Part shown: piece after piece, positions 1 to 64,000 of the stretch
How positions within the stretch are numbered: position 1 is the stretch's first letter
How the letters are laid out: each line of letters opens with the position of its first letter
DNA from: a bacterium
Lineage (GTDB): Bacteria; RBG-13-61-14; DATKZS01
Direction of reading: 5' to 3'
NCBI GenBank assembly: GCA_046484135.1
Contig: JAWOBU010000017.1
Coordinates: 18,696 to 82,695 of the forward strand
DNA: 64,000 nt
The notes under the pieces: model-generated
What the model saw: the letters and a program-made list of their open reading frames with translations, nothing else
What the model was told of the DNA's origin: nothing
The model's database searches: none
Program-made: the position numbers and the translations under genes

Positions 1-264
1 TCCCCAGCAGATGTTTTTTGCTCCTTTCCCTGTCCGGTCTTTCCCCGACGCCGGCGTCAAACAAAGCCAATTTCCGGCGGAGCTCTTCAGACAAAATCCG
101 TGAATATCAGGCAGATACAAACTAGCTTCTGTTTAAACCGGCCGGTTTGTAAAAGCACCGCCCTTCAGTTTTGGAATAACCGGGGTTGACCAATTTCTCC
201 TGTGATGCCGAGTTCCCCGGCGGTTCTCGGCAAAAATTTTTCGGGCAAATTTTGCATTTTTTTC

Positions 265-293
265 TTTACATCCTGGTTTTATTTTGATAGAAT
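265..293 (+). promoter_or_regulatory. sigma70-like promoter TTTACA-17-TAGAAT upstream of the HU gene
   Basis: tttaca at 265-270, 17-nt spacer, tagaat at 288-293, about 140 nt upstream of the ATG at 435. Confidence 0.45.
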
Positions 294-434
294 ATTGTCT
301 GAAAATCGGGTGAAGCGGATATGTTCGGGGGATTCAGCGGAAGGCGGAAGGCAAGGGAAGCGCTGGGTTAGGATATAGGCGCGAGGTGGACAAGAGGATC
401 AGAGTAGAAAACCTATACAGGAAAGGAGAGCGAC

Positions 435-704
435 ATGACCAAGGCAGAATTAGTGGATCAGGTAGCAAAGGCCACCGGGCTCAGCAAAAAGGACTCCGAG
501 GCAGCGCTGGATACGACCTTTGACATCATCAAGAAGAACATCAAGAAGGAGAGCAGCTTCCGCTATCCCGGCTTCGGCACCTTCCAGGTGAAGAAAAGAA
601 AAGCGCGCACCGGGATCAATCCCCAGACCGGCCAGAAGATCAAGGTCAAGGCTTCCAAGACCGTGGGCTTCAAGCCGGCCCAGGCGTTTAAAAGCAAGCT
701 CTAA
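435..704 (+). CDS. hup: HU/IHF-family nucleoid DNA-binding protein
   Basis: 89 aa; MTKAELVDQVAKATGLSKKDSEAALD...RYPGFGTFQVKKRKARTGINPQTGQKIKV is the canonical HU fold signature. Confidence 0.9.
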   Translation: MTKAELVDQVAKATGLSKKDSEAALDTTFDIIKKNIKKESSFRYPGFGTFQVKKRKARTGINPQTGQKIKVKASKTVGFKPAQAFKSKL

Positions 705-726
705 ACACAAAACCGACCGATTAAAA

Positions 727-756
727 AAGGCCCCCCCCAAGGAGGGCCTTTTTTAG
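727..756 (+). terminator. Rho-independent terminator of the HU gene
   Basis: GC hairpin aggcccccccc/ggagggcct followed by TTTTTT directly after the stop. Confidence 0.6.
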
Positions 757-1360
757 TTTGCCCAGCGAAGCGGGCAAACCCGGCCTGCTGAAAGATGCGG
801 GCGTTGCCCCGACCAGGGGGAAGACAATCCGAATCGCAAGGGCGTCATGGTGACATGGGTCTGAAGGAAGCGACAGGAAGTGAGCGGCACACAGCGCAAG
901 CGAACCTCATTCGGCGGCGCAGGCGGGTAAGCGTGCTAAATAGCGTGAGGCCGGATTCATGGCGATGAGACAAGGATAAACAGGAGCCGTATACGAGGCC
1001 CGTACGTACGGTTCTGTGAGAGGGCTTGGGCGGGCACGATCAACCAGCCTCACCCTACTCGATCCGCGCCCGCGAGCGCAAAGACAAGCAAAGAAAACGT
1101 AAGAACAAGACTTGCAACTTTCTTCATGGTTCTCCTTATTACCCAGACGATGTTTTATGCGACACTTCTTCTGCCGGCCGAGCGGGTATGATAACATGAC
1201 ACGATCTTCGGAGAGCTTCTTGGAAAAGGAAGAAGATTGAGATGGAGGCGAAGTCTCTGGATAGCGGGGACGATCTCCCGTTTTGTTTTATCGAGACCTG
1301 GAGGTCTCTCCCGCTTTTTATCTTCGCTTTTTGCAAGAAGCTTCGGACATTAGGCAAAAG

Positions 1361-3025
1361 ATGCGGACAGTAGAGCTAGAAGGAGTGGGTTTCAAGTACC
1401 TGCGCTCAGAAGACCGGGCGCTGCGGAAGATAGACCTGTCCTGTGCCGAGGGCGAGCGGACAGCGATCATCGGCAGGACCGGCGCGGGCAAGTCAACCCT
1501 TCTCCGGTGCTGCAACCGACTGGTTCCGGCGAGCTACAAGGGAGAATTCCAAGGCACCGTCCGGCTTCTCGGTGAGGACGTAAGTGATAAAAAGCCGTTC
1601 GAGCTCGCGGCAAAGGCGGGCATGGTTTTACAGGACTTCGAGAGCCAGCTTTTCTCGACCACCTGCGAGCAGGACGTGGCGTTCGGGCCGGAGAACCTGG
1701 GACTTCCCCGCGATGAAATCAGACAACGGATCACTAACTCCTTGCGCGCTGTGGGGCTTGAAGACCTGCGCCGCCGCGATTCATCCACCCTGTCCGGCGG
1801 GCAAAAGCAGAGGCTGGCCATAGCCTCCGTGCTTTCGTTGAACCCTTCAGTGCTGCTTTTGGACGAGCCGGTTACCGACCTGGACGCGGAAGGAAGGGCG
1901 GACATAGAGTCGCTCACCGAAGATCTCTGTCAACAGGGCTTCACCGTAATCATGGCCGAGCATGAAACCGGCCTCCTCCAGCACGCGGACCGTCTTATCG
2001 GCCTTGATGGCGGAGACAAAGTCCTGGACGCGCCTTGCCGCGAGGTGTTGTGGAAGCCGGCCGAGCTCGAGCGGCTGGGGGTAAGACCGCCCGACCTGGT
2101 CGTCATCATGGACGGCCTCGGTCTTTCCGAAAGGCCGAGGGACATAAACGAAGCCGGGCGGCTCTTGCACGAGAAGGGGTTTACTCTGGAAACATTGCAA
2201 GAGGCTGAAGGCGCAGGGAACCAAGGGCCGCCTCTCATAAGCATGGAGGACGTTCATCACACCTATCAAAACGGAGTAGAAGCTTTGTCCGGCATAAGCC
2301 TTGATATCAAGGAAGGCGAGTTCGTGTCGGTGCTCGGCAGGAACGGCTCGGGCAAGACCACGCTGGTAAAGCATATTAATGGTCTTCTAAAGCCAATCCG
2401 AGGTGAAGTAAAAGTAGATGACAAAGACACGCGGGAGGCGCGGGTGAGCGAGCTTGGCCGCATGGTCGGGTTTGTTTTCCAGGACCCGGACCACCAGATA
2501 TTCGCGGGCCGGGTGTTTGACGAGGTCGCGTTTGCGCCGCGCAACTTCGGCTTCGGGGAGAGCGAGGTGAGGGAAAGGGTCGGCCGGTCGCTGGAGCTGG
2601 TGGGCTTGTCTCATAAGGAAGACGCCGATCCTTTCCTGTTGACCAAGGGGGAAAGACAAAGGGTTGCCTTGGCTTCGATCATTGCCGCGGACCCGCCGGT
2701 GATAGTCATGGACGAGCCCACCACCGGCCTTGATTACCCGGCCCAGCGCGCGGTCATGGACCTGCTGAAAGAGCTCAACCACAAAGGAACCACCGTGATC
2801 ATGATTACCCACGCCTTATGGGTAGCAGCGGAGTACGCTGACCGTTGCGTTCTTCTTCATGAAGGCCGGGTTTTAAAGGAAGGCCCTGCCCGGCTGGTGC
2901 TGACCGAACAAGAGTTGTTGAACAAGGCGGGACTGGCTATGCCGGAGGCCGCGGCGCTCGGCCTTGCCATGGGCGGTCGCGTTCTCACGGCAGAGGAATT
3001 TCTGGCCGCAACAAAAAAGGAGTAG
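1361..3025 (+). CDS. ECF-type ABC transporter ATPase with two fused ATP-binding domains (EcfA1-EcfA2 / CbiO-like). Alternative TTG start at 1283
   Basis: Two Walker A motifs (GRTGAGKST, GRNGSGKTT), two ABC signatures (LSGGQKQR, LTKGERQR), two Walker B (LLLDEP, IVMDEP). ATG at 1361 gives MRTVELEGVGFKY. Confidence 0.85.
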   Translation: MRTVELEGVGFKYLRSEDRALRKIDLSCAEGERTAIIGRTGAGKSTLLRCCNRLVPASYKGEFQGTVRLLGEDVSDKKPFELAAKAGMVLQDFESQLFSTTCEQDVAFGPENLGLPRDEIRQRITNSLRAVGLEDLRRRDSSTLSGGQKQRLAIASVLSLNPSVLLLDEPVTDLDAEGRADIESLTEDLCQQGFTVIMAEHETGLLQHADRLIGLDGGDKVLDAPCREVLWKPAELERLGVRPPDLVVIMDGLGLSERPRDINEAGRLLHEKGFTLETLQEAEGAGNQGPPLISMEDVHHTYQNGVEALSGISLDIKEGEFVSVLGRNGSGKTTLVKHINGLLKPIRGEVKVDDKDTREARVSELGRMVGFVFQDPDHQIFAGRVFDEVAFAPRNFGFGESEVRERVGRSLELVGLSHKEDADPFLLTKGERQRVALASIIAADPPVIVMDEPTTGLDYPAQRAVMDLLKELNHKGTTVIMITHALWVAAEYADRCVLLHEGRVLKEGPARLVLTEQELLNKAGLAMPEAAALGLAMGGRVLTAEEFLAATKKE

Positions 3026-3049
3026 AAGGGGGGACCAAGACAAGTAAAG

Positions 3050-3829
3050 ATGTCGTTTGTCTTCTATATCGAGCGGGAGAGCTTCTTTCACCGGCTGCAC
3101 CCGGTAACCAAGATAGTTCTGCTTGTTCTCGGGTTTGCCGCGGCGCTGGTGCTGGAGCGTCCTTTGTATATCCTTTTGCTCTGGCTCATCTTCGCCTGGG
3201 CGGCAAGAGGCACGGGAGTGTTCCAGAGCCTCCGCCGGGTGTGGTGGCTTCTGTTCTTGATTGCGCTGGCGAGCTTCGGCATCTGGAGCGTCGCATACCA
3301 TGGAAAGACCGTTCTCTTCGAGCTCGGGCCTTTCAGCGCAACCAGGGAAGGAATGCTCTTCGGCGCGGGTATGGGGCTTCGTCTCGACCTTATGATCTTC
3401 TGCGGGCTCGTATTCCTGGCCACCACCACGGTCGAGGACTTCACTTACGGGCTCACCAGGATGGGGCTGCCCTTCCCGGTCAGTTTTTCACTGTCCCTCT
3501 CCTTCCGGCTGGTGCCCCTGTTTGGGGACACGATAAAAAAGATCATGGACGCGCAAAAAGCACGCGGGCTTGACCTCGAGTCCGTGAACGTCTTTCGAAG
3601 GATGCAGGGGTATGTTCCGCTTTTGGTGCCGGTCTTTTCCAGCGCCCTGCGCAAGACCGACCAGCTTGCGGTGGCGCTCGAGTCGAAAGGCTTCGGCCTG
3701 CCCGGTCCGCGCGGAAACTACTTGGAGTACCGGGCGGGAGCAAGGGACGCTGGTGCATTGCTCGCCATGATACTTATCATCGCCGCCGAGGTCTGGATCA
3801 GGCTGCAAGGGATGGGAGCGGTAAGCTAG
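3050..3829 (+). CDS. ecfT: ECF transporter transmembrane T component (EcfT/CbiQ family)
   Basis: 259 aa polytopic membrane protein immediately after the duplicated ATPase. RBS aaaaaggag upstream. Confidence 0.8.
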   Translation: MSFVFYIERESFFHRLHPVTKIVLLVLGFAAALVLERPLYILLLWLIFAWAARGTGVFQSLRRVWWLLFLIALASFGIWSVAYHGKTVLFELGPFSATREGMLFGAGMGLRLDLMIFCGLVFLATTTVEDFTYGLTRMGLPFPVSFSLSLSFRLVPLFGDTIKKIMDAQKARGLDLESVNVFRRMQGYVPLLVPVFSSALRKTDQLAVALESKGFGLPGPRGNYLEYRAGARDAGALLAMILIIAAEVWIRLQGMGAVS

Positions 3830-3996
3830 CGCCATGTCAACCGCGACTGAAGCCGTTCGCACGGCTGGACGGCCTTGCTTTAAAATGGAGGTTCTTGTGA
3901 TATGATGAGGGGCGGTTTTACGGACTTGGTTTTACAGGCGGTGAACTGAAGGCCGGCGGAGTAGGGGCGCGGCCACGGCTTGAATGGGAGAGTTCG

Positions 3997-5811
3997 ATGG
4001 AAGAGAAGAGCATCCCCGAAAAATTCTACAAGATGTCACAAGAGCATCCCGGCAGGACCATTTTCCGGAACAAGGAGAACGGGGCCTGGCGCGACATACC
4101 GTGGTCCGAGGTCTCGACCGCGGCCACGGAGATAGCGAACGGGCTGGCCTCGTGGGGGCTGGCTCCGGGAGAGCGGGTGTCCATCCTGTCCGAGAACCGG
4201 CTGGAGTGGATTTACTGTGACTTGGGCATCCTTTGCGCCGCGGGCGTCACCGTAACCATATATCCTTCCAACCTTCCCCACGAGATCGAGCACATTGTCA
4301 ACGACTCGGGCTCGCGGTTTATCGTGGTCTCCGGCGAAGGCCAGCTTGAAAAGCTCGCGGACCGCAAAGAGACCATGCCCGGCCTTGCCGGAGTGATTTC
4401 CATTGACGATGTCAAAGACCCGGCAGATGATGTGCTTTCCCTCGCCAAGCTCCGCGAGAAAGGCCGCGACTACGGCGAGTCAAATCCGGACGAGATAAAA
4501 AACCGCGTCCAAAACATAGACCCCGACGACCTGTGCACCATGGTCTATACCTCGGGAACCACCGGACCGCCCAAGGGAGTGATGACAACCCACAACAACA
4601 TCCTGTCCGTGTACAGGGCCATGGACGAAATCTTGAGTATTGACAAGGACCATGACTCCACGTTGTCCATCCTTCCTTACGCCCACGTTTACGAGCGGAT
4701 CGGCGGGGTCTTTAACGGCATGTTCTCGGGCATCACCATGTCCCTTTGCGAGGGACTCGAGAAGATAGCGGAGAACATCCAGGATGAAAAACCCACCATT
4801 GTTCTGGGAGCGCCCCGCCTGTACGAGAAGATGTACTCCGCCATCCAGCAGAACATCCAGTCGGCCGGTCCCGTAAAGCGGGGCCTTTTCGAGTGGTCGG
4901 TAAAAGCGGGCCGGGAAGCGAGCCCCTACCGGCTCTCCGGCAAGCCCATGCCTCTGGGCCTTCGAGTTCGAAACGCCATTGCCGGCAAGCTGGTCTTCAA
5001 CACCTTCAAACAGCGCTTCGGCGGCAGGATCCGTTTCTTCGTGTCTGCGGCCGCGCCCCTGTCCCGCGAGATCATCGAGTTTTTCCACGCCCTGGACATC
5101 ATGATCATCGAGGGATGGGGCATGACCGAGACCAGCGCGCCCAGCACGGTGAACCGGCCGGACAACATCCGGTTCGGGAGCGTGGGGCAGGAGATTCCGG
5201 GCTGCGAGGTCTCGATAGCTGACGACGGCGAGGTCCTGGTGCGTGGGGACAACGTGTTCAAGGGCTACTACTCGAAGGACGGGCCTATCCGGGAGGACTT
5301 CAACGATGAGGGCTGGTTCCACACCGGCGACATCGGGAGGATGGACGAGGACCGGTTTCTTTACATCACCGACCGCAAGAAGGACATCATCATCACCGCG
5401 GGCGGCAAGAACATCGCTCCGCAAAACATCGAGAACACCTTCAAGAACGACCTTTACATCTCCGAGGCCCTGGTCTTCGGCGACCGGCGCAAGTTCCTGG
5501 TGGCACTGTTCACCCTGGACGAGGAAGCCATCAAGGAATGGGCAAACCAACAGGGCATCGCCTACAAAGACTTTGCCGAGCTTACCCAGAAACCCGAGAC
5601 CTACAGGCATATCGAGTCGCGGGTCCGGGAGATAAATAAGACCCTTGCCAAGCACGAGTCCATCAAGCGCTTCCGCATCATGGACCGACAGTTCGAGCAG
5701 GACGCGGGCGAGGTGACCCCCACCATGAAGCTCAAGCGCAAGGTCCTGAACGAAAAGTTCGCGCCGCTTTTTGAAGAGATGTACCAGGGATTGGAGGACG
5801 GGGTCCTTTAA
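3997..5811 (+). CDS. Long-chain fatty acid-CoA ligase (AMP-forming)
   Basis: 604 aa; AMP-binding motif YTSGTTGPPKGV; TGDIGRMDEDRFLYITDRKKDIII; C-terminal TPTMKLKRK. Confidence 0.85.
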   Translation: MEEKSIPEKFYKMSQEHPGRTIFRNKENGAWRDIPWSEVSTAATEIANGLASWGLAPGERVSILSENRLEWIYCDLGILCAAGVTVTIYPSNLPHEIEHIVNDSGSRFIVVSGEGQLEKLADRKETMPGLAGVISIDDVKDPADDVLSLAKLREKGRDYGESNPDEIKNRVQNIDPDDLCTMVYTSGTTGPPKGVMTTHNNILSVYRAMDEILSIDKDHDSTLSILPYAHVYERIGGVFNGMFSGITMSLCEGLEKIAENIQDEKPTIVLGAPRLYEKMYSAIQQNIQSAGPVKRGLFEWSVKAGREASPYRLSGKPMPLGLRVRNAIAGKLVFNTFKQRFGGRIRFFVSAAAPLSREIIEFFHALDIMIIEGWGMTETSAPSTVNRPDNIRFGSVGQEIPGCEVSIADDGEVLVRGDNVFKGYYSKDGPIREDFNDEGWFHTGDIGRMDEDRFLYITDRKKDIIITAGGKNIAPQNIENTFKNDLYISEALVFGDRRKFLVALFTLDEEAIKEWANQQGIAYKDFAELTQKPETYRHIESRVREINKTLAKHESIKRFRIMDRQFEQDAGEVTPTMKLKRKVLNEKFAPLFEEMYQGLEDGVL

Positions 5812-5850
5812 AAACCTGCGCCACCGGCTTTTCATAGACCGGCTTCCAGC

Positions 5851-5879
5851 TTGATTGTTACCGGTCTGTTTTGTATGAT
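5851..5879 (+). promoter_or_regulatory. sigma70-like promoter TTGATT-17-TATGAT upstream of the symporter gene
   Basis: ttgatt 5851-5856, 17-nt spacer, tatgat 5874-5879. Confidence 0.4.
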
Positions 5880-5919
5880 GAACGCTGGCTAGACAAAGAA
5901 TATCCAAAGGAAGCTGTAA

Positions 5920-7632
5920 ATGGAAGACACGGTACAACTTGCGACTGTTGATTACCTGATCCTGGGGCTTTACTTTGTTTTCGTGCTGGGGATCGGATGG
6001 TGGCTGAAGCGGTACATGAAGACCAGCACCGACTTTTTCCTGTCCGGCCGCTCGATCCCCGCCTGGATCGCGGGCCTGGCTTTTCTTTCGGCCAACCTGG
6101 GCGCCCAGGAAGTCATCGGCATGGCGGCCTCCGGCGCCAAGTACGGGATCATGACCAGCCACTTCTACTGGATCGGGGCCATACCCGCCATGGTGTTCGT
6201 AGGCATCTTCATGATGCCGTTTTATTACGGCTCCAAGGTCCGGTCGGTGCCGGAGTTTTTGAAGTTCCGGTTCGACGAAAAGACGCGGGGCTTTAACGCG
6301 TTCACTTTTGCGGCCATGACCATCCTGTCTTCCGGCATCTCCATGTACGCCCTGGCCATACTTTTCGAGGTCATGCTGGGCTGGAACTTCAGCTTCAGCA
6401 TCTGGATCTCGGCCATTATCGTGCTCGCTTACATCTTCCTGGGCGGGCTGACCTCGGCCATATACAACGAGGTGCTCCAGTTCTTCCTGATCGTGCTCGG
6501 GTTCCTCCCGCTCGTCATCCTGGGTCTTGCAGACATGGGCGGATGGGAAGGACTCACAACCAAGCTCTCCGAGATGGCCACTGACAAGGGATACGCCGCG
6601 GGCGCCTGGACCAATTCCTGGCAACACACCGGGGACGCGGCGCACAACCCCATGGGGGTCGAATGGTTCGGCATCGCCATGGGACTGGGGTTTGTGCTTT
6701 CCTTTGCTTACTGGTGCACCGACTTTCTGGTCATTCAAAGGGCCATGGCCGCGGACTCCATGCTCTCTTCCCGCCGGACGCCGCTTATCGCCGCGGTACC
6801 CAAGATGATCTTCCCGCTTCTGGTCATCGTGCCCGGGATGATAGCCATCGCACTCCAGCACAGCACCGGTTTCGAGCTTCCCTTGAACGAGGAGGGACAG
6901 ACCAACTACAACATGGCCATCCCCATGCTCCTGGTCCATTACTTCCCGCACGGTCTCCTGGGATTGGGGATCACCGCCTTGATGGCCAGCTTTATGTCCG
7001 GCATGGCCGGCAATATCACCGCCTTTAACACGGTATGGACCTACGACATCTATCAGAGCTATGTAAAGCCCGGCAAGTCGGACGAGCACTACCTGTGGAT
7101 GGGAAGGTTCGCCACCGTCTTCGGGGTCGTCTTGAGCGTCCTTGCCGCGTACCTCACCACCAAGTTCGACAACATCATGGACATGCTCCAGTTGATCTTT
7201 GCTTTCGTGAACGCGCCCCTTTTCGCCACCTTCCTGCTCGGAATGTTCTGGAAGAGGGCCACCGGACACGGCGCGTTTATCGGCCTTATTACGGGGACCT
7301 TGTCCGCGGCGCTCCATCACGGGCTTACTCAGCCCATCGGCTCGACCACGCTCTACAAGGGAGGCTGGCTGGGAACAGTGCTTCACGAGTATCCGAGCGA
7401 GATGGCCCAGAACTTCTGGACCGCTATCGTGGCCTGGACCGTGTGCTTCGTGGTTACCATCATCGTGTCTTTTATTACCCGGCAGTTGAAGAGCGACGAA
7501 GAGCTGAAAGGTCTGGTGTACTCGCTCACGCCCAAGATCAAGGAGGAGGGAGTGGCCTGGTATCAGAGGCCGGGTCTGTTCGGAATCATTGTACTTTTGG
7601 CCGCTCTTATCCTGAACATTATCTTCTTCTAG
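5920..7632 (+). CDS. Sodium:solute symporter family (SSS) transporter
   Basis: 570 aa, about 13 TM; SSS-like N-terminus YLILGLYFVFVLGIGWW...FFLSGRS and GLGITALMASFMSGMAG. Confidence 0.85.
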   Translation: MEDTVQLATVDYLILGLYFVFVLGIGWWLKRYMKTSTDFFLSGRSIPAWIAGLAFLSANLGAQEVIGMAASGAKYGIMTSHFYWIGAIPAMVFVGIFMMPFYYGSKVRSVPEFLKFRFDEKTRGFNAFTFAAMTILSSGISMYALAILFEVMLGWNFSFSIWISAIIVLAYIFLGGLTSAIYNEVLQFFLIVLGFLPLVILGLADMGGWEGLTTKLSEMATDKGYAAGAWTNSWQHTGDAAHNPMGVEWFGIAMGLGFVLSFAYWCTDFLVIQRAMAADSMLSSRRTPLIAAVPKMIFPLLVIVPGMIAIALQHSTGFELPLNEEGQTNYNMAIPMLLVHYFPHGLLGLGITALMASFMSGMAGNITAFNTVWTYDIYQSYVKPGKSDEHYLWMGRFATVFGVVLSVLAAYLTTKFDNIMDMLQLIFAFVNAPLFATFLLGMFWKRATGHGAFIGLITGTLSAALHHGLTQPIGSTTLYKGGWLGTVLHEYPSEMAQNFWTAIVAWTVCFVVTIIVSFITRQLKSDEELKGLVYSLTPKIKEEGVAWYQRPGLFGIIVLLAALILNIIFF

Positions 7633-7642
7633 GAGTTGGAAA

Positions 7643-7870
7643 ATGAACGTGGACATAAGATTTCCCATGGGGCTCATGTTCAGCATTACCGGACTGATAC
7701 TGGTGGTGTACTCCTTCTTGACCCCCCAAGAGATATACCGCCAATCTTTGGGACTAAACATAAACCTCTGGTGGGGACTGGCCATACTGGCTTTCGGCGG
7801 CGTCATGCTATACCTCGCGCTCCGCACCATGCTGGCCCGGAAGGCGGACACCCGGGACTCCGCTGAATGA
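7643..7870 (+). CDS. Small 2-TM membrane protein, symporter-associated (DUF4212-like by size and context)
   Basis: 75 aa, two hydrophobic helices, 10 nt after the symporter stop. Confidence 0.5.
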   Translation: MNVDIRFPMGLMFSITGLILVVYSFLTPQEIYRQSLGLNINLWWGLAILAFGGVMLYLALRTMLARKADTRDSAE

Positions 7871-8125
7871 GCCCTGCCCTCCCTGGGCCGTCAAACGCAA
7901 TTATAGCTCTCTGTAAAATAATGTAATACGTGCGAGCGGCGTGAGCCGCCAAAGACGCGCACTCCGCTATGATCATCCTCCTGATTTCCGAGGTCCCACC
8001 GCCTATGGCGCCCAGTATGGAGCCTTGCATCCGTCTTTCCCTGTCTACTCCTTCCCGACGAACTGCTCGGGTGTAAAAATAAAATCCGGGGCCATGGTTA
8101 GCTACTCCTTTTTCTCGTTTTGCAC

Positions 8126-8154
8126 TTGCCGGAATTAAACGAAAAGTCTATAGT
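8126..8154 (+). promoter_or_regulatory. Possible sigma70 promoter TTGCCG-17-TATAGT for the paralog pair
   Basis: ttgccg 8126-8131, tatagt 8149-8154. Confidence 0.3.
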
Positions 8155-8266
8155 GAGATAAACCCGAAACTTTTTCTAACTCACAAGCGTTCATGATTAC
8201 AAGCAGGGGCCGGAAAACATTTAAACAACGTATCCCGTAAATAACTCTACCTGCAAGGAGACAGCC

Positions 8267-10291
8267 ATGAAGAATCTTTTTGGTCTGCTGGCCGCGGTAC
8301 TATCAGTCCTGGTTCTGGCGATGCCCGTCCGGGCCGAGCTGCCGGAGTTCTCGGGTTCCTACCTTTCCATCCCCTGGGAGGACTTCAAAACCCTAATCGA
8401 AAAGCTGGCTGAAAAGGAGGCAGAGCAGGAAGAGGAAGAGCCGGTGCCTGCTCCCTTTGTGATCAACTCCGCCTCATATGAAGGCGAGCTTCTGGAGAAC
8501 GGCTCGGCAAGGTTCGATCTCGAGATGGAGCTGGTGGTGCTGGAGCCGGAGGCTTGGGTCATGGTCCCGGTGATCGCCGAGGGGCCTGCGGTGGAGGAGA
8601 TCAAGCTGGACGGCAAGCCGGTGCTGTCGCTTATGAAAGACGGCAGGCACCAGGTGCTATTGCAGGGCGCCGGTACTTACAGGCTTACCGCCCGTTTCTT
8701 TGTAGAGGCAAAGAACCGCGGGGGCCCGCAGTCGCTCGATTTCCGAATACCCCAAACGCCGGTAACCACGCTTTCCTTTACCATCAACAAGCCGGGCCTG
8801 GACATAACATCCCGAAATGCCGCCATGAGCCGGATAAACAACTATGAGAAGAGCACGAAGCTGGAAGCGGTGCTCGAGCCTTCCGAGCGGATAGCGCTTT
8901 CCTGGACCCGGAAGGTGGAGGCGCAGAAGGCCGAGTTGCGCCAGAACGCCCGGGTTCAATCCCTGGTGACCCTGGGCGGGCACCTTTGCCGGGTGCACTC
9001 GAGGATCAGCTACGAGATACTGCACCGGAGCGTTACCGGTTTCGAGCTGTCCCTGCCCGCGGCCGCCGAGGTCGTGGACGTCTCGGGCAAAGGCATTGCC
9101 GACTGGAAGACCGGTAAAGAGGGAGAAAATAAAATCCTCCGGATCTCCCTCGGTTACGAGGCGACCGGGAATTATGAGCTCTCCGTCAATTACGAGCTCG
9201 AGCTTCCTTCCGCTTCCGCCGGTTTCGATCTGCCCGAACTCGAGACGAGGGGAACAACGCGCGAGACCGGTCACATCGGGGTCATGGCCGGGACCAACAT
9301 CGAGGTCCGGGTGAAAGAGGCGGCCGGGCTTGCTTCCATTGACGTGTCCGAGCTTCCGTCATTTATCCGGGGAAAAGGCTCGCCGGTCATTCACGCTTTC
9401 AAGTACCTGGAACACCCCTGGCGGCTGGCGCTGGAAACCATCAGACACCGCGATATAGAGGTCTTGACCTGTACCGTAGACAAAGCAGCGCTCACGAGCT
9501 TTGTCTCCCGGGAAGGCGAGTTCGTAACCCGGGCCGTCTACACCATCCGGAACAACCGCGAGCAGTTTATAAAGGTAAAACTGCCGGAAGACGCGCGGCT
9601 GTTTTCTTCCTTCCGCGACGGGACGCCGGTACGGCCTTCGCGGGACAAAGACGGGAACGTGCTTATTCCGCTTGCAAAGTCAACCGGAGATTCCGGCAAG
9701 GCCAGGTCCTTCAAGGTCGAGATCGTCTACATGGTGAAGCTTCCCGAGCTTGACGAAGACAAAGGCTCGTTACAGCTCGAAGCTCCTTCCACCGACCTGT
9801 TGACCAACCTGTTGCAATGGAAGCTTTACGTGCCGGAAGACTACAGCTACGAGGTTGAAGAGTCCAGCCTGCAAGAGAAAGAAAGGGAGACCCCCTATAT
9901 CATGGGCCATGAAAGCCTTTTAAAAGAATATGAAGAAGCAGCTTCTAAAAGCGGGAAAAGAAAAGATGAAGGCGGCCTTCTGCTGGGAAAGTCCGCCCAG
10001 GTTCCCAATATCTATCAGTACGAAAAGCAGAAAGCTTATACACCCGTATCCCTCCCGGTCCGGTTTATGCTGCCGGAGTCGGGCTTAGTGCTCGAGTTCT
10101 ACAAGGCGGTGGTGCAGGAAGGCGAAAAGAACTCCGTAACCTTGAGATATGACAAGCCCTCCGAGTTGTGGTCCAAGCTGTGGAAGGCGCTTGTTGCCGG
10201 GGGAGCGATACTGGTGTTGGTTGTGCTCTTCTGGATCATTGTCCAGGCGGAAGCGCGGGGCAGGAAGAGGGACCGGGAGGTGTTGAAATGA
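8267..10291 (+). CDS. Large secreted protein with C-terminal membrane anchor, unknown family (paralog A)
   Basis: 674 aa; signal peptide MKNLFGLLAAVLSVLVLAMPVRA; Glu/Pro-rich linker EEEEEPVPAP; beta-rich body; C-terminal TM helix LVAGGAILVLVVLFWIIV then basic tail RGRKRDR; RBS aaggagac. Confidence 0.7.
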   Translation: MKNLFGLLAAVLSVLVLAMPVRAELPEFSGSYLSIPWEDFKTLIEKLAEKEAEQEEEEPVPAPFVINSASYEGELLENGSARFDLEMELVVLEPEAWVMVPVIAEGPAVEEIKLDGKPVLSLMKDGRHQVLLQGAGTYRLTARFFVEAKNRGGPQSLDFRIPQTPVTTLSFTINKPGLDITSRNAAMSRINNYEKSTKLEAVLEPSERIALSWTRKVEAQKAELRQNARVQSLVTLGGHLCRVHSRISYEILHRSVTGFELSLPAAAEVVDVSGKGIADWKTGKEGENKILRISLGYEATGNYELSVNYELELPSASAGFDLPELETRGTTRETGHIGVMAGTNIEVRVKEAAGLASIDVSELPSFIRGKGSPVIHAFKYLEHPWRLALETIRHRDIEVLTCTVDKAALTSFVSREGEFVTRAVYTIRNNREQFIKVKLPEDARLFSSFRDGTPVRPSRDKDGNVLIPLAKSTGDSGKARSFKVEIVYMVKLPELDEDKGSLQLEAPSTDLLTNLLQWKLYVPEDYSYEVEESSLQEKERETPYIMGHESLLKEYEEAASKSGKRKDEGGLLLGKSAQVPNIYQYEKQKAYTPVSLPVRFMLPESGLVLEFYKAVVQEGEKNSVTLRYDKPSELWSKLWKALVAGGAILVLVVLFWIIVQAEARGRKRDREVLK

Positions 10292-12306
10292 AAAGGACCT
10301 TACTGATCGTGGTGGGGGCGCTGTTGATCGCCTGTCCCGCTTTTGCAAGCGCGAAAGAGCTTCCCGCGCTTTCCGGAGGCAAGGTGATCCTGTTATGGAC
10401 GGACTTCGAGAAAATTCTGCGGGAGTACCTGGAGGAGGAGCCGGAGGATGAGCCGGAGCCGCCGGCGGGCTACTCCTTGCAGGACGCTTCCTTCCGGATA
10501 CGTGTCCGGGACGGCTTTGCCGAAGTCATGGCAGACTACCAGCTTCGAGTTCTTGCTCGCGGATGGGTGTCCGTGCCGATAGGGAAGAGGCAAAGCGGCA
10601 TAAGCGAAGTCAAGGTCAACGGCGAACCCGGCATGTTAAGGGAAGACTCCGGCCGGGTCATGCTGCTTTTGAAAGACCGGGGCCAAAGAAACCTTCGTGT
10701 CCTCCATACCGTGAAGGCCCCCCAGAAGCCGGGCCCCAACTCCTTTTACGTGCCTCTCTTTTCGGTGCCCGGAGCGAAGTTTGTGCTCACGGCTTCCGCC
10801 GAACTGTCCGATATCACCATATCCGACGCCGTCATCACCAGACAGGAGAAGAAGGAGAAACAGTGGAGGATCGAAGCGGTTTCCGGGACCATTTACGACC
10901 TGCGCGTGAATTACAGCGTTCCCGCGCCGGAAGCCGAGGGAGCTGAGAAAGAAGAGGTCCCTCCCAAGGTATACTCGAACACTCAGACCCTTCTTACCAT
11001 CTCGGACGAGGTGACCACCGCGAGGGTGGACCTTTCCTACGACGTAAAGCACAATCCAGTAACCGGCTTCGAGATCGAGCTGCCCGAAGATTACGAAGTT
11101 ATAGAGGTGGATGGAAAGGGAGTCGCCGGCTGGCAGGTTGACGAGGGAGTGCTTCATGTCAACGCGGGCTACGAGGTCACCGGCTCCTATGAGCTTGGTC
11201 TTCGCCTGGAGAGCCAGCGGGGAAAGGCCTCCGGCAAGGTGTCGCTTCCGGAGGTCTCCACACGGGGCGTGGAGCGGGAGACCGGCTACGTGGCGATTGT
11301 GACGAGCTCGAGCCTCGAGGTCAAGATTGACTCCATTAAAAACCTCATGCCCCTGGACGTGTCCGAGCTGCCGTCCGGGTTACGGCGCAAGTCCTCCTAT
11401 CCGCTTCTTTACGGCTTTCGCTACGTGCGCCGTCCCTACTCCGGCAGCATCAACGTAAAGCGGCACCAGGAGCTCGAGGTGTTAAACGCGGCCATTGATA
11501 TCGTCAACCTGGTTACCGTGTTCACCAACGACGGGAAGTCGGTGAGCAGAATCATATACGAACTCCGGAACAACAAGAAGCAGTACATCAAGATAGACCT
11601 GCCCGGCAAGGCAAAGGTGTGGAGCGCATATCTTGACGACAAGCCGGTGAAGCCGACCAGGAACGATACGGGCCAGGTGCTGGTGCCTTTGAAGAAGTCG
11701 GGTGCAGACAAGCGCGCCAGTTTTACGGTCGAGCTTATCTATTACGCGCCGGTGCCGAAGATGGAGGAGACGGGCTCGCACCTGGTGAAGATGCCGCGAG
11801 CGGACATACCCGCTTCAGAGATGCTCCTGTCCCTGTACCTTCCGCCGCACTACGAGTACGACGATTTTGAAGGAGACCTGGAAAGAATCGAGGAGGTGGA
11901 AGACCGGCAGATGAAGGCGGAAGCGGACAAGCCGCGGGAAGAGACAAAGGCCAAGCGACAAATCTACTCCAAGCGGGCCCTGGAGCGGCAGTCCAAGATG
12001 GAAATGGAGATCGCCGAGCAGGTCCAGCAAAAGGCGAAAAAGCCCGCACCCGCGCCTGCGCTCGACCGGGAGCGGCAAGCGGAAAGGCCCCGCGGAATGC
12101 TGCCGGTGAAGTTCAACGTGCCTTTGCGCGGCAGCCCCTTCCGGTTCAGCAAGCTTATCATCATGCGCGAGTCTCCCGAGCTCACTTTCAGTTATGAAAA
12201 AGAAGATGAAGGAAAAGGGCTGGTTTACCTTGTTGCCGGCCTGGCAATCGCGGTGATTGTTGTGACAGGGCTCTTGATTCTAAGGAAAAGGAAGACCGTA
12301 ACATAA
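10288..12306 (+). CDS. Large secreted protein with C-terminal membrane anchor, paralog of 8267..10291 (paralog B). The track start 10168 is an upstream extension
   Basis: ATG overlaps the upstream stop (ATGA). MKRTLLIVVGALLIACPAFA signal peptide; EEEPEDEPEPP linker; colinear similarity to paralog A (e.g. RHQELEVLNAAIDIV.. vs RHRDIEVLTCTVDKA..; YELRNNKKQYIKIDLP vs YTIRNNREQFIKVKLP); C-terminal TM + RKRK. Confidence 0.7.
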   Translation: MKRTLLIVVGALLIACPAFASAKELPALSGGKVILLWTDFEKILREYLEEEPEDEPEPPAGYSLQDASFRIRVRDGFAEVMADYQLRVLARGWVSVPIGKRQSGISEVKVNGEPGMLREDSGRVMLLLKDRGQRNLRVLHTVKAPQKPGPNSFYVPLFSVPGAKFVLTASAELSDITISDAVITRQEKKEKQWRIEAVSGTIYDLRVNYSVPAPEAEGAEKEEVPPKVYSNTQTLLTISDEVTTARVDLSYDVKHNPVTGFEIELPEDYEVIEVDGKGVAGWQVDEGVLHVNAGYEVTGSYELGLRLESQRGKASGKVSLPEVSTRGVERETGYVAIVTSSSLEVKIDSIKNLMPLDVSELPSGLRRKSSYPLLYGFRYVRRPYSGSINVKRHQELEVLNAAIDIVNLVTVFTNDGKSVSRIIYELRNNKKQYIKIDLPGKAKVWSAYLDDKPVKPTRNDTGQVLVPLKKSGADKRASFTVELIYYAPVPKMEETGSHLVKMPRADIPASEMLLSLYLPPHYEYDDFEGDLERIEEVEDRQMKAEADKPREETKAKRQIYSKRALERQSKMEMEIAEQVQQKAKKPAPAPALDRERQAERPRGMLPVKFNVPLRGSPFRFSKLIIMRESPELTFSYEKEDEGKGLVYLVAGLAIAVIVVTGLLILRKRKTVT

Positions 12307-12496
12307 TCGAGCCGGCGGTGGACTTTAGAGGGATGCAGTCGGTGAAGTTCCCCCAAAATTTCTCGTGTTACTCTCGCGTCCTCTTTGAAAAAGCACAGAT
12401 GCCTCGGGGCTGAAGTGAAAATGGAAAAACGCACAAGCTGCCGGGGCGTGCATGAGCCGCGGACTGTGGTGTAGGCCATGACTCCTTTTCGCAAGC

Positions 12497-12713
12497 CGGC
12501 CTGCACAACCCCCGGAAGAGGGGGTGACGTCCATGGCCGGTACGCGAATTTGGCCCGCACAACCCGCGGAAGATGGCCCGCACAACCCCCGGAAGATGGC
12601 CCACACAACTCCCGAAAGATGGCCCGCACAACTCCCGAAAGATGGCCCACACAACTCCCGAAAGATGGCCCACACAACTTGTTGTGTGGGTGATTGAAGA
12701 TCATGGGAGAATC
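12497..12713. repeat. 23-bp tandem direct repeat array (one degenerate copy, then six tight copies of ggcccRcacaacYcccgRaagat) ending in a perfect palindrome
   Basis: Six consecutive 23-bp units at 12552-12689. Upstream degenerate copy at 12497-12519. The final unit converts into the palindrome cccacacaac-tt-gttgtgtggg (12692-12713). Confidence 0.85.
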
Positions 12714-12816
12714 CGCTTCAATTGGTAAAGTACACGAAGAAGACCGGATGGTTTGATGCCGGAGGGATGCGGCAAACATCTTTTACAATGTACCTGCAGA
12801 CCCACTTCGTGAGTCT

Positions 12817-12840
12817 GCCCACACAACAAGTTGTGTGGGC
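12817..12840. repeat. Second copy of the palindrome gcccacacaac-aa-gttgtgtgggc
   Basis: Perfect 11-bp arms, about 105 bp downstream of the first palindrome. Adjacent 5-bp stem hairpin cagac..gtctg. Confidence 0.8.
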
Positions 12841-13004
12841 CATCATGGTGGCTGAGTGGTGTACTCCATTGGACAAAGAAGAGTTGTAAATGGCCGATTG
12901 GAAACTTAAGACAAACGGTCCTGCTTGCCGGTGCCGCTGATGGAGTGACTGGCCGGACATAAAAAATGGGGGAATTTCATGATGCAGTCGCCTTTGACCA
13001 CGTC

Positions 13005-13784
13005 TCAAGCGAGCATGCGGTCCAGGAAATCCAGGATTTCCAGGACCCCTTCGGTCTCTGCCTTGTTTGCTATCAACACGGTGCCGGAGATGAGGTCAGG
13101 AGCTTCCATCAGGGGAACGGCGTTCCTGCCCGCTTTCTCGAGCAGCGGCCGCAGTTCGGTGGCAATGTTGGCGGGCGCCAGCGAGAAATGAGAGTCGGCG
13201 AGCAGGTCCTGGTCGTTCATGGAATCTGCGACCCCGATGATCTCCCGGTCGCCCGCTACCGCGGCCAGGCCGGTGTACTTGTTGTAGCCCACCGGCAGGA
13301 TGTCCACGGCCACCGACGAGTAAGTAACCTGCACCCGGTCATGAAAATTCGAGTCCCCCACAAACCCTTCGATCTTCTCATGCAAAGAACGCGGATCATC
13401 GCTGAACATGGAAATGGTGGTAAGCCGGTGCGCGAAGTAATTGATTTCCGGAAAAGACTGCGCCCGGAGCTGTCCCTCCAGCTCCCAGATGGTCTTGAGC
13501 TCTTCCTTGGTGGTCAGAATCTTTTCGGTCTCGCCGTCCGGGCTCAAGGAGCAGCCCGTCTCGAGAACGTAGCCGTCCACCTGTTCGAGTATCTCGGGCG
13601 GGACCTTCTCTTTTACGAACTTAAGATCGTTGCCGGTGCAGATAAACCGGCTGATCCGGTCTTTTATACGGGCCAGCCCTTCACTGACCATGTTGACCAG
13701 CTCGGGACGGATGACCTCGCCCGGCTCCAGCAGCGTTCCGTGTAAGTCAAGGCCCAGTATGTAAGCGGGTTCTGTTTCTACCAT
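13005..13784 (-). CDS. HAD-superfamily hydrolase (subfamily IIB / Cof-SPP-like)
   Basis: 259 aa; motif I LGLDLHGTLL (DxH instead of DxD); motif IV GDSMNDQDLL. Confidence 0.7.
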   Translation of the reverse strand: MVETEPAYILGLDLHGTLLEPGEVIRPELVNMVSEGLARIKDRISRFICTGNDLKFVKEKVPPEILEQVDGYVLETGCSLSPDGETEKILTTKEELKTIWELEGQLRAQSFPEINYFAHRLTTISMFSDDPRSLHEKIEGFVGDSNFHDRVQVTYSSVAVDILPVGYNKYTGLAAVAGDREIIGVADSMNDQDLLADSHFSLAPANIATELRPLLEKAGRNAVPLMEAPDLISGTVLIANKAETEGVLEILDFLDRMLA

Positions 13785-14524
13785 TCTTCTCTCATCAGTT
13801 GGTTTACTACTTTTCCGACCCGGTCCTGGAGCTGGTTGGGGGACACCGACGACCCCTTGTTGATGTACATGGCGGGCGCGCAGTGAAGCAGGACCTTGCG
13901 GAAGGTTTCGTCACACCTTTTGGACGTAAAAAACAGGATGGGAACATTATCCATATCCTGGGCCTGTTCATGGGCGCGCATGGCCACCGCGGAGCTGATG
14001 CCGTTCAACACCGGCATCTTTACGTCCATTACCACCAGCCCGATCATGGTCTTAATGTCGCGTTCCCGGATGTAACGGCCCAGGAACTCGTAGCCGTTCT
14101 TGCAGGGGATCACCCGCTCGGTAAGGCCCTGCTCAATCAACGTATCGTTCAGGATCGCTGAAATGAGCGAGGAGTCCTCCACCGTGATGACCGTCTGCAA
14201 AGGAGGGCCTTCCGAGACCGGCTCCGGCTCTTCCAAAAGCTCGCCGCCCGCCTTTTGCGGCGTGGACATGGCGCTCGGAAGATCGGGCATCACGAACTCG
14301 GAGCCCGAGCTCTCCTCCGGCCGGAAATCCCCCGGCGACGTGCTGGGCCGGGAAGGAAGCCGGGAAGGATCGGGAAGCGTCTGCGGCTGTTTAACCGTGC
14401 CCAGATAAGAGTGGCAGTGAACGCATTGAAGAAGGTCTTCTCCTTCTATCCCGATGCTCACCCGTTCTACCGGGACCTCCTCGCCGCAGCTTATGCAATA
14501 AACCTTCTCCGGAACCTTGTCCAT
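13778..14524 (-). CDS. Response regulator with an N-terminal zinc-ribbon and C-terminal CheY-like receiver, no output domain
   Basis: CISCGEE...CVHCHS (CxxC x2) at the N-terminus; receiver signature TVEDSSLI...VVMDVKMP...FFTSK. Overlaps the HAD gene by 7 nt. Confidence 0.75.
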   Translation of the reverse strand: MDKVPEKVYCISCGEEVPVERVSIGIEGEDLLQCVHCHSYLGTVKQPQTLPDPSRLPSRPSTSPGDFRPEESSGSEFVMPDLPSAMSTPQKAGGELLEEPEPVSEGPPLQTVITVEDSSLISAILNDTLIEQGLTERVIPCKNGYEFLGRYIRERDIKTMIGLVVMDVKMPVLNGISSAVAMRAHEQAQDMDNVPILFFTSKRCDETFRKVLLHCAPAMYINKGSSVSPNQLQDRVGKVVNQLMREEW

Positions 14525-14624
14525 TAGATGGTTATTATATCAGTTAAAAATCCACTAACAACCCGTAACAAGCAAAATATGACTCGCGGTTCTCGGGCCT
14601 GAGACATGAGGGGGAATTTCAGCC

Positions 14625-14653
14625 TTGACCAAAGTAAAAATCTTTAGTACAAT
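14625..14653 (+). promoter_or_regulatory. sigma70 promoter TTGACC-17-TACAAT for the cytochrome/porin operon, giving a leader of about 280 nt
   Basis: ttgacc 14625-14630, 17-nt spacer, tacaat 14648-14653. Confidence 0.45.
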
Positions 14654-14804
14654 TCTTCCAGTCTCCGAGTCGTTCTTCCCTACAGCAGGAGAAAATGCCA
14701 AGGGAGGCGACCGAAAGGCCGCGAGGGAAACCTCGCGACCCCCCGTGCTTGGAAAGGAGATGTGAGGCCACGGCTTATACAAGCTCGTGGACTGCGCATT
14801 ACAC

Positions 14805-14831
14805 GGCTCTCCGGGGGAGGGCCGTTTTTTT
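14805..14831 (+). promoter_or_regulatory. Terminator-like hairpin + U-run inside the 5' leader (candidate attenuator or riboswitch expression platform)
   Basis: ggctctcc-ggg-ggagggcc stem followed by gttttttt, about 105 nt upstream of the ATG at 14937. Confidence 0.4.
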
Positions 14832-14936
14832 GTTCGTGCCTCCTTTCTTCTCCTGATGTAAGGGCCGGCCCGGAGAAATGTATATATACAAAGTGGGGCG
14901 ATCAATCAATCTTCGGGAGAAAGAAGGGAGGAAGTT

Positions 14937-16220
14937 ATGAAAAGGAATGAATGGAAAAGGAAAACATTTGTCTTACTGACAGTCATGTCTTTTGCAATAG
15001 CAGGAGGCATGGTATTTATCCAGGGCTGCGGTTCTTCTGATGACGGCAGTGGTGACATGGTCTGCTCGTCGCGGGCCTACAAGGGGCACGCTTCGGACCG
15101 GGACATCAACAACTTTGTTCAGGTATATCCCCACACGGTGGGGACCCGGCTGGACGACTGCCAGACCTGCCACACCGGAGGAGAGATCACCGTAACAGAA
15201 ACCGAGGGCAACACCACGGAAGTTGAGACCGAATGGAAGAACTCTTGCGATTATTGTCATTACATCCCCTATCCGCCGGAGCCTCACAGCATAAGCGGCG
15301 AGACGGTTACCGGGTATCCCAAGACCTATTACGATACCTTGAACGGCTACGGCAAGGACTACATGGACAATGGCCGGGACAAGGGCGCCTTGACCACCAT
15401 CGCCGGTCTTGACAGCGACGGGGACAGCTTTTTAAACCACGAGGAGATAGCGGACCTCCGTTACCCGGGGGACTCCGGCAGCAAGCCCGGACAAAAGCTT
15501 TGTCCCATGCGCACGGTCACCGTATCCGAGCTCAAGGGCATGACAGCTCATTCCCAGTTTATGCTGGCCAACACCACCAAGCAGCAGTTCGACTTCTACG
15601 CCAACTGGAAGGGAGTAAAGATCATAGACATCCTGCAAGGAGAAAGCGTAGACCTTAGCGGCGCGAAAAGTATTGATATCCTGGCGCCGGACGGTTTCAC
15701 CAAGTCCTTCAGCGTAAGCGAGATCACGGACCAGTACCCTTACCATAAGTTTTTCAGCGGCTTCGGGGCGGCTGATCTCGGCAGCGACTGCGCCTTTGTC
15801 GAGTATCCGGCTGACACCCGCGGTTATGCTTACGGCGACACCATCACTGATGACCAGTACCATATCCTGGCCTACGAGCGCGAGGGACAACCCCTGGAAG
15901 AATCTTACCTGGACCCCTCTTCCGGCAAGATCGGGGGGGAAGGACCGCTTCGCAATATCATTCCGCCGGGGGCTACGGACGACCAGTACAACCAGCCCGA
16001 TCGCGGCAAGTACGCGGACACCAGCGGCTGTGGTCTTCCAGAGTGGGACTATGACTTCAACAAGGACCACAACGCTCACAACATGGTCAAGGGCGCGGTG
16101 ATCATCCGCATCCAGCCCATGCCGACGGGTTGCGAGGAGTTCGACATCAACAACGGCGGCTGGGCCCTGATTGACGCGGGCGAGCTTCTGATCTACGGCC
16201 ACGGCGTCACCGCGGAGTAA
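14937..16220 (+). CDS. Diheme c-type cytochrome lipoprotein with Ca-binding-like DxDxDG segment and a C-terminal domain of uncertain fold (possibly sulfite-oxidase-family Moco-binding-like)
   Basis: Signal peptide + lipobox-like IQGC; two CxxCH (CQTCH, CDYCH); DSDGDSFLNHEEIADL; strong RBS aagggagg. Confidence 0.75.
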   Translation: MKRNEWKRKTFVLLTVMSFAIAGGMVFIQGCGSSDDGSGDMVCSSRAYKGHASDRDINNFVQVYPHTVGTRLDDCQTCHTGGEITVTETEGNTTEVETEWKNSCDYCHYIPYPPEPHSISGETVTGYPKTYYDTLNGYGKDYMDNGRDKGALTTIAGLDSDGDSFLNHEEIADLRYPGDSGSKPGQKLCPMRTVTVSELKGMTAHSQFMLANTTKQQFDFYANWKGVKIIDILQGESVDLSGAKSIDILAPDGFTKSFSVSEITDQYPYHKFFSGFGAADLGSDCAFVEYPADTRGYAYGDTITDDQYHILAYEREGQPLEESYLDPSSGKIGGEGPLRNIIPPGATDDQYNQPDRGKYADTSGCGLPEWDYDFNKDHNAHNMVKGAVIIRIQPMPTGCEEFDINNGGWALIDAGELLIYGHGVTAE

Positions 16221-16237
16221 ACAGGGCTGGTAATACG

Positions 16238-17389
16238 ATGAAAAGAAGTGTGTGGATAGCGACAGGTGTTTTTGTCCTTCTTTTCTCCCAGGCATTAGAT
16301 GCGGGGATCAAGGCGGGCCTGGAAGCCAACGCCGGCTTCTGGTGGGTCCTCCAGGAAGAGGTCGAAAACGGAGAGCTGCAGGCCGGCACCAGGGACACGG
16401 CGGCACAGGAGGCCTCCGGATTCAACTTCAAGCAGGGCCGCCTGGGTGTACATTTCGGGACAGATAACGGCAAGCTGGAAGGGGTCTTCCGCATCCGGCT
16501 GGAAGAGCGAATGGACATCATTGACTGTTACGGTATCTTCCATGCCGCGCCGTGGATGAGCTTTTACGTGGGCCAGATGAAGATTCCCTCTACCCGTGAG
16601 GTCCTGAAAAGGGACCACATGACTGATTTTGTAACCCGCACTACCTTTGCGCAAAACGTGGGCGACTTCTCTCTTGCCAAGACACCTTACATATCATCGC
16701 TCATGAACGCCTGGAGCCTTAACCGCGACCTCGGGATCGCAGTTAAAGGACAGGTGCCGGACCGGGAAAGCCCGTTTCTCAACTATTACGTAATGGTCGG
16801 AAACGGCGCAGGCGCCGGCCGCTACACCGGAGGCAAGGAGTCCAGCGAGTTTTTTTACACCAACAACTTCGGGGATTATTACTACGGGGGCCGCCTCGAG
16901 ATTTCACCGTGGGACTGGCTTATGGTGGGCGGCCACATGAGCAGGAACCGGCATGAGGACGCGATCATCCAGGACAAGAAGACGGTGGTGGACCTGGAAA
17001 GGGAGGTCTGGACCGCGGACCTCGAGCTCAGGGCTCCATGGGGGACCCGGCTTTATGGTTTTTACGGCGAGGGCTGGATGGAGGACTACTTCTTTTCCCA
17101 GGACTACGAGTTTGACTACCACGGATGGGGATGCTGGCTGGTCCAGGAGCTCATGGACGGAAAACTCGAGCTTGCGGCCCGGTACGACACCTTCACCACC
17201 GAGTTTCAGAAGGACGGGTATCCGGTCTCCCGGAACAACACCACTTACGGGATCAACTGGAGACCAAACCCCTCCTTCAGGCTTCAAGTAAATTACAAGC
17301 ACAAAGAAACCGAGTGCGATTACATGGAAGACCTGGACGATGATCTCCTGGTCATGAACATGCAGTATATTTTCGACACCTGGCAGTAG
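16238..17389 (+). CDS. Outer-membrane beta-barrel (porin-like) protein
   Basis: 383 aa, signal peptide MKRSVWIATGVFVLLFSQA, alternating amphipathic beta-strand pattern, aromatic-rich C-terminus ...YIFDTWQ. 17 nt downstream of the cytochrome gene. Confidence 0.55.
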   Translation: MKRSVWIATGVFVLLFSQALDAGIKAGLEANAGFWWVLQEEVENGELQAGTRDTAAQEASGFNFKQGRLGVHFGTDNGKLEGVFRIRLEERMDIIDCYGIFHAAPWMSFYVGQMKIPSTREVLKRDHMTDFVTRTTFAQNVGDFSLAKTPYISSLMNAWSLNRDLGIAVKGQVPDRESPFLNYYVMVGNGAGAGRYTGGKESSEFFYTNNFGDYYYGGRLEISPWDWLMVGGHMSRNRHEDAIIQDKKTVVDLEREVWTADLELRAPWGTRLYGFYGEGWMEDYFFSQDYEFDYHGWGCWLVQELMDGKLELAARYDTFTTEFQKDGYPVSRNNTTYGINWRPNPSFRLQVNYKHKETECDYMEDLDDDLLVMNMQYIFDTWQ

Positions 17390-17600
17390 TTGTAACACTG
17401 AGAAAAGGGGCCTGTCTTTATGAAGGCGGGCCTCTTTTTTTAAGAGCTTGAGTTAGGTACGCTTAACTTTCCTGGAGCGCTGTGGTACAATAATCGAGAT
17501 TTTGGCAAAAGAAACACTAGAGATGCAAATTTACTAAAAGCAAGTTTTTCGCGGCTTAGGCCGCTCGCCCGGATGAAATCATTTTACAGGAGGAAGTGAG

Positions 17601-17945
17601 ATGAAAAAGGTAGTAATCGTAGGCTGTGGCGCGTACATGGACAGCGGCTACGGCTGTCCCGGCGAATGGAGATGTTTAAAGGCCGCGGCTTTGGGAGAAG
17701 GAAACTTTGAGGAGCCGGTCCAGGTAGTGGGCTTTGTCAAATGCGAATGTCCGGGCAGAAGCGCGGCCCCCAACGTGGGCATGACCAAGAAGCTCTCCGA
17801 GGTCGAGCCGGATGCGGTATATCTGTCATCTTGCCTGGTCAACGCCAAGCCGCCTTGTCCCTATGCGAGCGCGGACGATCTGGCAGGGGCCATTCAAAAA
17901 AAGACCGGCCTTACCGTGAAGCTGGGCACGCACGAGTATCACTGA
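17601..17945 (+). CDS. CGGC-domain protein
   Basis: 114 aa; VVIVGCGAYMDSGYGCPGEWRC...VKCECPGR...SSC: cysteine pattern of the CGGC family. Confidence 0.6.
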   Translation: MKKVVIVGCGAYMDSGYGCPGEWRCLKAAALGEGNFEEPVQVVGFVKCECPGRSAAPNVGMTKKLSEVEPDAVYLSSCLVNAKPPCPYASADDLAGAIQKKTGLTVKLGTHEYH

Positions 17946-17969
17946 TTCGCGGCACGAGCTCCCGGAGCT

Positions 17970-18941
17970 TCATCCTGCCGCGGCTCGTTCCTTTTCCAGC
18001 AGCTCCAACTGGAGCTTCTTCCACTCATGGCCCCGCTCCTGGATTTCCCGGTATGATAGCTCGTCATCCACGTCCAGGGTGGGTCCCGGCCCGATGGTCT
18101 CAAGGATACGACCGGAGGTCTGGAAAAGGCGGCTTATGCGCTTTTCCACCACCGCCACCGGCACATAAGGACGGATCATGTCCCGCAGCCGGTGCCAGCC
18201 GCGGCGGTGGGAGGTCTTGGCGATCTGTAACAGGAAGTAGTAAAACAGGTTGCCGGGAGTGAGGACATAGCGGGAGATGGCGAAGAGTCCGCTGACCACG
18301 TTCCGGAAGTGGCGCTGGTAGCGGAGGTTGTAGATGATGGGCACGTACTTGCCGGTTACCGCTCCCAGGTGCAGCGGCCGGAAGCAGAAGATGTTCGAGT
18401 GCCGCGCGATATACTCCTTGAAGCAGTAGTACATCCACCACTCTCCAGGCGCGACTCCGTGAGGAGTGAACGGCTCCAAGAGGTCCTCCCGGGTAAAACC
18501 GTACACGATGTTGGCGGAATCGAGCGGTGCGGTGCTGATGAAATGATCAATCTCGAAAGGCTCGATAAGAGGAAGGTCGCTGGTAAGGGCGAACACTGCC
18601 TTGTCCGACTCGGGCGAAGACTTTAACTCTTCCTCTGTTGCGCCCTCCCGGTAAGCGGGAAAGGTGGAAAGAGCGCCGTAGTAAATGTTCTCGAAAATGT
18701 CTCTGCCCTGTTCGCGCACATGGAGCGGCTTGGCCGAGGAATAACCGGTAAGGCTCTTCTCAAGCCGGGAGCCGGGACCTATCACGGTTATCGAACTTAC
18801 GGTCTCCGACCGCTCCAGGGCCTCGACCACCCATGTAACGAGCGGCTTCTCCTTATAAAGAAGAAAAGCCTTATTATCTCCCAAAACCGGCACCGCGGCC
18901 TCGCTGTCGCCGGCAAGAACTATGGCGTCCAAAGTCCTCAT
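17970..18941 (-). CDS. Nucleotidyltransferase (MobA-like NTP-transferase fold) with C-terminal extension
   Basis: N-terminus LDAIVLAGDSEAAVPVLGDNKAFLLYKEKPLVTWVVEAL is typical of GT-A NTP transferases. Confidence 0.6.
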   Translation of the reverse strand: MRTLDAIVLAGDSEAAVPVLGDNKAFLLYKEKPLVTWVVEALERSETVSSITVIGPGSRLEKSLTGYSSAKPLHVREQGRDIFENIYYGALSTFPAYREGATEEELKSSPESDKAVFALTSDLPLIEPFEIDHFISTAPLDSANIVYGFTREDLLEPFTPHGVAPGEWWMYYCFKEYIARHSNIFCFRPLHLGAVTGKYVPIIYNLRYQRHFRNVVSGLFAISRYVLTPGNLFYYFLLQIAKTSHRRGWHRLRDMIRPYVPVAVVEKRISRLFQTSGRILETIGPGPTLDVDDELSYREIQERGHEWKKLQLELLEKERAAAG

Positions 18942-18969
18942 CACCCGAAACGTCCTTTGACTATGGCCT

Positions 18970-28016: not shown

Positions 28017-28607
28017 ATGATAAAGGCAGTGGCATTTGACCTGGACGGGACCATAACCCGGCCCTTTTTAAACTTCACGCAGATCAGGCTCGACATCGGG
28101 GTGGCTTTGGGCAGGCAGTCTCTTCTGGACCAGTTGGAGTCGCTTCCAGCGGAAGAGAGACAACGCGGGCTTGCCATCCTCGAGAAGCACGAGACGGAAG
28201 CGGCAAAAAACGCGGAGTTAAACCGGGGCGTGCGGGAGCTTTTGGACCGCTGCCATGAGCTTGGGCTCAAGTGCGCGGTCATAACCCGGAACTCGACCCG
28301 GTCAACCGAGGAGGTGTGCAAAAGGCTGGACATCTGTTTCGACCACGTAATCACGCGGGACAGCGGCCTTCCCATCAAGCCGGACCCGGCGCCTTTATAT
28401 CACTTGGCTTTCGAGTGGGGGGTCGATCCTTCCGAGATATTCATGGTGGGAGACTTCATCTACGACGTTCAATCAGGCAAAGCCGCCGGGAGCCCCACCT
28501 GCCTGGTGACCAACGGCCGGGAGTTTACGGACACCGCGGGCGCGGACCACGTGGTCACTCACCCCGGCGAGGTACTAGAGCTTCTTGACCATGGCGGCAG
28601 GACCTGA
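28017..28607 (+). CDS. HAD-superfamily phosphatase (subfamily IA-like)
   Basis: Motif I AVAFDLDGTIT; motif III K; motif IV VGDFIYDVQSG. Confidence 0.75.
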   Translation: MIKAVAFDLDGTITRPFLNFTQIRLDIGVALGRQSLLDQLESLPAEERQRGLAILEKHETEAAKNAELNRGVRELLDRCHELGLKCAVITRNSTRSTEEVCKRLDICFDHVITRDSGLPIKPDPAPLYHLAFEWGVDPSEIFMVGDFIYDVQSGKAAGSPTCLVTNGREFTDTAGADHVVTHPGEVLELLDHGGRT

Positions 28608-28636
28608 AAGGCCGCCTATAAAACAGATGCTTCGTG

Positions 28637-29764
28637 GTGATGGGCATGGACGGACTTTTGCAGAGACTGGGGATTGACAAGGAAAGGCTTTGGGAGACGG
28701 TGCGGGCTGACCTTGTCGAGATCACGGGCGGCGACGCGGACGGCTTCAAGATGGAGGCTTTGCCGGGCGGCGCTTCGGTGCGCGGTTACGCGCGTTTATA
28801 TCCGAGAAGCGGCGACAGCGACAGCCTGGTTCTTATGATACTTTGCGACCCGGACCCGGCGCGCGGCATCGAGGAGGTCATGGCGGAAGACTCGATCACC
28901 GAGCTTCCTTTTATCAACGTGCACCGGCACCTGAGCTCCTGCGGGGTAAACACGCCGCGGATTGTCCATTACAACCGGAAAGAAGGACTTATTTATCTCG
29001 AAGACCTGGGAGGCGAGCATCTGCGGGACTACGTACAGAAGCGGGGTCCGGACGCGGCCCGCCACGGTTTCGAGAAAGCCATATACGAGCTTACCAAGAT
29101 ACAAGTGGACTGTACGAGATACGAGGCCGCCGGTTTTCTGGGCTTTCGGGCCTGCTTCGACTTTGATCTTCTCATGTGGGAGCTCGAGCATTTTACCGAG
29201 CACGCGGTCGAAGCGCGTTTTCCGGGCGCGCTTGACGAGACCGACCGTGACCGGACCAGAAACCATTTCAAGTCCATAGCCGGCGAGCTTTTGGAAGGTC
29301 CATACGCGCTTCAGCACCGGGACTATCACATGGACAACCTGCTCTTATGTAACGGCGCCATCCGGGTGATAGACTTCCAGGACGCGCTCATGGGTCCTCT
29401 TGCTTATGACCTGGCGTGCCTTCTTTATGACCGGGACACCTCGTGGGTGTTAGGGGACGAGCTGATAGACCACCTGGTAACCTATTACTGCCGGTCTTAT
29501 GAAGAGCGGAGCGGGAAGGCCCTTTCGGAAGGTCTTTTCCGTCGGAACTTCCACCTTTGCGTGATACACCGTCTTCTCAAGGTGGTGGGACGCTTTCATT
29601 ACATCCACCAGGTAAAGCGCCGTCCGGAGTATCTTGATTATATCCCCTATATGTTGCCGCCCCTTTGTAAGTACCTGGAGCGCGACCCGGAGCACCGGGC
29701 TTTACTTGACGTTTTTACAAAGTACCTTCCCGAGCTCGCAGAGACCAGGGGGACCCTGGCATAA
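28637..29764 (+). CDS. Phosphotransferase-family kinase (APH/choline-kinase fold; AmgK-like anomeric sugar kinase is one possibility)
   Basis: Brenner motif HRDYHMDNLLL; DFQDA Mg-binding motif. Start ambiguous (GTG 28634 / ATG 28637 / ATG 28643). Confidence 0.65.
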   Translation: MMGMDGLLQRLGIDKERLWETVRADLVEITGGDADGFKMEALPGGASVRGYARLYPRSGDSDSLVLMILCDPDPARGIEEVMAEDSITELPFINVHRHLSSCGVNTPRIVHYNRKEGLIYLEDLGGEHLRDYVQKRGPDAARHGFEKAIYELTKIQVDCTRYEAAGFLGFRACFDFDLLMWELEHFTEHAVEARFPGALDETDRDRTRNHFKSIAGELLEGPYALQHRDYHMDNLLLCNGAIRVIDFQDALMGPLAYDLACLLYDRDTSWVLGDELIDHLVTYYCRSYEERSGKALSEGLFRRNFHLCVIHRLLKVVGRFHYIHQVKRRPEYLDYIPYMLPPLCKYLERDPEHRALLDVFTKYLPELAETRGTLA

Positions 29765-29786
29765 GTAATCAATTCTTGCGGGAGTA

Positions 29787-30326
29787 GTGATGAAGATAGC
29801 AGTGATATCCGATACCCACATTCACGGGGGAAGTTATCACCCCAAAAAGCTCATGAGCCGTTTCATCAACAAGGTGGACCAGCAGGCGGAACAGCTTTGC
29901 GAGCTGGTCCGGCCGTGGTTTCATGACGCGGACGTTGTAATCCACGCGGGCGACTTTGTAAGCTATGCGGTTGTGACCGCGCTGGAGGAGTTCGCTCCGG
30001 TGGAAGGTGTGGCCGGCAACATGGACCCGCAGGAAATCCGTTCGCGACTTCCGGTCAAGACGGTGGTCAAGGCAGGGAGCCGTCGCATCGGGGTGATCCA
30101 CGGCCACGGCGCTCCGCACGGCATGGAAAAGCGGGTGCGGCCGGAGTTCGAGGACGTGGACTGCATAGTTTTCGGGCACACTCATCATCCTTTCAACGCA
30201 GAGGTGGGCGGCGTTCAGATGTTTAACCCGGGCAGCCCCACTGACAAGAGATGGGCCCCTTCCCACGGGATCGGCCTCATCCACGTAGAAGACACCTTGC
30301 GTTGCGAGAACGTGGCCCTGGACTGA
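29787..30326 (+). CDS. Metallophosphoesterase (YfcE/MJ0936-like phosphodiesterase)
   Basis: MKIAVISDTHIHGG; IHAGDF; GHTHHP metallophosphatase motifs. Confidence 0.75.
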   Translation: MMKIAVISDTHIHGGSYHPKKLMSRFINKVDQQAEQLCELVRPWFHDADVVIHAGDFVSYAVVTALEEFAPVEGVAGNMDPQEIRSRLPVKTVVKAGSRRIGVIHGHGAPHGMEKRVRPEFEDVDCIVFGHTHHPFNAEVGGVQMFNPGSPTDKRWAPSHGIGLIHVEDTLRCENVALD

Positions 30327-30449
30327 GGCGGGCCTGATAACCGAGCTCGTGCTTTTTTCAGAAGCAAAAGCTCTCTTGCACAAACCGCCCTGGTTTTGTA
30401 TTCTGTTCGCACTGATCGGCATCCTTATTTCCTGTTTTTTAAGTTTTTG

Positions 30450-31142
30450 ATGAAGAAACGAGAAGAAATCATTTCCCGGGTGGACGTATTTTTCGCTCTC
30501 GGCAACAGGGAGCGTCGTTCGCTGGTGGAGACGTCTAAAGAGGTCAAGCTGGACCCGCGCAACCCGTTGTTTCAGCAGGGAGCCACTGCGGAGTGGGCCT
30601 ATGTCATCGGGAACGGCCATATTAAGACTTTCAGCTCCGGTCCCAATGGCCGCCGACTCCTGGTTGATTTTATTCAGCCGGGCGACCTAGTGGGAGAGGA
30701 GTCCGTTCTTTTCGGAGGGGACTACGAGGTAGACGCTGTTTCTATCGGTCCTTGCCGGGTCCTGGCACTGCCCGCCTCTGCCCTGCGGGAGTCCATCGAG
30801 TCAAGCCCACGGACCGGCTTCGCTCTGGGCGCACTGACCGCCTCCCGGGCCCGCGCCTATCGGGAGAGGCTTTGTCTGGTCAGCACCTGCCCGGTGCAGA
30901 TTCGGCTTATCTCGGTCCTTCACCATCTGGCCCGCCGTTTCGGGCAGCGACATCGAAGCGGCACCATGCTCGGCATCAAGGTCACTCATCAGGATCTGGC
31001 CGACTACATCGGCGCTTCGCGGGAGACGGTTTCCCACCTTCTCTCCAGTTTGCGGGAACAGGGCATCATCGCCAACAACGTCCGGAGGCTGGTGGTCCCT
31101 GACATGAAGGCCTTGAAAAGGATGGCGGAACACAAGGAGTGA
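30450..31142 (+). CDS. Crp/Fnr-family transcriptional regulator
   Basis: cNMP-binding beta-roll (GDLVGEESVLFGG) + C-terminal HTH (ASRETVSHLLSSLREQGII). Confidence 0.8.
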   Translation: MKKREEIISRVDVFFALGNRERRSLVETSKEVKLDPRNPLFQQGATAEWAYVIGNGHIKTFSSGPNGRRLLVDFIQPGDLVGEESVLFGGDYEVDAVSIGPCRVLALPASALRESIESSPRTGFALGALTASRARAYRERLCLVSTCPVQIRLISVLHHLARRFGQRHRSGTMLGIKVTHQDLADYIGASRETVSHLLSSLREQGIIANNVRRLVVPDMKALKRMAEHKE

Positions 31143-31145
31143 GCT

Positions 31146-32996
31146 TCACTTTTGGGCGGGCTCGGTTTCCGGCAAGACCACCATGCACTGGAGAAAACGG
31201 GGGTCAATGTCGGAAAGCCGGAGGCGGCCAGCTTCCTGTTCCAGCCGGGACAGGGAGAAGTCCACGAACTCCCGGGCCTTGGCGCGCCATGCCTCGCCGG
31301 CTTCTTCCGAGTCGGAAAGCGCCTTTTCCACCCGTGCCAGCAGGTCGGAGCGAACATCCTCGTGCACCTTGCGGGGGACCTCGCGGGTCATGGCGATCTC
31401 GAGGGCGGACCGGGCGTCCTTCTCGCTCAGGGGAGCGAACACCAGCTCGCCGCCGGCCAGCACCCGGCAGAGAGCGGTGATGAACACGGTGGAGAAGGAA
31501 AGCTCATGGCCGGTGTAATACTGCTTTAAAAACCCTATGTCCTGATCGGTAAGCCCGAGCGACTCGAAGAGCAAGGCCCCCACCGCCTCGGCAAGCAACA
31601 GGGTCTCGCGTGCTTTGTCCACCTCTTCGAAAGAGCTGAACTCCTTGTAAACCGGGGCCCCCTCCGAGTCGGTCCCTTGATACTGCTTGGGCCGCTCGAG
31701 CGCAAGACCACCGATTATTGCGGCGTCTTCCCCCAGAAGCTCCCGGCTGTAGTCGGTCCGTGACATCCACCCTTTTTCCAGAAGGCGGTTCGACCGACGC
31801 GCAAGCAGGAGCACCTCGGTAAAGCCGGCCCGGAAGATGTTTATTATGTTCTGGGAGTACAAAAGCCGGGCGGCCCGCTCCGGCTCTCCGCCGGACCAGC
31901 GCCGGAGGCCCATCTCGATGTAGAGGTAAGCTTTGTGAAGGACCTTTTTTACATTCTCGATCTTGTTCAGGTCCATGCCGTCCGCGATCAGAAGCCGATT
32001 GACAAGCCCTCCCGTTTCCATGGCCAGCGTCTCCCGCCGCACCCGGTCAGCGATCTCTCTCAAAGCCGATGCAAAAAGCTCGGGCGGCTCGGCCAGAGCC
32101 AACGGATACTCCGGGACCGGCCCTCTGCCCGGAGGAGGAGCCGCGCTTTCCTCCGCTTCTTTCTCGAGACGCGAAAGCTCGGCGTCGGAAAGAGGAGCGT
32201 AAACCTCGATCGCCTCCTCGAACGGCACAAACCCGTAATCGGCGAGCCGGGCGGTGCGGAACCGGAACGCCTCGCTTTCCGCCTCCAGCGGCAGGGACCC
32301 TTCTATATACTCGAGCAGGCCATAGTAACGCATGTCCTCCTCGGCCCGGATCTGCTCGAGGACCCTTTCCAGTGCAGGCGCCGTCTTAGGTTCGTAAAAA
32401 TGAAGGTAATAGACGTTGTCCAACGACCACAGGTTCTGGAAATCCCGCCACGGCTCCGCCCCTTCATTGTCCGGGTCTGTCTTGTACACCCGGAAGAACT
32501 TGCCGAAGGCGGACACCAGGAGCTCTTCCTCCGCCTGTTGGAACCATTTGACCGGCACGTCGGGCCCGGCGCACGAAAGCAGGTTTAGCCAGTAAACAAC
32601 AGCCAGCGTATCGAGCCTGTCATGGTGCCACCATTCCAGGTCGAAGATATGCTGTATCTGCTCCGGCCGGGCCATGCCCAGAAGATCGAGGGAGTCCTCG
32701 TCCCCCATCTGTTTGACCGTGATCCAGAACTCCGGCTCCGGAAGCTCCTTGACCAGGGCCTCTGCGTCTTGCGAGAGCATGAGGAGATCGAAACGGGCGC
32801 GGCCGGAAAATCTGGTTACCAGCTCGGCCCGGTCCTCCAGCCGGAGCGAATCGAGTATCAGCCGGGCCGACTCGGGATCATCCCGGATAAGGGTGCGGTC
32901 CAGCCGGGAGAGGGCCTGCTCTACCTGGTCGGTGAGCTCAGTGCGCTCTGGTCCCTCGCTTCCAGCGTCTTTGCGGTTGGTTTTGTCAGGTTTCAT
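31146..32996 (-). CDS. Hypothetical 616-aa soluble protein, unknown family, last gene of the grx-like/FDR-like operon
   Basis: Long ORF with coding-like composition, same strand and 72-nt spacing from the FDR-like gene. No recognisable motifs. Confidence 0.5.
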   Translation of the reverse strand: MKPDKTNRKDAGSEGPERTELTDQVEQALSRLDRTLIRDDPESARLILDSLRLEDRAELVTRFSGRARFDLLMLSQDAEALVKELPEPEFWITVKQMGDEDSLDLLGMARPEQIQHIFDLEWWHHDRLDTLAVVYWLNLLSCAGPDVPVKWFQQAEEELLVSAFGKFFRVYKTDPDNEGAEPWRDFQNLWSLDNVYYLHFYEPKTAPALERVLEQIRAEEDMRYYGLLEYIEGSLPLEAESEAFRFRTARLADYGFVPFEEAIEVYAPLSDAELSRLEKEAEESAAPPPGRGPVPEYPLALAEPPELFASALREIADRVRRETLAMETGGLVNRLLIADGMDLNKIENVKKVLHKAYLYIEMGLRRWSGGEPERAARLLYSQNIINIFRAGFTEVLLLARRSNRLLEKGWMSRTDYSRELLGEDAAIIGGLALERPKQYQGTDSEGAPVYKEFSSFEEVDKARETLLLAEAVGALLFESLGLTDQDIGFLKQYYTGHELSFSTVFITALCRVLAGGELVFAPLSEKDARSALEIAMTREVPRKVHEDVRSDLLARVEKALSDSEEAGEAWRAKAREFVDFSLSRLEQEAGRLRLSDIDPRFLQCMVVLPETEPAQK

Positions 32997-33068
32997 TATG
33001 AAAAGATACTAATAAGAAGAAACACTTACTGCAAGGAGAGTTTACAAGGTTCCGCGGGCTGGGGCTAC

Positions 33069-33584
33069 TCACCCGGCCGGGAACTCGAACCCTTCAAACC
33101 GCTCTTTGCGAACTTTACACACGGGGCATTTTTCCGGCGGCTCGTCGCGGGCGCACAGGTAGCCGCACACCCGGCAACGCCAGACCGGAATTCCGGACTT
33201 GCTCTCCATGGGCTTCTTCTCCTTCTCCGCTTTTCTTTCTTCTTCCGAGGGTCTTCTTTCCGGGATGGGCTCGGCTTCTTTTTCCCCCTTTACCACTGCG
33301 TCGGACACATACAGCGCGCAGTAACAGGTGCCGTAATCGTTAAGATCGGGGTCTCGATAATCGCACGGGCAGATGATGTCCAGGTCTTTCTCCGGGTCCC
33401 CCTCGAGCAGGCGGCATGGACAGCCCATGTAGCCGTACCTTTGCTCGTTCTGGACCAGCCCCTCGCAGAGCATGAGCGTCATCTCCCGGTCGGGGTTGAG
33501 ATGATACCCGGCAGCCTCGGCCTCCCGGTCGAGCTTGTCCATGAGCTTTTCCGCCTTGTCCTTAAGCTCAAAGTCTTCGATCAT
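33069..33584 (-). CDS. Ferredoxin:thioredoxin-reductase catalytic-subunit-like protein fused to a C-terminal rubredoxin domain (FDR-like)
   Basis: [10 protein letters not shown]...CPCDYRD...CYC cysteine pattern of FtrC; C-terminal CRVCGY...CPVC rubredoxin knuckles. Confidence 0.7.
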
Positions 33585-33844
33585 CCCAGCACCTCCTGGA
33601 AGCGCTCCGGCTTGTAGCCCTGGATGATCTCCTCCCCCTCGTTAACCACCACCAGGGGGAAGCTCAGCTTGGAGGTGAACTTCAAAGCGCGGTTCTTGGC
33701 CGCCTCCTTTTCGTCCCCCTCGATCTGGTCCATGTAAGTCAGCTCGTAATCCACCCGGTGCTCGTCCAGCCACTCCCGGGTCTTCCTGCACCACCCGCAG
33801 GTGCTGAGTGCAAAGAACTCTACCTTGCGTCCCGGTTCCGACAT
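33581..33844 (-). CDS. Glutaredoxin-like/NrdH-like small thiol-disulfide oxidoreductase
   Basis: 87 aa; active site STCGWC; thioredoxin-fold length; overlaps the FDR-like start by 4 nt. Confidence 0.7.
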
Positions 33845-34033
33845 TCCATCCCCTCCTCATTCGTTCGAGAGGTTCAAGGGTTACGTTAAGATACCGTTGC
33901 AAAGAAATTCACCGGTTTGTCTGCCTTGCTTTGCAACGGTCTCGCCTCACCGCACACCCGCTGAACTTGACTCCATAATAACATTAACACAATCATAAAC
34001 AACCCTCCCAAAATCCGCACGGTTTGGCTGGTT

Positions 34034-34175
34034 TGGGGTCAGATCTTTACAATTAAGTTTATGGCGAATGTGGTGAGCCGCCCCTTCCTCTCGCCGGATC
34101 GGACATTGCGCCGGGAAAATCAGGAATTATTCATGGCCTAAGAACATCTAAACTTAATTGTAAAGATCTGACCCC
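34034..34175. repeat. Perfect 27-bp inverted repeats (ggggtcagatctttacaattaagttta / taaacttaattgtaaagatctgacccc) flanking an 88-bp core; MITE-like or long-stem regulatory element
   Basis: Arms at 34034-34060 and 34149-34175, located exactly between the hisD stop and the upstream region of the grx-like operon. Confidence 0.85.
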
Positions 34176-34177
34176 GC

Positions 34178-35494
34178 CTATTTCTTTTTCTCTTTTTTAT
34201 CACGCTCGGGAAGGCGGGAGAGAACGGCGCGGGCGTGTGCTTTGAGTCCTTCCAGGTCTGCGAAGCGGGCGGTGGCTTCGCGGATTCCGGCGAGCCCTTC
34301 TTTGGACAGCCTGGTTACGCTTTGGCGTTTTACGAAATCCTGTACTCCGAGGGGCGAGCTGAATCGGGCGGTGCCGCCGGTGGGAAGCACGTGGTTCGCT
34401 CCCGCGGTGTAGTCTCCCGCGGGCACGGGCGAGTACGGTCCCAGGAACACACTGCCGGCGTTGTTTACGGTGTCCGCGAACTTCTGCGGTTTTTTCACGA
34501 TGATTTCGAGGTGCTCGGGCGCGATGCGGTTCACTATTGCCGACGCCTGTTCCAGGTCCTTTACAAGGATGGCGGAGACGCTGGCCGCGGGATCGGGGTT
34601 GTCCTCGATCTCGGGCAGCTCTTCAACCAGTTTTTTCAGTTCCCGCTCGACCTTTTTAACAAGGTCGTCGGAAGTGGTAACCAGGATGGAGACGGAGTCC
34701 GGTCCGTGCTCGGCCTGGGATAAAAGGTCCGCGGCCACTGCTTCGGCAGGGGCGCTCTCGTCCGCGACCACCACTATCTCGCTGGGACCGGCCACCGCGT
34801 CTGTGCCGCACAGTCCGCGGGAGTCGGCAATGGTCTTGGCCGCGGCCACCCACGAGCTTCCCGGCCCCACGATCTTGTCCGCCCGGGGGATTGAAGCGGT
34901 GCCGCAGGCCAGTGCGGCGATTCCCTGCACTCCCCCGACCTTGTAGACCGCGTCAACTCCGGCCGAGCGGGCCGCGGCGAGCACGCAGGGGTTCAGCTTG
35001 CCCCCCGGACAGGGCGTTATCATGATGATCTCTTTTACGCCTGCGATCTGCGCGGGGATAGCTGTCATGAGCACGGTGGAAGCGAGCGGGAACCTTCCGC
35101 CGGGTATGTAGACACCCGCCCTTTGCAGGGGAATGATCCTCTCTTTTATCACCGTGCCTTTGTTGTCATTATAGGTGAAGCCTTTTGGCGACTGCTTTTT
35201 ATGGAATGCCCGGATTCTTTTGGCTGCGAGCTCGATCACGTCAAGGTCGGAGCGGGAGACCTCGCCCAGGGCTCGCGAGATTTCCGCGTCAGTAACTTTT
35301 ACGGTGTTTGCGTCAATCTCGTGGTTTTCGAGCTCGCGGGTCCACTTGAAAAGCGCGGTGTCTCCTTGTGCGGTCACCTCGTCAAATATCTTCGCCGCTT
35401 TTTCCATGACATCCGGAGGCACTTCATGGATGCCGGAGAGGAATTGATTAAGCTCTTTTTCAAAGTTTTTGTCAGCGTGGCTTATGAGCTTCAT
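34178..35494 (-). CDS. hisD: Histidinol dehydrogenase
   Basis: 438 aa; conserved HisD core ...[11 protein letters not shown]...SQAEHGPDS...HLE. Confidence 0.9.
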
Positions 35495-36765
35495 TTTCTG
35501 GCTCCCTCGAGCCTCTGGATGTCCGCGCCCAATGCAGAGAGCTTATCCTCCATTCTTTCGTAGCCCCGGTCCAGGTGATAGATGCGCAGGACCTCGGTCT
35601 CGCCCTCAGCGGCCAGGCCGGCCAGTACCAGGGACGCGGAAGCCCGAAGGTCGGTGGCCATGACGATGGCGCCGCTGAGCTTGCCGTTTCCGTGGACTAT
35701 GGCGCTGTTGCCTTCGATCTTGATGTCCGCGCCCATTCTTTGAAGCTCGAGCACGTGCATGAAGCGGTTTTCGAACACGGTCTCGGTTATGACGGAGATC
35801 GAGCCGGGCGCGAAGCACATGACCGCCATGAACTGGGCCTGCATGTCGGTGGGAAAGCCGGGGAAAGGCTTGGTCTTGATGTCCACCGACCTTATACCGT
35901 TGCTTTGCGCCCTGATGCCGCCCTGCTCGCTCTGCACCTTCATGCCCGCTTCCCGGAACTTCTCGATCACCGCTTCCATGTGGTCGGGGTTTGCTCCTTC
36001 CAGGAAAACATCTCCCTTGGTGATGGCTGTCGCGGCAAGATAGGTGCCTGCTTCGATGCGGTCGGGGATCACGGTAAAGTCCACGGGAGTAAGCGACTCG
36101 CGGCCGGTTATCTCTATCTTGCTGGTGCCCAGGCCCTTCACGTCGGCGCCCATGGCTCCCAGCATCTCTCCGAGTGCGGTAACCTCGGGCTCCATGGCGG
36201 CTCCGGTAAGGAGGGTGGTCCCTTCCGCAAGGGCCGCGGCCATCATCAGGTTCTCGGTGCCGGTTACAGTGGTGGTGTCAAAGGCGTACTCCGCGGCCTT
36301 CAAGCGCGGCGCATGCGCCTTGATGTAGCCGTGGCTTACCTCTACTGTGCTTCCCAGTCTCTCGAGTCCTTTGAGGTGCAGGTTCACCGGCCGGGCGCCG
36401 ATGGCGCATCCGCCGGGCAGGGACACCTCTGCTTTTCCTTCCCTGGCCATGAGCGGGCCAAGCACGAGTATGGACGCCCTCATGGTCTTGACCAGGTCGT
36501 AGGGGGCCCGCACCGAAAATATGGAGGTGGTGTCTATCTGGAGGACCTGCTCTTCGAACAAGCGCGAGTCGTCCACCTTGGCGCCCAGCCTGCGCAAAAG
36601 CTCGATGGTGGTGCCGATGTCGCGGAGCGCGGGCACGTTTCTTAAAACATGCTTGCCGGGGGCGAGTAGAGTAGCGCAGAGCGCCGGCAGGGCCGCGTTC
36701 TTGGCCCCGCTTATCTTGACGGTGCCGTGAAGGGGGGCTCCTCCCTTTATCAGAAGCTTGTCCAT
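35491..36765 (-). CDS. murA: UDP-N-acetylglucosamine 1-carboxyvinyltransferase MurA (track start 36798 is an upstream extension)
   Basis: [27 protein letters not shown]... canonical MurA N-terminus; overlaps the hisD start by 4 nt. Confidence 0.9.
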
Positions 36766-36927
36766 ATATACAACCTCCAGGGACAAGCATATCCGCAATG
36801 GAGCCGATGCTCAAACCGGAGCCTTCAGCACAGGTATCTCATCTAAGAAATAATCGCGACTGAAGTCGCTCGCACGCAATAATGTCTTTGTCCATTATTT
36901 TTCGTGCCGCGAGCTTTTCGGCAGGTT

Positions 36928-38634
36928 TTACTGTTTATCGGACTCCGGTTTAGTGGTTCTTGTAAAGATGCGCAGCCCTCCTTCCAGGGATTTGGCGTTT
37001 TGGAAGCCCTTGCCCTTGAGCATCTGGAGGACCTCGTAAGAGCGCTGTCCGAGCTGACAGATGATGATAAGCGGCTTGTCGCGCGGCAGCTCGTCCGCCT
37101 TCTGTCGGATTTCGTGCATGTCAATGGCGATGCTGCGCTTATCTTCAATGGGCGGCCTTGCTTTCAGCTCGCCTTGGGTGCGGACGTCGATCATCACAAA
37201 GTCGCGGTCCGAGCCGAGCAGCTCGAAGAGCTCGAACGCCGATATGGTTTCCGCCATGCCGGAGAGCTTGTTCAGCGCGATATTGGCGGCATTTGCGAGG
37301 GGGGTGACGGGCGCGCCAAAAGGGGGCGCGTAACAGAAGTCCATGTAGGCCAGGTCTTCCAGGGTCGCTCCATAGCGCAGGGCGGATGCCGCCGCATCCA
37401 CGACCCGTGCCACGTCTCCCGCGCCCACCACCTGGCATCCGAGGACCCGGCGGGTGGTTTTGTCCGCCACCAGCTTGATGGCCAGGTCTTTTCCGCCCGG
37501 GAAGAAGTGGGACTTGTCGTTCGCGGTGTTGATGCCGGTAACGGTGTCGAAGCCGAGCTCGCCGGCTTTGCTGTCGGTGATGCCGGTGTATCCTACGTTA
37601 GTTCCCAGGGTCTTCATGATGCCGGTTCCCAGTACGCCCGGGAACGTGGAGTCCATTCCTGTAAGGTTGTCGCCGATCACGCGTCCGTGCATGTTGGCGG
37701 TCGAGCCGAGGGGGTTCCAGGTTTTTTGTCCGGTAACCAGGTGATGGTTCTCCACGCAGTCGCCTCCCGCGAAGATATGAGGATCATTGGTCTTGAGATA
37801 CTCGTCCACCTTTATGGCCCCCAGGTCTCCTATGTCCAGGCCGGAGTCTTTGGCGAGCTCGATGTTCGGTTTGGCGCCCATGGCAAGGATCACCGCGTCG
37901 GTCTCGATCTCGCCCGCTTCCGTTATCACCTTCTTGACCTGTCCGTTCTCTCCTTCGAAGGACTTCACCCCCTGACACAGGCATATCTCGATGTTCTCCT
38001 CCCGCAGAGCGTAAGAGACCAGCTCGGCCATGTCCTGGTCCAGCGGGCCGTAGAGCACCTGGGGCATGATGTCCACCAGGTGGGTGTCCACCGCTTGGTT
38101 CATGAGGGCCTCGCAGGACTCGATCCCGATAAGACCGGCGCCGATAACGCAGATGCGGTCGGCCTCGCCCGCCTCGATCTTCTCGCGGATCACCTGGGCG
38201 TCTTTCATGGACCACAGGTTCCAGATGCGGTCCAGGTCCGCGCCCGGCAGGGGCGGCACCTGCGGAGATGCGCCGGTAGAGAGGACCAGTTGGTCGTAGG
38301 GAAGCGAAGACTCATTGCCGGTTTGCAGGTCTTTGATCCGTACTTCTTTTTTGTCCCGGTCAATGGCCAACGCTTCTGTGTTTATCATGGCGTTTATGTT
38401 TTTTACGTGGTGGAAGTAATCGGGGTCCCGAAAGGTCCCGTGGGTGGTTGAGATCAGCTTGTCAATGTCCGGGACCACACCGCCCACGTAGTAAGGCAGT
38501 CCGCAGCTCGCATAAGACACGTGAGGCTTGCGTTCGATAATAGTGATCTCAGCTTCAGGGTCGCGCCGGCGGGCCCGCGCCGCAGCCTTGGGACCGCAGG
38601 CTACTCCTCCGATAATCACGATCTTCTGACCCAT
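36928..38634 (-). CDS. CoA-disulfide reductase / NADH-dependent persulfide reductase with C-terminal rhodanese domain (CoADR-RHD)
   Basis: FAD motif IVIIGGVACGPKAA; redox-active SYASCGLPY; C-terminal rhodanese with active-site loop CQLGQRS. Confidence 0.8.
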   Translation of the reverse strand: MGQKIVIIGGVACGPKAAARARRRDPEAEITIIERKPHVSYASCGLPYYVGGVVPDIDKLISTTHGTFRDPDYFHHVKNINAMINTEALAIDRDKKEVRIKDLQTGNESSLPYDQLVLSTGASPQVPPLPGADLDRIWNLWSMKDAQVIREKIEAGEADRICVIGAGLIGIESCEALMNQAVDTHLVDIMPQVLYGPLDQDMAELVSYALREENIEICLCQGVKSFEGENGQVKKVITEAGEIETDAVILAMGAKPNIELAKDSGLDIGDLGAIKVDEYLKTNDPHIFAGGDCVENHHLVTGQKTWNPLGSTANMHGRVIGDNLTGMDSTFPGVLGTGIMKTLGTNVGYTGITDSKAGELGFDTVTGINTANDKSHFFPGGKDLAIKLVADKTTRRVLGCQVVGAGDVARVVDAAASALRYGATLEDLAYMDFCYAPPFGAPVTPLANAANIALNKLSGMAETISAFELFELLGSDRDFVMIDVRTQGELKARPPIEDKRSIAIDMHEIRQKADELPRDKPLIIICQLGQRSYEVLQMLKGKGFQNAKSLEGGLRIFTRTTKPESDKQ

Positions 38635-38896
38635 GTAAAGACCTCCTTGGGCTGGTTAATAAGGGGGAACAACTATACCAGTAAAAGACCGGAACAAGAG
38701 CACCACGTGGAGTTTGCCGAGCCTCTCAACTTCGCTTAAAAGTGTAGAAGACACACCGGCCGGTTGCAAGTCAAGCCGCCCGGACTCTCTTTGTTTCGGT
38801 TTCCCGAAAGGCTGTGCTATTATCCGTCTCCGGCAAGGGCATCATTACTTTATTTTTCCGGAGAAGCGTAACCACGGTTCGAGAAAAAGGCTTAAG

Positions 38897-40387
38897 ATGG
38901 ACAAGAGCGCTGTCAACGCTGTCATCCTCGCTGTATTGATCTTCGTTGTTCTGCTCCTCCAGAAGGGCATGGAAATACGAACGCCTCCGTGTAACGCGCC
39001 GACGCGGTTTACCGACCGGCTCAGGTTCGCCGGGTCCGCCTCCGGCGTCCTCATCCCTCTCGAGCGGGCTTACAGCTTTAAGAGGGGGGACACCGCCAAG
39101 GCAGTTTCTCCCGGAGGCGAAGTATCGCCTGCTCATGATTCTCGAAGTTCCTCATCAGTGGCCGGCAAGGGGGAAGATTTTTTTGCGGGTTCTTCTCTTC
39201 CGCCGGGCGCTTCCGCTGCCGTGTTCGCCGGGCAGGACGGTCCGCGGGTCCGGATAGCCGCGGCGGGGGACGTCATGCTTCACCAGCGTTGCCATCGGTC
39301 GGTTCGGCAGAGATCGAAAGGCTCTTTTAACAACTCCGGCTATGACGGCCTTTTTACGGGGATGCCCCGGGCGTTTTTGGACTCGGACTTGGCAGTGGCC
39401 AACCTGGAGTTCCCGGTTTACAAACAGCGCAAGATTGAGAGGCCCCTTGTTTTCCACGGTGAGTTGCCGGTCCTTTACGCGCTCCGGCGGGCCGGGTTTC
39501 GTATCCTTAACGCGGCCAATAACCACTCTTATGACCACGGACGGCAAAGCCCGGCCTCAACCAGCCGCTTATGCCGTAAAGCCGGAGTTGCCTGCCCGGG
39601 AGTCGGACCCGAGCGGGCCACAGCCCGGAAGCCGCATATGGAAACCATCAACGGAGTAAAGCTCGCCTTTATAGGCTACAGTCTTCTTTACAACGTTAAT
39701 TACAACAGCGGCGACCCGGACAAGCCCCACGTGAACGGTTATGACTTTGCCGGCCTTGTCGAAGAGGTGCGAGGCGCGGCCCGAGAGGCCGACGGGGTAG
39801 TAGTGAACCTTCACTGGGGCGCCGAGTACCGTACGTATCCTTTGCGCTGGCAGTACGGGCAGGCGCGCCGGCTGGTTGATGCGGGCGCCTGTCTCATCCT
39901 GGGACATCATCCGCACGTGCCTGGACGCATTCAACTCCTGGAGTCAGATGACGGCAGGAAGGCGCTGGTGGCCTACTCGCTTTCCAACCTGGTTTCCAAC
40001 CAGTCGCGGGGGCGTCCTTACGGGCTTACCCGGCTGGGACTGATCTTGAAGACGGACCTCGTAAAGACGGAGCGGGGCGTCGAGGTTAAAGCCTGGGAGA
40101 GCCTTCCCACCTGGGTTTACAACCACAACACCAAAAAGGACGGCGAGCTGATAGAGGACATCCACGTCGAGGTGGTGCCCTTGCGTATCAAAGAGCTTGA
40201 AGCACTGCTTGCCAGGGAGAAAGACAGAAAGGAACCGGACCGTAAGCGTGTAAGAGAGCTCGAAAAGAGAATCCGTTTTTATAAGAGCCGGTCCCGAAAA
40301 ACGGCGGAGATACTGAGAGAGCCGTCCGGAAAGACCGAATCGCAAATCGAGACCTCAGGTCTTTTCCTTCCGGCAAAAGCGCTGTAG
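38897..40387 (+). CDS. CapA/PgsA-family metallophosphatase-like protein (track start 38714 is an upstream extension)
   Basis: N-terminal TM; AAAGDVMLH...NLEFP...NAANNHSYDHG...HWGAEY...LGHHPHV CapA signature. Confidence 0.7.
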   Translation: MDKSAVNAVILAVLIFVVLLLQKGMEIRTPPCNAPTRFTDRLRFAGSASGVLIPLERAYSFKRGDTAKAVSPGGEVSPAHDSRSSSSVAGKGEDFFAGSSLPPGASAAVFAGQDGPRVRIAAAGDVMLHQRCHRSVRQRSKGSFNNSGYDGLFTGMPRAFLDSDLAVANLEFPVYKQRKIERPLVFHGELPVLYALRRAGFRILNAANNHSYDHGRQSPASTSRLCRKAGVACPGVGPERATARKPHMETINGVKLAFIGYSLLYNVNYNSGDPDKPHVNGYDFAGLVEEVRGAAREADGVVVNLHWGAEYRTYPLRWQYGQARRLVDAGACLILGHHPHVPGRIQLLESDDGRKALVAYSLSNLVSNQSRGRPYGLTRLGLILKTDLVKTERGVEVKAWESLPTWVYNHNTKKDGELIEDIHVEVVPLRIKELEALLAREKDRKEPDRKRVRELEKRIRFYKSRSRKTAEILREPSGKTESQIETSGLFLPAKAL

Positions 40388-40399
40388 AGCCTCTGCTGT

Positions 40400-43207
40400 T
40401 TACTTGTCTCCGTGTTCACTCTGGTTGGAGTTATTGTTCAGTCTCAAGTGGAAAGCTTCTATCATGGCCTTCAGCTCCTCCGCCAGCACCTTCAGGTCGG
40501 ACACGGAGGCCGACACTTTTTCCACTCCTTCCACGTTGCGGGCGGCGATGTCGGATATCTCGCTCATAGAGGACAGGACGTGCTGGGCGGCTTTTTTCTG
40601 TTCGGACTGGGAGTTGTTAATATAGTTGGCGATATGGGAGACGTGCTCGATGGCCTGGCTTATTTGCCTTCCTCCCTGCGACTGCTCGCGGGTGGCTTTT
40701 TTGACCTCTGCGGCGATGCCCCGCATCTTTTCGGCCAGGGTCTGAATCTGGTCGGAGCTCTTGGTCTGCTCCTGGGTGGCAGACTGGACCTGGTCTATAA
40801 GGGATGAAGCCTCTTCGAAAAAGGAAAGTACTTCTTCGGCCTGCTTTCTCTGCTTTTTGGTGGACTCGGAAATCTTCTGGGCCATCTCCAGTGACTTGCG
40901 GGAGCTCTTCTGGATTTTTATAAGCGCCTCGTCCGCCTGTTCGGAGCGCTTTACGCCTTCCTCAACTTTCCCTTCGCCTCTTTGCATGGCGTCCACTGCT
41001 TGCTTGGTTTCGTTCTGGACGGAATGTATCTGCTCGGATATCTCCGCGGTGCTGGCCTGGGTTCGTTCGGCCAGGTCCTTGATCTCGTCGGCGACCACTG
41101 CGAAGCCGCGGCCGTGCTCGCCCGCCTGGGCCGCAATAATGGCGGCGTTCAGGGCCAAGAGGTTGGTCTCTTCGGTCACGTCATCTATAACGGTAAGAAT
41201 CCTTCCGATCTCCTTCGCCCGCTGGGAAAGCCGGGTTATTACTTCTCCCACTTCCTGGCTCGCCTCCCGGATTTGGCTTATGCCCTCCTTGGTGCTCTGC
41301 ACTGACTTGGCGCCCTTCTCCGCGTCGCGGGCCACCTCTTCGGAAAGGGAAGCGCTTTCGGATGCTATGGAGTCTACCTCTTTTACCGACTCGGACATCT
41401 CCCGCATGGAGCCGGCCACGTCGGAAGTCCGGCCGGAAGCGTCGCTTACGTTCTCGTTGACCTGCTTCACTGAGGAGGACAGCTCCTGGATGCTGGCGGT
41501 GGTTTCTTCCACTGACTCGGAGAGGTTCTCGGCGTTCTTGGCGACCTGGTCGTTGGTCGCGCTCATTTCGACTATGGAGGCCGAGCTTTCTTCCGCACTG
41601 CTGGCCAGGGTTTCGACCGACTCGGCGATGTTGCTGATGGTCTGGTTCATCTGGGTCATGGATGCGGTGGTGTCGTCCACCCGCATGGACTGCGACTCCG
41701 ATCCCTCTTTCATCTGGTTGGTCCGCTCGGCTATGACGTCGGTGGCTGACTCGACCTGGCCGGCGGCGTCTCCGATCTGTTGGACCATGGCCCGGATGCT
41801 GGAGATCATCCGGAGATGGTGTACGGCCAGCTCGCCCACCTCGTCGTCGGCCATGATGGGGGCGGGTTCGGACAGGTCTCCGGACTCGACCTTTTGGGAG
41901 GAGCTGATGATGGCGGACACCGGCCGGAGGATTTCATCGTGCATGCTCCGGGCGAAGAGCCAGGAAAGAATAAGTGCGATGATGAACATGGCCACGATGG
42001 GTCCGATCTGGAGCAGGTACTTGCCGGACTTTTGCGGTTGGATGGTATAAAGGGTCCCGGCATCCTGAACCGGAACCGAGGTGACCATGAACTCTTTGCC
42101 GTCCGCGTAAATCAGCATCACCCGATCGGTGATATGTACCATGAGCTCTTTTTGCCAGTCTACGAGGTCTGTTGCAAAGCGCTTCCAACCGTCCGCGGAA
42201 AACAGGCTTTTGAAGGCCCCTGCCCAGTATCCGCCGGAGAAACAGGAAGCCGGGGATTCAAGTTGATGAAGCCTTTTGATGATCCGCCGGTCCAGGGGAC
42301 GGATGTTATTGTCTGGGTCGGTCTCTTTGGACCTAAGCCGGTTTCTTCCCTGTTTGTCAAGAAGGTAGACCCTTTCGTTGTGTTTGCCGAGCTCGGAGGG
42401 AAGGTTGGCCCGGACTCTTGCGCCCCAGGCGTCGCGGGCTTTTATCTCGCCGGCCAGGTAGCCGATAGTAGGGTCGTCCAGGCTTTGTTCGATGGACCGG
42501 TCCCGCTGGTATGCCGCGGAGCGGGCCTGGCCGGAGATACTGATATGGGCGGTGATCCAGGTCATGGACCCCACCAGGACCAGGACGTAAATAAGGACCT
42601 TGGTCCGGTACTGGATGCGGCGCCGGGCGAACTCCCTTCTCTCGAAAAAGGAAGGAAGCCTGGCAAGGGCCTCCCTGAGACGGTCGTTGTAGTAGTTTTT
42701 GATGACAAAGTAGTGAAAGGTCGCCATCAGGGCCATGATGGATATGGTCCCCGCGGACAGGAACACCACCAGTATCCATGGCACCGAGTAGAAGGCGAGC
42801 CGGAGCATTATGATTATAAGAGGGGCCCCGATGATCCAGTGGAGCAGGAACCTCATTATGAACCGGTGGGGAAAATCAAGGAGCTCGAGCGCGCTCTTTA
42901 TGGCGTCCCGCTGGGACAGGGAAGGGCCACCGTCCCACGCCAGCACCCGGCAAGCCCGGAAAAGCTCCCGGCCCACCCATATTTCGAAGATCACTACGTT
43001 GGGGACCCCCAGGCAGATGAAGCAGATAACTATCTTGGCCAGAAAGAAGAAGTCGTAGCAGCCCTCCGGAGGCGTGAGCCCCTGGAAGACCATGGACACA
43101 TAAAAAATCACGCCCGCCACCGCGGTAAGGGTTATCGGCAGCATTACCCTGGAGTTATGCTTGTGAAGCTTCTTTGCTACCTGGCGGGTATTTTCATCAA
43201 GGTTCAT
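40400..43207 (-). CDS. Methyl-accepting chemotaxis protein with large polytopic (about 7 TM) N-terminal sensor region, HAMP and MCP signalling domain
   Basis: C-terminal MCP signalling domain (...[34 protein letters not shown]...); multiple N-terminal hydrophobic helices; start uncertain (43207 or 43276). Confidence 0.8.
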
Positions 43208-43339
43208 CAAACACGAAGTCCCGTTACGAATGACTGCCCGGCTGGGGAGCTGAAAATCGAACCGGCGCCCCCGCACCGGAGTGGCCGGGTAGGAAGAAAA
43301 ACTCTTCTTTATTCAAAGTACGAAATCAGCGGCCGGTTG

Positions 43340-45709
43340 TCAATTATCATGATCTAAACTGATGCCCGCGCGGCCCGCATAATCCCCCAAAGCTTCGTGC
43401 AGGGAGGCACCGGGTTCGAGCGCCACGTACAGGTCGGTGCGGTGCTGTTCCTTGCCTGCGTCGTAGCGGAAGCTGAAAACGCCTTTTTCATAATGGAAAG
43501 GTTTTTCTTCCACCGTGCCGTCAAAGGCGATGCGGTAGAGCTTGGCGGGCTTTTGGTCGCGTCGGCCCGACTTGATCTTTACTTCGCCGCTGTCGGGCGC
43601 GCTTGCTATCACGTACTGCGGCTGGTTCACTATCGTGGCAAAGGTCCCGCTGAAGGAGAGCTCATCGCCGTTATAAGAATAGGCGCCCTTGCCCTCCGGA
43701 TGGTCTATGACAGCGGCGCGGAACTCGCCGTGCTCGAGGCTTGCGAAGCCCACCGACTTGGGACCGAGCCGCGCCCGGAAGCTCTTGTCCCCTTCCCGGA
43801 AATGAACCGGGCCGTCCCACTCGTCAGCCGAGCGGTTCGCAACCGACACCACCGTCAGGTCATTTTCATCATACCGGCGCTTGATAACGTCAACCTCTTC
43901 CGAGTCTGCATAAGCCTTGCGGAAGGTAACGCCCTTACGCCGGAAAAACTCCGCGTCCACTTCGTCCTTCCCCTCCGGCGGAAGATAGAGGGTATAGCCG
44001 CCTTCCCGCTCCACCAGCGGGCCTTCCTCCGGCATGGGGTTTAAGGGAGAGGTCGGCACCACCAAAAGCTTGTACCTGTTTGCCTGTCCCGGTTTTAAAT
44101 GGTCCATGTGTATCACGTCAAAGTCGAAGTCGTTTTTTACGAACTCGCGGGCGATAAGCTGGGTCCGGTTGGCGGTGTTGGTCCCTTTTACGATGTCTTT
44201 AAGCTCGTCGTGCCGGACCCTTTTGTGCGGCTTGTCAAAGTTGAACCTGAACTCCCAGTTCCAGGCGTGCTCCGGCTCGTGCGAGTACCCGAGCGCGACC
44301 TCGGGATAAGCGGCGCCCGGCAGAAAGCCGCCCGAGTGCTCCATGAAAAGATAGGTGTTCTTCCCGTTCCAGAAACAGTCCCGGATGCCGCCCGTTGCCG
44401 TAACGCAGGCCTCCATGCCCCACGAGCCTTCCGGCGCCACCTTCTCGTTGTCCTCAGGCGTCTGCCAGCCCACGTAGATGTTCACAGCGTCCGCGCCCCA
44501 GGCCACCGGCGCCTGGAAGTAAAACCGCTCCGAGCAGGTTATCTCCGGCACGAACGCGGGATACGGCTCGGAAAGCGTGCCGGAAAGACGCGTCCGCCAG
44601 ACCGCCATGTGCACGTACTCGTCCCAGTTGTACTTGTAAACCAGGTTGCCCACGAATATGGTCCAGAGCCGGTAGACCTCGGCGTACACGTTCGAGCCGA
44701 TCCAGCCGCCGGAAGCCTCGGCCATTCCGCCGATGTCGCCGAGCAGGCCGGACAGGTCCCACGGCATGCACAGCAGGTCCTGGTAAGTGGGTGCGTAAAA
44801 CCCGGAGTCCTCGAGCATGGCCCGCATCCGCCGTAACGCCTCCACGTACTGGAACTCCGCGAACTTATCGAGGTCCATGTAAATCCGGAACTCCTTCCGG
44901 TTCGAAGGACTGGTCCATTCATCAGGCATGGGGACCTCGGCAAAGGACGAGTAAGAAGAACCATAAGCGTCGTTCAGCGACTCGACCGTACCATAGCGCT
45001 CTTTGAGCCAGTCGGGCCACAGCTCGTTTCTGTAATAGCTGTTGTAGTCTGCCTTGAAGTTGTGGGTGAAGAAGTTGCTCATGGTTATGAAGCCGTCGCC
45101 CGGTGTCTCGTTGTCAACCTGCACTGCGATGATGGGTCCGTCCGGCCACTGGTAGCGCGCCACGCGTTTGCCGAGCTCGTGAAAGTACCTGTCCACCAGC
45201 TCGAGATAGCGGGGATGAAGATAGGAGATGCGCGGCATGCCCGAATCGCCGTGTATGAAAGGCTCGCCCTTTTTATTAACGGCGATGGTCTCGGGATGGT
45301 TTTTGAACAGCCACTGCGGGATGCCGCCCGCGTTGGTCTCCGCGTCTATGAAGGGTCCCGGCTTCAAGATGAGCTTCAGTCCCTTTTTTCCGCAAAGCTC
45401 GATGAACCTCGCAAGGTCGCGGCCCGGAAGCGTCTTGCCGGTGAAGTCGAACTTTCCCTCCTCGTACTCGTGATAGCCCCAGTGCACATAGGTCGAGATG
45501 GTGTCGGCGTTGTACTGGGCCATCCTGGTGAGCATCATGTCCCACTTGTCCGGCGGGACCCGGAAGTACTGGAGCTCAACGCTCCGGAGCGGCTCGGAAA
45601 ACTCGTCCCGGAAGTAATCCGGCCCGGCGCTCTCGGCGCGGGGAGCGGGTTTGAACGAAACCGCCAGGACGATAACCCCCAAGAGAAGGACCCATTTTTT
45701 CGTGCTCAT
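43340..45709 (-). CDS. Secreted glycoside hydrolase, GH35/GH42-like beta-galactosidase family
   Basis: Signal peptide; TIM-barrel region with ...GGIPQWL...PIIAVQVDNE catalytic-acid context. Confidence 0.6.
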   Translation of the reverse strand: MSTKKWVLLLGVIVLAVSFKPAPRAESAGPDYFRDEFSEPLRSVELQYFRVPPDKWDMMLTRMAQYNADTISTYVHWGYHEYEEGKFDFTGKTLPGRDLARFIELCGKKGLKLILKPGPFIDAETNAGGIPQWLFKNHPETIAVNKKGEPFIHGDSGMPRISYLHPRYLELVDRYFHELGKRVARYQWPDGPIIAVQVDNETPGDGFITMSNFFTHNFKADYNSYYRNELWPDWLKERYGTVESLNDAYGSSYSSFAEVPMPDEWTSPSNRKEFRIYMDLDKFAEFQYVEALRRMRAMLEDSGFYAPTYQDLLCMPWDLSGLLGDIGGMAEASGGWIGSNVYAEVYRLWTIFVGNLVYKYNWDEYVHMAVWRTRLSGTLSEPYPAFVPEITCSERFYFQAPVAWGADAVNIYVGWQTPEDNEKVAPEGSWGMEACVTATGGIRDCFWNGKNTYLFMEHSGGFLPGAAYPEVALGYSHEPEHAWNWEFRFNFDKPHKRVRHDELKDIVKGTNTANRTQLIAREFVKNDFDFDVIHMDHLKPGQANRYKLLVVPTSPLNPMPEEGPLVEREGGYTLYLPPEGKDEVDAEFFRRKGVTFRKAYADSEEVDVIKRRYDENDLTVVSVANRSADEWDGPVHFREGDKSFRARLGPKSVGFASLEHGEFRAAVIDHPEGKGAYSYNGDELSFSGTFATIVNQPQYVIASAPDSGEVKIKSGRRDQKPAKLYRIAFDGTVEEKPFHYEKGVFSFRYDAGKEQHRTDLYVALEPGASLHEALGDYAGRAGISLDHDN

Positions 45710-45785
45710 CAGTGTTTTCCTTTCCAATAGTTCCAGATGCCTTTTTCCAGGAGGCTTTCCCGGCTTTTATTTTCACGTTTTCGGC

Positions 45786-47480
45786 TTACTCGAGCGCGGC
45801 GATCTTTCGGAAGCGCCTGGTGCGCACAATAAGAGCGGTCAGGATAAAAGGCAACACTGCGAAGCGCAGAATGGACAGGCCGGCAAGTCCCGCGGTCTCG
45901 AGGGTGAGCATCCCCTCCGCGATTCTGCGATAAACCAGGAAGCCGAGCACCGCGAACAGCACGAGAAGTATGATTACCATGATGGGCGAGACTCTCCGAC
46001 GAAGGGCGACGGGCTTTCTCTCTTCGATCTTGTAAAGAGGCTTCAAACGTGCCCGGACTGCTATGACCACCTCCTGGGCGATACGGTCCGCCACCCGCAG
46101 CACCAGACCCGGAACCAGGACCACCACTGCCACTAGGATCACGTATCCAGTGGCAGGAGTAAGGCCGCTTATAGTTTCGCTGAACATTGGGGGAAGCGAA
46201 CGGCCCCAGACCTCGAGCGGAAAAAGCACCAGCATGTTAAGCGCGAACACCGGGTACCAGCCGAGCATCTCCGGAAAGCGCACGTAGTTGGGAATGCTGA
46301 CCAAACCGAACGACACCAGCGTGGCCGCGCCCAGGGCCAGGCAGATAAAAAAGAGTGCCCGCATGGTCCGGAAAGGGGACGTGCCGGGGTGCCGGAGCAT
46401 TCCGGCCGCCCGAAAGCTCACGAACTCCTGCGCTATGGGAAGCGACACCATGAGGTAAAGCCCGCCGACCCGGAGACCCGGATACGTGTCTCCCAGAAAC
46501 CACGCCAGCCCCACAAACAAAAGAAGCGGCAAAGCCTGGAGCCGGACCAAGAGCCAGTGCGGCACGCGCGACCCCGCCTTCTCAGCCAGAAGCTCGGAGT
46601 AGCGGCCTCCCACCACCCCGTAAAACACGGAAAACGCCAGCATGAAGATAAATACCGAAACCTTGTGCCACCAGTGATCGAGTGTGCCCTCTGCAAGACC
46701 CGGCTCGGCAAACGACCGGGCGTACCACTCCAAGAGGTCTTTTATAAGGAAGTAGTCAAAGGTCTCGATAAAGTGGTCGGTGGTGGGAAGTATGTTGACC
46801 TGGACCGCGGTGCCGTGTTCAAAGCTGCCGTAGAGCTCGCGGTTTTGCGGGTTTTCCGTGACTCCGTTTGCGGTAAGGTTTTCGAGGAGGTTCTCGGGCG
46901 AGTGAATTTCGTCGTAGAGCCCGGAGATGAACATGATGTTTTGCGGACGGCCCTGGCTGAAGTCGGACTCCATTCCGATGGGCACAGTGGAGCGCACGCG
47001 GGGGTCCGCCATCCCGGTCAGGATGGACACCGTGCCTCCCACTGAATGGCCGCAGCTTCCGATCTTGTCCGGGTCAACGAAAGGCAGGCCCCGCAGGTAG
47101 CGAACTATGGTGATCATGTCCTGCGTCATGGTCCGGAGGCTGTCTTCGCCCATGCGCTGGCGCGACTCAGCCTCCGTCTTGCCGAAAAAGTCGGGGATGG
47201 CGCACGCCGCGCCCCGCGCCGCGAGCTCGGTGCAGATGATGTCCATGGCCTCCGGAGGAATGCTGTAGGGAGGAATGGCTATGACCGCGGGAGCTGACTT
47301 CGAGGCCAGTTTGTCCCGCTCCGCGGGATACACGAACACCACCCGCAAAGGAGAGCCGGAAAGCGAATCAAGGCCCCGCTCCTCGAAAACCACCTCGCCG
47401 CCCTGGAAGCTGTGAGCCGAATAAAGCGACATGAAAATGACCAGCGCCAAAAGCGCCGGAGTAAAAACACGGCGGGACAT
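45786..47480 (-). CDS. Fusion protein: N-terminal alpha/beta-hydrolase (dienelactone-hydrolase-like) + C-terminal polytopic membrane domain
   Basis: Signal peptide/TM; nucleophile elbow GHSVGG; about 9 C-terminal TM helices. Confidence 0.6.
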   Translation of the reverse strand: MSRRVFTPALLALVIFMSLYSAHSFQGGEVVFEERGLDSLSGSPLRVVFVYPAERDKLASKSAPAVIAIPPYSIPPEAMDIICTELAARGAACAIPDFFGKTEAESRQRMGEDSLRTMTQDMITIVRYLRGLPFVDPDKIGSCGHSVGGTVSILTGMADPRVRSTVPIGMESDFSQGRPQNIMFISGLYDEIHSPENLLENLTANGVTENPQNRELYGSFEHGTAVQVNILPTTDHFIETFDYFLIKDLLEWYARSFAEPGLAEGTLDHWWHKVSVFIFMLAFSVFYGVVGGRYSELLAEKAGSRVPHWLLVRLQALPLLLFVGLAWFLGDTYPGLRVGGLYLMVSLPIAQEFVSFRAAGMLRHPGTSPFRTMRALFFICLALGAATLVSFGLVSIPNYVRFPEMLGWYPVFALNMLVLFPLEVWGRSLPPMFSETISGLTPATGYVILVAVVVLVPGLVLRVADRIAQEVVIAVRARLKPLYKIEERKPVALRRRVSPIMVIILLVLFAVLGFLVYRRIAEGMLTLETAGLAGLSILRFAVLPFILTALIVRTRRFRKIAALE

Positions 47481-47960
47481 CTATGGCCGCCCTCCGAAAA
47501 TGAACCCAAGCATCCTCTGACCGCTCCTCCTGAATTATTCGCCGCGGAGCTCGCCGCCCGGAAGCGGAAAGCCCGCGATTAGGGACTATAATTGTAGAAG
47601 AAGAAAGGCCGGCCGGTCAACCGGTAAAGGAGGGAAAGTTGAAAATAGGGGACAGTTACTAAATCATTGCTGTCCCAAACATGGCGGGAAGGCTGATAAT
47701 CATATCACGCAAAGGCACAAAGGCGCGAAGGATTCGGAATTGTTTTTGATTTTGAATCAAATGGTAAAACCTCGGTTGATACGTACCAAAAGGTGCATTA
47801 TGGATTTCAGGCTCCCTGAAAAGTTTTGCCGGAGGGTTATGCCTATAAAAGGTCAGAATGGCTTAATCTTGTTGTGTTTTTTATAGAAGATGCGCCTTCG
47901 CGTCTTTGCGTGAGATAAAATTCTGTTTTGGACAAGAGTGAAGTATTTTTTCTCTTTTTC

Positions 47961-49364
47961 TCAGCCTTCGATGGCCTTGATGATGTCCTTTACAAACTCC
48001 TCCTGGCTCCAGCTCGAGCCTACTAGGGGATCGAGCCCGGTTCTTACCACTACCAGGTCGCGGGAGGGGACCACGGTTGCGAGCTGTCCCCTGGCGCCGG
48101 AAGTGGTGAAGGCGTCGTCCGGGATGCGCGGGTCTGTGCCGATGAGCCAGAACTGGGCGCCGTAGCCTTTGTCCTCCTTTGCGGGCGCCGGTTGGACGGT
48201 GTACTCGACCCATCCTTTGGGCAGGATGCGCTCGCCGTTCCAGACGCCGTTGTTCAGATACAAAAGGCCGAAGCGGGCCAGGTCGCGAGGAGTGGTATAG
48301 ACCTGGCTTGAGAGGATGTAGTTGCCGTAGGGGTCTATCTCGGCATAGGTGTCTCGCATGCCGATCTTGTTGAAGAGCTCCTTGTGTGGGAGCTTCCAGA
48401 ACTTCTCGTTATTTGCGAGCACGTTTTTTATGGAGAGCATGAGAAGGAGGGTGTCGAAGTTGGAGTACTTCCAGCGGGTGCCGGGCTCTGCTTCGAGCTT
48501 GCTTTTTACGATGGCGCGGGCGGTGTTGATGCCGCCCCAGTAGGCCTCGCGGGTCAATGCGCCTTTGCTTTTGAGGCCGGAGCTCATGTGGAGCAGGTTC
48601 TCGATGGTGATCTCCTGCCGGGGATCGTCTTTCCACTCGGGGATGGGCGCCTTTTGTTTTACATCCAGCTTGCCCTTTTTCACCATGATGCCGACCATGG
48701 CGTTGGTGATGCTCTTGGCGGTGGACCAGGTCCGGTACTGGGTGTGCATGCCCCATCCCTCGGCGTAGCGCTCGGCAATGATCCGTCCCCTGTAGACGAC
48801 CACCACTCCCAGGGTCTGGTGCGGCTTGTACTTAAGACCGGTAAAGGCTTCTTCCACAGCTTTATCGAGCTTTGCCCTGTTCACCTCCTGCGGAAACGCG
48901 GTCTCCCTGGTGAGGTCTCCGTCCGGCCAGGCAATCTCCGAGGGCTCTCCGCCTTGCTCCGGGATGTTCACCTCCGGCAGCATGTCCTTGTCTTCCATGG
49001 TCGAGCCGGGCGGCAAAAGCACGCAGCCGAACCCGTCATGATAGACAGCGAGGCGGGGAGGCATGAAAAGGCTGTAGGGGACCCGGACCGCCCTGGACTC
49101 ATGATCTATGCGGGCCTCCGGCACCAGGAACACGGTAGGATCGCCGCCCCGGAGCTCCTCGCTCTTTATGTCGGCAAGTCCGCGGTCCGCTATGAAGACT
49201 CCGGAGCAGGTAAAGCCCGCCTTATAGCCCGCGGCAACGTGGCCGGGGTCCACGCTGTTTTCGGGGACGGCCGCGTCGGGCCTGAACAGGAGAACCGTAA
49301 AAAGGAGCGCCAAAAACAGCGCAGCCTTTCGCAATCTTCTCCTGTCAAAAAGCCTGATATCCAT
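47961..49364 (-). CDS. Serine hydrolase of the beta-lactamase/esterase (class C-like) family (the long track N-terminus to 49748 is a spurious extension)
   Basis: ATG at 49364 gives MDIRLFDRRRLRKAALFLALLF signal peptide; SxxK motif WSTAKS. Confidence 0.7.
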   Translation of the reverse strand: MDIRLFDRRRLRKAALFLALLFTVLLFRPDAAVPENSVDPGHVAAGYKAGFTCSGVFIADRGLADIKSEELRGGDPTVFLVPEARIDHESRAVRVPYSLFMPPRLAVYHDGFGCVLLPPGSTMEDKDMLPEVNIPEQGGEPSEIAWPDGDLTRETAFPQEVNRAKLDKAVEEAFTGLKYKPHQTLGVVVVYRGRIIAERYAEGWGMHTQYRTWSTAKSITNAMVGIMVKKGKLDVKQKAPIPEWKDDPRQEITIENLLHMSSGLKSKGALTREAYWGGINTARAIVKSKLEAEPGTRWKYSNFDTLLLMLSIKNVLANNEKFWKLPHKELFNKIGMRDTYAEIDPYGNYILSSQVYTTPRDLARFGLLYLNNGVWNGERILPKGWVEYTVQPAPAKEDKGYGAQFWLIGTDPRIPDDAFTTSGARGQLATVVPSRDLVVVRTGLDPLVGSSWSQEEFVKDIIKAIEG

Positions 49365-49390
49365 GACTTTTCCGAGAAGCTCGATCCGGT

Positions 49391-49969
49391 TCACTCTTCC
49401 ATGTTGGGCCAGATTACCACGAAGCGTTTGTCGCCTCTTCCTTCGCTTGCCGTGATTACGTCGTCGCGGTCCCGAAGGGCCAGGTGGACCAGTCGCCGGT
49501 CTGCGCTGGACATGGCCTCCAGAGCCCGGGCGCTGCCGGTCTCGGCCACGTAGTCCGCGGTCTGGTGGGCCAGCTTCTCCAGCTTGTCCCGCTGGCGTTT
49601 GCGGTATCCTTCGGCGTCCACGTGGACGGTCATTCTTTTCCGAAGCTGATGGCTTATGATCTTGGACAGGATGTGCTCGAACGCCTCGATGGTCTGCCCC
49701 CTCCTGCCGATCAGGCGGCCGGTGGGGTCTCCTTTGATCTCGACCCACACGGAGTCTTTTTCCACCTTCCCCTCAATGGTTGGCGAGGGGACGCTCGGGA
49801 AAAAATCGAGAATGTCGCGGGCCATCCCCGCGGCCCGCTCGGCTATCTCGTCCAGGTCGGGCAGAGCTGCTTGCTCGTCCACGTCCGGCCGGGAGGCTTC
49901 TTCCGCTTCCGGGTCGTCCGGCTCTTCAGGTGGGCCTTGGCTTTCTTTGTTCCGGTCTTCGTCGCTCAT
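49391..49969 (-). CDS. khpB: Jag/KhpB RNA-binding protein (KH + R3H)
   Basis: Position downstream of yidC; GRLIGRRGQTIEAFEHIL KH motif; R3H-like C-terminus; acidic N-terminus. Confidence 0.8.
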   Translation of the reverse strand: MSDEDRNKESQGPPEEPDDPEAEEASRPDVDEQAALPDLDEIAERAAGMARDILDFFPSVPSPTIEGKVEKDSVWVEIKGDPTGRLIGRRGQTIEAFEHILSKIISHQLRKRMTVHVDAEGYRKRQRDKLEKLAHQTADYVAETGSARALEAMSSADRRLVHLALRDRDDVITASEGRGDKRFVVIWPNMEE

Positions 49970-49995
49970 GGCTTTTCTTCCTTTTATCGTTCCGT

Positions 49996-51771
49996 TCAGT
50001 CAGGCTGCCGGTTGACGTAAATCTGCTGGGCTATCCCCACCATATTCTGTACGGTCCAATAAATCAAGAGACCGGCGGGAAAATTGCGCAGGATGAAAGT
50101 AAAGACGATGGGCATGGCCAGAAACAGCTTGGCCTGGGTCGAGTCCATCTGGGTCGGCGTCATCTTCTGGGTAACAAGCTGGGTGGCGCCCATGGCGATC
50201 GGCCAGATGTAGAGCGGGTCGCGGCTGGAGAGGTCTATGATCCACCACATAAATGGAGCGTGCCGAAGCTCGATGGATATGAGCAGCGCCTTGTAGATGG
50301 CGAAGAAGACCGGGAACTGAAGAAGCATGGGAAGGCATCCCATGGCCGGGTTCACCTTGTGCCGCTTCCACAGGGCCTGGATTTCCTCCTGCTGCTTCAT
50401 CTTGTCGTCTTTGTACTCTTCCCGGAGCTTCTTGATCTCCGGCTGGAGCTTCTGCATCTGCTTCATGGACTTCTGGCTCGTGCGGGTCAAGGGAAACAGC
50501 GCCATCCGGATGATGATGGTCAGGATGATGATGGCGACCCCGTAATTGGGAATGACCTGGTGCAGGTAATAGAGCGCTGTTATAAGCGGCTTGACCAGGA
50601 CCCCCAGCATGCCGTAATCAATGGACTGGACCAGGCTGTCCTTTACCGGTCCCAGGATGCGCTCGTTCTTGGGGCCCATGAATACCCGGACGCCGGCGAG
50701 TGTTCCCTGTTGTATCTCCTCGCCGGTGGCCGGCACCCTTACCCAGCCGGTCAGGGTCCTGGTCTCGTCCTCCTCCTCTTTCTCGTTGCCGGTGTACTTG
50801 ACCTGGTAGGAGAAGTCGTTCTCGGACAGGACCGCGGAAAGGAAGTAATCAGAGGTAAACCCTGCCCACTCCAGGTTCTCGACCACTATTGATCCATCGT
50901 CCACCACGTCGTCCGGGTCTATCTTTTCCAACTTGGCGGCCATGGCGATAGGGCCGTTGAAGTTCCAGCGGGGCACGCCCGCCTTCAGGCCGGGGTCGTA
51001 AGTATAAAGCATGGATATGTCCGCCCGGGCCCGGTTGGGCTTCTCTCCCTCGATAGTATAAGTGAGGTCCACCGCATAGGAGGAGTTGGAAAACCGGTAG
51101 GTTTTATGTACGACCCTGCCGTCGTCCAGCTCGGTTTTAAAGGAGACCTCGCCTTCGGGGCGGTCGTCAGTAAGCTCGAGGTCGGACGACTCGATCTCCC
51201 AAACCTCCCAGGGGTCCACCTCGATCTTGTTGTCAATGGAGAGCTGGCTGTTCAGGGTGTAGTAATAGGGGGCCTTGCTTTGATCAATCAGGTCCACCGG
51301 CGAAGGATCGCACGGAGGATCGGTGTCCACCGGCGGCCAGGCAACGTTCACCTGGACGGGAAAGCACTTCTCGTTGTTATACTCGAGCAGGTACCAGTGC
51401 TTGGGAGCCGCTCCCACATTGGTGAACTCGACCTCGAAGACCTCGGTGGAAACCGAGACCGTCTGTTCCATCTGTTCTATCTTTGGTTGTTTTTTCGCTT
51501 GCGGCTTTTTGCCGGTGTCGCGTTGGTCGGGCAGCTCCGCAGGGCCTTCCGAAGGCACAGTGGGAGGGGGTTCGTCTTTTAAGCCGCCTGCGGTGTCTCC
51601 GGCGGGCGGGCTTACGGTAGAGCCCGGCCGGCCCTGTTTGCTTACGGTAGAGCCGGGGCGGCCCTGTTTGCCGGCGGGGGCGGGTTCGAACTGGTCGCCG
51701 TAAAACATCATCCATAGCATGACAATGCCTACGGTCAGGATCATGAATATGATTAAGTTCTTCTCTTCCAT
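49996..51771 (-). CDS. yidC: Membrane protein insertase YidC
   Basis: 591 aa; N-terminal TM, large periplasmic domain, conserved C-terminal 5-TM core (...RHAPFMWWIIDLSSRDP...). Confidence 0.9.
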   Translation of the reverse strand: MEEKNLIIFMILTVGIVMLWMMFYGDQFEPAPAGKQGRPGSTVSKQGRPGSTVSPPAGDTAGGLKDEPPPTVPSEGPAELPDQRDTGKKPQAKKQPKIEQMEQTVSVSTEVFEVEFTNVGAAPKHWYLLEYNNEKCFPVQVNVAWPPVDTDPPCDPSPVDLIDQSKAPYYYTLNSQLSIDNKIEVDPWEVWEIESSDLELTDDRPEGEVSFKTELDDGRVVHKTYRFSNSSYAVDLTYTIEGEKPNRARADISMLYTYDPGLKAGVPRWNFNGPIAMAAKLEKIDPDDVVDDGSIVVENLEWAGFTSDYFLSAVLSENDFSYQVKYTGNEKEEEDETRTLTGWVRVPATGEEIQQGTLAGVRVFMGPKNERILGPVKDSLVQSIDYGMLGVLVKPLITALYYLHQVIPNYGVAIIILTIIIRMALFPLTRTSQKSMKQMQKLQPEIKKLREEYKDDKMKQQEEIQALWKRHKVNPAMGCLPMLLQFPVFFAIYKALLISIELRHAPFMWWIIDLSSRDPLYIWPIAMGATQLVTQKMTPTQMDSTQAKLFLAMPIVFTFILRNFPAGLLIYWTVQNMVGIAQQIYVNRQPD

Positions 51772-51828
51772 TATCGTCCATCTTGTAAAAGTTCTATAAG
51801 ATGTAAGCCGCCCGTGCCCTGCAACCGA

Positions 51829-52038
51829 TCACGGCACGGGATCATAACCTCCCGGGTAAAACGGATGGCACTTCAAAATACGCTTGGTGGTAAGCCAGGT
51901 CCCCTTTATAAAGCCGTGCCGGGCGTAAGATTGAATAGCGTACTCGGAGCACGTGGGAGTGAACCGGCAGACGGGCGGTAATATGGGAGATATGAAGCGC
52001 TTGTAAAACTTCAACAGTGCTATGGCCACTCTGCTCAT
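51829..52038 (-). CDS. yidD: Membrane protein insertion efficiency factor YidD
   Basis: 69 aa; [11 protein letters not shown]...[11 protein letters not shown]idD signature. Confidence 0.85.
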
Positions 52039-52484
52039 TTTTCCATGTTTCCGCGGGTACGGCGGCCCTCCGGGTTACGGTCCGCTACACTTTCCCGGCG
52101 CATTCGCTCGGTTGCCTTGTTTACCAGGACACTGAACTGCCGGCGTGCTTCTTGGTGGTCAATGTCCGCCGCACCGCTGCGGGCCAGGAACACGAGGTCG
52201 AGGCCTTCACACCAGGGAGGATCGGCGTCCATTCCCGCGGCTTCCCTGATTCCGTACTGCTCTTGCCGGAAATACTCCCTCACCCAGCGCTTGAGCCGGT
52301 TCCTTGCATGAGCCTTGCCCACCTTCTTGCTTACCGTTATGCCCAGCCTTAACCTGCCGCTCCGGCTCGCTTTATAAAAAAGGGTGAAGTGAGGGGTGGA
52401 AACCCTCCGGCCGCCCTTCAGGATGCGGCGATACTCATCGCTCTTTTGCACCCGGCTGGTGCGTGGCAGACCGAAGCGGGCCAT
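52035..52484 (-). CDS. rnpA: RNase P protein component RnpA (the true start is probably internal to the track ORF)
   Basis: Basic protein; [24 protein letters not shown]npA motif; overlaps yidD by 4 nt. Confidence 0.85.
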
Positions 52485-52490
52485 GGTCCG

Positions 52491-52646
52491 TTACTTCCGG
52501 GCATTGGGAACCTGCACCGATACTCTTTCACGTCCCTTCCGGCGGCGCCTTTTTATCACCTTTCTTCCGCCTTTGGTGGCCATCCGGGCCCGGAAGCCGT
52601 GGGTGCGGAGCCTCCGCGTGTTATGAGGTTGATACGTACGTTTCAT
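52491..52646 (-). CDS. rpmH: 50S ribosomal protein L34 (below the ORF-track length cut-off, so not listed there)
   Basis: Minus-strand translation [51 protein letters not shown] (51 aa) matches L34. TTGAAC-17-TAAATA promoter-like sequence upstream at about 52680-52715. Confidence 0.8.
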
Positions 52647-52853
52647 TTTGAACTCTCCGGGAAAAACCTTTAGAGGTATTAATATTTAGCACAACTTACC
52701 CCGTGGTTCAAGCGGTCAAGGCGTGGAGTTCCCCCAATTTTCAAAATTCCTGAAAGCTTTAGACCTCCCGTAACCCGTGGGTGATACTATGTAGCAAGCC
52801 TCCAGTCGGGTAAAATAGGGACAGAAACCATAAAAACGAAAGGAGGCTTGCAA

Positions 52854-53874
52854 ATGAGGTACGTAGGTTTGGACTACCACTTGAAGAGGTCGACGTTTTG
52901 TGTGTTGGACGACAACGGGAAGAAGCTTTTATTCCCGCGAAGTCCGGGGCACAGCATCTAAAGTAATCGAGGAGCTTTCCAAAGTCAAGGAGGAATCTTC
53001 GGAAGCCATGTCGATCTGTTTCGAGGCCAGTAGCGATTCCGGCCATCTTCACGATGCTTTAAAGGGGATAACGGAGCATGTCCAGGTGGCCCATCCCGCC
53101 AAGCTTCGTCTCATCTTCCAATGCAAGAAAAAGAACGACCAGGTTGACGCCCGCAAGCTGGCGACCCTGTTGTTCCTGGACCAGGTCCCCCCGGTTTACG
53201 TTCCCGCCTCGGAAGTGCGGAACTGGCGGCAGACAATCGAATATCGCGTCCGCCTCGTCAACAAACGTACGCGCGTCAAAAACGAGATACGTTCTTTTCT
53301 TCGCGTTCAGGGAGTAAAGGCCCCCAAAAAGCTCTGGTCCAAAGCCGGGCTTTCCTGGCTTTATTCTCTGGAGTTCGAGCAGGAAATGATTTCAACTCGT
53401 CTTTCCATGCTTTTGGATGAGCTTAAAAACCACGAGGAGAACCTTCGTAAAGTTGAGAAGGCCCTGGGCCGGGAAGCCAAACGGAATGCGGGCGTTCAGC
53501 TTTTGATGACGATTCCCGGTGTGGGCATCCGTACGGCAGAATGCCTTGTTGCTTATATAGACGACCCGGCTCGTTTCAGCTCCAGCAACGAGTTGGCGGC
53601 ATATTTTGGTCTTGTGCCCATTCTTGATTCCAGCGCGGGCCGCGATCGTCTCGGACACATCACCAAGCAGGGTCCTCCCACTGCTCGTCGGCTTCTTGTC
53701 GAGTCATCTTGGGTCGCTGTCCGCCGTTCTCCCACGATCCGTGCAAAATTTGAACGAATCCAGAAGGGAGACCCGGACCGGAACAAAATTGCGATTGTGG
53801 CAATAGCGCATTTTCTGGTTCGTGTTTCTTTGAGTCTTTTGAAGAAGGGTGAGGTGTGGGAAGAGTCGTTGTGA
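52854..53874 (+). pseudogene. IS110-family transposase, frameshifted (N-terminal 35 codons in frame 52854, remainder in the track ORF 52900..53874)
   Basis: MRYVGLDYHLKRSTFCVLDDNGKKLL (DEDD-type IS110 N-terminus) then stop. The other frame continues ...SREVRGTASKVIEEL... The frameshift is at a T-run near 52935-52945. RBS aggagg at 52841. Confidence 0.7.
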
Positions 53875-54540
53875 TGGCAGGAACGGTCCGCCCGTCTAGT
53901 CGGCGCATCTCCGACGAGCTCGATGGGGCCCATTCTCGTCGCGCCGCCTATCCGGGCGATCCTTAGTGGCGATTTCAAGCTTGGGGTGGTTTTTCGGAGC
54001 GGCCCTTGAGCAAGAGTCTCGATCGGGATACGGGATGAAAATAACCGGACCTCGTGGGTGGGCCTGGCGGTCGAACGCCGTTTGGGTGAATGAGGCTGGT
54101 CTCGAATCTTGAATAATGGCGCGTCTTAAGAGGCGACGTCGAATAGATGGCTGGGGACTTCCCGTAAAAAATCCTGTGCCCGACTTGACAAAGGCTTGCT
54201 CATAGATGCTCATAGATGGCCCACCCATCCTTCCAAGGATGGGTGGGTTTACAGGTTCAAAAAAGATTGATTACTGAATCATAGCGTAGTATTACACCCT
54301 ACTGGGACTAAGCTGTCACCCCGCCCGTTCGCAGACGAACGAGTGGGCCACCCCGAACTCAACCCCATATCTCGTTTTCACAATTTCGTTGTTACAAGAG
54401 AGTAGTCTTAAAATGAAAATTGGAATCCAACAAGAAAAAATGGGGGAACTCCTTAGTCAAAGAGTTGTCAGGCCCGAAGATTCGATAAGAGCAGTAGTAG
54501 GGGGTGATGTAAATATTTATGTGTGATGCCTTTGTAAAAA

Positions 54541-54590
54541 GCCCGGGACGGCTTTCTCGACCGCCCCGGGCAGGTTTTGTTTTGTTTTGG
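54541..54590. terminator. Bidirectional intrinsic terminator downstream of the thiolase gene
   Basis: gcccgggacggctttctcgaccgccccgggc hairpin flanked by T-runs on both strands. Confidence 0.5.
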
Positions 54591-54603
54591 ATTGGGGGTG
54601 TTT

Positions 54604-55794
54604 TTACTCTTCCAGCTCGATGATTCCTGCGGCCCCCATTCCGCCGCCGATGCACATGGACACGATGCCGCGCTTGTTTCCCCTTCTTCTCATCTGGTGG
54701 ATGCAGGTGGCGGTGAGCTTGGCGCCGGTGCATCCCAGGGGATGGCCGAGAGCGATTGCCCCCCCGCAGATGTTCACGTCGTCGAGCCTCTTGTCCAGGC
54801 CGTTCTCCTTGAGCGAGTACAGGCACTGGGAGGCAAACGCTTCGTTTATCTCGAAGTAGTCTATGTCCTTCATTTCGAACCCGCTTTTGTGGAGTACCTT
54901 GGGTATGGCGTAGCGCGGTCCCACTCCCATCTCGTCGGGCCGGACTCCCACCACCTGGTAGTTTATGAACCTGGCGATGGGCTTTATGCCAAGCTCCTCC
55001 GCTTTCTCGCGGCTCATGAGCAGGGTGGCGGCGCCTCCGTCGGTCATCTGGCTCGAGTTGCCCGCGGTAACGGTTCCGTTCTTCCAGAAGGCGGGCCGAA
55101 GCTTTCCGAGCCCCTCGACCGTGGTCCCTCTGCGCACGCCGTCGTCCGCGTCAAAGGTGAAGTACTCCTTGACCCGCTTTCCGTTCTCGTCCACCCGGTA
55201 CTTGACCGCCTCGGTAATGGGCACGATCTCTTCGTCAAAGTATCCCTTGTCCTGGGCCTCGGCCGCCTGCTGGTTGGACCGGACCGCGAACTCGTCCTGT
55301 TCCTGGCGGGAGATGTTGTAACGGTTGGCCACGTTCTCCGCGGTGCTTCCCATGGACATGTACACGTCCGGATACTCGTCGGTCCAGTCGGGATGGGGCC
55401 GGTTGATGAATCCTCCCATGGGCACGCGGGTCATGGACTCGACTCCGCCGGCTAGCACGATGTCGTTCCAGCCGACCATGATGTTCTGGGCGGCGAGCGC
55501 GATGGCCTGGAGCCCGGACGAGCAGAACCGGTTTACGGTCATGCCGGGGACTGCGTCCGGGAAGCCGCAAAGCTGGACCAGTACCCTTCCGATGTTGAGT
55601 CCCTGCTCGGCTTCGGGAAAGGAGCATCCCACCACGAAGTCGTCCACCATGTCCTTGGTTACCTGGGGGGCCTTGGCCATGCAGCCTTCGATGGCGGTCA
55701 ACCCGATCACGTCGGCGCGGGTGTTTACCAGGGACCCTCTCCTGGCGCGGGCGCCGGGGGTCCGGACAGATGCGACTATGACAGCTTCTCGCAT
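54604..55794 (-). CDS. Acetyl-CoA C-acetyltransferase (thiolase)
   Basis: 396 aa; N-terminal VIVASVRTP; active-site [10 protein letters not shown] and C-terminal [14 protein letters not shown]. Confidence 0.9.
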
Positions 55795-55854
55795 TTTATA
55801 TCCTCCTTATTGATTGACAAGGTTTGTTCCTTTTTGATGCCGCTTTTTTTCCCA

Positions 55855-58272
55855 CTAGTTGCGGAGCGGCTTGCCGGTCTTGAGCATGTGGTCGAGTCTT
55901 TCCTGGGTCTTCTCTTCCGCGCACAGCTCGACAAAGGCTTCGCGCTCCAGCTCCAGAATGTAGTCCTCCGGCACCCAATTGTTCTCGGCCACGTAGCCTC
56001 CGCCCAGCACGTGGGCCAGCTTCTTGATGATGAGCGCGTCGTGCTCGGACGCGTAGCTTCCCAGCACCATGTCCTGGACAAAGGCGTTTGCTACGCCCCG
56101 TAGCTGGTCTCCCATGACCTGGATTTTTTCTTTCCGGGGAGGGTAGTATCCCAGGTAGTCCATGGCCAGGACCTCCTTCTTGGCCTCGCCGATGAGATGG
56201 CGTTTGTTGAACACGATCCGGTCCCAGGGCCGGAGGAACCCGAGCTCGCGGGCGTGGGCCGCGGAGTCCGATACCTTTGCCGTTCCTATCATCTGGAGAA
56301 GCGCCGCGGTAAAGGGCTGGAGGTTGTTCATCTCGGCGTTTCTGGGCACATAGTTCTGGTACTGCTTGAGCAGGTTCATGCATCCTCCGCCTCCGGGGAT
56401 GAGCCCCACTCCCGGCTCGACCATGCCCATGAACAGGTCGTGATGGGCCACCATTTTGTCCGAGCCCATGCACACCTCGGCTCCTCCGCCCAGGGTCATG
56501 CCGTAGGGCGCGGTAACCACGGGTACGGGCGCGTACCTTATGTACTGGTTGGTCTCCTGGAAGAACTTCACCGCCTCGAGGATCATGTCCCACTGCTTCT
56601 CGCGGGCCCCCTGCAGGATCACGCCGATGTTGGCGCCCGCGGAAAAGGCGCCCGGGATGTCCGGCACCTGGTTGCCGATGACCACGCCCACGCCCTTGTC
56701 GTAAGCCAGGTCCACCGCTTTTCTCATCACCTGCCACATGTCGTTGTCCAACGAGTTCATGGGACTGTGGAACTCGACCAGGTACACCCCGTCGCCGATG
56801 TCTATAAGGCTTACGGTGTTGCGCTCCTCGATGATCTTCTTCTTGTCCTTTTTCACGTCCGCGATCACGATGGACTCGGGCTTCTCCTCCATGGGGACGT
56901 AGTCTTTCTTCTTGAAGTCGTAGTAATGACGGACTCCCTTTTTCATCTTGTAGAAGGAGTTGGCCTTGTTCTCCAGCATCTCGTAAATCTTCTTGGGCAC
57001 CTTGTAGCCCAGGTTCTCCATGTCCTTGACGCCGGCCTTTAGCCCGATGGCGTCCCAGGCCTCGAACGGCCCGAGCTCGAAGTTGAAGCCCCACTTCATG
57101 CCGTTGTCTATCTCGACGATGTTGTTCGCTATCTCGGGGATTCTTTCCGCGGAGTAGATGAGCTGCTCATAGGTGGCGCGCTTGGCGAACTCACCTGCTC
57201 TTCCTTCCAGGTTGATGGTCGCTTTGATACGCTCGCCCGGGTCTCCGATAAACTGGACCATGCCGAGCTGATCGAACTTCTCGCCGTCCTTTTCCTTGTA
57301 TTCTACGCTTTGGGGATCAACCACCTGGATATGTTTTTTGTCGAGCTTCTTGTAAAAGCCGCCTCCGGACTTGTTGCCCAGCATGCCCTTCTCGACCATC
57401 TTCTCGATGTAGTCGGGAAGGGTGAAGTAACGCTCGGCCTCCTTCTGCTTGACCCGGCCGGCGGTGTTGTGGGCGATGTGGACCAGGGTGTCCAGTCCCA
57501 CCATGTCCGCGGTCCGGAATATGGCAGACTTGGGCCTGGCCATGGGCTTGCCGAATATCTGGTCGGCCTCGTCTATGGTGATGCCGAGCTCGTCCATCAG
57601 ATTGATGGTCCCGATCATTCCGGCGACCCCGATGCGGTTGGCCACGAAGTTGGGGGTGTCCTTGCCGAACACGATGCCCTTGCCCAGGACCTTCTCGCAG
57701 TAGTCGGCCATAAAATTCACCACGTCCTTCTTGGTCTCCTTCATGGGGATGATCTCGAGAAGGTGCATGAACCGGACCGGGTTGAAGAAGTGGGTCCCCA
57801 GGAACACGTTCTTCATCTCCGGCTTTAACTTCTCGGAGATTTCCTTCAAGGGAAGGCCCGAGGTGTTGGTGCTGATGATGGCTTCTTTGTTCCAGTTCTT
57901 CTCCACCATCTTCATGACCTTCTGCTTGATCTTCAGGTTCTCGACCACCACCTCGATGATCCAGTCGCAGTCCTTCAAAAGGTGAGCGTGGTCGTCGAAG
58001 TTGCCGGTGGTTACCTTTTCCGCGTCCTCCTTGCACATGAAGGGGGACTGGTTCCCCTGCTTGATCGCCTTCTGCACCGCCGAACTCGCCAGCTTATTCC
58101 GAAACGCGGGCGAGTCCTCAGTCAGACCTTTCTTCTTGTCGTCCTCCGAAAGCTCGGGCGGGACTATGTCCAGGAGCACCACCTCCAGGCCGGCACTGGC
58201 CAGGTGCCCGGCAATCCCGATACCCATAACTCCGGCCCCCAATACCGCAGCTTTCTTGATCTCTCTTTTCAT
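55855..58272 (-). CDS. Bifunctional 3-hydroxyacyl-CoA dehydrogenase / enoyl-CoA hydratase (FadB/FadJ-like, dehydrogenase domain N-terminal)
   Basis: Rossmann AVLGAGVMGIGIA at the N-terminus; crotonase fold C-terminal. Start ATG at 58272 gives MKREIKK. Confidence 0.85.
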   Translation of the reverse strand: MKREIKKAAVLGAGVMGIGIAGHLASAGLEVVLLDIVPPELSEDDKKKGLTEDSPAFRNKLASSAVQKAIKQGNQSPFMCKEDAEKVTTGNFDDHAHLLKDCDWIIEVVVENLKIKQKVMKMVEKNWNKEAIISTNTSGLPLKEISEKLKPEMKNVFLGTHFFNPVRFMHLLEIIPMKETKKDVVNFMADYCEKVLGKGIVFGKDTPNFVANRIGVAGMIGTINLMDELGITIDEADQIFGKPMARPKSAIFRTADMVGLDTLVHIAHNTAGRVKQKEAERYFTLPDYIEKMVEKGMLGNKSGGGFYKKLDKKHIQVVDPQSVEYKEKDGEKFDQLGMVQFIGDPGERIKATINLEGRAGEFAKRATYEQLIYSAERIPEIANNIVEIDNGMKWGFNFELGPFEAWDAIGLKAGVKDMENLGYKVPKKIYEMLENKANSFYKMKKGVRHYYDFKKKDYVPMEEKPESIVIADVKKDKKKIIEERNTVSLIDIGDGVYLVEFHSPMNSLDNDMWQVMRKAVDLAYDKGVGVVIGNQVPDIPGAFSAGANIGVILQGAREKQWDMILEAVKFFQETNQYIRYAPVPVVTAPYGMTLGGGAEVCMGSDKMVAHHDLFMGMVEPGVGLIPGGGGCMNLLKQYQNYVPRNAEMNNLQPFTAALLQMIGTAKVSDSAAHARELGFLRPWDRIVFNKRHLIGEAKKEVLAMDYLGYYPPRKEKIQVMGDQLRGVANAFVQDMVLGSYASEHDALIIKKLAHVLGGGYVAENNWVPEDYILELEREAFVELCAEEKTQERLDHMLKTGKPLRN

Positions 58273-58397
58273 ATCTGCCAGACCTCCTTTACTGTTCAAG
58301 CCGAACCCGCCTCCGGCCGCGCCGGAACGCGAGTCTTCGGCCCTCCTTGTTACCTCGCAACGTACCGCTATATGTTGATGCCGTTCTTTACGGACGG

Positions 58398-58841
58398 CTA
58401 TTTTGCTGCCGCGTTCTCGATGATGCGCGAGAGCACCTGTTTGGTTTTCTCTATATCTTTATTCGAGAGGCCCCGGGTCAGGTCGGAGTAGCTCCGCGAA
58501 AGGACCCGGTCCAAGAGGGGACGGACTTCCCTCCCCCGCTCGGTAAGCCGGATGCGATGGGCCCGCCGGTCGTTCTCGTCCTGCTCCCGGACGATCAGCC
58601 CCGCTCGTACCATCCTTTCGATAAGGCCGGTCATGGTGGACTTCTCCAGCCGCACCGCCCGGGAAAGATCGCTTATGGTCCGGTCGTCCTCCCGGTGCAG
58701 CTCGAGGAGCACGCCGATGTAACCCATGGATACCTCGGGGAACTCCGAGTCCTCGAAGAGCCGGTCAACGTAATAGCGCATGGAGCGGGACGCCCGGGAA
58801 AGATAAAAACCGATGGTGTAAGCGGTGGTAGCCATCTGCAC
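58398..58841 (-). CDS. MarR-family transcriptional regulator, first gene of the fadB-thiolase operon
   Basis: 147 aa; winged-helix ...DLSRAVRLEKSTMTGLIERMVRAGLIVREQDENDRRAHRIRLTERG. Confidence 0.8.
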   Translation of the reverse strand: MQMATTAYTIGFYLSRASRSMRYYVDRLFEDSEFPEVSMGYIGVLLELHREDDRTISDLSRAVRLEKSTMTGLIERMVRAGLIVREQDENDRRAHRIRLTERGREVRPLLDRVLSRSYSDLTRGLSNKDIEKTKQVLSRIIENAAAK

Positions 58842-59597
58842 CTTTTAAGTCCGTTCCTGAAAACGTGTTGAACAAAGGGGGAGCATCAAAAAGAGACATC
58901 ACGCAGACTCCGGCGGCCGGCTCAGTGCTCCGTATCAGCTCCGGGAAACCCCGCTTCGCCTTCCCCCCGTGGAAATACTACGTGTCCATACTATCTCGGC
59001 GGCCGCGATTTGTCAATCTTAAAAATGGGCCTGGGGCCTGCGACATGAGAGGGGGTTTTTGATTTGGCTTTTTATTTTGACAGCGTCATTATAGTTATAT
59101 CACTACAATCGGAAGATGCTATGAAAAGGTGCGAGGAGATTGAGACGAGGCGGAGAGAGATTCTGGAGGAAATGGGAGGGACACGTTCCATGCGGCGGGG
59201 CGGAAAAAAGGCGGTCGTCCTTGCCCTGGCTCTTTGCCGGCGAAACAAACCCATTGCGCCCGGCGGGCTGTAAGCTTGGGGCTGCCGGCGGGGAGGTTGT
59301 CCCAGGACCTCTTCTCTGATATTGTAGCGGTGCCGGCTCGGAGGACAGGGAATCTTAAGGCGTGCGAGCCGAGCGCCGAGGCCGGGGGCGTTTGCAGATG
59401 CGAGAGGTCTGGCCAGGTCCGGCCTTCTCCTTTTTCCCGCTGGAAGCCCTGGAAGCCCTGCAAGCGATAAACGCATGTTTGATTATCCACACACACTGAA
59501 ATACGTAGGGCCATAGTTTTCAGGGCGCAACGTCCCCCCGGCCGGGTTTCATGTCCGGCGGGTGAGAGTTTTCAGATTCCGGAGGAAGTTAAAAGAC

Positions 59598-60131
59598 ATG
59601 GGGAAGCGACCGATAGGAGTGATAATCCTGGCGGCCCTGCATATTCTGGGGGGGCTGGCTATGACCTTGGGTCTGGTGGCGGCTTTGCGGGGGGATGCCG
59701 GCAGTGCCGGGAATGCTTTTCAAGGAGGTCCTCCGGGCTATGTGCTCGGTACGATCGCGTTGATGTCTGCGGTGAACCTGGCCGCGGGGGCCGGCCTTAT
59801 AATGGGGCGGAATTGGGGCTGGTGCTTGAGCTTGTTTTTCCTGGTGCTCCTTGCCCTGCGGAACGTGGAGGGATTGCTCCTGGTGCCGGTCTTTTCCCAG
59901 TTCCGGACGGCCGAAGAGATAAACGCGGCCTACAGCAGCTACGTGGTGGCCTTGCTGGTGCAGGGCCTTATAATGGTTTATTACTTTCGGTCCAACGTGC
60001 TGGAGTTCTTCGGCCTGGAGGATAGCTCCCGGCCGCGGCTGGCGGTCTGGGTGGTGTTGGCTGCAATGGCGTATCTTACCCTGAACCTGGTGCTGGACCT
60101 TAAACTGGTATCGTTGGCCGGGGCCGGCTGA
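59598..60131 (+). CDS. Membrane protein of unknown function (4 predicted TM)
   Basis: ATG at 59598 with ggagga RBS; hydrophobic helices IGVIILAALHILGGLAMTLGLVAAL etc. Confidence 0.45.
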   Translation: MGKRPIGVIILAALHILGGLAMTLGLVAALRGDAGSAGNAFQGGPPGYVLGTIALMSAVNLAAGAGLIMGRNWGWCLSLFFLVLLALRNVEGLLLVPVFSQFRTAEEINAAYSSYVVALLVQGLIMVYYFRSNVLEFFGLEDSSRPRLAVWVVLAAMAYLTLNLVLDLKLVSLAGAG

Positions 60132-60191
60132 GAGACTGCCGGTCGGTGCGCTCATAAAAAAAAGAGGCAGGCGGGCGCCGTGATTTTTTGT

Positions 60192-60220
60192 TTGACTTTG
60201 TCGGAAAGTCATGATAGATA
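60192..60220 (+). promoter_or_regulatory. Possible sigma70 promoter TTGACT-17-TAGATA for sat, implying a leader of about 480 nt
   Basis: ttgact 60192-60197, tagata 60215-60220. Confidence 0.3.
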
Positions 60221-60701
60221 TTAACCTTGATAGAGGAACCGGGGCGGGAGGGATTTCGATATCCGTCCTTTGCATAATGTTTCTTTGCTTAATGTTTGCG
60301 GCATGGGTGTAGAGGCGCTTTTGGTATGTCTTTTTGTTTAAGGGGGTAAGGCAGTAGGAGTTTCCTTCCTATCTCTTTGCTTATTTTATAAAAAACTAAT
60401 GTTGTTTTAACTGTATTCTAATGGTGTTTTTGCGACCATGGTAGTGTATAAAAGTGTACCCCTTACCCGGCAAGAGCTTCGAGAAAAGTCAGTTTCGAAC
60501 AGATTTGGTTGGAAGGTATTGGTCGAAGTGATACTATTTAGCCGGATGTATCCGTCTTTTGAGTCAAGGGTCATACAATCTTCCTCCATTTTATTTAAAA
60601 ACTGGATTTGACGCACGATGTGCGTCCTTTTTATCGGATAAATACTGGTTGATGGTTGATCGGTCGGAAGGCTTTTGGAAACTAAGAAAGGAGTATAGGA
60701 C

Positions 60702-61934
60702 ATGGCAGGAAAACTGGTTCCTCCCCATGGCGGAGGCGAGCTGAAGCCCTTGCTTTTGGAAGGCAAGGCGCGCGAGGAAGAGGCAAAAAGAGCGGAGGGC
60801 CTGGAGAAGAAGGTCATGATGACCTCGCGGGAGACCTCGGACCTGATCATGATGGGTATCGGGGCGTTCACTCCCCTGGACGGCTTCATGACCAAGGCGG
60901 ACTGGAAAGGGGTGTGTGACGAGTTCAAGATGGCGGACGGCCTGTTCTGGCCCATACCCATCACCCTGTCCACGGATGACGAGAACGTCAAGGAGGGGGA
61001 CGAGGTGGCCCTGGTGGACGAGGAGACCGACTGGCTCATGGGCTCCATGAAGATCACCGAGAAGTACGAGATAGACAAGGAGCACGAGTGCAAAAAGGTG
61101 TTCACCACCACCGACACCGAGCATCCCGGCGTGGCCAAGGTCATGGCCCAGAAGAAGTACAACCTGGCCGGCCCGGTCAAGGTGGTCTCCGAGCACCGCT
61201 TCCCCGAGGACTTCAAGGAACTCTATCAGCGTCCCGCCGAGTCCCGCAAGCGGTTCGAGGAGAAGGGTTGGAGCAGGGTAGCGGCCCTGCAGCTCCGCAA
61301 CCCCATGCACCGCTCCCACGAGTACCTGGCCAAGATAGCCATCGAGGTCAGCGACGGTCTTTACATCCACCAGTTGATCGGCAAGCTGAAGCCGGGCGAC
61401 ATCCCGGCGGACGTCCGGGTGAAGGCCATCAACACCCTGGTGGACAACTACTTTGTCAAGGACACGGTGGTAACCGGCGGCTATCCCATGGAGATGCGTT
61501 ACGGCGGTCCCCGCGAGGCCCTGCTCCACGGCGTGTTCCGCCAGAACTTCGGCTGCTCCCATCTCATCGTGGGCCGCGACCACGCCGGAGTGGGAGATTA
61601 CTACGGCCCGTTCGACGCCCAGAAGATCTTTGACGAGATCCCCAAAGACGCGCTGGTACTCCAGCCTCTGAACATTGACTGGACCTTCTATTGCCACAAG
61701 TGCGACGGCATGGCCTCCATGAAGACCTGCCCCCACGGCAAGGAGGACCGGGTCATCCTTTCCGGCACCATGGTCAGAAAGACCCTGTCCGAGGGCAAGG
61801 AGCTTCCCAAGGAGTTCTCCCGCCAGGAAGTGGTCGAGATACTGAAGGAGTACTATCAGAACCTGGACGAGAAAGTCGAGGTCAAGCTGCACGGGGCAGC
61901 CACCGGACCCACGGAAGACAGCAAAAAGAAGTAA
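60702..61934 (+). CDS. sat: Sulfate adenylyltransferase (ATP sulfurylase)
   Basis: 410 aa; [13 protein letters not shown] and [17 protein letters not shown] motifs of ATP sulfurylase; RBS aaaggag. Confidence 0.9.
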
Positions 61935-62082
61935 GGAGAAGTGTGGCCCGGGTTAAATATAGATCGTGTAGGGATGTGTAATAGACGGTCGGCAACAATT
62001 TTTGTTTTAATGGTCGTCTAGAGTAGTTTCAGTGGGAATTATTCCCGAAAAATCATTTACGAAGAAAACAGGAGGAAAGGAT

Positions 62083-62526
62083 ATGCCAAGTTTTGTCATT
62101 CCTGAAAAATGCGACGGGTGCAAGGCGCTGGACAAGACCGCTTGCCAGTACATTTGCCCCAACGACCTCATGGTGCTCAACCGGGACATCATGAAGGCGT
62201 ACAACCGGGAGCCGGAGATGTGCTGGGAGTGCTACAACTGCGTGAAGATTTGCCCCACCCAGGCCGTCGAGGTCCGCGGTTATGCTGATTTCGTGCCCAT
62301 GGGAGCGGCGGTTACCCCCATGCGCAGCACCGATTCCATCATGTGGACGGTGAAGTTCAGAAGCGGTCAGCTCAAAAGGTTCAAGTTCCCCATCCGGACC
62401 ACTGCGGAGGGACAGGCCAAGCCCGACGGCGACTTCGGCGAGGGAAGCGGCGATCTCAAGGACTCCGCCACCCTCTTTACCGAGCCGGCCTCCCTGGGGC
62501 TCGACGCAGTTTGGACGAAAAAGTAA
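62083..62526 (+). CDS. aprB: Adenylylsulfate reductase beta subunit
   Basis: MPSFVIPEKCDGCKALDKTACQYICPNDLMVLN...CWECYNCVKICP: two [4Fe-4S] motifs and the AprB C-terminal tail; RBS ggagga. Confidence 0.9.
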   Translation: MPSFVIPEKCDGCKALDKTACQYICPNDLMVLNRDIMKAYNREPEMCWECYNCVKICPTQAVEVRGYADFVPMGAAVTPMRSTDSIMWTVKFRSGQLKRFKFPIRTTAEGQAKPDGDFGEGSGDLKDSATLFTEPASLGLDAVWTKK

Positions 62527-62537
62527 GGAGGAGCGAA

Positions 62538-64000
62538 AATGGAAAACATGGAAACCGTAGAAGTTACTACTGATTTTCTGATCCTGGGAGGCGGCATGTC
62601 GGCTTCAGGAGCCACTGTCGAGGCCGCTCACTGGGCGAAGAAGAACAACCTCAAGGTCACCGTGGTGGACAAGGCCGCCATGGAGCGCTCCGGCGCAGTG
62701 GCCATGGGACTGTCCGCCATCAACCAGTACATCGGACTGGGCAATGGCGACAACACGGTGGAAGATTACATTAACTACGTGAAACAGGACCTGATGGGCA
62801 TGGCCCGCGACGACCTGGTGGCATCCATCGCCCGGCACGTGGACTCCAGCGTCCACCTGTTCGAAAAATGGGGACTTCCCATCTGGAAGGACTCCGACGG
62901 AAACTACGTCCACGAAGGCCGCTGGCAGATCATGATCAACGGCGAGTCCTACAAGGTCATCGTGGCCGAGGCCGCCAAGAACGCCCTGGCCGAGCTTGGC
63001 GACAATGGCGAGCTCTACGAGCGCGTGTTCGTGATCGAGCCCCTGATGGACGGCGACCGGATCGCAGGCGCGGTCGGCTTCTCCGTCCGGGAGAACAAGT
63101 TCTACGTATTCAAGGCCAAGGCGGTCATGGCCGGCATGGGCGGCGCCGTTCACGTGTTCCGTCCCAGGAGCACCGGCGAGGGACTGGGCCGCGCCTGGTA
63201 TCCTCCCTGGAACAGCGGCTCTTCCCTGTACTTCACCTTGCAGGCGGGCGCCGAGCAGACCTGCCAGGAAGTACGGTTTATCCCCGTACGTTTCAAGGAC
63301 GGGTACGGACCGGTGGGCGCCTGGTTCCTGCTGTTCAAGTCCCGCGCCACCAACGCCTTCGGAGGCGAGTACATGGTGGAGAGAAAGGACGAGCTCGAGA
63401 AGTGGAAGCCGTACGGCACGGTCAAGCCCATCCCGGCGAACCTCCGGAACTGGCTCGGCATGATGGACATCATGGAAGGCCTGGGTCCCATCTTCATGAG
63501 GACCGAGGAAGCCATCCAGAAGATAGCCGACCAGGAACCCGACGAGAAGTCGTTCAAGAAACGGATGAAAGAGCTCGAGAGCGAAGCATGGGAAGACTTC
63601 CTGGACATGACCATCTCCCAGGCGCTCCTGTGGGCCGCCACCGACGTGCAGCCGGAAGAGAAATCCTCCGAGATCGCCGCGGCCGAGCCCTACTTCATCG
63701 GCTCCCACTCCGGGGCCTCCGGCGCATGGGTGTCCGGGCCCGAGGACATCGCGCCCAAGGACTACTTCTGGGGATATGAGCATATGTCCACCGTGAAGGG
63801 GCTCTTCTGCGCGGGCGACGCCTCCGGCGCGTCCTCCCATAAGTTCTCCTCCGGCTCCCACGCCGAGGGAAGGATCGCGGCCAAGGGCGCCATCCGGTTC
63901 ATCCTGGACAACAACGACCAGCCCAACGTGGACATGTCCGAGGTCGAAAAGTTGAAAGAGAAGACTTACGCTCCGATGAAGCTTTTCGAAGACACCAAGG
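62538..64000 (+). CDS. aprA: Adenylylsulfate reductase alpha subunit, 5' partial (runs off the window, hence absent from the ORF track)
   Basis: MENMETVEVTTDFLILGGGMSASGATVEAAHWAKKNNLKVTVVDKAAMERSGAVAMGLSAINQY... FAD-binding N-terminus typical of AprA; RBS aaggagg; start +/-1 nt. Confidence 0.85.

Follow-up and report, generated by a model that had tools for sequence, protein, structure and literature searches.

Two adjacent genes in the stretch of bacterial DNA that we analyzed (64,000 nucleotides, here called the window) encode paralogous envelope proteins of a bacterial family that, judging from our sequence searches, is large, covered by no curated family and named in no database. Their predicted fold most resembles that of the Ost1/ribophorin I subunit of the eukaryotic oligosaccharyltransferase (OST). 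As a working model, which we hold at slightly less than even confidence, we propose that the two proteins, A and B, are expressed together, exported by the Sec pathway and associate into a non-enzymatic hetero-oligomer that serves as a scaffold or as a binding module at the outer side of the cytoplasmic membrane.

Two coupled genes encode colinear paralogs

The gene pair and its putative expression signals are arranged as follows:

8126–8154, + strand: weak candidate for a sigma-70-like promoter (TTGCCG-17-TATAGT), within the intergenic 396 nt 5′ of ORF A
8256–8261, + strand: Shine-Dalgarno-like AAGGAG, read from the sequence, 5 nt before the ORF A start codon
8267–10291, + strand: ORF A, 674 amino acids
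10274–10291, + strand: coupling junction, with Shine-Dalgarno-like GGGAGGTG within the 3′ end of ORF A and a stop/start overlap, ATGA (10288–10291)
10288–12306, + strand: ORF B, 672 amino acids, colinear paralog of ORF A

For ORF B, we took as the start codon the ATG that lies inside a listed 712-amino-acid open reading frame beginning with GTG. The two proteins align colinearly over their whole length with 31% identity (BLASTP, E = 6e-92), a similarity far above chance, and the preliminary description of a tandem pair of colinear paralogs of ~670 amino acids, the second ATG overlapping the first stop, is thus borne out. GGGAGGTG sits 7 nt 5′ of the ORF B start. At related loci (L001, L002, L004-6, L007, L011 and L012), the A-B junctions likewise overlap, by 1–8 nt and mostly by 4 nt. 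The promoter candidate matches the consensus at 9 of 12 positions in a consensus scan, which is no proof of function, and no Rfam elements were found in 7600–13100. Both proteins are identical to NCBI entries, ‘MAG: hypothetical protein R6V10_01330 [bacterium]’ for ORF A and ‘MAG: hypothetical protein R6V10_01335 [bacterium]’ for ORF B.

Both proteins share one modular layout

Each protein begins with a Sec signal peptide and an acidic linker, continues through three beta-rich domains (D1–D3) and a charged linker modeled with low confidence, and ends with a conserved beta-hairpin, one transmembrane (TM) helix and a basic tail. In ORF A, we delimit these parts from hydropathy, composition, conservation and AlphaFold prediction:

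8267–8335, + strand: predicted Sec-type signal peptide, amino acids 1–23, ending ...VRA before E; hydrophobic 19-mer at amino acids 3–21 (KD 2.28)
8375–8452, + strand: W-x-D-F-x-K-I-L helix and Glu/Pro-rich acidic linker, amino acids 37–62 (conservation, composition, AlphaFold)
8456–8911, + strand: beta domain D1, amino acids 64–215 (AlphaFold, pLDDT 81–94)
8942–9460, + strand: beta domain D2, amino acids 226–398 (AlphaFold; profile positions about 222–400)
9461–9871, + strand: beta domain D3, amino acids 399–535 (AlphaFold and conservation)
9872–10057, + strand: charged linker, amino acids 536–597, predicted to be disordered (pLDDT 29–40)
10058–10162, + strand: membrane-proximal beta-hairpin, amino acids 598–632, LPVxFxVPxxGxxxxFxK... 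(conservation, AlphaFold)
10175–10288, + strand: predicted single TM helix, amino acids about 637–660, and basic cytoplasmic tail, amino acids 661–674 (hydropathy)

The corresponding parts of ORF B, assigned from sequence and AlphaFold, are the signal peptide (amino acids 1–22), D1 (62–211), D2 (227–396), D3 (397–530), the charged linker (531–605, with a helix at 562–584), the hairpin (606–640), the TM helix (643–665) and the tail RKRKTVT.

Because each protein contains only two hydrophobic segments (hydrophobic 19-mers occur exactly twice, once at the N-terminus and once at the C-terminus, the latter at 641–659 in A and 646–664 in B), we assign the first as a signal peptide and the second as a TM helix followed by a basic tail, with signal-peptide cleavage and topology judged by hydropathy only. 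The predicted signal peptides are MKNLFGLLAAVLSVLVLAMPVRA, followed by E, in ORF A and MKRTLLIVVGALLIACPAFASA, followed by K, in ORF B; the position of the former is conserved in all homologues. Amino acids 641–659 of ORF A reach a KD of 2.96, and its tail, AEARGRKRDREVLK, ends in ...EARGRKRDREVLK. A secreted, C-terminally anchored envelope protein, as the pair had been described from its signal peptides, C-terminal helices and basic tails, is the natural reading of both hydropathy profiles.

Between these segments, the Glu/Pro-rich acidic linker noted at the outset is confirmed by its D+E content of 40–43% in the two proteins (40% in the ORF A segment); it adjoins a helix predicted for ORF A residues 37–54, in which W37 and F40 reach a conservation of 90% or more. 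Both AlphaFold models contain the beta-rich body that had been anticipated, with uncertain inter-domain geometry (pTM 0.38–0.40). D3 carries the most strongly conserved positions (G417, N429, L439-P440, P468-L469, Y488, P507 and P523), and D2 is the unit that is duplicated in giant homologues. The segment formerly called coiled-coil-like is indeed charged; it is predicted to be mostly disordered in A (541–597, pLDDT 29–40), with one helix in B (562–584, pLDDT about 60–69). Its length differs among homologues, and in two of them (P0024/P0025) a CarboxypepD_reg domain is inserted there. The hairpin that follows, with strands predicted at 607–613 and 623–629 in ORF A (pLDDT 76–90), is marked by P603, G606 and F611, which are 89–96% conserved in 192 modules.

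Conserved catalytic residues are absent. Across the 192 modules, a conservation of 80% or more is reached at P, G, L, Y, W and F positions and, beyond these, at D359 and N429 only, and for this reason we propose no catalysis.

We considered two other modes of anchoring. Neither protein carries an LPXTG, PEP-CTERM or conserved Gly-Gly motif, in keeping with the early remark that they are neither PEP-CTERM nor LPXTG proteins, and there is no NCBIfam match to a C-terminal sorting signal (LPXTG, PEP-CTERM or GlyGly-CTERM); in fused homologues, moreover, the equivalent helix is an internal TM segment followed by further TM segments and a second module. The ‘AGGA’ that begins the ORF A TM helix is not conserved in orthologues. 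A lipoprotein is rejected as well: the sequence L-I-A-C16 of ORF B fits the lipobox [LVI][ASTVI][GAS]C, but this cysteine is kept in no orthologue, and ORF A has no lipobox.

A large family of hypothetical proteins

Sequence libraries do not recognize these proteins. Pfam gave no match at E ≤ 1 for 21 members and, for 14 further members searched at E ≤ 0.01–0.1, only sub-threshold matches to unrelated families. NCBIfam at E ≤ 1 returned only two non-significant matches of ORF A and ORF B to unrelated families and, at E ≤ 0.01, nothing but a sub-threshold GspG-like match in two of five distant members. Searches of PADLOC and, by profile, of PDB sequences yielded no match. The family was thus rightly called unrecognizable as far as sequence libraries go; at the level of fold it is not (see below). 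Membership of the DUF4139/DUF4140 (MuiA-like) or BatD families is rejected, since neither profile matches at E ≤ 1, which upholds the original statement that a DUF4139 signature is missing.

The family is not a rare oddity. An exhaustive profile search retrieved 10,185 cluster representatives, and at least 3,446 representatives of 50%-identity clusters match at E ≤ 1e-30; every named representative is a ‘hypothetical protein’ from a metagenome-assembled genome (MAG). The hosts span several diderm phyla (Acidobacteriota, Verrucomicrobiota, Desulfobacterota-type ‘Deltaproteobacteria’, Elusimicrobiota and Ca. Schekmanbacteria) and probably include Planctomycetota.

Modules are paired, fused and amplified

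In most cases modules occur in sets, which take three forms: overlapping adjacent genes (8 loci), two-module chains of ~1,400–1,750 amino acids, and giants of 2,000–2,800 amino acids with 4–5 domains. Overlapping gene pairs occur in the window and at L001, L002, L004-6, L007 and L008, and 1+2 or 2+1 module sets at L011 and L015; L012 is an overlapping pair too, yet its second gene lacks a family profile match. Among 169 retrieved proteins, 44 contain at least two complete modules in one chain. As to whether the duplication is invariable, a question raised with the first description, pairing is very common (adjacent, fused, 2+1 or 1+2) but not universal, because P0018/P0019 and P0185 are lone single-gene members.

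Within the clade of the window, identities amount to 42–66% between A proteins and 49–70% between B proteins, versus 27–29% between A and B, and for 97 of 100 modules the nearest relative other than the partner holds the same position. By these comparisons, A and B are distinct orthologous lineages in this clade. They cannot be matched to modules 1 and 2 of the distant fused forms, so duplication may have happened more than once.

In natural two-module fusions, about three TM-like segments follow module 1 and lead into the signal-anchor of module 2, an arrangement compatible with the topology that we propose. By crude hydropathy, the count of TM-like segments varies from two to six; a total of four, as in P0029 and P0034, would place both fused modules on the same side of the membrane.

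Genomic surroundings

The pair had been ascribed to an accessory context. We find no support for this, as its GC content of 0.56–0.58 is that of the rest of the window and its neighbors are ordinary chromosomal genes, which encode ThiC, HisD, AroA, an MCP and, side by side, an acyl-CoA synthetase and an SSS symporter. We compared eleven distinct types of related locus, two of which recur on more than one contig, and no flanking gene is common to them, so the family is not always found next to an SSS symporter, and the adjacency in the window is incidental. Because there is no conserved neighbor and we found no plasmid or phage copies, we regard the family as autonomous. A porin-like gene in the window, together with TolB, OmpA and SurA in the related locus L007, indicates a diderm host. 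An STT3/PglB gene was found neither in the parts of the window that we examined (positions 1283–18944 and ten large open reading frames between 24209 and 47480) nor in the related loci to a distance of about 10 kb. One giant homologue lies directly 3′ of nucleotide-sugar modification genes.

The predicted fold resembles Ost1

Foldseek searches with the AlphaFold models assign the modules to the M1-N / Ost1 / VIT fold class, with the best likeness to Ost1/ribophorin I and no sequence-level match to a named family. The pair is therefore more than an annotation gap, yet less exotic in fold than first assumed. The models have the luminal-domain fold of Ribophorin I / Ost1 (PF04597), and hydropathy together with the models suggests the same type I topology. 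Ost1 combines a signal peptide with repeats of a single domain fold and one C-terminal TM helix (PMC7226087); ORF A and ORF B resemble it in their signal peptide, tandem, probably extracytoplasmic beta-sandwich domains and single C-terminal TM helix, and would likewise be non-enzymatic type I membrane proteins. They differ in several respects: Ost1/RPN1 has two luminal domains, whereas ORF A and ORF B have three plus the hairpin and the giants 4–5; their tails are short and basic (7–14 residues), in contrast to the cytosolic, ribosome-binding helical bundle of Ost1/RPN1 in metazoa and Asgard archaea; and, unlike Ost1 in its OST setting, they have no linked STT3/PglB gene and occur as a paralogous pair or fusion. 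At the level of sequence, Pfam Ribophorin_I was not matched by the 21 members at E ≤ 1 or the 14 at E ≤ 0.01–0.1, a profile search of PDB sequences did not find RPN1/Ost1 at E ≤ 10, and hhalign gave a probability below 2% for the family against RPN1 plus Ost1, with a template profile of only two sequences. The ‘LPEGA’-like strand motif of the RPN1/Ost1 C-terminal domain aligns, not significantly, with the invariant L439-P440 of D3.

Other known systems share parts of this architecture. The beta domain is alike in M1 aminopeptidase, LTA4H and tricorn-interacting factor F3 (also in the N-terminal domains of TAF2 and M61), with identities of about 5–11%; there it forms the N-terminal lobe of a soluble zinc peptidase, whereas in ORF A and ORF B it is repeated, membrane-anchored and without a catalytic domain. 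An M1 aminopeptidase (Peptidase_M1_N plus Peptidase_M1) is rejected on the absence of the thermolysin-like zinc catalytic domain, and VIT / VIT-vWA membership, despite the related fold of the VIT domain in inter-alpha-trypsin inhibitor heavy chains (ITIH1), on the absence of both a Pfam VIT match and a vWA domain. Foldseek also matched PIG-T, a GPI transamidase subunit, and the ‘leg’ (thigh/calf) of integrin alpha, which are likewise stacked beta-sandwiches with one C-terminal TM helix and serve as scaffolds in hetero-oligomeric membrane complexes; both are eukaryotic with different partners, and their TM-scores are much lower (0.12–0.2). Legionella lpg2210 (PDB 4g2a, ‘putative nutrient binding protein’) and BDI_1141 (3kd4) are among the closest known systems and, unlike ORF A and ORF B, are soluble, unpaired, single-domain or transglutaminase-linked proteins that lack a TM anchor.

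A proposed membrane-anchored scaffold and its alternatives

In the model that we favor, one translationally coupled transcript would yield A and B in roughly equal amounts. Sec would export both, and the single C-terminal helix would anchor each in the cytoplasmic membrane with its basic tail inside, such that each would display a stack of three beta-sandwiches in the periplasm of the diderm host. The conserved C-terminal hairpin would complete D3, which would lie at the membrane surface, with D1 distal to it. Coupling and fusion suggest that the paralogs may associate side by side into a pseudo-symmetric hetero-oligomer; the single-gene members, in which a partner is not obligatory, count against this. 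By analogy with the folds of Ost1/ribophorin I, the M1 aminopeptidase N-terminal domain and VIT, the ligand would likely be an extended polypeptide or glycan chain.

We consider it unlikely that the family is truly, if very remotely, homologous to Ost1/ribophorin I. The proteins would then be type I scaffolds of repeated Ost1-fold domains, working as an A/B pseudo-dimer beside the Sec translocon or a membrane-embedded enzyme, such as a PglB/STT3-type or other polyprenol-dependent glycosyltransferase, and holding nascent or modified chains at the membrane surface. The common gross architecture (PMC7226087), the L439-P440 alignment, not significant as it is, and the giant homologue beside nucleotide-sugar genes favor this reading; the uniformly negative sequence comparisons, the additional domains, the missing cytosolic helical bundle and the lack of STT3/PglB or any other conserved neighbor in the examined loci oppose it, as does the literature, in which reports of OST1 are confined to eukaryotes and two archaeal groups, TACK and Asgard (PMC11417166, PMC4973528). 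Were it true, the Ost1 architecture would predate the archaeal/eukaryotic OST complex and, in the bacterial envelope, would serve an independent purpose.

Quite improbable, in our view, is a coat or adhesin on the cell surface, S-layer-like or integrin-like, that mediates attachment or cell-cell contact. Surface proteins of archaea and monoderms usually do combine a signal peptide, a beta-sandwich stack and a C-terminal anchor, the Foldseek matches include integrin alpha legs, and amplification of D2 in the giants is typical of adhesins. However, in hosts with outer-membrane markers an inner-membrane anchor would hold the body in the periplasm, no sorting motif or nearby secretion-system gene was found, and the anchor helices in fusions are internal TM segments rather than cleavable sorting signals. 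We give very little credence to an ordinary annotation gap, that is, a diverged member of a characterized bacterial family (DUF4139/MuiA-like, BatD or VIT-vWA) missed by profile libraries: several bacterial DUF families do share the fold class, but Pfam, NCBIfam and PADLOC hold no significant family match and all source names encountered read ‘hypothetical protein’. Least credible to us is an accessory factor or trap for proteases, in which peptide substrates bound by the M1-N-like domains would be either offered to a periplasmic or membrane protease or protected from it; ORF A and ORF B both lack a peptidase domain and a Pfam peptidase match, no protease gene is conserved in the neighborhood, and the conserved polar residues are too few for an active site.

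Thousands of sequence clusters here have no Pfam or NCBIfam model, name or studied member, and defining the family would clear a sizeable block of ‘hypothetical proteins’, including the 2,000–2,800-amino-acid giants. Even if the likeness to Ost1 is only convergent or at the level of a superfold, the family would be a new component of the envelope and deserve a DUF entry. The role of Ost1 itself is unsettled (PMC7226087), and a tractable bacterial analogue could help to explain how this fold acts at the membrane surface. With its recurrent pairs, fusions and amplified units, the modular design points to a multi-module envelope assembly.

ORF A and ORF B encode colinear, C-terminally anchored paralogs

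The two genes under study and the ORFs that overlap them are:
8267-10291, + strand: ORF A, 674 aa
10288-12306, + strand: ORF B, 672 aa, starting at an ATG inside a longer GTG ORF
8657-9274 and 10636-11157: spurious-looking antisense ORFs overlapping A and B

The stop codon of ORF A overlaps the start of ORF B in the sequence ATGA; GGGAGGTG lies 7 nt upstream of the ORF B start and AAGGAG lies 5 nt upstream of that of ORF A. The products are colinear (31% identity over 678 columns, E 6e-92), confirming the tandem paralogs with overlapping stop and start of the preliminary description. Each contains exactly two strongly hydrophobic segments, one at either end: an N-terminal Sec-type signal peptide (...VRA/E in A and ...ASA/K in B) and a C-terminal hydrophobic helix (641-659 in A, 646-664 in B) that is followed by a basic tail. 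From N- to C-terminus, the region between them comprises a helix with the conserved motif W-x-D-F-x-K-I-L, a stretch rich in Glu and Pro (40-43% D+E), the long beta-rich body, a charged segment and a conserved hairpin. Hydropathy and structural models thus bear out the signal peptide, acidic linker, beta-rich body, single transmembrane (TM) helix and basic tail that had been proposed. The segment described as coiled-coil-like is indeed charged, but rather than a coiled coil most of it is a linker that varies in length and is modelled at low confidence, disordered in the model of A and containing one helix (562-584) in that of B.

We noticed that L-I-A-C16 in the ORF B signal peptide (window 10324-10335, amino acids 13-16) fits the lipoprotein lipobox pattern. 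Because this cysteine is retained in none of the orthologues, lipidation is unlikely to be a feature of the family.

Genes for an ECF/ABC transporter, an acyl-CoA synthetase and an SSS symporter lie upstream of the pair, and genes for a response regulator, a cytochrome-like protein and a porin-like protein lie downstream; ThiC, HisD, AroA and MCP genes are found farther away in the window. These flanks are ordinary chromosomal genes and the GC content of the region matches that of the remaining window, at odds with the accessory context first suggested. No riboswitch or RNA element was found upstream or downstream of the pair. A mobile-element origin was rejected, as tblastn found no family copies in plasmids or phages.

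Predicted structures place A and B near Ost1

The models of A and B, each based on an MSA of 21 sequences, reached a mean pLDDT of 76 and 78 and a pTM of 0.38 and 0.40, respectively. Both display three beta domains (D1, D2 and D3), a low-confidence linker, two conserved strands and the TM helix. In the model of A, the domains span residues 64-215, 226-398 and 399-535, and the conserved strands just ahead of the TM helix span 607-629. The domain cores have a pLDDT of 80-94, and the relative domain orientation is not predicted with confidence.

In Foldseek searches of the PDB, ribophorin I (Ost1/RPN1), a non-catalytic oligosaccharyltransferase (OST) subunit, took the first seven places for the A model (best E 2e-10) and the first eight for the B model (best E 9e-9), in colinear alignments of 410-540 columns that cover nearly the whole Ost1 chain. 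The next matches were integrin alpha legs, PIG-T, M1 aminopeptidase N-terminal domains and ITIH1. The models firmly point to the M1-N / Ost1 / VIT beta-sandwich class, and the predicted overall architecture is most like that of Ost1. The family had been called unplaceable, which holds for the curated sequence libraries but not for the fold.

Comparing the domains with each other by hhalign, we obtained a probability of 73% for D2 against D3 and 42% for D1 against D3. This weak sequence likeness is the basis for reading D1-D3 as ancient repeats, and it is suggestive only.

A large family without annotation

Scans of A and B against Pfam, NCBIfam and PADLOC at E<=1 returned only noise, and PDB sequences gave no match to A, to B or to the family profile. 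Pfam found nothing meaningful in 19 other aligned members and nothing beyond sub-threshold noise in 14 distant members (5 at E<=0.01, 9 at E<=0.1), the sole real exception being a CarboxypepD_reg domain inserted in the linker of two TM-less distant members. In the five distant members scanned against NCBIfam (E<=0.01), the only match was a weak one to the N-terminal hydrophobic helix of GspG, the type II secretion pseudopilin (TIGR01710). It sits between the two halves of two giant Verrucomicrobiota proteins, P0028 (aa 892-954, E 1.7e-5) and P0031 (aa 885-951, E 1.1e-3), far under the cut-off in both.

The exact database matches of A and B (R6V10_01330 and R6V10_01335, from an NCBI MAG) are both named 'hypothetical protein', as are all family members for which a source name was retrieved, every one of them from a MAG. 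Word-indexed homologue searches yielded only 7, 18 and 10 matches, the first two being those for A and B in 5.8 billion proteins, and a GTDB genome scan with the B-clade alignment yielded only three close MAG loci. When 1.84 billion representatives were instead searched exhaustively by HMMER with a profile of 21 sequences (A1), 10,185 proteins passed E<=1e-3 and 3,446 of them E<=1e-30, which exposes the apparent rarity of the family as an artefact of word-index sensitivity. Named phyla include Acidobacteriota, Ca. Schekmanbacteria, 'Deltaproteobacteria', Verrucomicrobiota/Limisphaerales and Elusimicrobiota; Planctomycetaceae contributed one weak partial match. The family is large, widespread in uncultured diderm bacteria and wholly without annotation. 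A/B are covered by no named family, HMM or paper, which makes the pair more than an annotation gap.

Modules are paired, fused and amplified

At every locus recovered from the window's own clade, the stop codon of an A-type gene overlaps the start of the B-type gene that follows it.

Table. Gene arrangements at loci carrying homologues
L001: A+B pair, 754 + 777 aa
L002: A+B pair, 667 + 678 aa
L004-6: A+B pair, 675 + 737 aa
L007: A+B pair, 695 + 701 aa
L008: A+B pair, P0002 + P0009
L011: three-module set, 1154 aa + 2516 aa
L015: three-module set, 1476 aa + 788 aa
L012: overlapping gene pair, 1095 aa + 2033 aa; gene 1 matches the family profile weakly and partially, gene 2 has no match

Within this clade A and B form separate orthologous lineages, with identities of 42-66% among A, 49-70% among B and 27-29% between the two. 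In distant members, two complete modules share a single chain of about 1,400-1,750 aa, and giants of 2,000-2,800 aa, mostly from Verrucomicrobiota, carry extra copies of the middle domain (profile ~222-400) in each half. At least two complete modules occur in 44 of the 169 retrieved proteins, and for 97 of 100 modules the closest relative other than the partner sits in the same (first or second) position. Below about 30% identity, A and B are not mappable onto modules 1 and 2 of the distant fusions by clade HMM scores or identity matrices. Pairing is not universal: P0018/P0019 and P0185 (the latter in a 5.08-Mb MAG) are single genes.

In the fusions, about three TM-like segments follow each module and precede the signal-like segment of the one after it. 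With four TM-like segments in total, the two fused modules would end up on one side of the membrane, an arrangement that is indicative only; by crude hydropathy the count ranges from 2 to 6 across 17 simple fusions. Most relatives outside the window's clade (P0026-P0035 and similar fusions; P0018-P0022; P0007) likewise have about three TM-like segments per module, as opposed to one in A/B. The single-TM anchor of A/B may represent a reduction, and a small multi-helix membrane domain may have been part of the ancestral assembly.

Neighbourhoods of homologous loci

Across eleven distinct homologous locus types we found no conserved neighbour gene. Because the flanking genes differ at every locus, the link to an SSS symporter raised in the preliminary description is incidental, and we rejected it.

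In 5 of 11 distinct locus types, genes for Ser/Thr protein kinases are located no more than 10 kb from family genes (L001 16382-17371; L002 3428-4543; L003 1-907; L011 3805-4908; L015 18130-20493); some of the kinases have FHA, TPR or AAA_16 partners. This proximity is not convincing and may reflect kinase-rich phyla alone. In L016 (1889-9751), a single case, the gene for P0041, a 2685-aa Limisphaerales giant, lies on the same strand directly downstream of a cluster of genes for nucleotide-sugar modification (formyltransferase, GFO_IDH_MocA oxidoreductases, Epimerase_2 and DegT aminotransferase).

A proposed membrane-anchored heteromer and its alternatives

The positions conserved at 80% or more across 192 modules are P, G, L, Y, W and F, together with only D359 and N429, a sequence pattern that fits a structural or binding protein rather than an enzyme. 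Diderm markers are present in the form of the porin-like gene in the window and of TolB, OmpA and SurA in L007. From these markers, the translational coupling, the recurrent two-module fusion and its topology, the distinct A and B lineages and the lack of a conserved neighbour, we infer that A and B would be exported, stay attached to the cytoplasmic membrane by their anchors and come together as a pseudo-symmetric hetero-oligomer. D3, with the hairpin completing it, would rest on the membrane and D1 would project into the periplasm. The assembly would act as an autonomous scaffold or binding module, whose ligand, by analogy of fold, might be an extended peptide or glycan chain. Our confidence is fairly high for architecture and location, moderate for the heteromer and low for the ligand.

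The structural matches raise the question of whether A/B could be true Ost1 homologues assisting a membrane transferase or translocon. Ost1 has a pair of similar luminal beta domains and a single TM helix, and may hold glycosylated peptide (PMC7226087). When human RPN1 and yeast Ost1 sequences (PDB) were compared by hhalign with the family alignment and with each domain, the probability stayed below 2%. The sole aligned patch, which is not significant, was a 13-column strand motif (RPN1 'ILPEGAKNIEI', Ost1 'FLPEGAEIFDI'; family counterpart '..LPxxAxVWS', with L439-P440 invariant). Unlike Ost1, the present family has at least three domains, and A/B have tails of 7-14 residues, show no linked STT3/PglB gene in the stretches of the window and the related loci covered, and occur as paralog pairs. 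OST1 is reported solely from eukaryotes and from TACK and Asgard archaea (PMC11417166), non-catalytic OST subunits are reported to have no detectable bacterial homologues (PMC4973528), and our literature searches turned up no account of bacterial Ost1-like proteins. Given the negative hhalign result and the architectural differences, membership of Ribophorin_I is not established; the likeness of the models to Ost1 is one of fold and architecture, and true homology is unlikely. The fold and general design of A/B are not categorically new, being those of an Ost1 / M1-N-type beta-sandwich type I membrane scaffold.

Other readings appear less probable still. A surface adhesin or coat might recall the integrin alpha legs among the lower structural matches, and the anchor proposed here is in the cytoplasmic membrane; we hold this reading to be quite unlikely. 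It is very unlikely that A/B belong to a named DUF family missed by the libraries, a reading to be set beside the noise that the scans returned. Least probable is a protease accessory factor, for which the M1 aminopeptidase domains among the matches can be weighed together with the variable neighbourhoods. We prefer the membrane-anchored A/B scaffold.

Other features of the window

31146-32996, - strand: 616-aa protein with a full-length match to DUF6178 (E 1.9e-126), an uncharacterised family
12551-12844: intergenic repeat region downstream of ORF B
13005-13784, - strand: 259-aa protein without a Pfam match, the next gene downstream of the response regulator
13778-14524, - strand: response-regulator receiver protein
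14937-17389: secreted 427-aa protein bearing two CxxCH haem motifs, and the 383-aa protein after it
4480-7851, - strand: 1123-aa GTG ORF antisense to the acyl-CoA synthetase and symporter genes
7643-7870, + strand: 75-aa ORF with two hydrophobic segments

The repeat region contains 5.6 copies of a 23-bp tandem repeat (unit TGGCCCACACAACTCCCGAAAGA, 94% matches) and terminates in a perfect inverted repeat with arms of 27 nt (12664-12690 and 12818-12844) around 127 nt, each arm of which harbors the palindrome CCCACACAAC-NN-GTTGTGTGGG. The 12-mer GGCCCACACAAC occurs eight times in this region (0.37 expected) and nowhere else in the window. Rfam gave no family match for the region, which is MITE-like or operator-like.

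At the N-terminus of the response regulator, a segment with four Cys residues (CISCGEEV...CVHCHS) resembles a zinc ribbon; the protein also has a linker rich in Pro and Ser. Directly after the CxxCH protein (CQTCH and CDYCH; weak Cytochrome_C7 match) comes the 383-aa protein, which matches Porin_O_P weakly, and the two may form a cytochrome-porin pair.

The antisense ORF at 4480-7851 is almost certainly one of the long spurious ORFs seen in GC-rich DNA. The 75-aa ORF begins 11 nt past the SSS symporter gene, with GGAG just upstream, and may encode a small membrane subunit of the symporter. Together with the symporter and the acyl-CoA synthetase gene (3997-5811), it looks like a carboxylate-uptake operon unrelated to A/B.

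Follow-up and report, generated by a model that had tools for sequence, protein, structure and literature searches.

In the window, meaning the whole 64-kb stretch of DNA that was analysed, two ORFs at 10168-12306 (+) and 13005-13784 (-) converge on a gap of 698 bp, in keeping with the roughly 700 bp given in a preliminary description of this DNA. The (-) ORF is a HAD-type hydrolase, for which 88 homologues were found, and some 800 bp from the repeat array discussed below there is a gene for a response regulator. On the other side of the gap stand two large adjacent ORFs of 674 and 712 aa (8267-12306); neither has a match in Pfam or NCBIfam, and the second ends in a transmembrane helix.

The gap contains a tandem array with a 23-bp period, reported by Tandem Repeats Finder at 12551-12679 (5.6 copies, 94% matches). 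The array proper comprises five tandem units on the (+) strand (12551-12663), and the last unit continues into a perfect palindrome, P1 (CCCACACAAC-tt-GTTGTGTGGG, 12669-12690). The array, its palindromic end and a degenerate upstream copy had all been noted previously and are confirmed here. That copy (12498-12520) is accompanied by weaker ones at 12445-12463 and about 12531-12550, the latter found by reading the sequence directly and the other two by a repeat-family search, in which they are 73-85% identical to the units; these decayed copies are all on the (+) strand 5' of the array (span 12445-12550). Each 23-bp unit consists of a REP 5' tag (GATGG), the left arm of the hairpin formed by the palindrome (hairpin 1; CCC[A/G]CACAAC) and an 8-nt linker. 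Units proximal to P1 are identical or near-identical to its left half, those farther away deviate from it at up to four positions, and beyond these, upstream, only the decayed copies are found. The half-site that had been ascribed to every unit, GGCCCACACAAC, is present in three of the six; in the other three it is replaced by GGCCCGCACAAC. With at most one mismatch, the 12-mer GGCCCRCACAAC occurs nine times in the window (0.78 expected), every time at the array locus, a count reached in none of 100 shuffles. The periodicity stops directly after CACAAC-T, at the C|T of the hairpin loop.

A second palindrome, P2 (GCCCACACAAC-aa-GTTGTGTGGGC, 12817-12840), does exist downstream of P1 as the preliminary description had it, but at a distance of 126-127 nt from the end of P1 (149 nt from start to start) rather than 105 bp. 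Furthermore, the two palindromes are not simple copies of each other. Together with their flanks, they form a perfect 27-nt inverted repeat (12664-12690 / 12818-12844), whose sequence is GATGGCCCACACAACTTGTTGTGTGGG on one side and its complement on the other. Each belongs to a larger REP module made up of a tag and two hairpins. In the P1 module (12664-12703, +), the tag GATGG is followed by hairpin 1 (12669-12690) and by hairpin 2, TGATT-GAA-GATCA (12691-12703), which requires one G-T(U) wobble. In the P2 module (12797-12844, -), the corresponding parts are the tag GATGG (12840-12844), hairpin 1 (12817-12840) and hairpin 2, CAGACTCAC-GAA-GTGGGTCTG (12797-12817). Thus oriented, the P1 and P2 tags point outward, as in a head-to-head dimer. 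Between the two inverted modules is a spacer of unique sequence (12704-12796), which has no similarity to any fetched locus, no Rfam match, and no ORF with a family match. When folded as DNA, the P1 module yields two adjacent hairpins (z = -3.8); in a single-stranded DNA fold of 12490-12850, P1 pairs with P2 as a long 27-bp stem (z = -4.55).

Several readings of the array have been set aside. As stated previously, it is not a CRISPR array, given that one unit directly follows another every 23 bp, with no spacers in between. A replication origin or iterons of the plasmid or phage type were rejected, there being no rep or par gene, DnaA box or AT-rich stretch at the locus, where the GC content is 0.50-0.59 throughout. 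A sponge RNA of the CsrA type was dismissed because the youngest units lack GGA. Finally, a coding function for the gap was ruled out, since its ORFs, of 71, 55, 96 and 184 aa, have no family match in Pfam or NCBIfam.

The whole filler of the intergenic gap is a 639-bp segment, E1 (12342-12980). The 10-mer GATGCAGTCG is found exactly twice in 64 kb (0.13 expected), and both copies abut the ends of E1 as left (12332-12341) and right (12981-12990) target-site duplications. Just inside, a left terminal inverted repeat, G-TGAAGTTCCCCCA-AAAT (12342-12359, +), pairs with a right one, AAAATGGGGGAATTTCA-T (12963-12980, -), the latter identified by a repeat search and a count of end motifs. Within these repeats, a 13-nt inverted repeat (12343-12355 / 12967-12979; TGAAGTTCCCCCA vs TGGGGGAATTTCA) matches at 12 of 13 positions, and the order at the boundaries is GATGCAGTCG-g-TGAAGTTCCCCCA ... 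TGGGGGAATTTCA-t-GATGCAGTCG. In addition, the end motif GARNTTCCCCCAWWWT occurs four times in the window (0.10 expected), arranged as two inverted pairs at 12344/12978 and 52725/54452. Given its terminal inverted repeats, the 10-bp duplication and the paired end motif, E1 bears the marks of a MITE-like insertion, which would have expanded a convergent spacer of about 59 bp to 698 bp. An alternative offered in the preliminary description, that the repeats are the remnant of a mobile element, was in this respect essentially right.

Relatives with 81% and 63% identity in the HAD protein do not provide an alignable empty site: similarity to the window ends at the HAD stop codon, and the gene order differs. 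Because the relatives diverge at this stop codon and have other genes downstream, the gene order shifts exactly at E1. In the nearest of them, the HAD gene is followed downstream by YbjN and glycosyltransferase genes, whose place is taken here by the 674- and 712-aa ORFs. Searches with blastn gave no match to the whole of E1 in plasmids and phages, and no autonomous partner sharing the ends of E1 was found. A transposon end of the Tn7 or Mu type, with multiple binding sites, was also considered for the array and rejected, since there is no adjacent transposase and the array lies about 150 nt inward of the terminal repeat.

The second pair of end motifs delimits another element, E2 (52723-54454, +), which has the same termini as E1 (GTGGAGTTCCCCCAA ... 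TGGGGGAACTCCTT) and holds an IS110-family element and a REP-like doublet. The E2 flanks, GGTCAAGGC and AGTCAAAGA, match at six of nine positions when read from the sequence, which is consistent with a decayed target duplication. E2 is situated about 75 nt upstream of the start of rpmH (52491-52646), a gene of an rpmH-rnpA-yidD-yidC cluster on the (-) strand. In many bacteria, dnaA and the origin occupy such a position next to rpmH; no dnaA is present near the cluster here.

The insertion sequence in E2 belongs to the IS1111 group of the IS110 family (52779-54208, +; Pfam DEDD_Tnp_IS110 and Transposase_20) and stands directly 5' of a REP hairpin, REP-A. Its ends were set by comparison with copies of 95% identity from four independent contigs. 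It is 1430 bp long, with a left end of 76 nt, a right end of 334 nt (53875-54208) and sub-terminal inverted repeats CTATGTAGCAAGCC / GGCTTGCTCATAG; a short left end, a long right end and sub-terminal inverted repeats have been described for the IS1111 group (PMC11208160). The long right end should hold the bridge RNA, and no Rfam match was obtained there. The transposase in the window is frameshifted near 52930, and an intact 339-aa version (P0093), 93% identical, is present on four metagenome contigs.

Beyond the insertion sequence, a hairpin search and folding reveal a second head-to-head doublet, with a (+) half, GATGG-CCCACCCATCCT-tcca-AGGATGGGTGGG, at 54215-54247 and a (-) half, GGTGG-CCCACTCGTTCG-tctg-CGAACGGGCGGG, at 54320-54352. 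Without the insertion sequence, E2 would measure about 302 bp, and all that E1 and E2 have in common is their termini and the tag-CCCAC starts of their hairpins. The window thus contains four hairpin units at two loci only, E1 and E2: a scan of the 64 kb for a tag followed by a perfect hairpin gave no site outside these loci, and GRTGGCCCAC, present six times in the window (0.55 expected), is confined to the same two loci.

IS1111-group elements sit at the tag/stem junction of these hairpins both in the window and on nine further contigs. Every copy within this clade of insertion sequences either has a REP hairpin directly after its right end (...GCTCATAGATG) or splits such a hairpin. In the window, a 10-bp tandem duplication (CTCATAGATG, 54197-54218) is formed by the right end of the insertion sequence and an identical REP 5' flank. 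The module is an insertion target of an IS110/IS1111-family element, in agreement with the published finding that elements of the IS110 family target REPs (PMC11208160, PMC12288879).

These associations could be taken further by supposing that the module is an accessory of IS110/IS1111 elements, either with E1 mobilised in trans by a bridge recombinase, in the manner of ssr9/ISPpu9, or with the array representing bridge-RNA target sites left by repeated insertion and excision. Modular mobilisation has been documented for ISPpu9 (PMC12288879), the element in E2 sits exactly at the REP-A tag with its 10-bp duplicate at the junction, every copy of the clade is next to REP hairpins, and the AGATG|GCCCAC junction at which insertion occurs is present in each 23-bp unit. 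However, the sharp boundaries of the insertion sequence leave out both the terminal repeats and the hairpin doublet, and the copy in the window is frameshifted. Recombination in the IS110 family is described as scarless, leaving target duplications of no great length (PMC11208160); E1, in contrast, shows terminal repeats as well as a duplication of 10 bp. Furthermore, beyond AGATGG, E1 shares no sequence with the ends of the insertion sequence. An accessory role of this kind is consequently considered unlikely.

The distribution of the module in other genomes was assessed with a palindrome scan (CCACACAAC-NN-GTTGTGTGG, one genome per species), which returned 15 loci. In six of these (L001-L004, L006 and L012, from Planctomyces, Lachnospira, Bacteroidales and others), the palindrome is isolated, in unrelated taxa and without common flanks; lacking the tag and the second hairpin, these six were treated as unrelated. 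The rest are alike beyond the palindrome itself. The MAG CAYWKU01 has 15 module copies at five loci (40 kb of sampled loci), and identical copies occur on three contigs of CAZTAS01, a Thermodesulfobacteriota MAG, at contig ends in two of the three. No match to the palindrome was found in viral contigs. In all 24 oriented copies from other contigs, the 5' tag G(A/G)T(A/G)G-C is followed by hairpin 1, with hairpin 2 directly adjoining. The tag, on one side of the hairpin only, reads ATGG in the window, ATAG in CAYWKU01, GTGG in CAZTAS01 and GTAG in L148.

Both hairpins are maintained as structures. The stem of hairpin 1 is 10-11 bp, with a loop of 2 nt that is TT in the 24 oriented copies except for a single TC; in the window, its site in E1 lies between convergent ORFs. 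Its arms vary together, as in CCCACACATC/GATGTGTGGG, CCCATGCAAC/GTTGCATGGG and CCCACATAGC/GCTATGTGGG: in an alignment of ten distinct copies, every cell (100%) is paired, and four of the ten pairs have compensatory double changes. None of 500 shuffles matched this covariation score, and slid controls showed none. Hairpin 2 differs between genomes but is always self-complementary, with eight different stems, examples of which are TGAGCT-tc-AGCTCA, GAGCC-gaa-GGCTC, GCGCC-gaa-GGCGC, GTGAGC-gaa-GCTCAC and GCGGCCC-ttg-GGGCCGC. All eight canonical modules examined fold as two adjacent DNA hairpins.

The same regularities had led the preliminary description to propose an array of iterons or half-sites together with two operators bound by a dimeric DNA-binding protein, specific to this locus. 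In such a model, the 23-bp units and the palindromes would serve replication or partition control, or would bind a local transcription factor. The regular half-sites with a period of about two helical turns, the perfect dyad symmetry of the palindromes, and the nearby response regulator gene are what such a protein would lead one to expect. However, the palindrome and its flanks are dispersed and multi-copy in other MAGs, the behaviour of a REP-type element that had been named as the contrary case, and they occur there around RAYT-like ORFs. A double-stranded operator also leaves a structurally covarying second hairpin unexplained. In addition, E1 and the DNA next to it contain no gene of the rep, par or transcription-factor kind, the site is contained in an insertion bounded by inverted repeats and a target duplication between convergent gene ends, and the operon of the response regulator and HAD genes in relatives has no such site. 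The locus-specific operator is therefore abandoned as very improbable.

The link to RAYT-like ORFs comes from metagenome contigs. In L007 and L142, two inverted modules, with hairpin 2 facing inward as in the window, surround one short ORF, and their hairpins are identical or compensated versions of the window hairpin. The ORF matches NCBIfam NF047646 (REP-associated tyrosine transposase) with E = 5.8e-13, at a score of 49 bits that is below the curated cutoff of 80; the match spans the C-terminal third of the model, and the N-terminal half is absent. L143 has a RAYT-like ORF followed by two tandem modules. Such ORFs (L007, 322-546; L142, 1558-1854; L143, 1-285; P0089) are 74-98 aa long, correspond to the C-terminal half of the model only, share 62-84% identity among four metagenome contigs, and always have inverted REP modules on both sides. 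Their database relatives, too, are limited to 94-98 aa. These short ORFs represent either a conserved mini-protein or a widespread truncated pseudogene. Within the 64-kb window, tblastn found no RAYT gene.

A role at the RNA level must also be weighed. In this model, the region would be a structured small RNA or an element at the 3' end of an mRNA, stabilising or terminating the transcript of the upstream 712-aa gene, with the repeats providing alternative pairings. REPs have been reported to stabilise mRNA (PMC3733652), and the wobble pair in hairpin 2 of P1 would be acceptable in RNA. Moreover, the module is co-oriented with transcription in prophage intergenic regions of CAYWKU01. These regions (L008 and L014, contig 2 of the MAG) belong to a prophage structural module of terminase, Mu-like portal, cement protein and capsid genes; they are about 500 bp long and dense in the REP module and in other repeated hairpins, e.g., GGGCGACA-agag-TGTCGCCC-CTACCAT, co-oriented with the genes. 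Against an RNA function, P2 is on the opposite strand, so that the doublet is symmetric in DNA and not in a single transcript. GAA triloops with a C-G closing pair are well suited to hairpins of DNA, which is likewise counted against RNA. P1 is not followed by a U-tract, and the only terminator-like site is weak, at the level of shuffled sequence. Finally, Rfam, at both gathering and permissive thresholds, has no match at the array locus or in the region of the insertion sequence. An RNA element is thus regarded as quite improbable.

Taken together, these results have led to a different explanation, which is considered probable: that the palindromes are REP-type hairpins within a MITE-like insertion of 639 bp, and that the array arose by local amplification of the left half of one hairpin, the whole being selfish rather than regulatory DNA. 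P1 (+) and P2 (-) would form a head-to-head doublet able to fold into one long hairpin, a REPIN-like unit, and in the source genome this doublet would be a cargo of E1 rather than free-standing. The array itself would be a tandem amplification of the P1 tag, left arm and 8-nt linker. Since the distal units have progressively decayed, the sequence suggests that growth took place at the end proximal to P1. Replication could have slipped at the stable hairpin, or an enzyme of the single-strand HUH/RAYT type could have cleaved and rejoined the DNA aberrantly at the loop C|T, with cuts at CAAC|TT and C|TCCCGAAAGATGG. The enzymatic route is entertained because the periodicity breaks at C|T, the dinucleotide that characterised RAYTs cleave (PMC8266576). 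In either case, the array is taken here to be a by-product, not an array of binding sites. Tandem orphan left arms were absent from about 25 other module copies sampled, in which the arms are always paired. A metagenome scan for GCCCACACAAC N5-30 GCCCRCACAAC gave at least 120 loci, none with the palindrome among the matches listed; those tandem-left-arm matches that were inspected are unrelated coding or satellite repeats.

A more specific conjecture is that the array is the footprint of a HUH/RAYT-type or bridge-recombinase reaction at the hairpin, which could have been repeated cleavage at the loop C|T with rejoining to a C|T upstream of the tag, and, more broadly, that REP doublets in this lineage spread as the cargo of cut-and-paste MITEs. 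This is considered unlikely. If true, a DDE-type MITE, RAYT/REP and an IS1111 target, three mobility systems in all, would be coupled in a single element of 639 bp.

The probable reading, REP-type hairpins carried by a MITE-like insertion, has parallels in described systems. With the REP/REPIN/RAYT systems ("REPtrons"), the module shares its short, perfect palindrome, the tetranucleotide-type tag 5' of this palindrome, the arrangement in head-to-head doublets and an extragenic convergent site (PMC3733652, PMC3116915, PMC8266576); it is also multi-copy and dispersed in related genomes, with inverted copies around a RAYT-like ORF, and such a REPtron layout has been described for REPs (PMC8266576, PMC3116915). 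The tag is different, being ATGG, ATAG or GTGG rather than the canonical GTAG; the degenerate tags GTRG and GTGG have been described, and ATGG is absent from the variants listed (PMC3733652). Further differences are that the second hairpin is obligatory, that the RAYT-like ORFs reach only 74-98 aa, and that doublets in the source genome were seen only in elements bounded by terminal inverted repeats, at two loci in 64 kb. Most REP dimers in the literature have a head-to-head arrangement with a distance of 20-100 bp, and clusters are often tandem with flanking DNA (PMC3733652, PMC3116915); next-neighbour distances of 71 and 110 bp characterise Pseudomonas REPINs (PMC3116915). The spacer here, at 127 nt, is longer than the usual 20-100 bp. 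In having tandem REP-containing units and flanking DNA beside REP doublets, the locus resembles BIMEs and tandem REP clusters (PMC3733652, PMC3116915). However, BIMEs repeat whole REPs or REPINs, often alternating, whereas only the tag and left arm are repeated here, directly and with a 23-bp period. Because published clusters repeat whole REPs or REPINs, the half-REP array is an unusual variant.

Like a MITE, E1 is non-coding and short, ends in inverted repeats of 13 bp, is flanked by a perfect 10-bp duplication and has a second copy with the same ends in the window. Unlike a typical MITE, the two copies have almost no internal sequence in common beyond the termini and hairpin tags, and the cargo is a REP-type doublet. 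The resemblance to the REP-targeting IS621, ISPpu9 and ISPpu10 of the IS110/IS1111 family lies in the insertion of an IS1111-group element at the hairpin tag/stem junction (PMC11208160, PMC12288879). Neither the array nor E1 contains IS110-family sequence, and the relation is one of target to insertion sequence.

If the probable reading is correct, a candidate regulatory or origin site would be reclassified as selfish repetitive DNA, and uncultured Thermodesulfobacteriota-like bacteria would possess an apparently undescribed two-hairpin REP family, linked to RAYT-like ORFs and targeted by the IS1111 group. REP doublets would, moreover, be carried inside a miniature element bounded by terminal inverted repeats and target duplications. 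The half-REP array, a single example, may record the processing of hairpins by enzymes or by replication, and would thereby bear on how REPs and REPINs proliferate.

A few other features of the window were recorded. Molybdenum-cofactor riboswitches were matched at 14651-14775 (+) and 21726-21863 (-), with 59.7 and 74.6 bits, respectively; the first precedes two ORFs, one multihaem cytochrome-like (14937-16220) and one porin-like. At 982-1063 (+), Rfam matches a group II intron domain (44.8 bits, gathering threshold 40) a short distance upstream of the ORF of an ABC-transporter ATPase (1283-3025), with no adjoining intron-encoded protein seen. Lastly, a 30-bp tandem repeat (51610-51671, -; 2.1 copies, 93% matches) lies in the N-terminal part of the yidC-like ORF (49996-51771).

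Follow-up and report, generated by a model that had tools for sequence, protein, structure and literature searches.

The locus is located within a window (the whole 64,000-nucleotide stretch of DNA that was analysed) and is composed of two genes, preceded by a putative promoter, a riboswitch and an intrinsic terminator (Table 1). Both open reading frames had been recognised in an earlier sequence-only reading of the DNA and are indeed present, on the same strand and separated by a gap of 17 nt. A second riboswitch, heading a convergent operon, and the TupA-like gene that accompanies it lie 4 kb from the gene pair.

Table 1. Features of the diheme protein-porin locus and of the neighbouring TupA-like gene (positions within the window).
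Feature	Position	Strand	Basis
Sigma-70-like promoter, TTGACC-17-TACAAT	14625..14653	+	consensus match only, 10/12 positions
Moco/tungsten-cofactor riboswitch aptamer RF01055, P3-less variant	14651..14775	+	covariance model
Intrinsic terminator, 10-bp stem, 7 G-C pairs, T7 tail	14803..14832	+	hairpin 14803-14825 followed by T7
Gene 1, GEGP-motif diheme c-type cytochrome lipoprotein, 427 aa	14937..16220	+	ORF list, NF041762 match
Gene 1 signal peptide up to lipobox Cys31 (Cys31 codon 15027-15029)	14937..15029	+	translation, no twin-arginine motif
Heme c attachment motifs CQTCH (15159-15173) and CDYCH (15246-15260)	15159..15260	+	motif positions in gene 1
EF-hand/TSP3-type Ca-binding-like loop of gene 1, DSDGDSFLNHEE	15411..15446	+	motif spacing, conservation
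C-terminal domain of gene 1 (residues 186-427), remote degenerate sulfite-oxidase-fold (Oxidored_molyb-like)	15492..16217	+	profile links, motifs, conservation
Gene 2, predicted OprP/OprO-like outer-membrane anion porin, 383 aa, signal peptide	16238..17389	+	PF07396, AF2, Foldseek
TupA-like tungstate-binding protein, predicted same regulon	20793..21668	-	NF041772, PBP_like_2
Second P3-less Moco/tungsten-cofactor riboswitch, head of convergent operon	21726..21863	-	RF01055, 74.6 bits, E 3.6e-16

Gene 1 matches the NCBIfam model NF041762 ("GEGP motif-containing diheme protein") with 427.2 bits (cut-off 300, E 5e-128). The match is full-length (residues 47-423 on model positions 1-358 of 359), the sequence shows no difference from the family, and a 100% identical NCBI protein from a MAG bears the same name. 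This name implies no function, and a literature search revealed no paper on "GEGP" proteins. The AF2 model of the protein has a pLDDT of 87.

The earlier description of gene 1 as a lipoprotein with two CxxCH heme sites and an acidic Ca-binding-like loop was borne out in every part. Its N-terminus (MKRNEWKRKTFVLL...FIQGC) ends in a lipobox Cys and contains no twin-arginine motif; among 113 full-length homologues, 110 retain Cys31. All 113 sequences share the two CxxCH motifs together with H51, C285, C365 and H378, and the heme region gives a weak Cytochrome_C7 match. Residues D159, D161, D163, N167 and E170 of the loop display the EF-hand-loop spacing (1-3-5-9-12) and are invariant or nearly so among these homologues; weak TSP3_bac, EF-hand and Temptin_C matches were observed in members of the family. 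The GEGP motif is located at 15936-15947, with each of its residues (G334, E335, G336, P337) at least 95% conserved. Since these motifs are kept across 113 full-length homologues, they are not the product of chance. Some of the homologues carry T9SS tails, which would fit an extracytoplasmic or surface location of the family.

The C-terminal domain of gene 1 had been likened to the Moco-binding fold of the sulfite oxidase family. Weak, sub-threshold PF00174 matches were found in 15 of 36 family members (best E 8.8e-4), and gene 1 itself gave no PF00174 match at E<=1. A profile of the domain reached proteins with bona fide PF00174 domains (E 6e-26 to 2.5e-17), a link that is transitive only, via P0278, P0307 and P0308. 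The best PDB fold match was YedY/MsrP, a weak one (E 0.23). Searches of PDB sequences returned nothing relevant with the domain profile and, with the single sequence, chance-level matches to FosB only; hhalign likewise detected no signal between the profile and Escherichia coli MsrP, whether the latter was used singly or together with close homologues. An HMM of the P0278 and P0325 repeat units aligned with MsrP solely within the GxGPxRLxVP motif. Among the 120 matches listed for MsrP, only one fell below 90% identity, and the set was therefore useless for the construction of a sulfite-oxidase-family profile.

Two motifs are common to gene 1 and the sulfite-oxidase Moco domain (PF00174; YedY/MsrP, SorA, SoxC), namely Y/W-x-G-V-x-hydrophobic-x-D-L-L ... 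A-x-D-G and G-x-G-P-x-R-x-x-x-P, the latter being in gene 1 the "GEGP" motif itself. Invariant residues of the domain include R339, PDR354-356, C285, C365 and H378-N-A. As reference for the Mo ligand we used Cys146 of the E. coli MsrP precursor, located 10 residues before the W-x-G motif. Its counterpart in gene 1 is the segment FMLANTTKQQFDFYANW (F208-W224), equated with the Mo-ligand loop by motif alignment and Pfam coordinates, not by structural superposition, and a Cys in this segment is absent from all 113 homologues; the invariant C285 and C365 are located outside it. The proposed similarity to the Moco fold was thus found, as a remote one, whereas the Mo-ligand Cys was not, and the export signal is of the Sec/lipoprotein and not of the Tat type (MsrP, scanned in a like manner, gave a sub-threshold TAT_signal match, weak at E 0.2). 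A cytochrome partner is a theme common to gene 1 and the sulfite oxidase family (SorB, SoxD). Unlike PF00174 enzymes, however, gene 1 lacks the Mo-ligand Cys and Tat export, scores below the family thresholds and carries covalent hemes within the same chain. Judged from these alignments, the C-terminal half of gene 1 is remotely related to the sulfite-oxidase Moco domain and is devoid of the Mo-ligand Cys.

The second gene had been regarded as an outer-membrane barrel protein with a signal peptide, and this view agrees with all the analyses performed. The protein carries a cleavable signal peptide (MKRSVWIATGVFVLLFSQALDA) and, at 33.5 bits, exceeds the gathering score of PF07396 (Porin_O_P; 20.9), in an alignment limited to its C-terminal 77 residues (303-379); among the matches listed, 46 of 58 homologues have a precomputed match to this family. 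Its AF2 model (pLDDT 88.4) contains 16 long strands and a helical L3 segment at residues 120-145. The top Foldseek matches were all classical trimeric porins, with the highest query-normalised TM-scores for OprP (2o4v_A, TM 0.66, E 1.5e-12) and OprO (4rjx, TM 0.64). The aromatic C-terminus reported previously required correction, as the aromatic residue is penultimate and the last residue is Gln (...YIFDTWQ). In the gene 2 family R68, R163, R219 and R315 are invariant, and R87, R134, K115, R255, R348 and K356 nearly so. The predicted anion selectivity of the porin is based on family and fold, not on pore-lining residues.

OprP and OprO of Pseudomonas aeruginosa are anion-specific porins induced by phosphate starvation. 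Gene 2 shares with them the Pfam family, the 16-stranded barrel and, apparently, the logic of an anion porin that is induced when an oxyanion is scarce and encoded beside the matching ABC importer. It differs in sequence (identity of ~13%), in its pairing with a diheme lipoprotein, in its predicted substrate, which would be tungstate, and in its control, exerted by a tungsten-cofactor riboswitch or TunR-type regulator instead of PhoB.

The new result of this study concerns regulation: a P3-less riboswitch and a terminator are located directly upstream of gene 1. The aptamer scores 59.7 bits with RF01055 (gathering score 36, E 8e-12) along the full length of the model (positions 1-135), which the second riboswitch also covers, and the 5' edge of the aptamer coincides with the transcription start predicted from the sigma-70-like promoter. 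A covariance model built in this analysis scores it at 107 bits, and the riboswitch is kept in a 77%-identical relative (L088, 53.5 bits). In the RF01055 alignments of both riboswitches of the window the P3 columns are deleted. The P3-less class correlates with tungsten-cofactor genes, and P3-less riboswitches were found by Regulski et al. to precede "sulphite oxidase" genes of S. wolfei (PMC2408646). The terminator hairpin is likewise predicted by both the MFE and the centroid structure of the gene 1 leader and is likely to be the expression platform of the riboswitch. Its presence is also the basis of the OFF logic that we infer: with plentiful W-cofactor, the aptamer would bind the cofactor, the terminator would form and the operon would be switched off; at low W-cofactor the proteins of both genes would be made.

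The gene behind the second riboswitch has a single NCBIfam match, to TupA (NF041772); since its score (244.8 bits) is under the equivalog cut-off of 400, it is named TupA-like. The assignment to tungsten over molybdenum is probable rather than strict, as it depends on the correlation reported for the P3-less class and on TupA-like matches below the equivalog cut-off.

The conservation of this arrangement was analysed in 80 species-representative related loci from about ten phyla; the gene pair occurs in Krumholzibacteriota, Eisenbacteria, Myxococcota, Planctomycetota, Spirochaetota, Acidobacteriota, Gemmatimonadota and others. After exclusion of six loci cut by contig ends and of one (L044) with no intact GEGP open reading frame, 73 loci were evaluable. 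In 55 of these the porin gene lies directly 3' of the diheme gene; the barrel gene is absent from the other 18. Within 6 kb, a tungsten link (tupA, tupB, the riboswitch or a regulator of TunR type) was detected in 40 of the 73 loci (32/55 with the porin vs 8/18 without it), or in 45 of 81 when all loci and the window are counted; the remaining 33 evaluable loci have no tungsten or molybdenum gene within this distance. Among the 80 loci, the regulator with HTH_17-PBP_like architecture, which we take to be of the TunR type, is the most frequent (30 loci), followed by TupA-like (19) and TupB (17) proteins and the riboswitch (12). The riboswitch count depends on the method: a strict regular expression detected 4 loci only, and the covariance model 12 plus the window. 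HgcAB-like and CpaM genes beside the tupA-like gene were considered as parts of the module and rejected (HgcAB-like and MobA-like genes recur in none of the 80 loci, and CpaM in two, weakly).

In 10 loci a same-strand tupA gene adjoins the gene pair, with tupB and an ABC ATPase gene alongside in eight. The orders found include riboswitch-tupA-tupB-tupC-GEGP-porin in L037, GEGP-porin-tupA-tupB-ABC ATPase in L026, L030, L031, L034, L060 and L062, and GEGP-porin-tupA alone in L021 and L023, in each case on one strand. In L001 the neighbours are tungsten-enzyme genes (AOR and ThiF/ThiS). A monoderm-type (Gram-positive-type) variant has CW_binding_2 anchors and the order riboswitch-ResB-CcsA-fn3-GEGP-MoCF_biosynth, with no porin gene, and the link between riboswitch and GEGP gene is therefore independent of the porin. 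Further cytochrome genes were found neither in the operon nor conserved among its neighbours.

Given the riboswitch control and the company of tungstate-uptake genes, the pair resembles an undescribed front end of tungsten acquisition, not an electron conduit. We consider it rather probable that the module belongs to a tungsten (W-cofactor) starvation regulon and consists of a tungstate anion porin and an extracytoplasmic redox accessory protein. Its parts differ in strength: membership in a tungsten regulon is well supported, a role of gene 2 in tungstate transport can reasonably be inferred, and what the diheme protein does chemically is guesswork. On the model of OprP, which passes phosphate under phosphate starvation, the OprP/OprO-type porin would let tungstate, a tetrahedral oxyanion in short supply, and perhaps also molybdate cross the outer membrane by a selective path. 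The diheme lipoprotein would work outside the cytoplasm, upstream of TupA, with its Cys-less sulfite-oxidase-like domain serving as a pocket for an oxyanion or substrate and the two c-hemes performing one- or two-electron chemistry on a tungsten source, possibly the release of tungstate from thiolated or mineral-bound forms.

The known TupABC system shares with the gene pair its regulatory elements (Moco/Tuco riboswitch or TunR-type regulators) and loci, and comprises only the binding protein in the periplasm, the permease and the ATPase. To our knowledge, neither an outer-membrane nor a redox component has been described for it, and our literature search found nothing that ties tungstate uptake to a porin or a cytochrome. 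We also know of no characterised tungstate uptake system that needs a redox step, and the two invariant hemes are therefore unexplained by simple transport. A speculative extension, to which we give a limited chance, is a two-membrane, redox-assisted acquisition of tungsten in anoxic habitats: under direct W-cofactor riboswitch control, a surface or periplasmic diheme protein with a gutted sulfite-oxidase fold would turn thiotungstates and mineral-sorbed or reduced tungsten into tungstate, which would pass through a dedicated OprP-like porin to TupABC.

The sequence-only reading had seen in the pair a possible minimal porin-cytochrome conduit, in which electrons from the diheme lipoprotein would reach an external acceptor by way of the barrel, through it or along it. 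As in MtrAB and other porin-cytochrome (Pcc) conduits, an outer-membrane barrel gene does lie beside (here directly 3' of) a c-type cytochrome gene, the heme region shows weak MtrC/MtrF-domain and c7 matches, and some homologues are targeted to the surface (T9SS or CWB2). The barrels of these conduits, however, are wide sheaths of about 20-26 strands, whereas that of gene 2, of OprP/OprO/OmpF type, has 16 and an internal L3 constriction loop, and is therefore too small to sheath a cytochrome. MtrAB/Pcc systems have 8-12 hemes and an outer cytochrome partner; gene 1 has two, in an operon without a decaheme or extracellular partner. Regulation (cofactor riboswitch) and neighbours (tupABC, TunR-type regulators) also differ, and the barrel is dispensed with in the 18 porin-less loci and in the monoderm variant. 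With this evidence the conduit reading is unsupported and extremely improbable. Only slightly better placed, and still very unlikely, is the salvage of pterin, in which the Cys-less Moco-like domain would capture extracellular molybdopterin or W-cofactor, the hemes would keep it reduced and a phosphate-type porin would admit the phosphorylated pterin. Riboswitches often control the uptake of their own ligand, the domain is descended from a pterin-binding fold and gene 2 falls into a phosphate/pyrophosphate porin family; yet the neighbouring inner-membrane transporter is TupABC-like and oxyanion-specific, the pore of an OprP-type porin is narrow, Moco is highly unstable when free, and we know of no precedent.

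Two further explanations were considered. Gene 1 could be a periplasmic Moco/W-cofactor oxidoreductase of the sulfite oxidase family fused to its diheme acceptor (similar to SorAB or SoxCD), with the porin importing the anionic substrate and the riboswitch reflecting cofactor use. SoxD, the diheme cytochrome partner of SoxC, provides a parallel. The remote Oxidored_molyb similarity, YedY as the top PDB fold match and the P3-less riboswitches ahead of the S. wolfei "sulphite oxidase" genes (PMC2408646) agree with such an enzyme. It is nevertheless quite unlikely, given the Cys-less F208-W224 segment in 113 sequences, the lack of a PF00174 match of gene 1 itself at E<=1, the T9SS-secreted or wall-anchored variants, and operons shared with tupABC, which suit supply more than use. 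The Sec/lipoprotein signal points in the same direction: heme c is added covalently once a protein has crossed by Sec, whereas pterin enzymes acquire their cofactor in the cytoplasm and then leave by Tat. Alternatively, by analogy with B12-independent isozymes controlled by B12 riboswitches, a heme-based extracytoplasmic oxidoreductase might replace a W/Mo enzyme at cofactor shortage, its anionic substrate being supplied by the porin. The riboswitch and terminator platform imply expression at low cofactor, and a domain similar to that of a Moco enzyme, with the Mo ligand lost and hemes gained, would suit a substitute. This explanation seems unlikely, as the repeated same-strand adjacency to tupABC and TunR-type regulators is what would be expected of an uptake component, neither the reaction nor the replaced enzyme can be named, and the two low-information hemes come with no obvious catalytic metal site.

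As far as we know, the passage of tungstate and molybdate across the outer membrane has simply been attributed to general porins. Accessory proteins that act ahead of TupA or ModA are not known to us, and none were found in our literature search. The breadth of the operon and its wall-anchored, monoderm-type versions suggest a dedicated tungsten front end in many uncultured anaerobes. The NCBIfam family NF041762, so far without a function, gains a testable role, and the Moco/Tuco riboswitch regulon gains a gene class that may account for the "sulphite oxidase" exceptions of 2008. The question is raised of why heme redox chemistry should be used for an oxyanion nutrient. If the redox-assisted, two-membrane reading is true, Mo/W uptake would, with this gene pair, have its first dedicated outer-membrane and redox component.

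The lipobox, the two CxxCH motifs and the acidic loop ascribed to the lipoprotein gene in the sequence-only reading were each found (see the table). Over its full length the product belongs to NCBIfam NF041762, 'GEGP motif-containing diheme protein' (427 bits; cut-off 300), and it is 100% identical to an identically named NCBI protein encoded on an 89.8-kb MAG contig. This name carries no function, the literature searched does not mention the family, and a PDB sequence search revealed no sequence relative. Alignment of 113 full-length homologues showed that both CxxCH motifs, H51, C285, C365 and H378 are invariant, while Cys31 is conserved in 110. Also invariant in the family are R315, R339, R356, D355, E335 and E400, with K215 nearly so. 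Judging from this alignment, the conserved charged residues, H378 included, could form an anion site, and C285 and C365 could form a disulfide. The AF2 model (36 sequences) is confident (pLDDT 87).

Features of the window
Feature	Position	Strand	Basis or detail
Group II intron catalytic domain	982-1063	+	RF00029, 44.8 bits vs 40
580-aa ORF	1283-3025		just downstream of the RF00029 match
Intergenic tandem array	12490-12690		about six 23-nt units, consensus TGGCCCACACAACTCCCGAAAGA, 94% matches
Second copy of 23-nt palindrome GCCCACACAACTTGTTGTGTGGG	12817-12839		149 nt beyond the first, which terminates the array
Response-regulator receiver protein	13778-14524	-	no output domain
Promoter-like site	14625-14653	+	lipoprotein gene leader
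Moco/tungsten riboswitch RF01055	14651-14775	+	Rfam scan, 59.7 bits vs gathering 36, E 8e-12
10-bp G+C-rich hairpin with T7 tail	14803-14832	+	lipoprotein gene leader, directly after aptamer
Diheme lipoprotein gene, 427 aa	14937-16220	+	ORF
Lipobox-type Cys31	end of hydrophobic N-terminus	+	sequence motif
Heme motif CQTCH	15159-15173	+	lipoprotein gene sequence
Heme motif CDYCH	15246-15260	+	lipoprotein gene sequence
Acidic loop DSDGDSFLNHEE	15411-15446	+	EF-hand 1-3-5-9-12 spacing
GEGP motif	15936-15947	+	lipoprotein gene sequence
Porin gene, 383 aa	16238-17389	+	ORF, 17 nt after lipoprotein gene
Promoter-like site of CGGC gene	17463-17491		
CGGC-domain protein	17601-17945	+	PF08821, 73 bits; 211 nt 3' of porin gene
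MobA-like nucleotidyltransferase	17970-18944	-	same operon as TupA-like gene
HgcAB-like fusion protein	18970-20037	-	NF043039, 371.5 bits vs 285
CpaM, corrinoid-protein-associated methyltransferase	20034-20729	-	NF043040, 276.7 bits vs 180
TupA-like binding protein	20793-21668	-	behind second riboswitch
Second RF01055 copy, upstream of TupA-like gene	21863-21726	-	Rfam scan of window

The first riboswitch lies within the 412-nt leader of the lipoprotein gene. Stem P3 is missing from both RF01055 alignments in the window, and P3-less Moco riboswitches segregate with tungsten-cofactor metabolism (Regulski et al., PMC2408646). From its anatomy, the leader would function as a transcription-terminating OFF switch. 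In L088, a relative with full synteny and 77-78% protein identity, a riboswitch also precedes the orthologue. The receiver protein encoded divergently from this leader has an N-terminal Cys-rich, zinc-ribbon-like segment; L088 keeps this arrangement.

A pattern scan in which each species was represented by one genome identified 80 related loci, all in MAGs, labelled Krumholzibacteriota, Eisenbacteria, Myxococcota, Planctomycetota, Spirochaetota, Acidobacteriota/Aminicenantes, Gemmatimonadota, Poribacteria, Latescibacterota and others; their ORFs were clustered with our own scripts and the cluster representatives annotated. A porin gene lies directly 3' of the GEGP gene in 55 of the 73 evaluable loci. 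Across all 80, we detected regulators combining HTH_17 and PBP_like domains, which we take to be the architecture of the tungstate-responsive TunR, in 30 loci (PF12727 was also found on a MoeA protein), TupA-like binding proteins in 19 and TupB-like permeases in 17, while a covariance model derived from six P3-less aptamers located the riboswitch in 12. At least one such tungsten link (TunR-type regulator, TupA, TupB or riboswitch) occurs within 6 kb in 40/73 evaluable loci (32/55 with the porin and 8/18 without it), or in 45/81 when all loci and the window are counted. Since a tup locus makes up well under 1% of a genome, this linkage is far beyond chance. Six loci show the order GEGP>porin>tupA>tupB>ABC ATPase, and two others have GEGP>porin>tupA alone; recurrent orders also include TunR>GEGP>porin and GEGP>porin>TunR. 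One locus (L037) reads riboswitch>tupA>tupB>tupC>GEGP>porin, and in Aminicenantes tupCBA<riboswitch<dus< adjoins a divergent GEGP gene that has no porin beside it.

Neighbours in individual loci include a tungsten-type aldehyde oxidoreductase with ThiF/ThiS (L001) and a xanthine-dehydrogenase-type enzyme (L003). Read by eye, a GEGP neighbour in a locus labelled Candidatus Eisenbacteria (L009, 1601-4603, minus strand) resembles formate-dehydrogenase-type Mo/W-bis-PGD enzymes; its sequence is divided between an N-terminal ORF of 184 aa and an ORF of 799 aa, which would be compatible with an in-frame selenocysteine codon. In L050 (1637-3325) and L061 (1977-3608), both labelled 'uncultured delta proteobacterium', the first gene after the riboswitch encodes a lipoprotein of roughly 500 aa, in which we read kelch-type propeller repeats by eye; the GEGP and porin genes come next. 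An EPTP propeller is fused to the C-terminus of another family member (P0210), and propellers may recur as a third component of the module.

The second P3-less riboswitch of the window heads an unusual minus-strand operon (17970-21863) from which tupB and tupC are absent, and which places a corrinoid methyltransferase system behind a tungsten-cofactor riboswitch. L088 has the same gene order, and no riboswitch was detected there ahead of tupA. The HgcAB-like and MobA-like genes were found in none of the 80 other loci, and CpaM recurs weakly in two. The CGGC-domain gene, with its own promoter-like site, occupies the same position in L088. Elsewhere in the window, the ORF next to the group II intron match may be an intron-encoded protein.

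The proposed resemblance of the C-terminal domain to the sulfite-oxidase Moco domain reflects a real relationship, but a remote one from which the Mo-ligand Cys is missing. The Pfam scan gave no PF00174 match at E<=1 for the protein itself, and sub-threshold matches in 15 of 36 relatives (best 8.8e-4). A profile of residues 186-427, run against 1.84 billion representatives, retrieved only 330 proteins at E<=1e-3, among them the large multi-repeat surface proteins P0278 (5.7e-26), P0307 (1.3e-17) and P0308 (2.5e-17), which contain bona fide PF00174 domains (125.8, 143.7 and 55.8 bits, respectively). Matches to individual repeats were weak and confined to two core motifs, 'Y-x-G-V-x-x-x-D-L-L...A-x-D-G' and 'G-x-G-P-x-R-x-x-x-P', the latter being the GEGP motif itself. 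Profile-sequence and profile-profile comparisons of the domain with the PDB and MsrP gave no match; the best PDB fold match was E. coli YedY/MsrP (E 0.23, TM 0.31). On these grounds we consider the domain a descendant of the sulfite-oxidase fold. In MsrP, the Cys that binds Mo (Cys146 of the precursor) is found 10 residues ahead of W-x-G, at about Pfam position 46; unlike MsrP, none of the 113 GEGP-family sequences has a Cys in the motif-equivalent segment F208-W224 (FMLANTTKQQFDFYANW). The export signal is of the Sec/lipoprotein type, without a twin-arginine motif, and the hemes are covalent. Export by Sec precedes the attachment of c-type hemes, whereas the insertion of pterin cofactors takes place in the cytoplasm, ahead of export by Tat. 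Because of the missing Cys, this signal and the covalent hemes, it is very unlikely that the domain would hold Moco.

P0278, P0307, P0308 and P0325 are large secreted or surface proteins with 4-8 tandem short Oxidored_molyb-like units, combined with CARDB, FlgD_ig and fn3 domains; in P0278 and P0308, the Mo-ligand Cys is absent from most of the units that were read by eye. These proteins suggest that the sulfite-oxidase fold is used more widely outside the cell, without Moco, in a way not yet described.

Some variants of the GEGP family carry T9SS sorting domains, and others beta-propeller or CarboxypepD_reg domains. P0247 retains both CxxCH motifs, DSDGD and GEGP and adds three CW_binding_2 repeats and an Ig-like domain of the bacterial surface type; the order at its locus is XdhC(-), riboswitch (67 bits)>ResB>CcsA>fn3/Big_5>GEGP-CWB2>MoCF_biosynth. 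Even where outer membrane and porin are missing, then, the gene stands behind the riboswitch, accompanied by cytochrome c maturation genes of its own and surrounded by cofactor genes; the GEGP protein is therefore predicted to be extracytoplasmic, sometimes on the cell surface, and upstream of the binding protein. We regard the GEGP protein as the core of the module and the porin as an accessory of diderms. 'Putative sulphite oxidase' genes of S. wolfei behind P3-less riboswitches are listed as exceptions (Regulski et al., PMC2408646), and the GEGP family may account for them.

The downstream gene does encode an outer-membrane barrel, although the aromatic residue at its C-terminus is penultimate (the protein ends ...FDTWQ). 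Its score for Pfam Porin_O_P exceeds the threshold, and its AF2 model (pLDDT 88.4) has 16 long strands, the fifth and sixth of which are joined by a helical internal loop. Foldseek matched 272 PDB chains at E<=1e-3; among the matches listed, almost all are classical 16-strand porins, with OprP (0.66) and OprO (0.64) giving the top query-normalised TM-scores. The modelled barrel therefore belongs to the small diffusion-porin class.

Barrel size, heme count, regulation and neighbours all contradict the minimal porin-cytochrome electron conduit first proposed for the pair. The absence of the Cys, export through Sec and the existence of variants anchored at the surface contradict a true Moco/W enzyme in the manner of a SorAB/SoxCD-like fusion. 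A cofactor-sparing isozyme agrees with the riboswitch logic, but not with the repeated placement beside transporter genes. Pterin salvage by the two proteins is conceivable, the ancestry of the fold being its sole support.

The operon structure, the riboswitch with its terminator, the family assignments and the barrel class are shown by the analysis, as is the conserved linkage of the GEGP/porin pair to tupABC, TunR-type regulators and the riboswitch, and the pair very probably belongs to a tungsten regulon. We infer that the operon would be derepressed when the tungsten cofactor is scarce. By analogy with OprP of phosphate starvation, a specific porin induced when its anion is scarce, the porin would be a selective outer-membrane path for tungstate, possibly also molybdate. 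The lipoprotein would use its two hemes and the degenerate fold of an oxyanion enzyme to bind or process a tungsten source. The redox step might free tungstate that is thiolated or bound to minerals in sulfidic sediments, which is a plausible guess, nothing more. We somewhat favour this overall model of a tungsten-starvation anion porin with an extracytoplasmic diheme protein, and consider any specific chemistry for the latter doubtful. The combination of Tuco-riboswitch/TunR control, an anion porin, a Cys-less sulfite-oxidase-fold diheme protein and tungstate uptake is not described in the literature searched. The riboswitch, the porin family and the GEGP protein family are individually already in databases; the nearest known kinds are nutrient-starvation-specific porin systems and riboswitch-controlled uptake regulons.

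Follow-up and report, generated by a model that had tools for sequence, protein, structure and literature searches.

The closest described counterpart of the proteins considered here is the ferredoxin:disulfide reductase (FDR) of Methanosarcina, represented by the Methanosarcina acetivorans structure 4TPU and by the enzyme that Wei et al. (2015) studied in M. barkeri. In Table 1 of that paper, the glutaredoxin-like protein NrdH is given as the reductant of NrdD3, and class III ribonucleotide reductase is the sole client of the FDR/glutaredoxin (Grx) system published in the literature searched. Two further systems are useful for orientation. One is the classical ferredoxin:thioredoxin reductase (FTR) of plants and cyanobacteria, the catalytic chain of which is represented by the structures 1DJ7, 2PU9 and 7BZK. 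The other is the 196-residue protein of PDB entry 7PWE ('Ferredoxin-thioredoxin reductase subunit B'), which is a natural fusion of a Grx part and an FTR catalytic part (FTRc).

Here, we describe how a bacterial locus compares with these systems. The window (the whole 64-kb stretch of DNA that was analysed) carries on its minus strand, one after another, the genes for a Grx-like protein, an FDR and a 616-residue protein. In the first-pass annotation, these three genes were read as one operon, in which a Grx-like and FTRc-rubredoxin pair acts as electron donor and disulfide relay and the third protein is a plausible target or partner. The open reading frames, the Pfam matches and the positions of the cysteines bear out the three genes, their coupling and their motifs. 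We consider it likely, nevertheless, that the interval consists of two independent units, the grx-fdr pair and the gene of the third protein, which have been neighbours only since recently.

The Grx-FDR pair

The first gene of the bicistron (33581-33844, minus strand) encodes an 87-residue glutaredoxin/NrdH-like thiol-disulfide protein, which is named 'glutaredoxin family protein' in GenBank. Evidence for this assignment includes a match to Pfam PF00462 (Glutaredoxin; E = 3.5e-8) and end-to-end alignments with two NrdH-like glutaredoxins of Methanosarcina, 3NZN (E = 5e-16) and 5CAX (E = 1.4e-14), in which the CxWC of the active site (C16-G-W-C19 in the window protein) is matched. The second gene (33069-33584, minus strand) encodes a ferredoxin:disulfide (glutaredoxin) reductase of 171 residues, in which a Lys/Glu-rich linker joins an FTR catalytic domain (PF02943, FeThRed_B; E = 1.9e-21) to a C-terminal rubredoxin (PF21349, RUBY_RBDX; E = 2.3e-15). 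The FTRc cysteines are found in the motifs CPC (residues 55-57), CPC (72-74) and CYC (87-89), and the rubredoxin knuckles are C137xxC140 and C153xxC156. The match to 4TPU is full-length (E = 6.9e-62, residues 9-166); each of the 10 cysteines of the cluster, the disulfide and the rubredoxin is aligned, and the rubredoxin domain falls on residues about 140-171 of the Methanosarcina protein. The FTRc part also matches 7PWE (E = 4e-33) and, weakly, the three classical FTR structures (E about 1e-3). Judged by score, each of the two window proteins is related to a defined family but lies outside that specific equivalog: the Grx-like protein reaches 43.7 bits against the glutaredoxin-like YruB family (TIGR02196), below the equivalog cut-off of 88.55, and FDR reaches 67.8 bits against the NCBIfam model FtrB_double_U (NF041072), below the cut-off of 160. 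From these similarities we infer that the window FDR would bind both a [4Fe-4S] and an Fe(Cys)4 centre and would catalyse the ferredoxin-dependent reduction of a redoxin disulfide.

The stop codon of grx and the ATG of fdr overlap by 4 bp (ATGA), and a GGAGG Shine-Dalgarno sequence lies 5' of each of the two genes. The same arrangement is found in five other lineages (L021/22, L023/24, L025, L026/27 and L028/29), in which a grx gene encoding 87-92 residues overlaps the start of fdr by 4 bp and FDR is between 89% and 63% identical to that of the window; the bicistron is therefore present in 6/6 lineages read, the window included. The gene 3' of fdr is different in each of the five. In 7PWE, the two parts are found on a single chain, residues 4-83 of which align with the window Grx and residues 83-192 with the window FTRc. 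Because the overlapping bicistron recurs and 7PWE fuses both parts, Grx and FDR can be regarded as a functional unit. The proposal of an electron-donor and disulfide-relay pair is thus upheld, both by the matches to 4TPU, 3NZN/5CAX and 7PWE and by the recurrence of the bicistron in the five other lineages. As far as sequence comparison goes, grx and fdr are an unremarkable bacterial example of a known electron-transfer module leading from ferredoxin to a Grx-like protein, and their bicistron is tightly conserved as a module in bacteria.

The path of the electrons can be proposed from homologous proteins that have been solved and assayed. Reduced ferredoxin, or another low-potential donor, would reduce the Fe(Cys)4 rubredoxin domain, from which electrons would pass to the [4Fe-4S] cluster and the adjacent redox-active disulfide, both presumed to be held by the CPC/CPC/CYC motifs of FTRc. 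The next acceptor would be the CGWC dithiol of the 87-residue Grx-like protein, which would in turn reduce the disulfides of its clients. These clients are presumably encoded elsewhere, not adjoining the grx-fdr pair. Genes for a class III ribonucleotide reductase (nrdD/nrdG) are absent from the 64-kb window, and a search of the window for the glycyl-radical (NrdD-like) motif returned only a coincidental RVCGY within the rubredoxin domain. It might be suggested that, in place of ribonucleotide reduction, the role of the pair in the window is in the trafficking of sulfur or Fe-S, or in defence against peroxide. In L025 and L026, it comes after genes for TusA, DsrE, cysteine desulfurase and NifU, and also AhpC or a nitroreductase; the host of the window has AprB, and with it dissimilatory sulfur metabolism; and on the same strand, 3 kb upstream, there is a CoA-disulfide-reductase/rhodanese gene. 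However, neighbours of the sulfur-trafficking or peroxide type do not adjoin the pair in the window, L021, L023 or L028, and the published client of the system is class III ribonucleotide reductase only, so that we regard such a role as doubtful.

The region 5' of the bicistron (33845-34034, minus strand) holds an AT-rich, promoter-like stretch and an 18-nt imperfect inverted repeat, the arms of which are at 33890-33907 and 33926-33943. The region can be aligned in part with what precedes grx in L021 and L023. Next to it, between hisD and the Grx-FDR unit, is a 141-bp element (34035-34175, assigned to neither strand) that begins 3 nt past the hisD stop codon and is bounded by perfect inverted repeats of 27 nt (2 matches versus 0 expected). 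Its predicted RNA fold has an energy of -66.5 kcal/mol (z-score -7.5). The element is absent from the 30 other loci searched, and it could be a MITE-like insertion, or else a large hairpin that acts as a terminator.

The DUF6178 protein

The third gene (31146-32996, minus strand) encodes a soluble, mostly α-helical protein of 616 residues. At first described as of unknown family, it is in fact a full-length member of Pfam PF19676 (DUF6178; E = 1.9e-126, 423.2 bits with a cut-off of 25.5, model positions 4-560 of 561), and the GenBank record of the exact protein (MFO8055944.1) already bears the name DUF6178. The family is a large one, with 3633 representatives at 50% identity; no mention of DUF6178 was found in the literature searched. 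Its predicted structure is confident (AlphaFold2 model with pLDDT 89 and pTM 0.84) and is unmatched in the PDB: a Foldseek search with the complete model found no fold match there, only low-TM alpha-solenoid noise, and searches of PDB sequences with the single sequence or with a 22-sequence profile gave no meaningful match.

The N-terminal residues, approximately 130 in number, may weakly resemble the helical domain of FliG and MgtE_N. This is suggested by the N-terminal half of the model, for which FliG and MgtE lead the Foldseek list with non-significant scores (E = 0.1-1, TM ≤0.36), and by matches to Pfam MgtE_N (PF03448) that all remain below the cut-off, both with the fragment from the window protein (E = 0.026) and in 5/22 family members (E = 0.003-0.03, the best being 0.0029). 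An hhalign comparison of DUF6178 with E. coli FliG gave a probability of 0.3%. Domain fusions in the relatives P0094, P0173, P0063, P0112 and P0161 showed nothing informative.

The cysteines of the protein bear directly on its proposed place in a thiol relay. In a family-wide alignment of 22 sequences (A1), there is no Cys or His among the invariant columns, and the near-invariant columns are likewise without Cys. The window protein has three cysteines (142, 510 and 604); these were not gained in its lineage alone, since C510 and C604 are present also in P0002 and P0003, the genes of which do not adjoin fdr. DUF6178 is a cysteine-poor, all-helical cytoplasmic protein without a solved relative. 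In our view, its most likely role is that of a scaffold for binding or sensing, without enzymatic activity, rather than that of a client in thiol redox.

Genomic context of the DUF6178 gene

If the three genes were a true operon, DUF6178 could serve the FDR/Grx relay as its dedicated substrate or partner. Evidence for this includes the position of its start 72 bp past the fdr stop codon on the same strand; the minus strand shows no terminator-like site in this gap, and read-through transcription from grx-fdr is possible. The gene order is also kept in L030, a fragment that is 92% identical, and the order FDR-DUF6178-Crp is accordingly stable at least at the level of species or genus. L030 is, however, the only other locus to share it. 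We assembled 20 related DUF6178 loci, either from genome and metagenome scans or by look-up of the exact protein; since alignment A1 was too divergent to be a query for the genome scans and a narrower one (A2) was used, the sample leans toward the clade of ≥27% identity. Searches by tblastn with the window Grx and FDR found neither near DUF6178 in any of these loci (0/20), and DUF6178 was next to FDR in none of the five other FDR contexts (0/5). In GCA_964420375, the MAG whose full DUF6178 locus is closest to that of the window, DUF6178 (68% identity) is on contig CAYQTK010000021 and Grx-FDR (89%) on CAYQTK010000023. In assembly ERZ27241908, the DUF6178 homolog (64%) and the Grx-FDR pair (84%) are again on separate contigs. 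In both assemblies the pair adjoins unrelated genes, and the gene preceding DUF6178 is Memo-like. Co-conservation of the three genes had been set beforehand as the test of the operon, and, because they are not co-conserved, that reading fails on its own terms.

The start signals of the DUF6178 gene point in the same direction. A putative promoter (33006-33034, minus strand) consists of a -35 element TTGCAG (33034-33029), a 17-nt spacer and a -10 element TAGTAT (33011-33006), and is separated from the ATG at 32996 by 9 nt. It agrees with the sigma-70 consensus at 7/12 positions and was not called by a consensus scan. The motif TTG(C/A)A-N17-TA(G/A)TAT-N9-ATG is nonetheless kept at DUF6178 in the window, L030, L001 and L006, and the gene upstream of it is FDR in two of these four loci and Memo in the other two. 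In all four, a Shine-Dalgarno sequence is missing 5' of DUF6178 and, with only 9 nt from the -10 element to the ATG, its mRNA would be nearly leaderless. DUF6178 thus appears, from these motifs, to be transcribed from a promoter of its own into an mRNA with almost no leader. An Rfam scan of 30000-35000 found nothing.

The third gene as dedicated target or partner is therefore not supported, in view of the lack of co-conservation, the lack of conserved cysteines and the promoter-like motif that the gene retains, and we consider the three-gene operon very improbable. It is just as hard to credit that a new co-transcribed unit has arisen in this narrow lineage by a move of grx-fdr to a place directly upstream of DUF6178, with DUF6178 as a cysteine-independent partner (for example, a scaffold or regulator) of the ferredoxin-driven relay. 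If true, this would offer a first way into the function of a family that has >3600 sequence clusters and an unmatched fold. The appearance of a redox operon with an orphan client is no ground for assigning a thiol-redox role to DUF6178.

What lies upstream of DUF6178 in relatives is instructive. The order ApbA-NYN-ABCF-SDR-Memo-DUF6178 is kept in L001, L002, L003, L006 and L008, with a convergent Crp gene next wherever the contig is long enough, and the Memo-DUF6178 pair is also found in L013, L019 and the P0016 contig. Memo is directly upstream of DUF6178 in at least eight loci, with gaps of 4-240 bp. Where these relatives have the Memo-like gene, the lineage of the window has the grx-fdr cassette with its own upstream region.

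The gene on the other side (30450-31142, plus strand; start probably the ATG at 30450) encodes a Crp/Fnr-family transcription regulator, recognized by the Pfam models cNMP_binding, HTH_Crp_2 and Crp. It is convergent on DUF6178, as noted in the first-pass annotation, with the two stop codons 3 bp apart. A convergent Crp homolog (43-86% identity) adjoins DUF6178 in L002, L003, L006, L008 and L030, and the gene is conserved beside DUF6178, not beside the redox pair. An FNR-type [4Fe-4S] oxygen sensor was considered and rejected for this protein, which has no N-terminal cysteines, as were redox-sensing cysteines, of which three are present but not conserved among orthologs.

These associations raise the possibility that DUF6178, the Crp-family regulator and the Memo-like protein work as one conserved module, such as a sensor or effector under the control of the regulator in its expression or activity, and that the adjacency of grx-fdr is irrelevant to it. 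The convergent Crp gene is kept in six lineages including that of the window, where both outer flanks are rearranged, and the position of Memo directly 5' of DUF6178 in at least eight loci is also in favour. Nevertheless, the whole block from ApbA to Crp is syntenic in related MAGs, and shared ancestry may suffice to explain it; the more distant DUF6178 members have quite other neighbours (a ParA-like ATPase, an ABC ATPase, an MFS transporter and a nucleotidyl transferase); canonical FNR and CRP boxes are absent from the three intergenic regions; and convergent genes cannot be co-transcribed. We hold such a module to be a tentative and somewhat unlikely proposal. Searches by tblastn against plasmids gave no match, and the PADLOC defence models no real one; look-ups of the window's own DUF6178 and FDR by exact protein returned no entry. 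What remains for DUF6178 is a start that may be leaderless, together with links, limited to a lineage, to a Memo-like protein and a Crp-family regulator. None of the remaining points alters present understanding.

Comparison with known disulfide-reducing systems

Methanosarcina FDR (4TPU) has the same two-domain build as the window protein, FTRc followed by a C-terminal rubredoxin, and almost the same length (173 residues, compared with 171 in the window); it is likewise partnered by a small Grx/NrdH-like gene. The active site of the Grx differs, being CGWC in the window and CVWC in the Methanosarcina proteins, and so does the host, which is a bacterial MAG with dissimilatory sulfur genes and not a methanogen. 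The FDR genes of Methanosarcina presumably sit with those of class III ribonucleotide reductase, unlike the pair in the window.

In 7PWE, the Grx and FTRc modules are ordered as they are in the window, and its Grx part matches the window Grx with E = 2.5e-8 (CGFC in 7PWE, CGWC in the window). It is, however, one polypeptide without rubredoxin, whereas the window has two translationally coupled genes with the rubredoxin appended to the second.

The catalytic chain of plant and cyanobacterial FTR belongs to the same fold family and shares the CPC...CPC...CxC framework of PF02943, although the third cysteine motif is CHC in the classical enzyme and CYC in the window FDR. Unlike classical FTR, the window FDR is without a variable subunit gene and has a rubredoxin domain, and its redoxin partner is a Grx/NrdH-like protein where the plant and cyanobacterial enzymes have a classical thioredoxin.

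The three genes and their surroundings

The first-pass annotation had proposed a redox operon of three consecutive minus-strand genes, and the arrangement it described is borne out by the ORF coordinates and Pfam matches. The first gene encodes an 87-aa glutaredoxin-like protein (Grx; 33581-33844; C16-G-W-C19; Pfam Glutaredoxin, E 3.5e-8), and the second a 171-aa fusion of an FTR-catalytic (FTRc) domain (FDR; 33069-33584; FeThRed_B, E 1.9e-21) with a rubrerythrin-type rubredoxin domain (E 2.3e-15), in which the cysteines lie at CPC55-57, CPC72-74, CYC87-89 and the CxxC knuckles 137/140 and 153/156. The third (31146-32996) encodes the 616-aa protein previously assigned to no family; it is a full-length member of Pfam DUF6178 (E 1.9e-126). 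A GenBank record with the exact proteins names them, respectively, ‘glutaredoxin family protein’, ‘ferredoxin-thioredoxin reductase catalytic domain-containing protein’ and ‘DUF6178 family protein’. The proposed Grx–FDR coupling is upheld by a 4-bp ATGA overlap, each gene being preceded by a GGAGG ribosome-binding site, and a gap of 72 bp separates the end of FDR from the start of DUF6178. As had also been noted, a Crp/Fnr-family gene is convergent with DUF6178, their stops being 3 bp apart; hisD and murA lie upstream of the three genes on the same strand.

The Crp/Fnr-family protein (plus strand; likely start ATG 30450) has cNMP-binding and Crp HTH domains according to Pfam. It has no FNR cysteine cluster, its own cysteines are unconserved among orthologs, and the three intergenic regions gave no match to an FNR or CRP box. 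The gene adjoins DUF6178 in six lineages; a functional link is a moderate possibility only, because most of these share an entire syntenic block.

The region 5' of grx aligns in part with the grx-upstream regions of two other Grx–FDR loci, L021 and L023, which suggests that the cassette moved along with its own control region. Some 50-100 bp 5' of the start of grx there is an imperfect inverted repeat (33890-33943; 18 nt, 89% complementary, 18 nt apart), which the grx-fdr unit may use as an operator or carry as a hairpin in its 5'-UTR. Further upstream, starting 3 nt past the hisD stop codon, is a 141-bp element (34035-34175) whose two ends are perfect inverted repeats of 27 nt (GGGGTCAGATCTTTACAATTAAGTTTA). 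It is single-copy in the window, has no copy in the other loci searched and, as RNA, has a folding energy of -66.5 kcal/mol (z-score -7.5); a terminator hairpin is one possible reading, a MITE-like insertion that marks the rearrangement boundary another. Beyond murA-hisD-grx-fdr in the 5' direction, the same strand encodes a pyridine-nucleotide disulfide oxidoreductase of 568 aa that ends in a rhodanese domain (36928-38634, minus strand; CoA-disulfide-reductase/rhodanese type), so that thiol or sulfur redox chemistry is represented by a second gene within 3 kb. Genes on the plus strand for AprB, the APS reductase beta subunit (62032-62526), and a CGGC-domain protein (17601-17945) point to dissimilatory sulfur metabolism in the host, which fits relatives labelled Deltaproteobacteria.

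DUF6178 at other loci

Lack of co-conservation of the three genes had been named beforehand as an outcome that would refute the operon. Pattern scans of genome and metagenome collections, together with exact-protein look-ups, gave 20 DUF6178 loci (26-68% identity), and tblastn with the window Grx and FDR as queries found neither gene in any of them (0/20). In the clade nearest the window, the order is ApbA, NYN, ABC-F, SDR, Memo-like and DUF6178, followed by convergent Crp (L002/L011, L003, L006/L007/L010 and L008); L001 has the identical upstream order, its contig stopping just past DUF6178. The Memo–DUF6178 pair also occurs in L013, L019 and the contig encoding homolog P0016. No Memo or SDR homolog is present within the 64-kb window. 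The decisive cases against co-conservation are two assemblies that have both parts on separate contigs. In the MAG GCA_964420375, DUF6178 (68% identity) stands behind Memo on CAYQTK010000021, and Grx–FDR (FDR 89% identical), followed by a radical SAM gene, is on CAYQTK010000023; in ERZ27241908, DUF6178 (64%) is on k141_315166 and Grx–FDR (84%) on k141_891687. The window order is common only to L030, a 2.7-kb fragment with the FDR C-terminus upstream of a 92% identical DUF6178 and convergent Crp downstream; the FDR–DUF6178 juxtaposition is therefore recent (species or genus level).

The Memo-like protein is approximately 410 aa (PF01875), with an N-terminal extension of approximately 115-130 aa. 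Within the clade of the window, its gene is directly 5' of DUF6178 in L001, L002, L003, L006, L008, L013 and L019, with a gap down to 4 bp (L008); on the P0016 contig, a glycyl-radical enzyme and its activase come after the pair.

The DUF6178 protein

In an alignment of 22 DUF6178 sequences, 14 columns are invariant (G, Q, D, W, D, R, R, G, A, G, P, F, T, P), and neither Cys nor His is conserved; the three cysteines of the window protein are not limited to the FDR-adjacent lineage. No Shine-Dalgarno sequence precedes the window gene. The 45 bp 5' of its ATG contain TTGCAG-N17-TAGTAT-N9-ATG, and TTG(C/A)A-N17-TA(G/A)TAT-N9-ATG recurs in L030, L001 and L006, irrespective of whether fdr or Memo lies 5'. 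From these sequences we infer a putative dedicated DUF6178 promoter, giving a nearly leaderless mRNA; the motif has 7/12 consensus positions and was missed by a generic promoter scan. Since no terminator is predicted in the 72-bp gap, read-through from grx-fdr into DUF6178 is possible in the window organism. The called start of P0003, the L006 homolog (TTG at 6001, ~5950-6003), was probably placed too far 3': approximately 45 nt 5' of it lies an ATG in the same frame, at the ATAATG context conserved in the window, L030 and L001. The proposal that DUF6178 is a dedicated client of the redox pair, which is what would have made the locus interesting, thus fails on co-conservation, cysteines and transcription signals alike.

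What remains novel is the DUF6178 family, which is large (3633 representatives at 50% identity), has an unmatched fold and is not mentioned in the literature searched. AlphaFold2 models the full-length protein with pLDDT 89 and pTM 0.84 (N-terminal half, pLDDT 90.9) as approximately 35 helices and two small beta-hairpins, and Foldseek found no PDB fold match for the whole model (best E 0.056, TM 0.13). For the N-terminal half, FliG and the MgtE cytoplasmic domain came top (E 0.1-1, TM <=0.36). Given these non-significant scores, weak Pfam MgtE_N matches in 5/22 members (best E 0.0029) and no hhalign match to E. coli FliG, the N-terminal ~130 residues are possibly FliG/MgtE_N-like, the remainder being unmatched. 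Distant members have varied neighbours (ABC ATPase, MFS transporter, GAF protein, nucleotidyl transferase), and neither informative domain fusions among relatives nor a defence-system match was found. In L018, the gene for a ParA/MinD-type ATPase (AAA_31; 4105-4962) overlaps by 4 bp the start of a distant DUF6178 (4959-6671; ~30% identity), after which comes an HTH_17/coiled-coil protein; this arrangement could be a lead to function. We tentatively suggest, with low confidence, that DUF6178 is a scaffold for binding or sensing and not an enzyme.

The Grx–FDR bicistron

The view of Grx and FDR as an electron-donor and relay pair was right. A full-length alignment (E 6.9e-62) with all cysteines matched links the 171-aa protein to PDB 4TPU, which is deposited under the title ‘Rubredoxin’ and is the M. 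acetivorans FTR-like ferredoxin:disulfide reductase. The 87-aa protein aligns end-to-end with Methanosarcina glutaredoxins (3NZN, E 5e-16; 5CAX, E 1.4e-14). In the single chain of PDB 7PWE, the N-terminal 80 residues resemble the window Grx and residues 83-192 the FTRc domain, Rosetta-stone evidence that the two act together. The FDR family is very large, with at least 7898 members at E 1e-10 or better among 8000 scored candidates. In all five further contexts compared (FDR identities 89, 84, 68, 68 and 63%), a glutaredoxin gene of 87-92 aa is immediately 5' of FDR and again overlaps it by 4 bp. What lies 3' of FDR differs in each: a B12-binding radical SAM enzyme (L021/L022), small opposite-strand ORFs (L023/L024 and L026/L027), an amino-acid permease (L025) and proteins without a Pfam match (L028/L029). 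As Grx is always upstream and the downstream gene variable, the conserved unit is a bicistron, not a tricistron.

In the two 68% FDR lineages, TusA, DsrE, cysteine desulfurase and NifU/IscU genes precede Grx–FDR (L025, 287-4513; L026, 422-4513), as does AhpC or nitroreductase; these neighbours hint that the relay may, in some bacteria, be associated with sulfur or Fe-S trafficking.

Some FDR members are already named ‘ferredoxin:glutaredoxin reductase’ in NCBI records, and in a paper that cites Wei et al., enzymes of the NrdD3 type are listed with the glutaredoxin-like NrdH as their reductant. The Grx–FDR pair is already known biology, to which the window adds a new bacterial example of the FDR/NrdH-like type.
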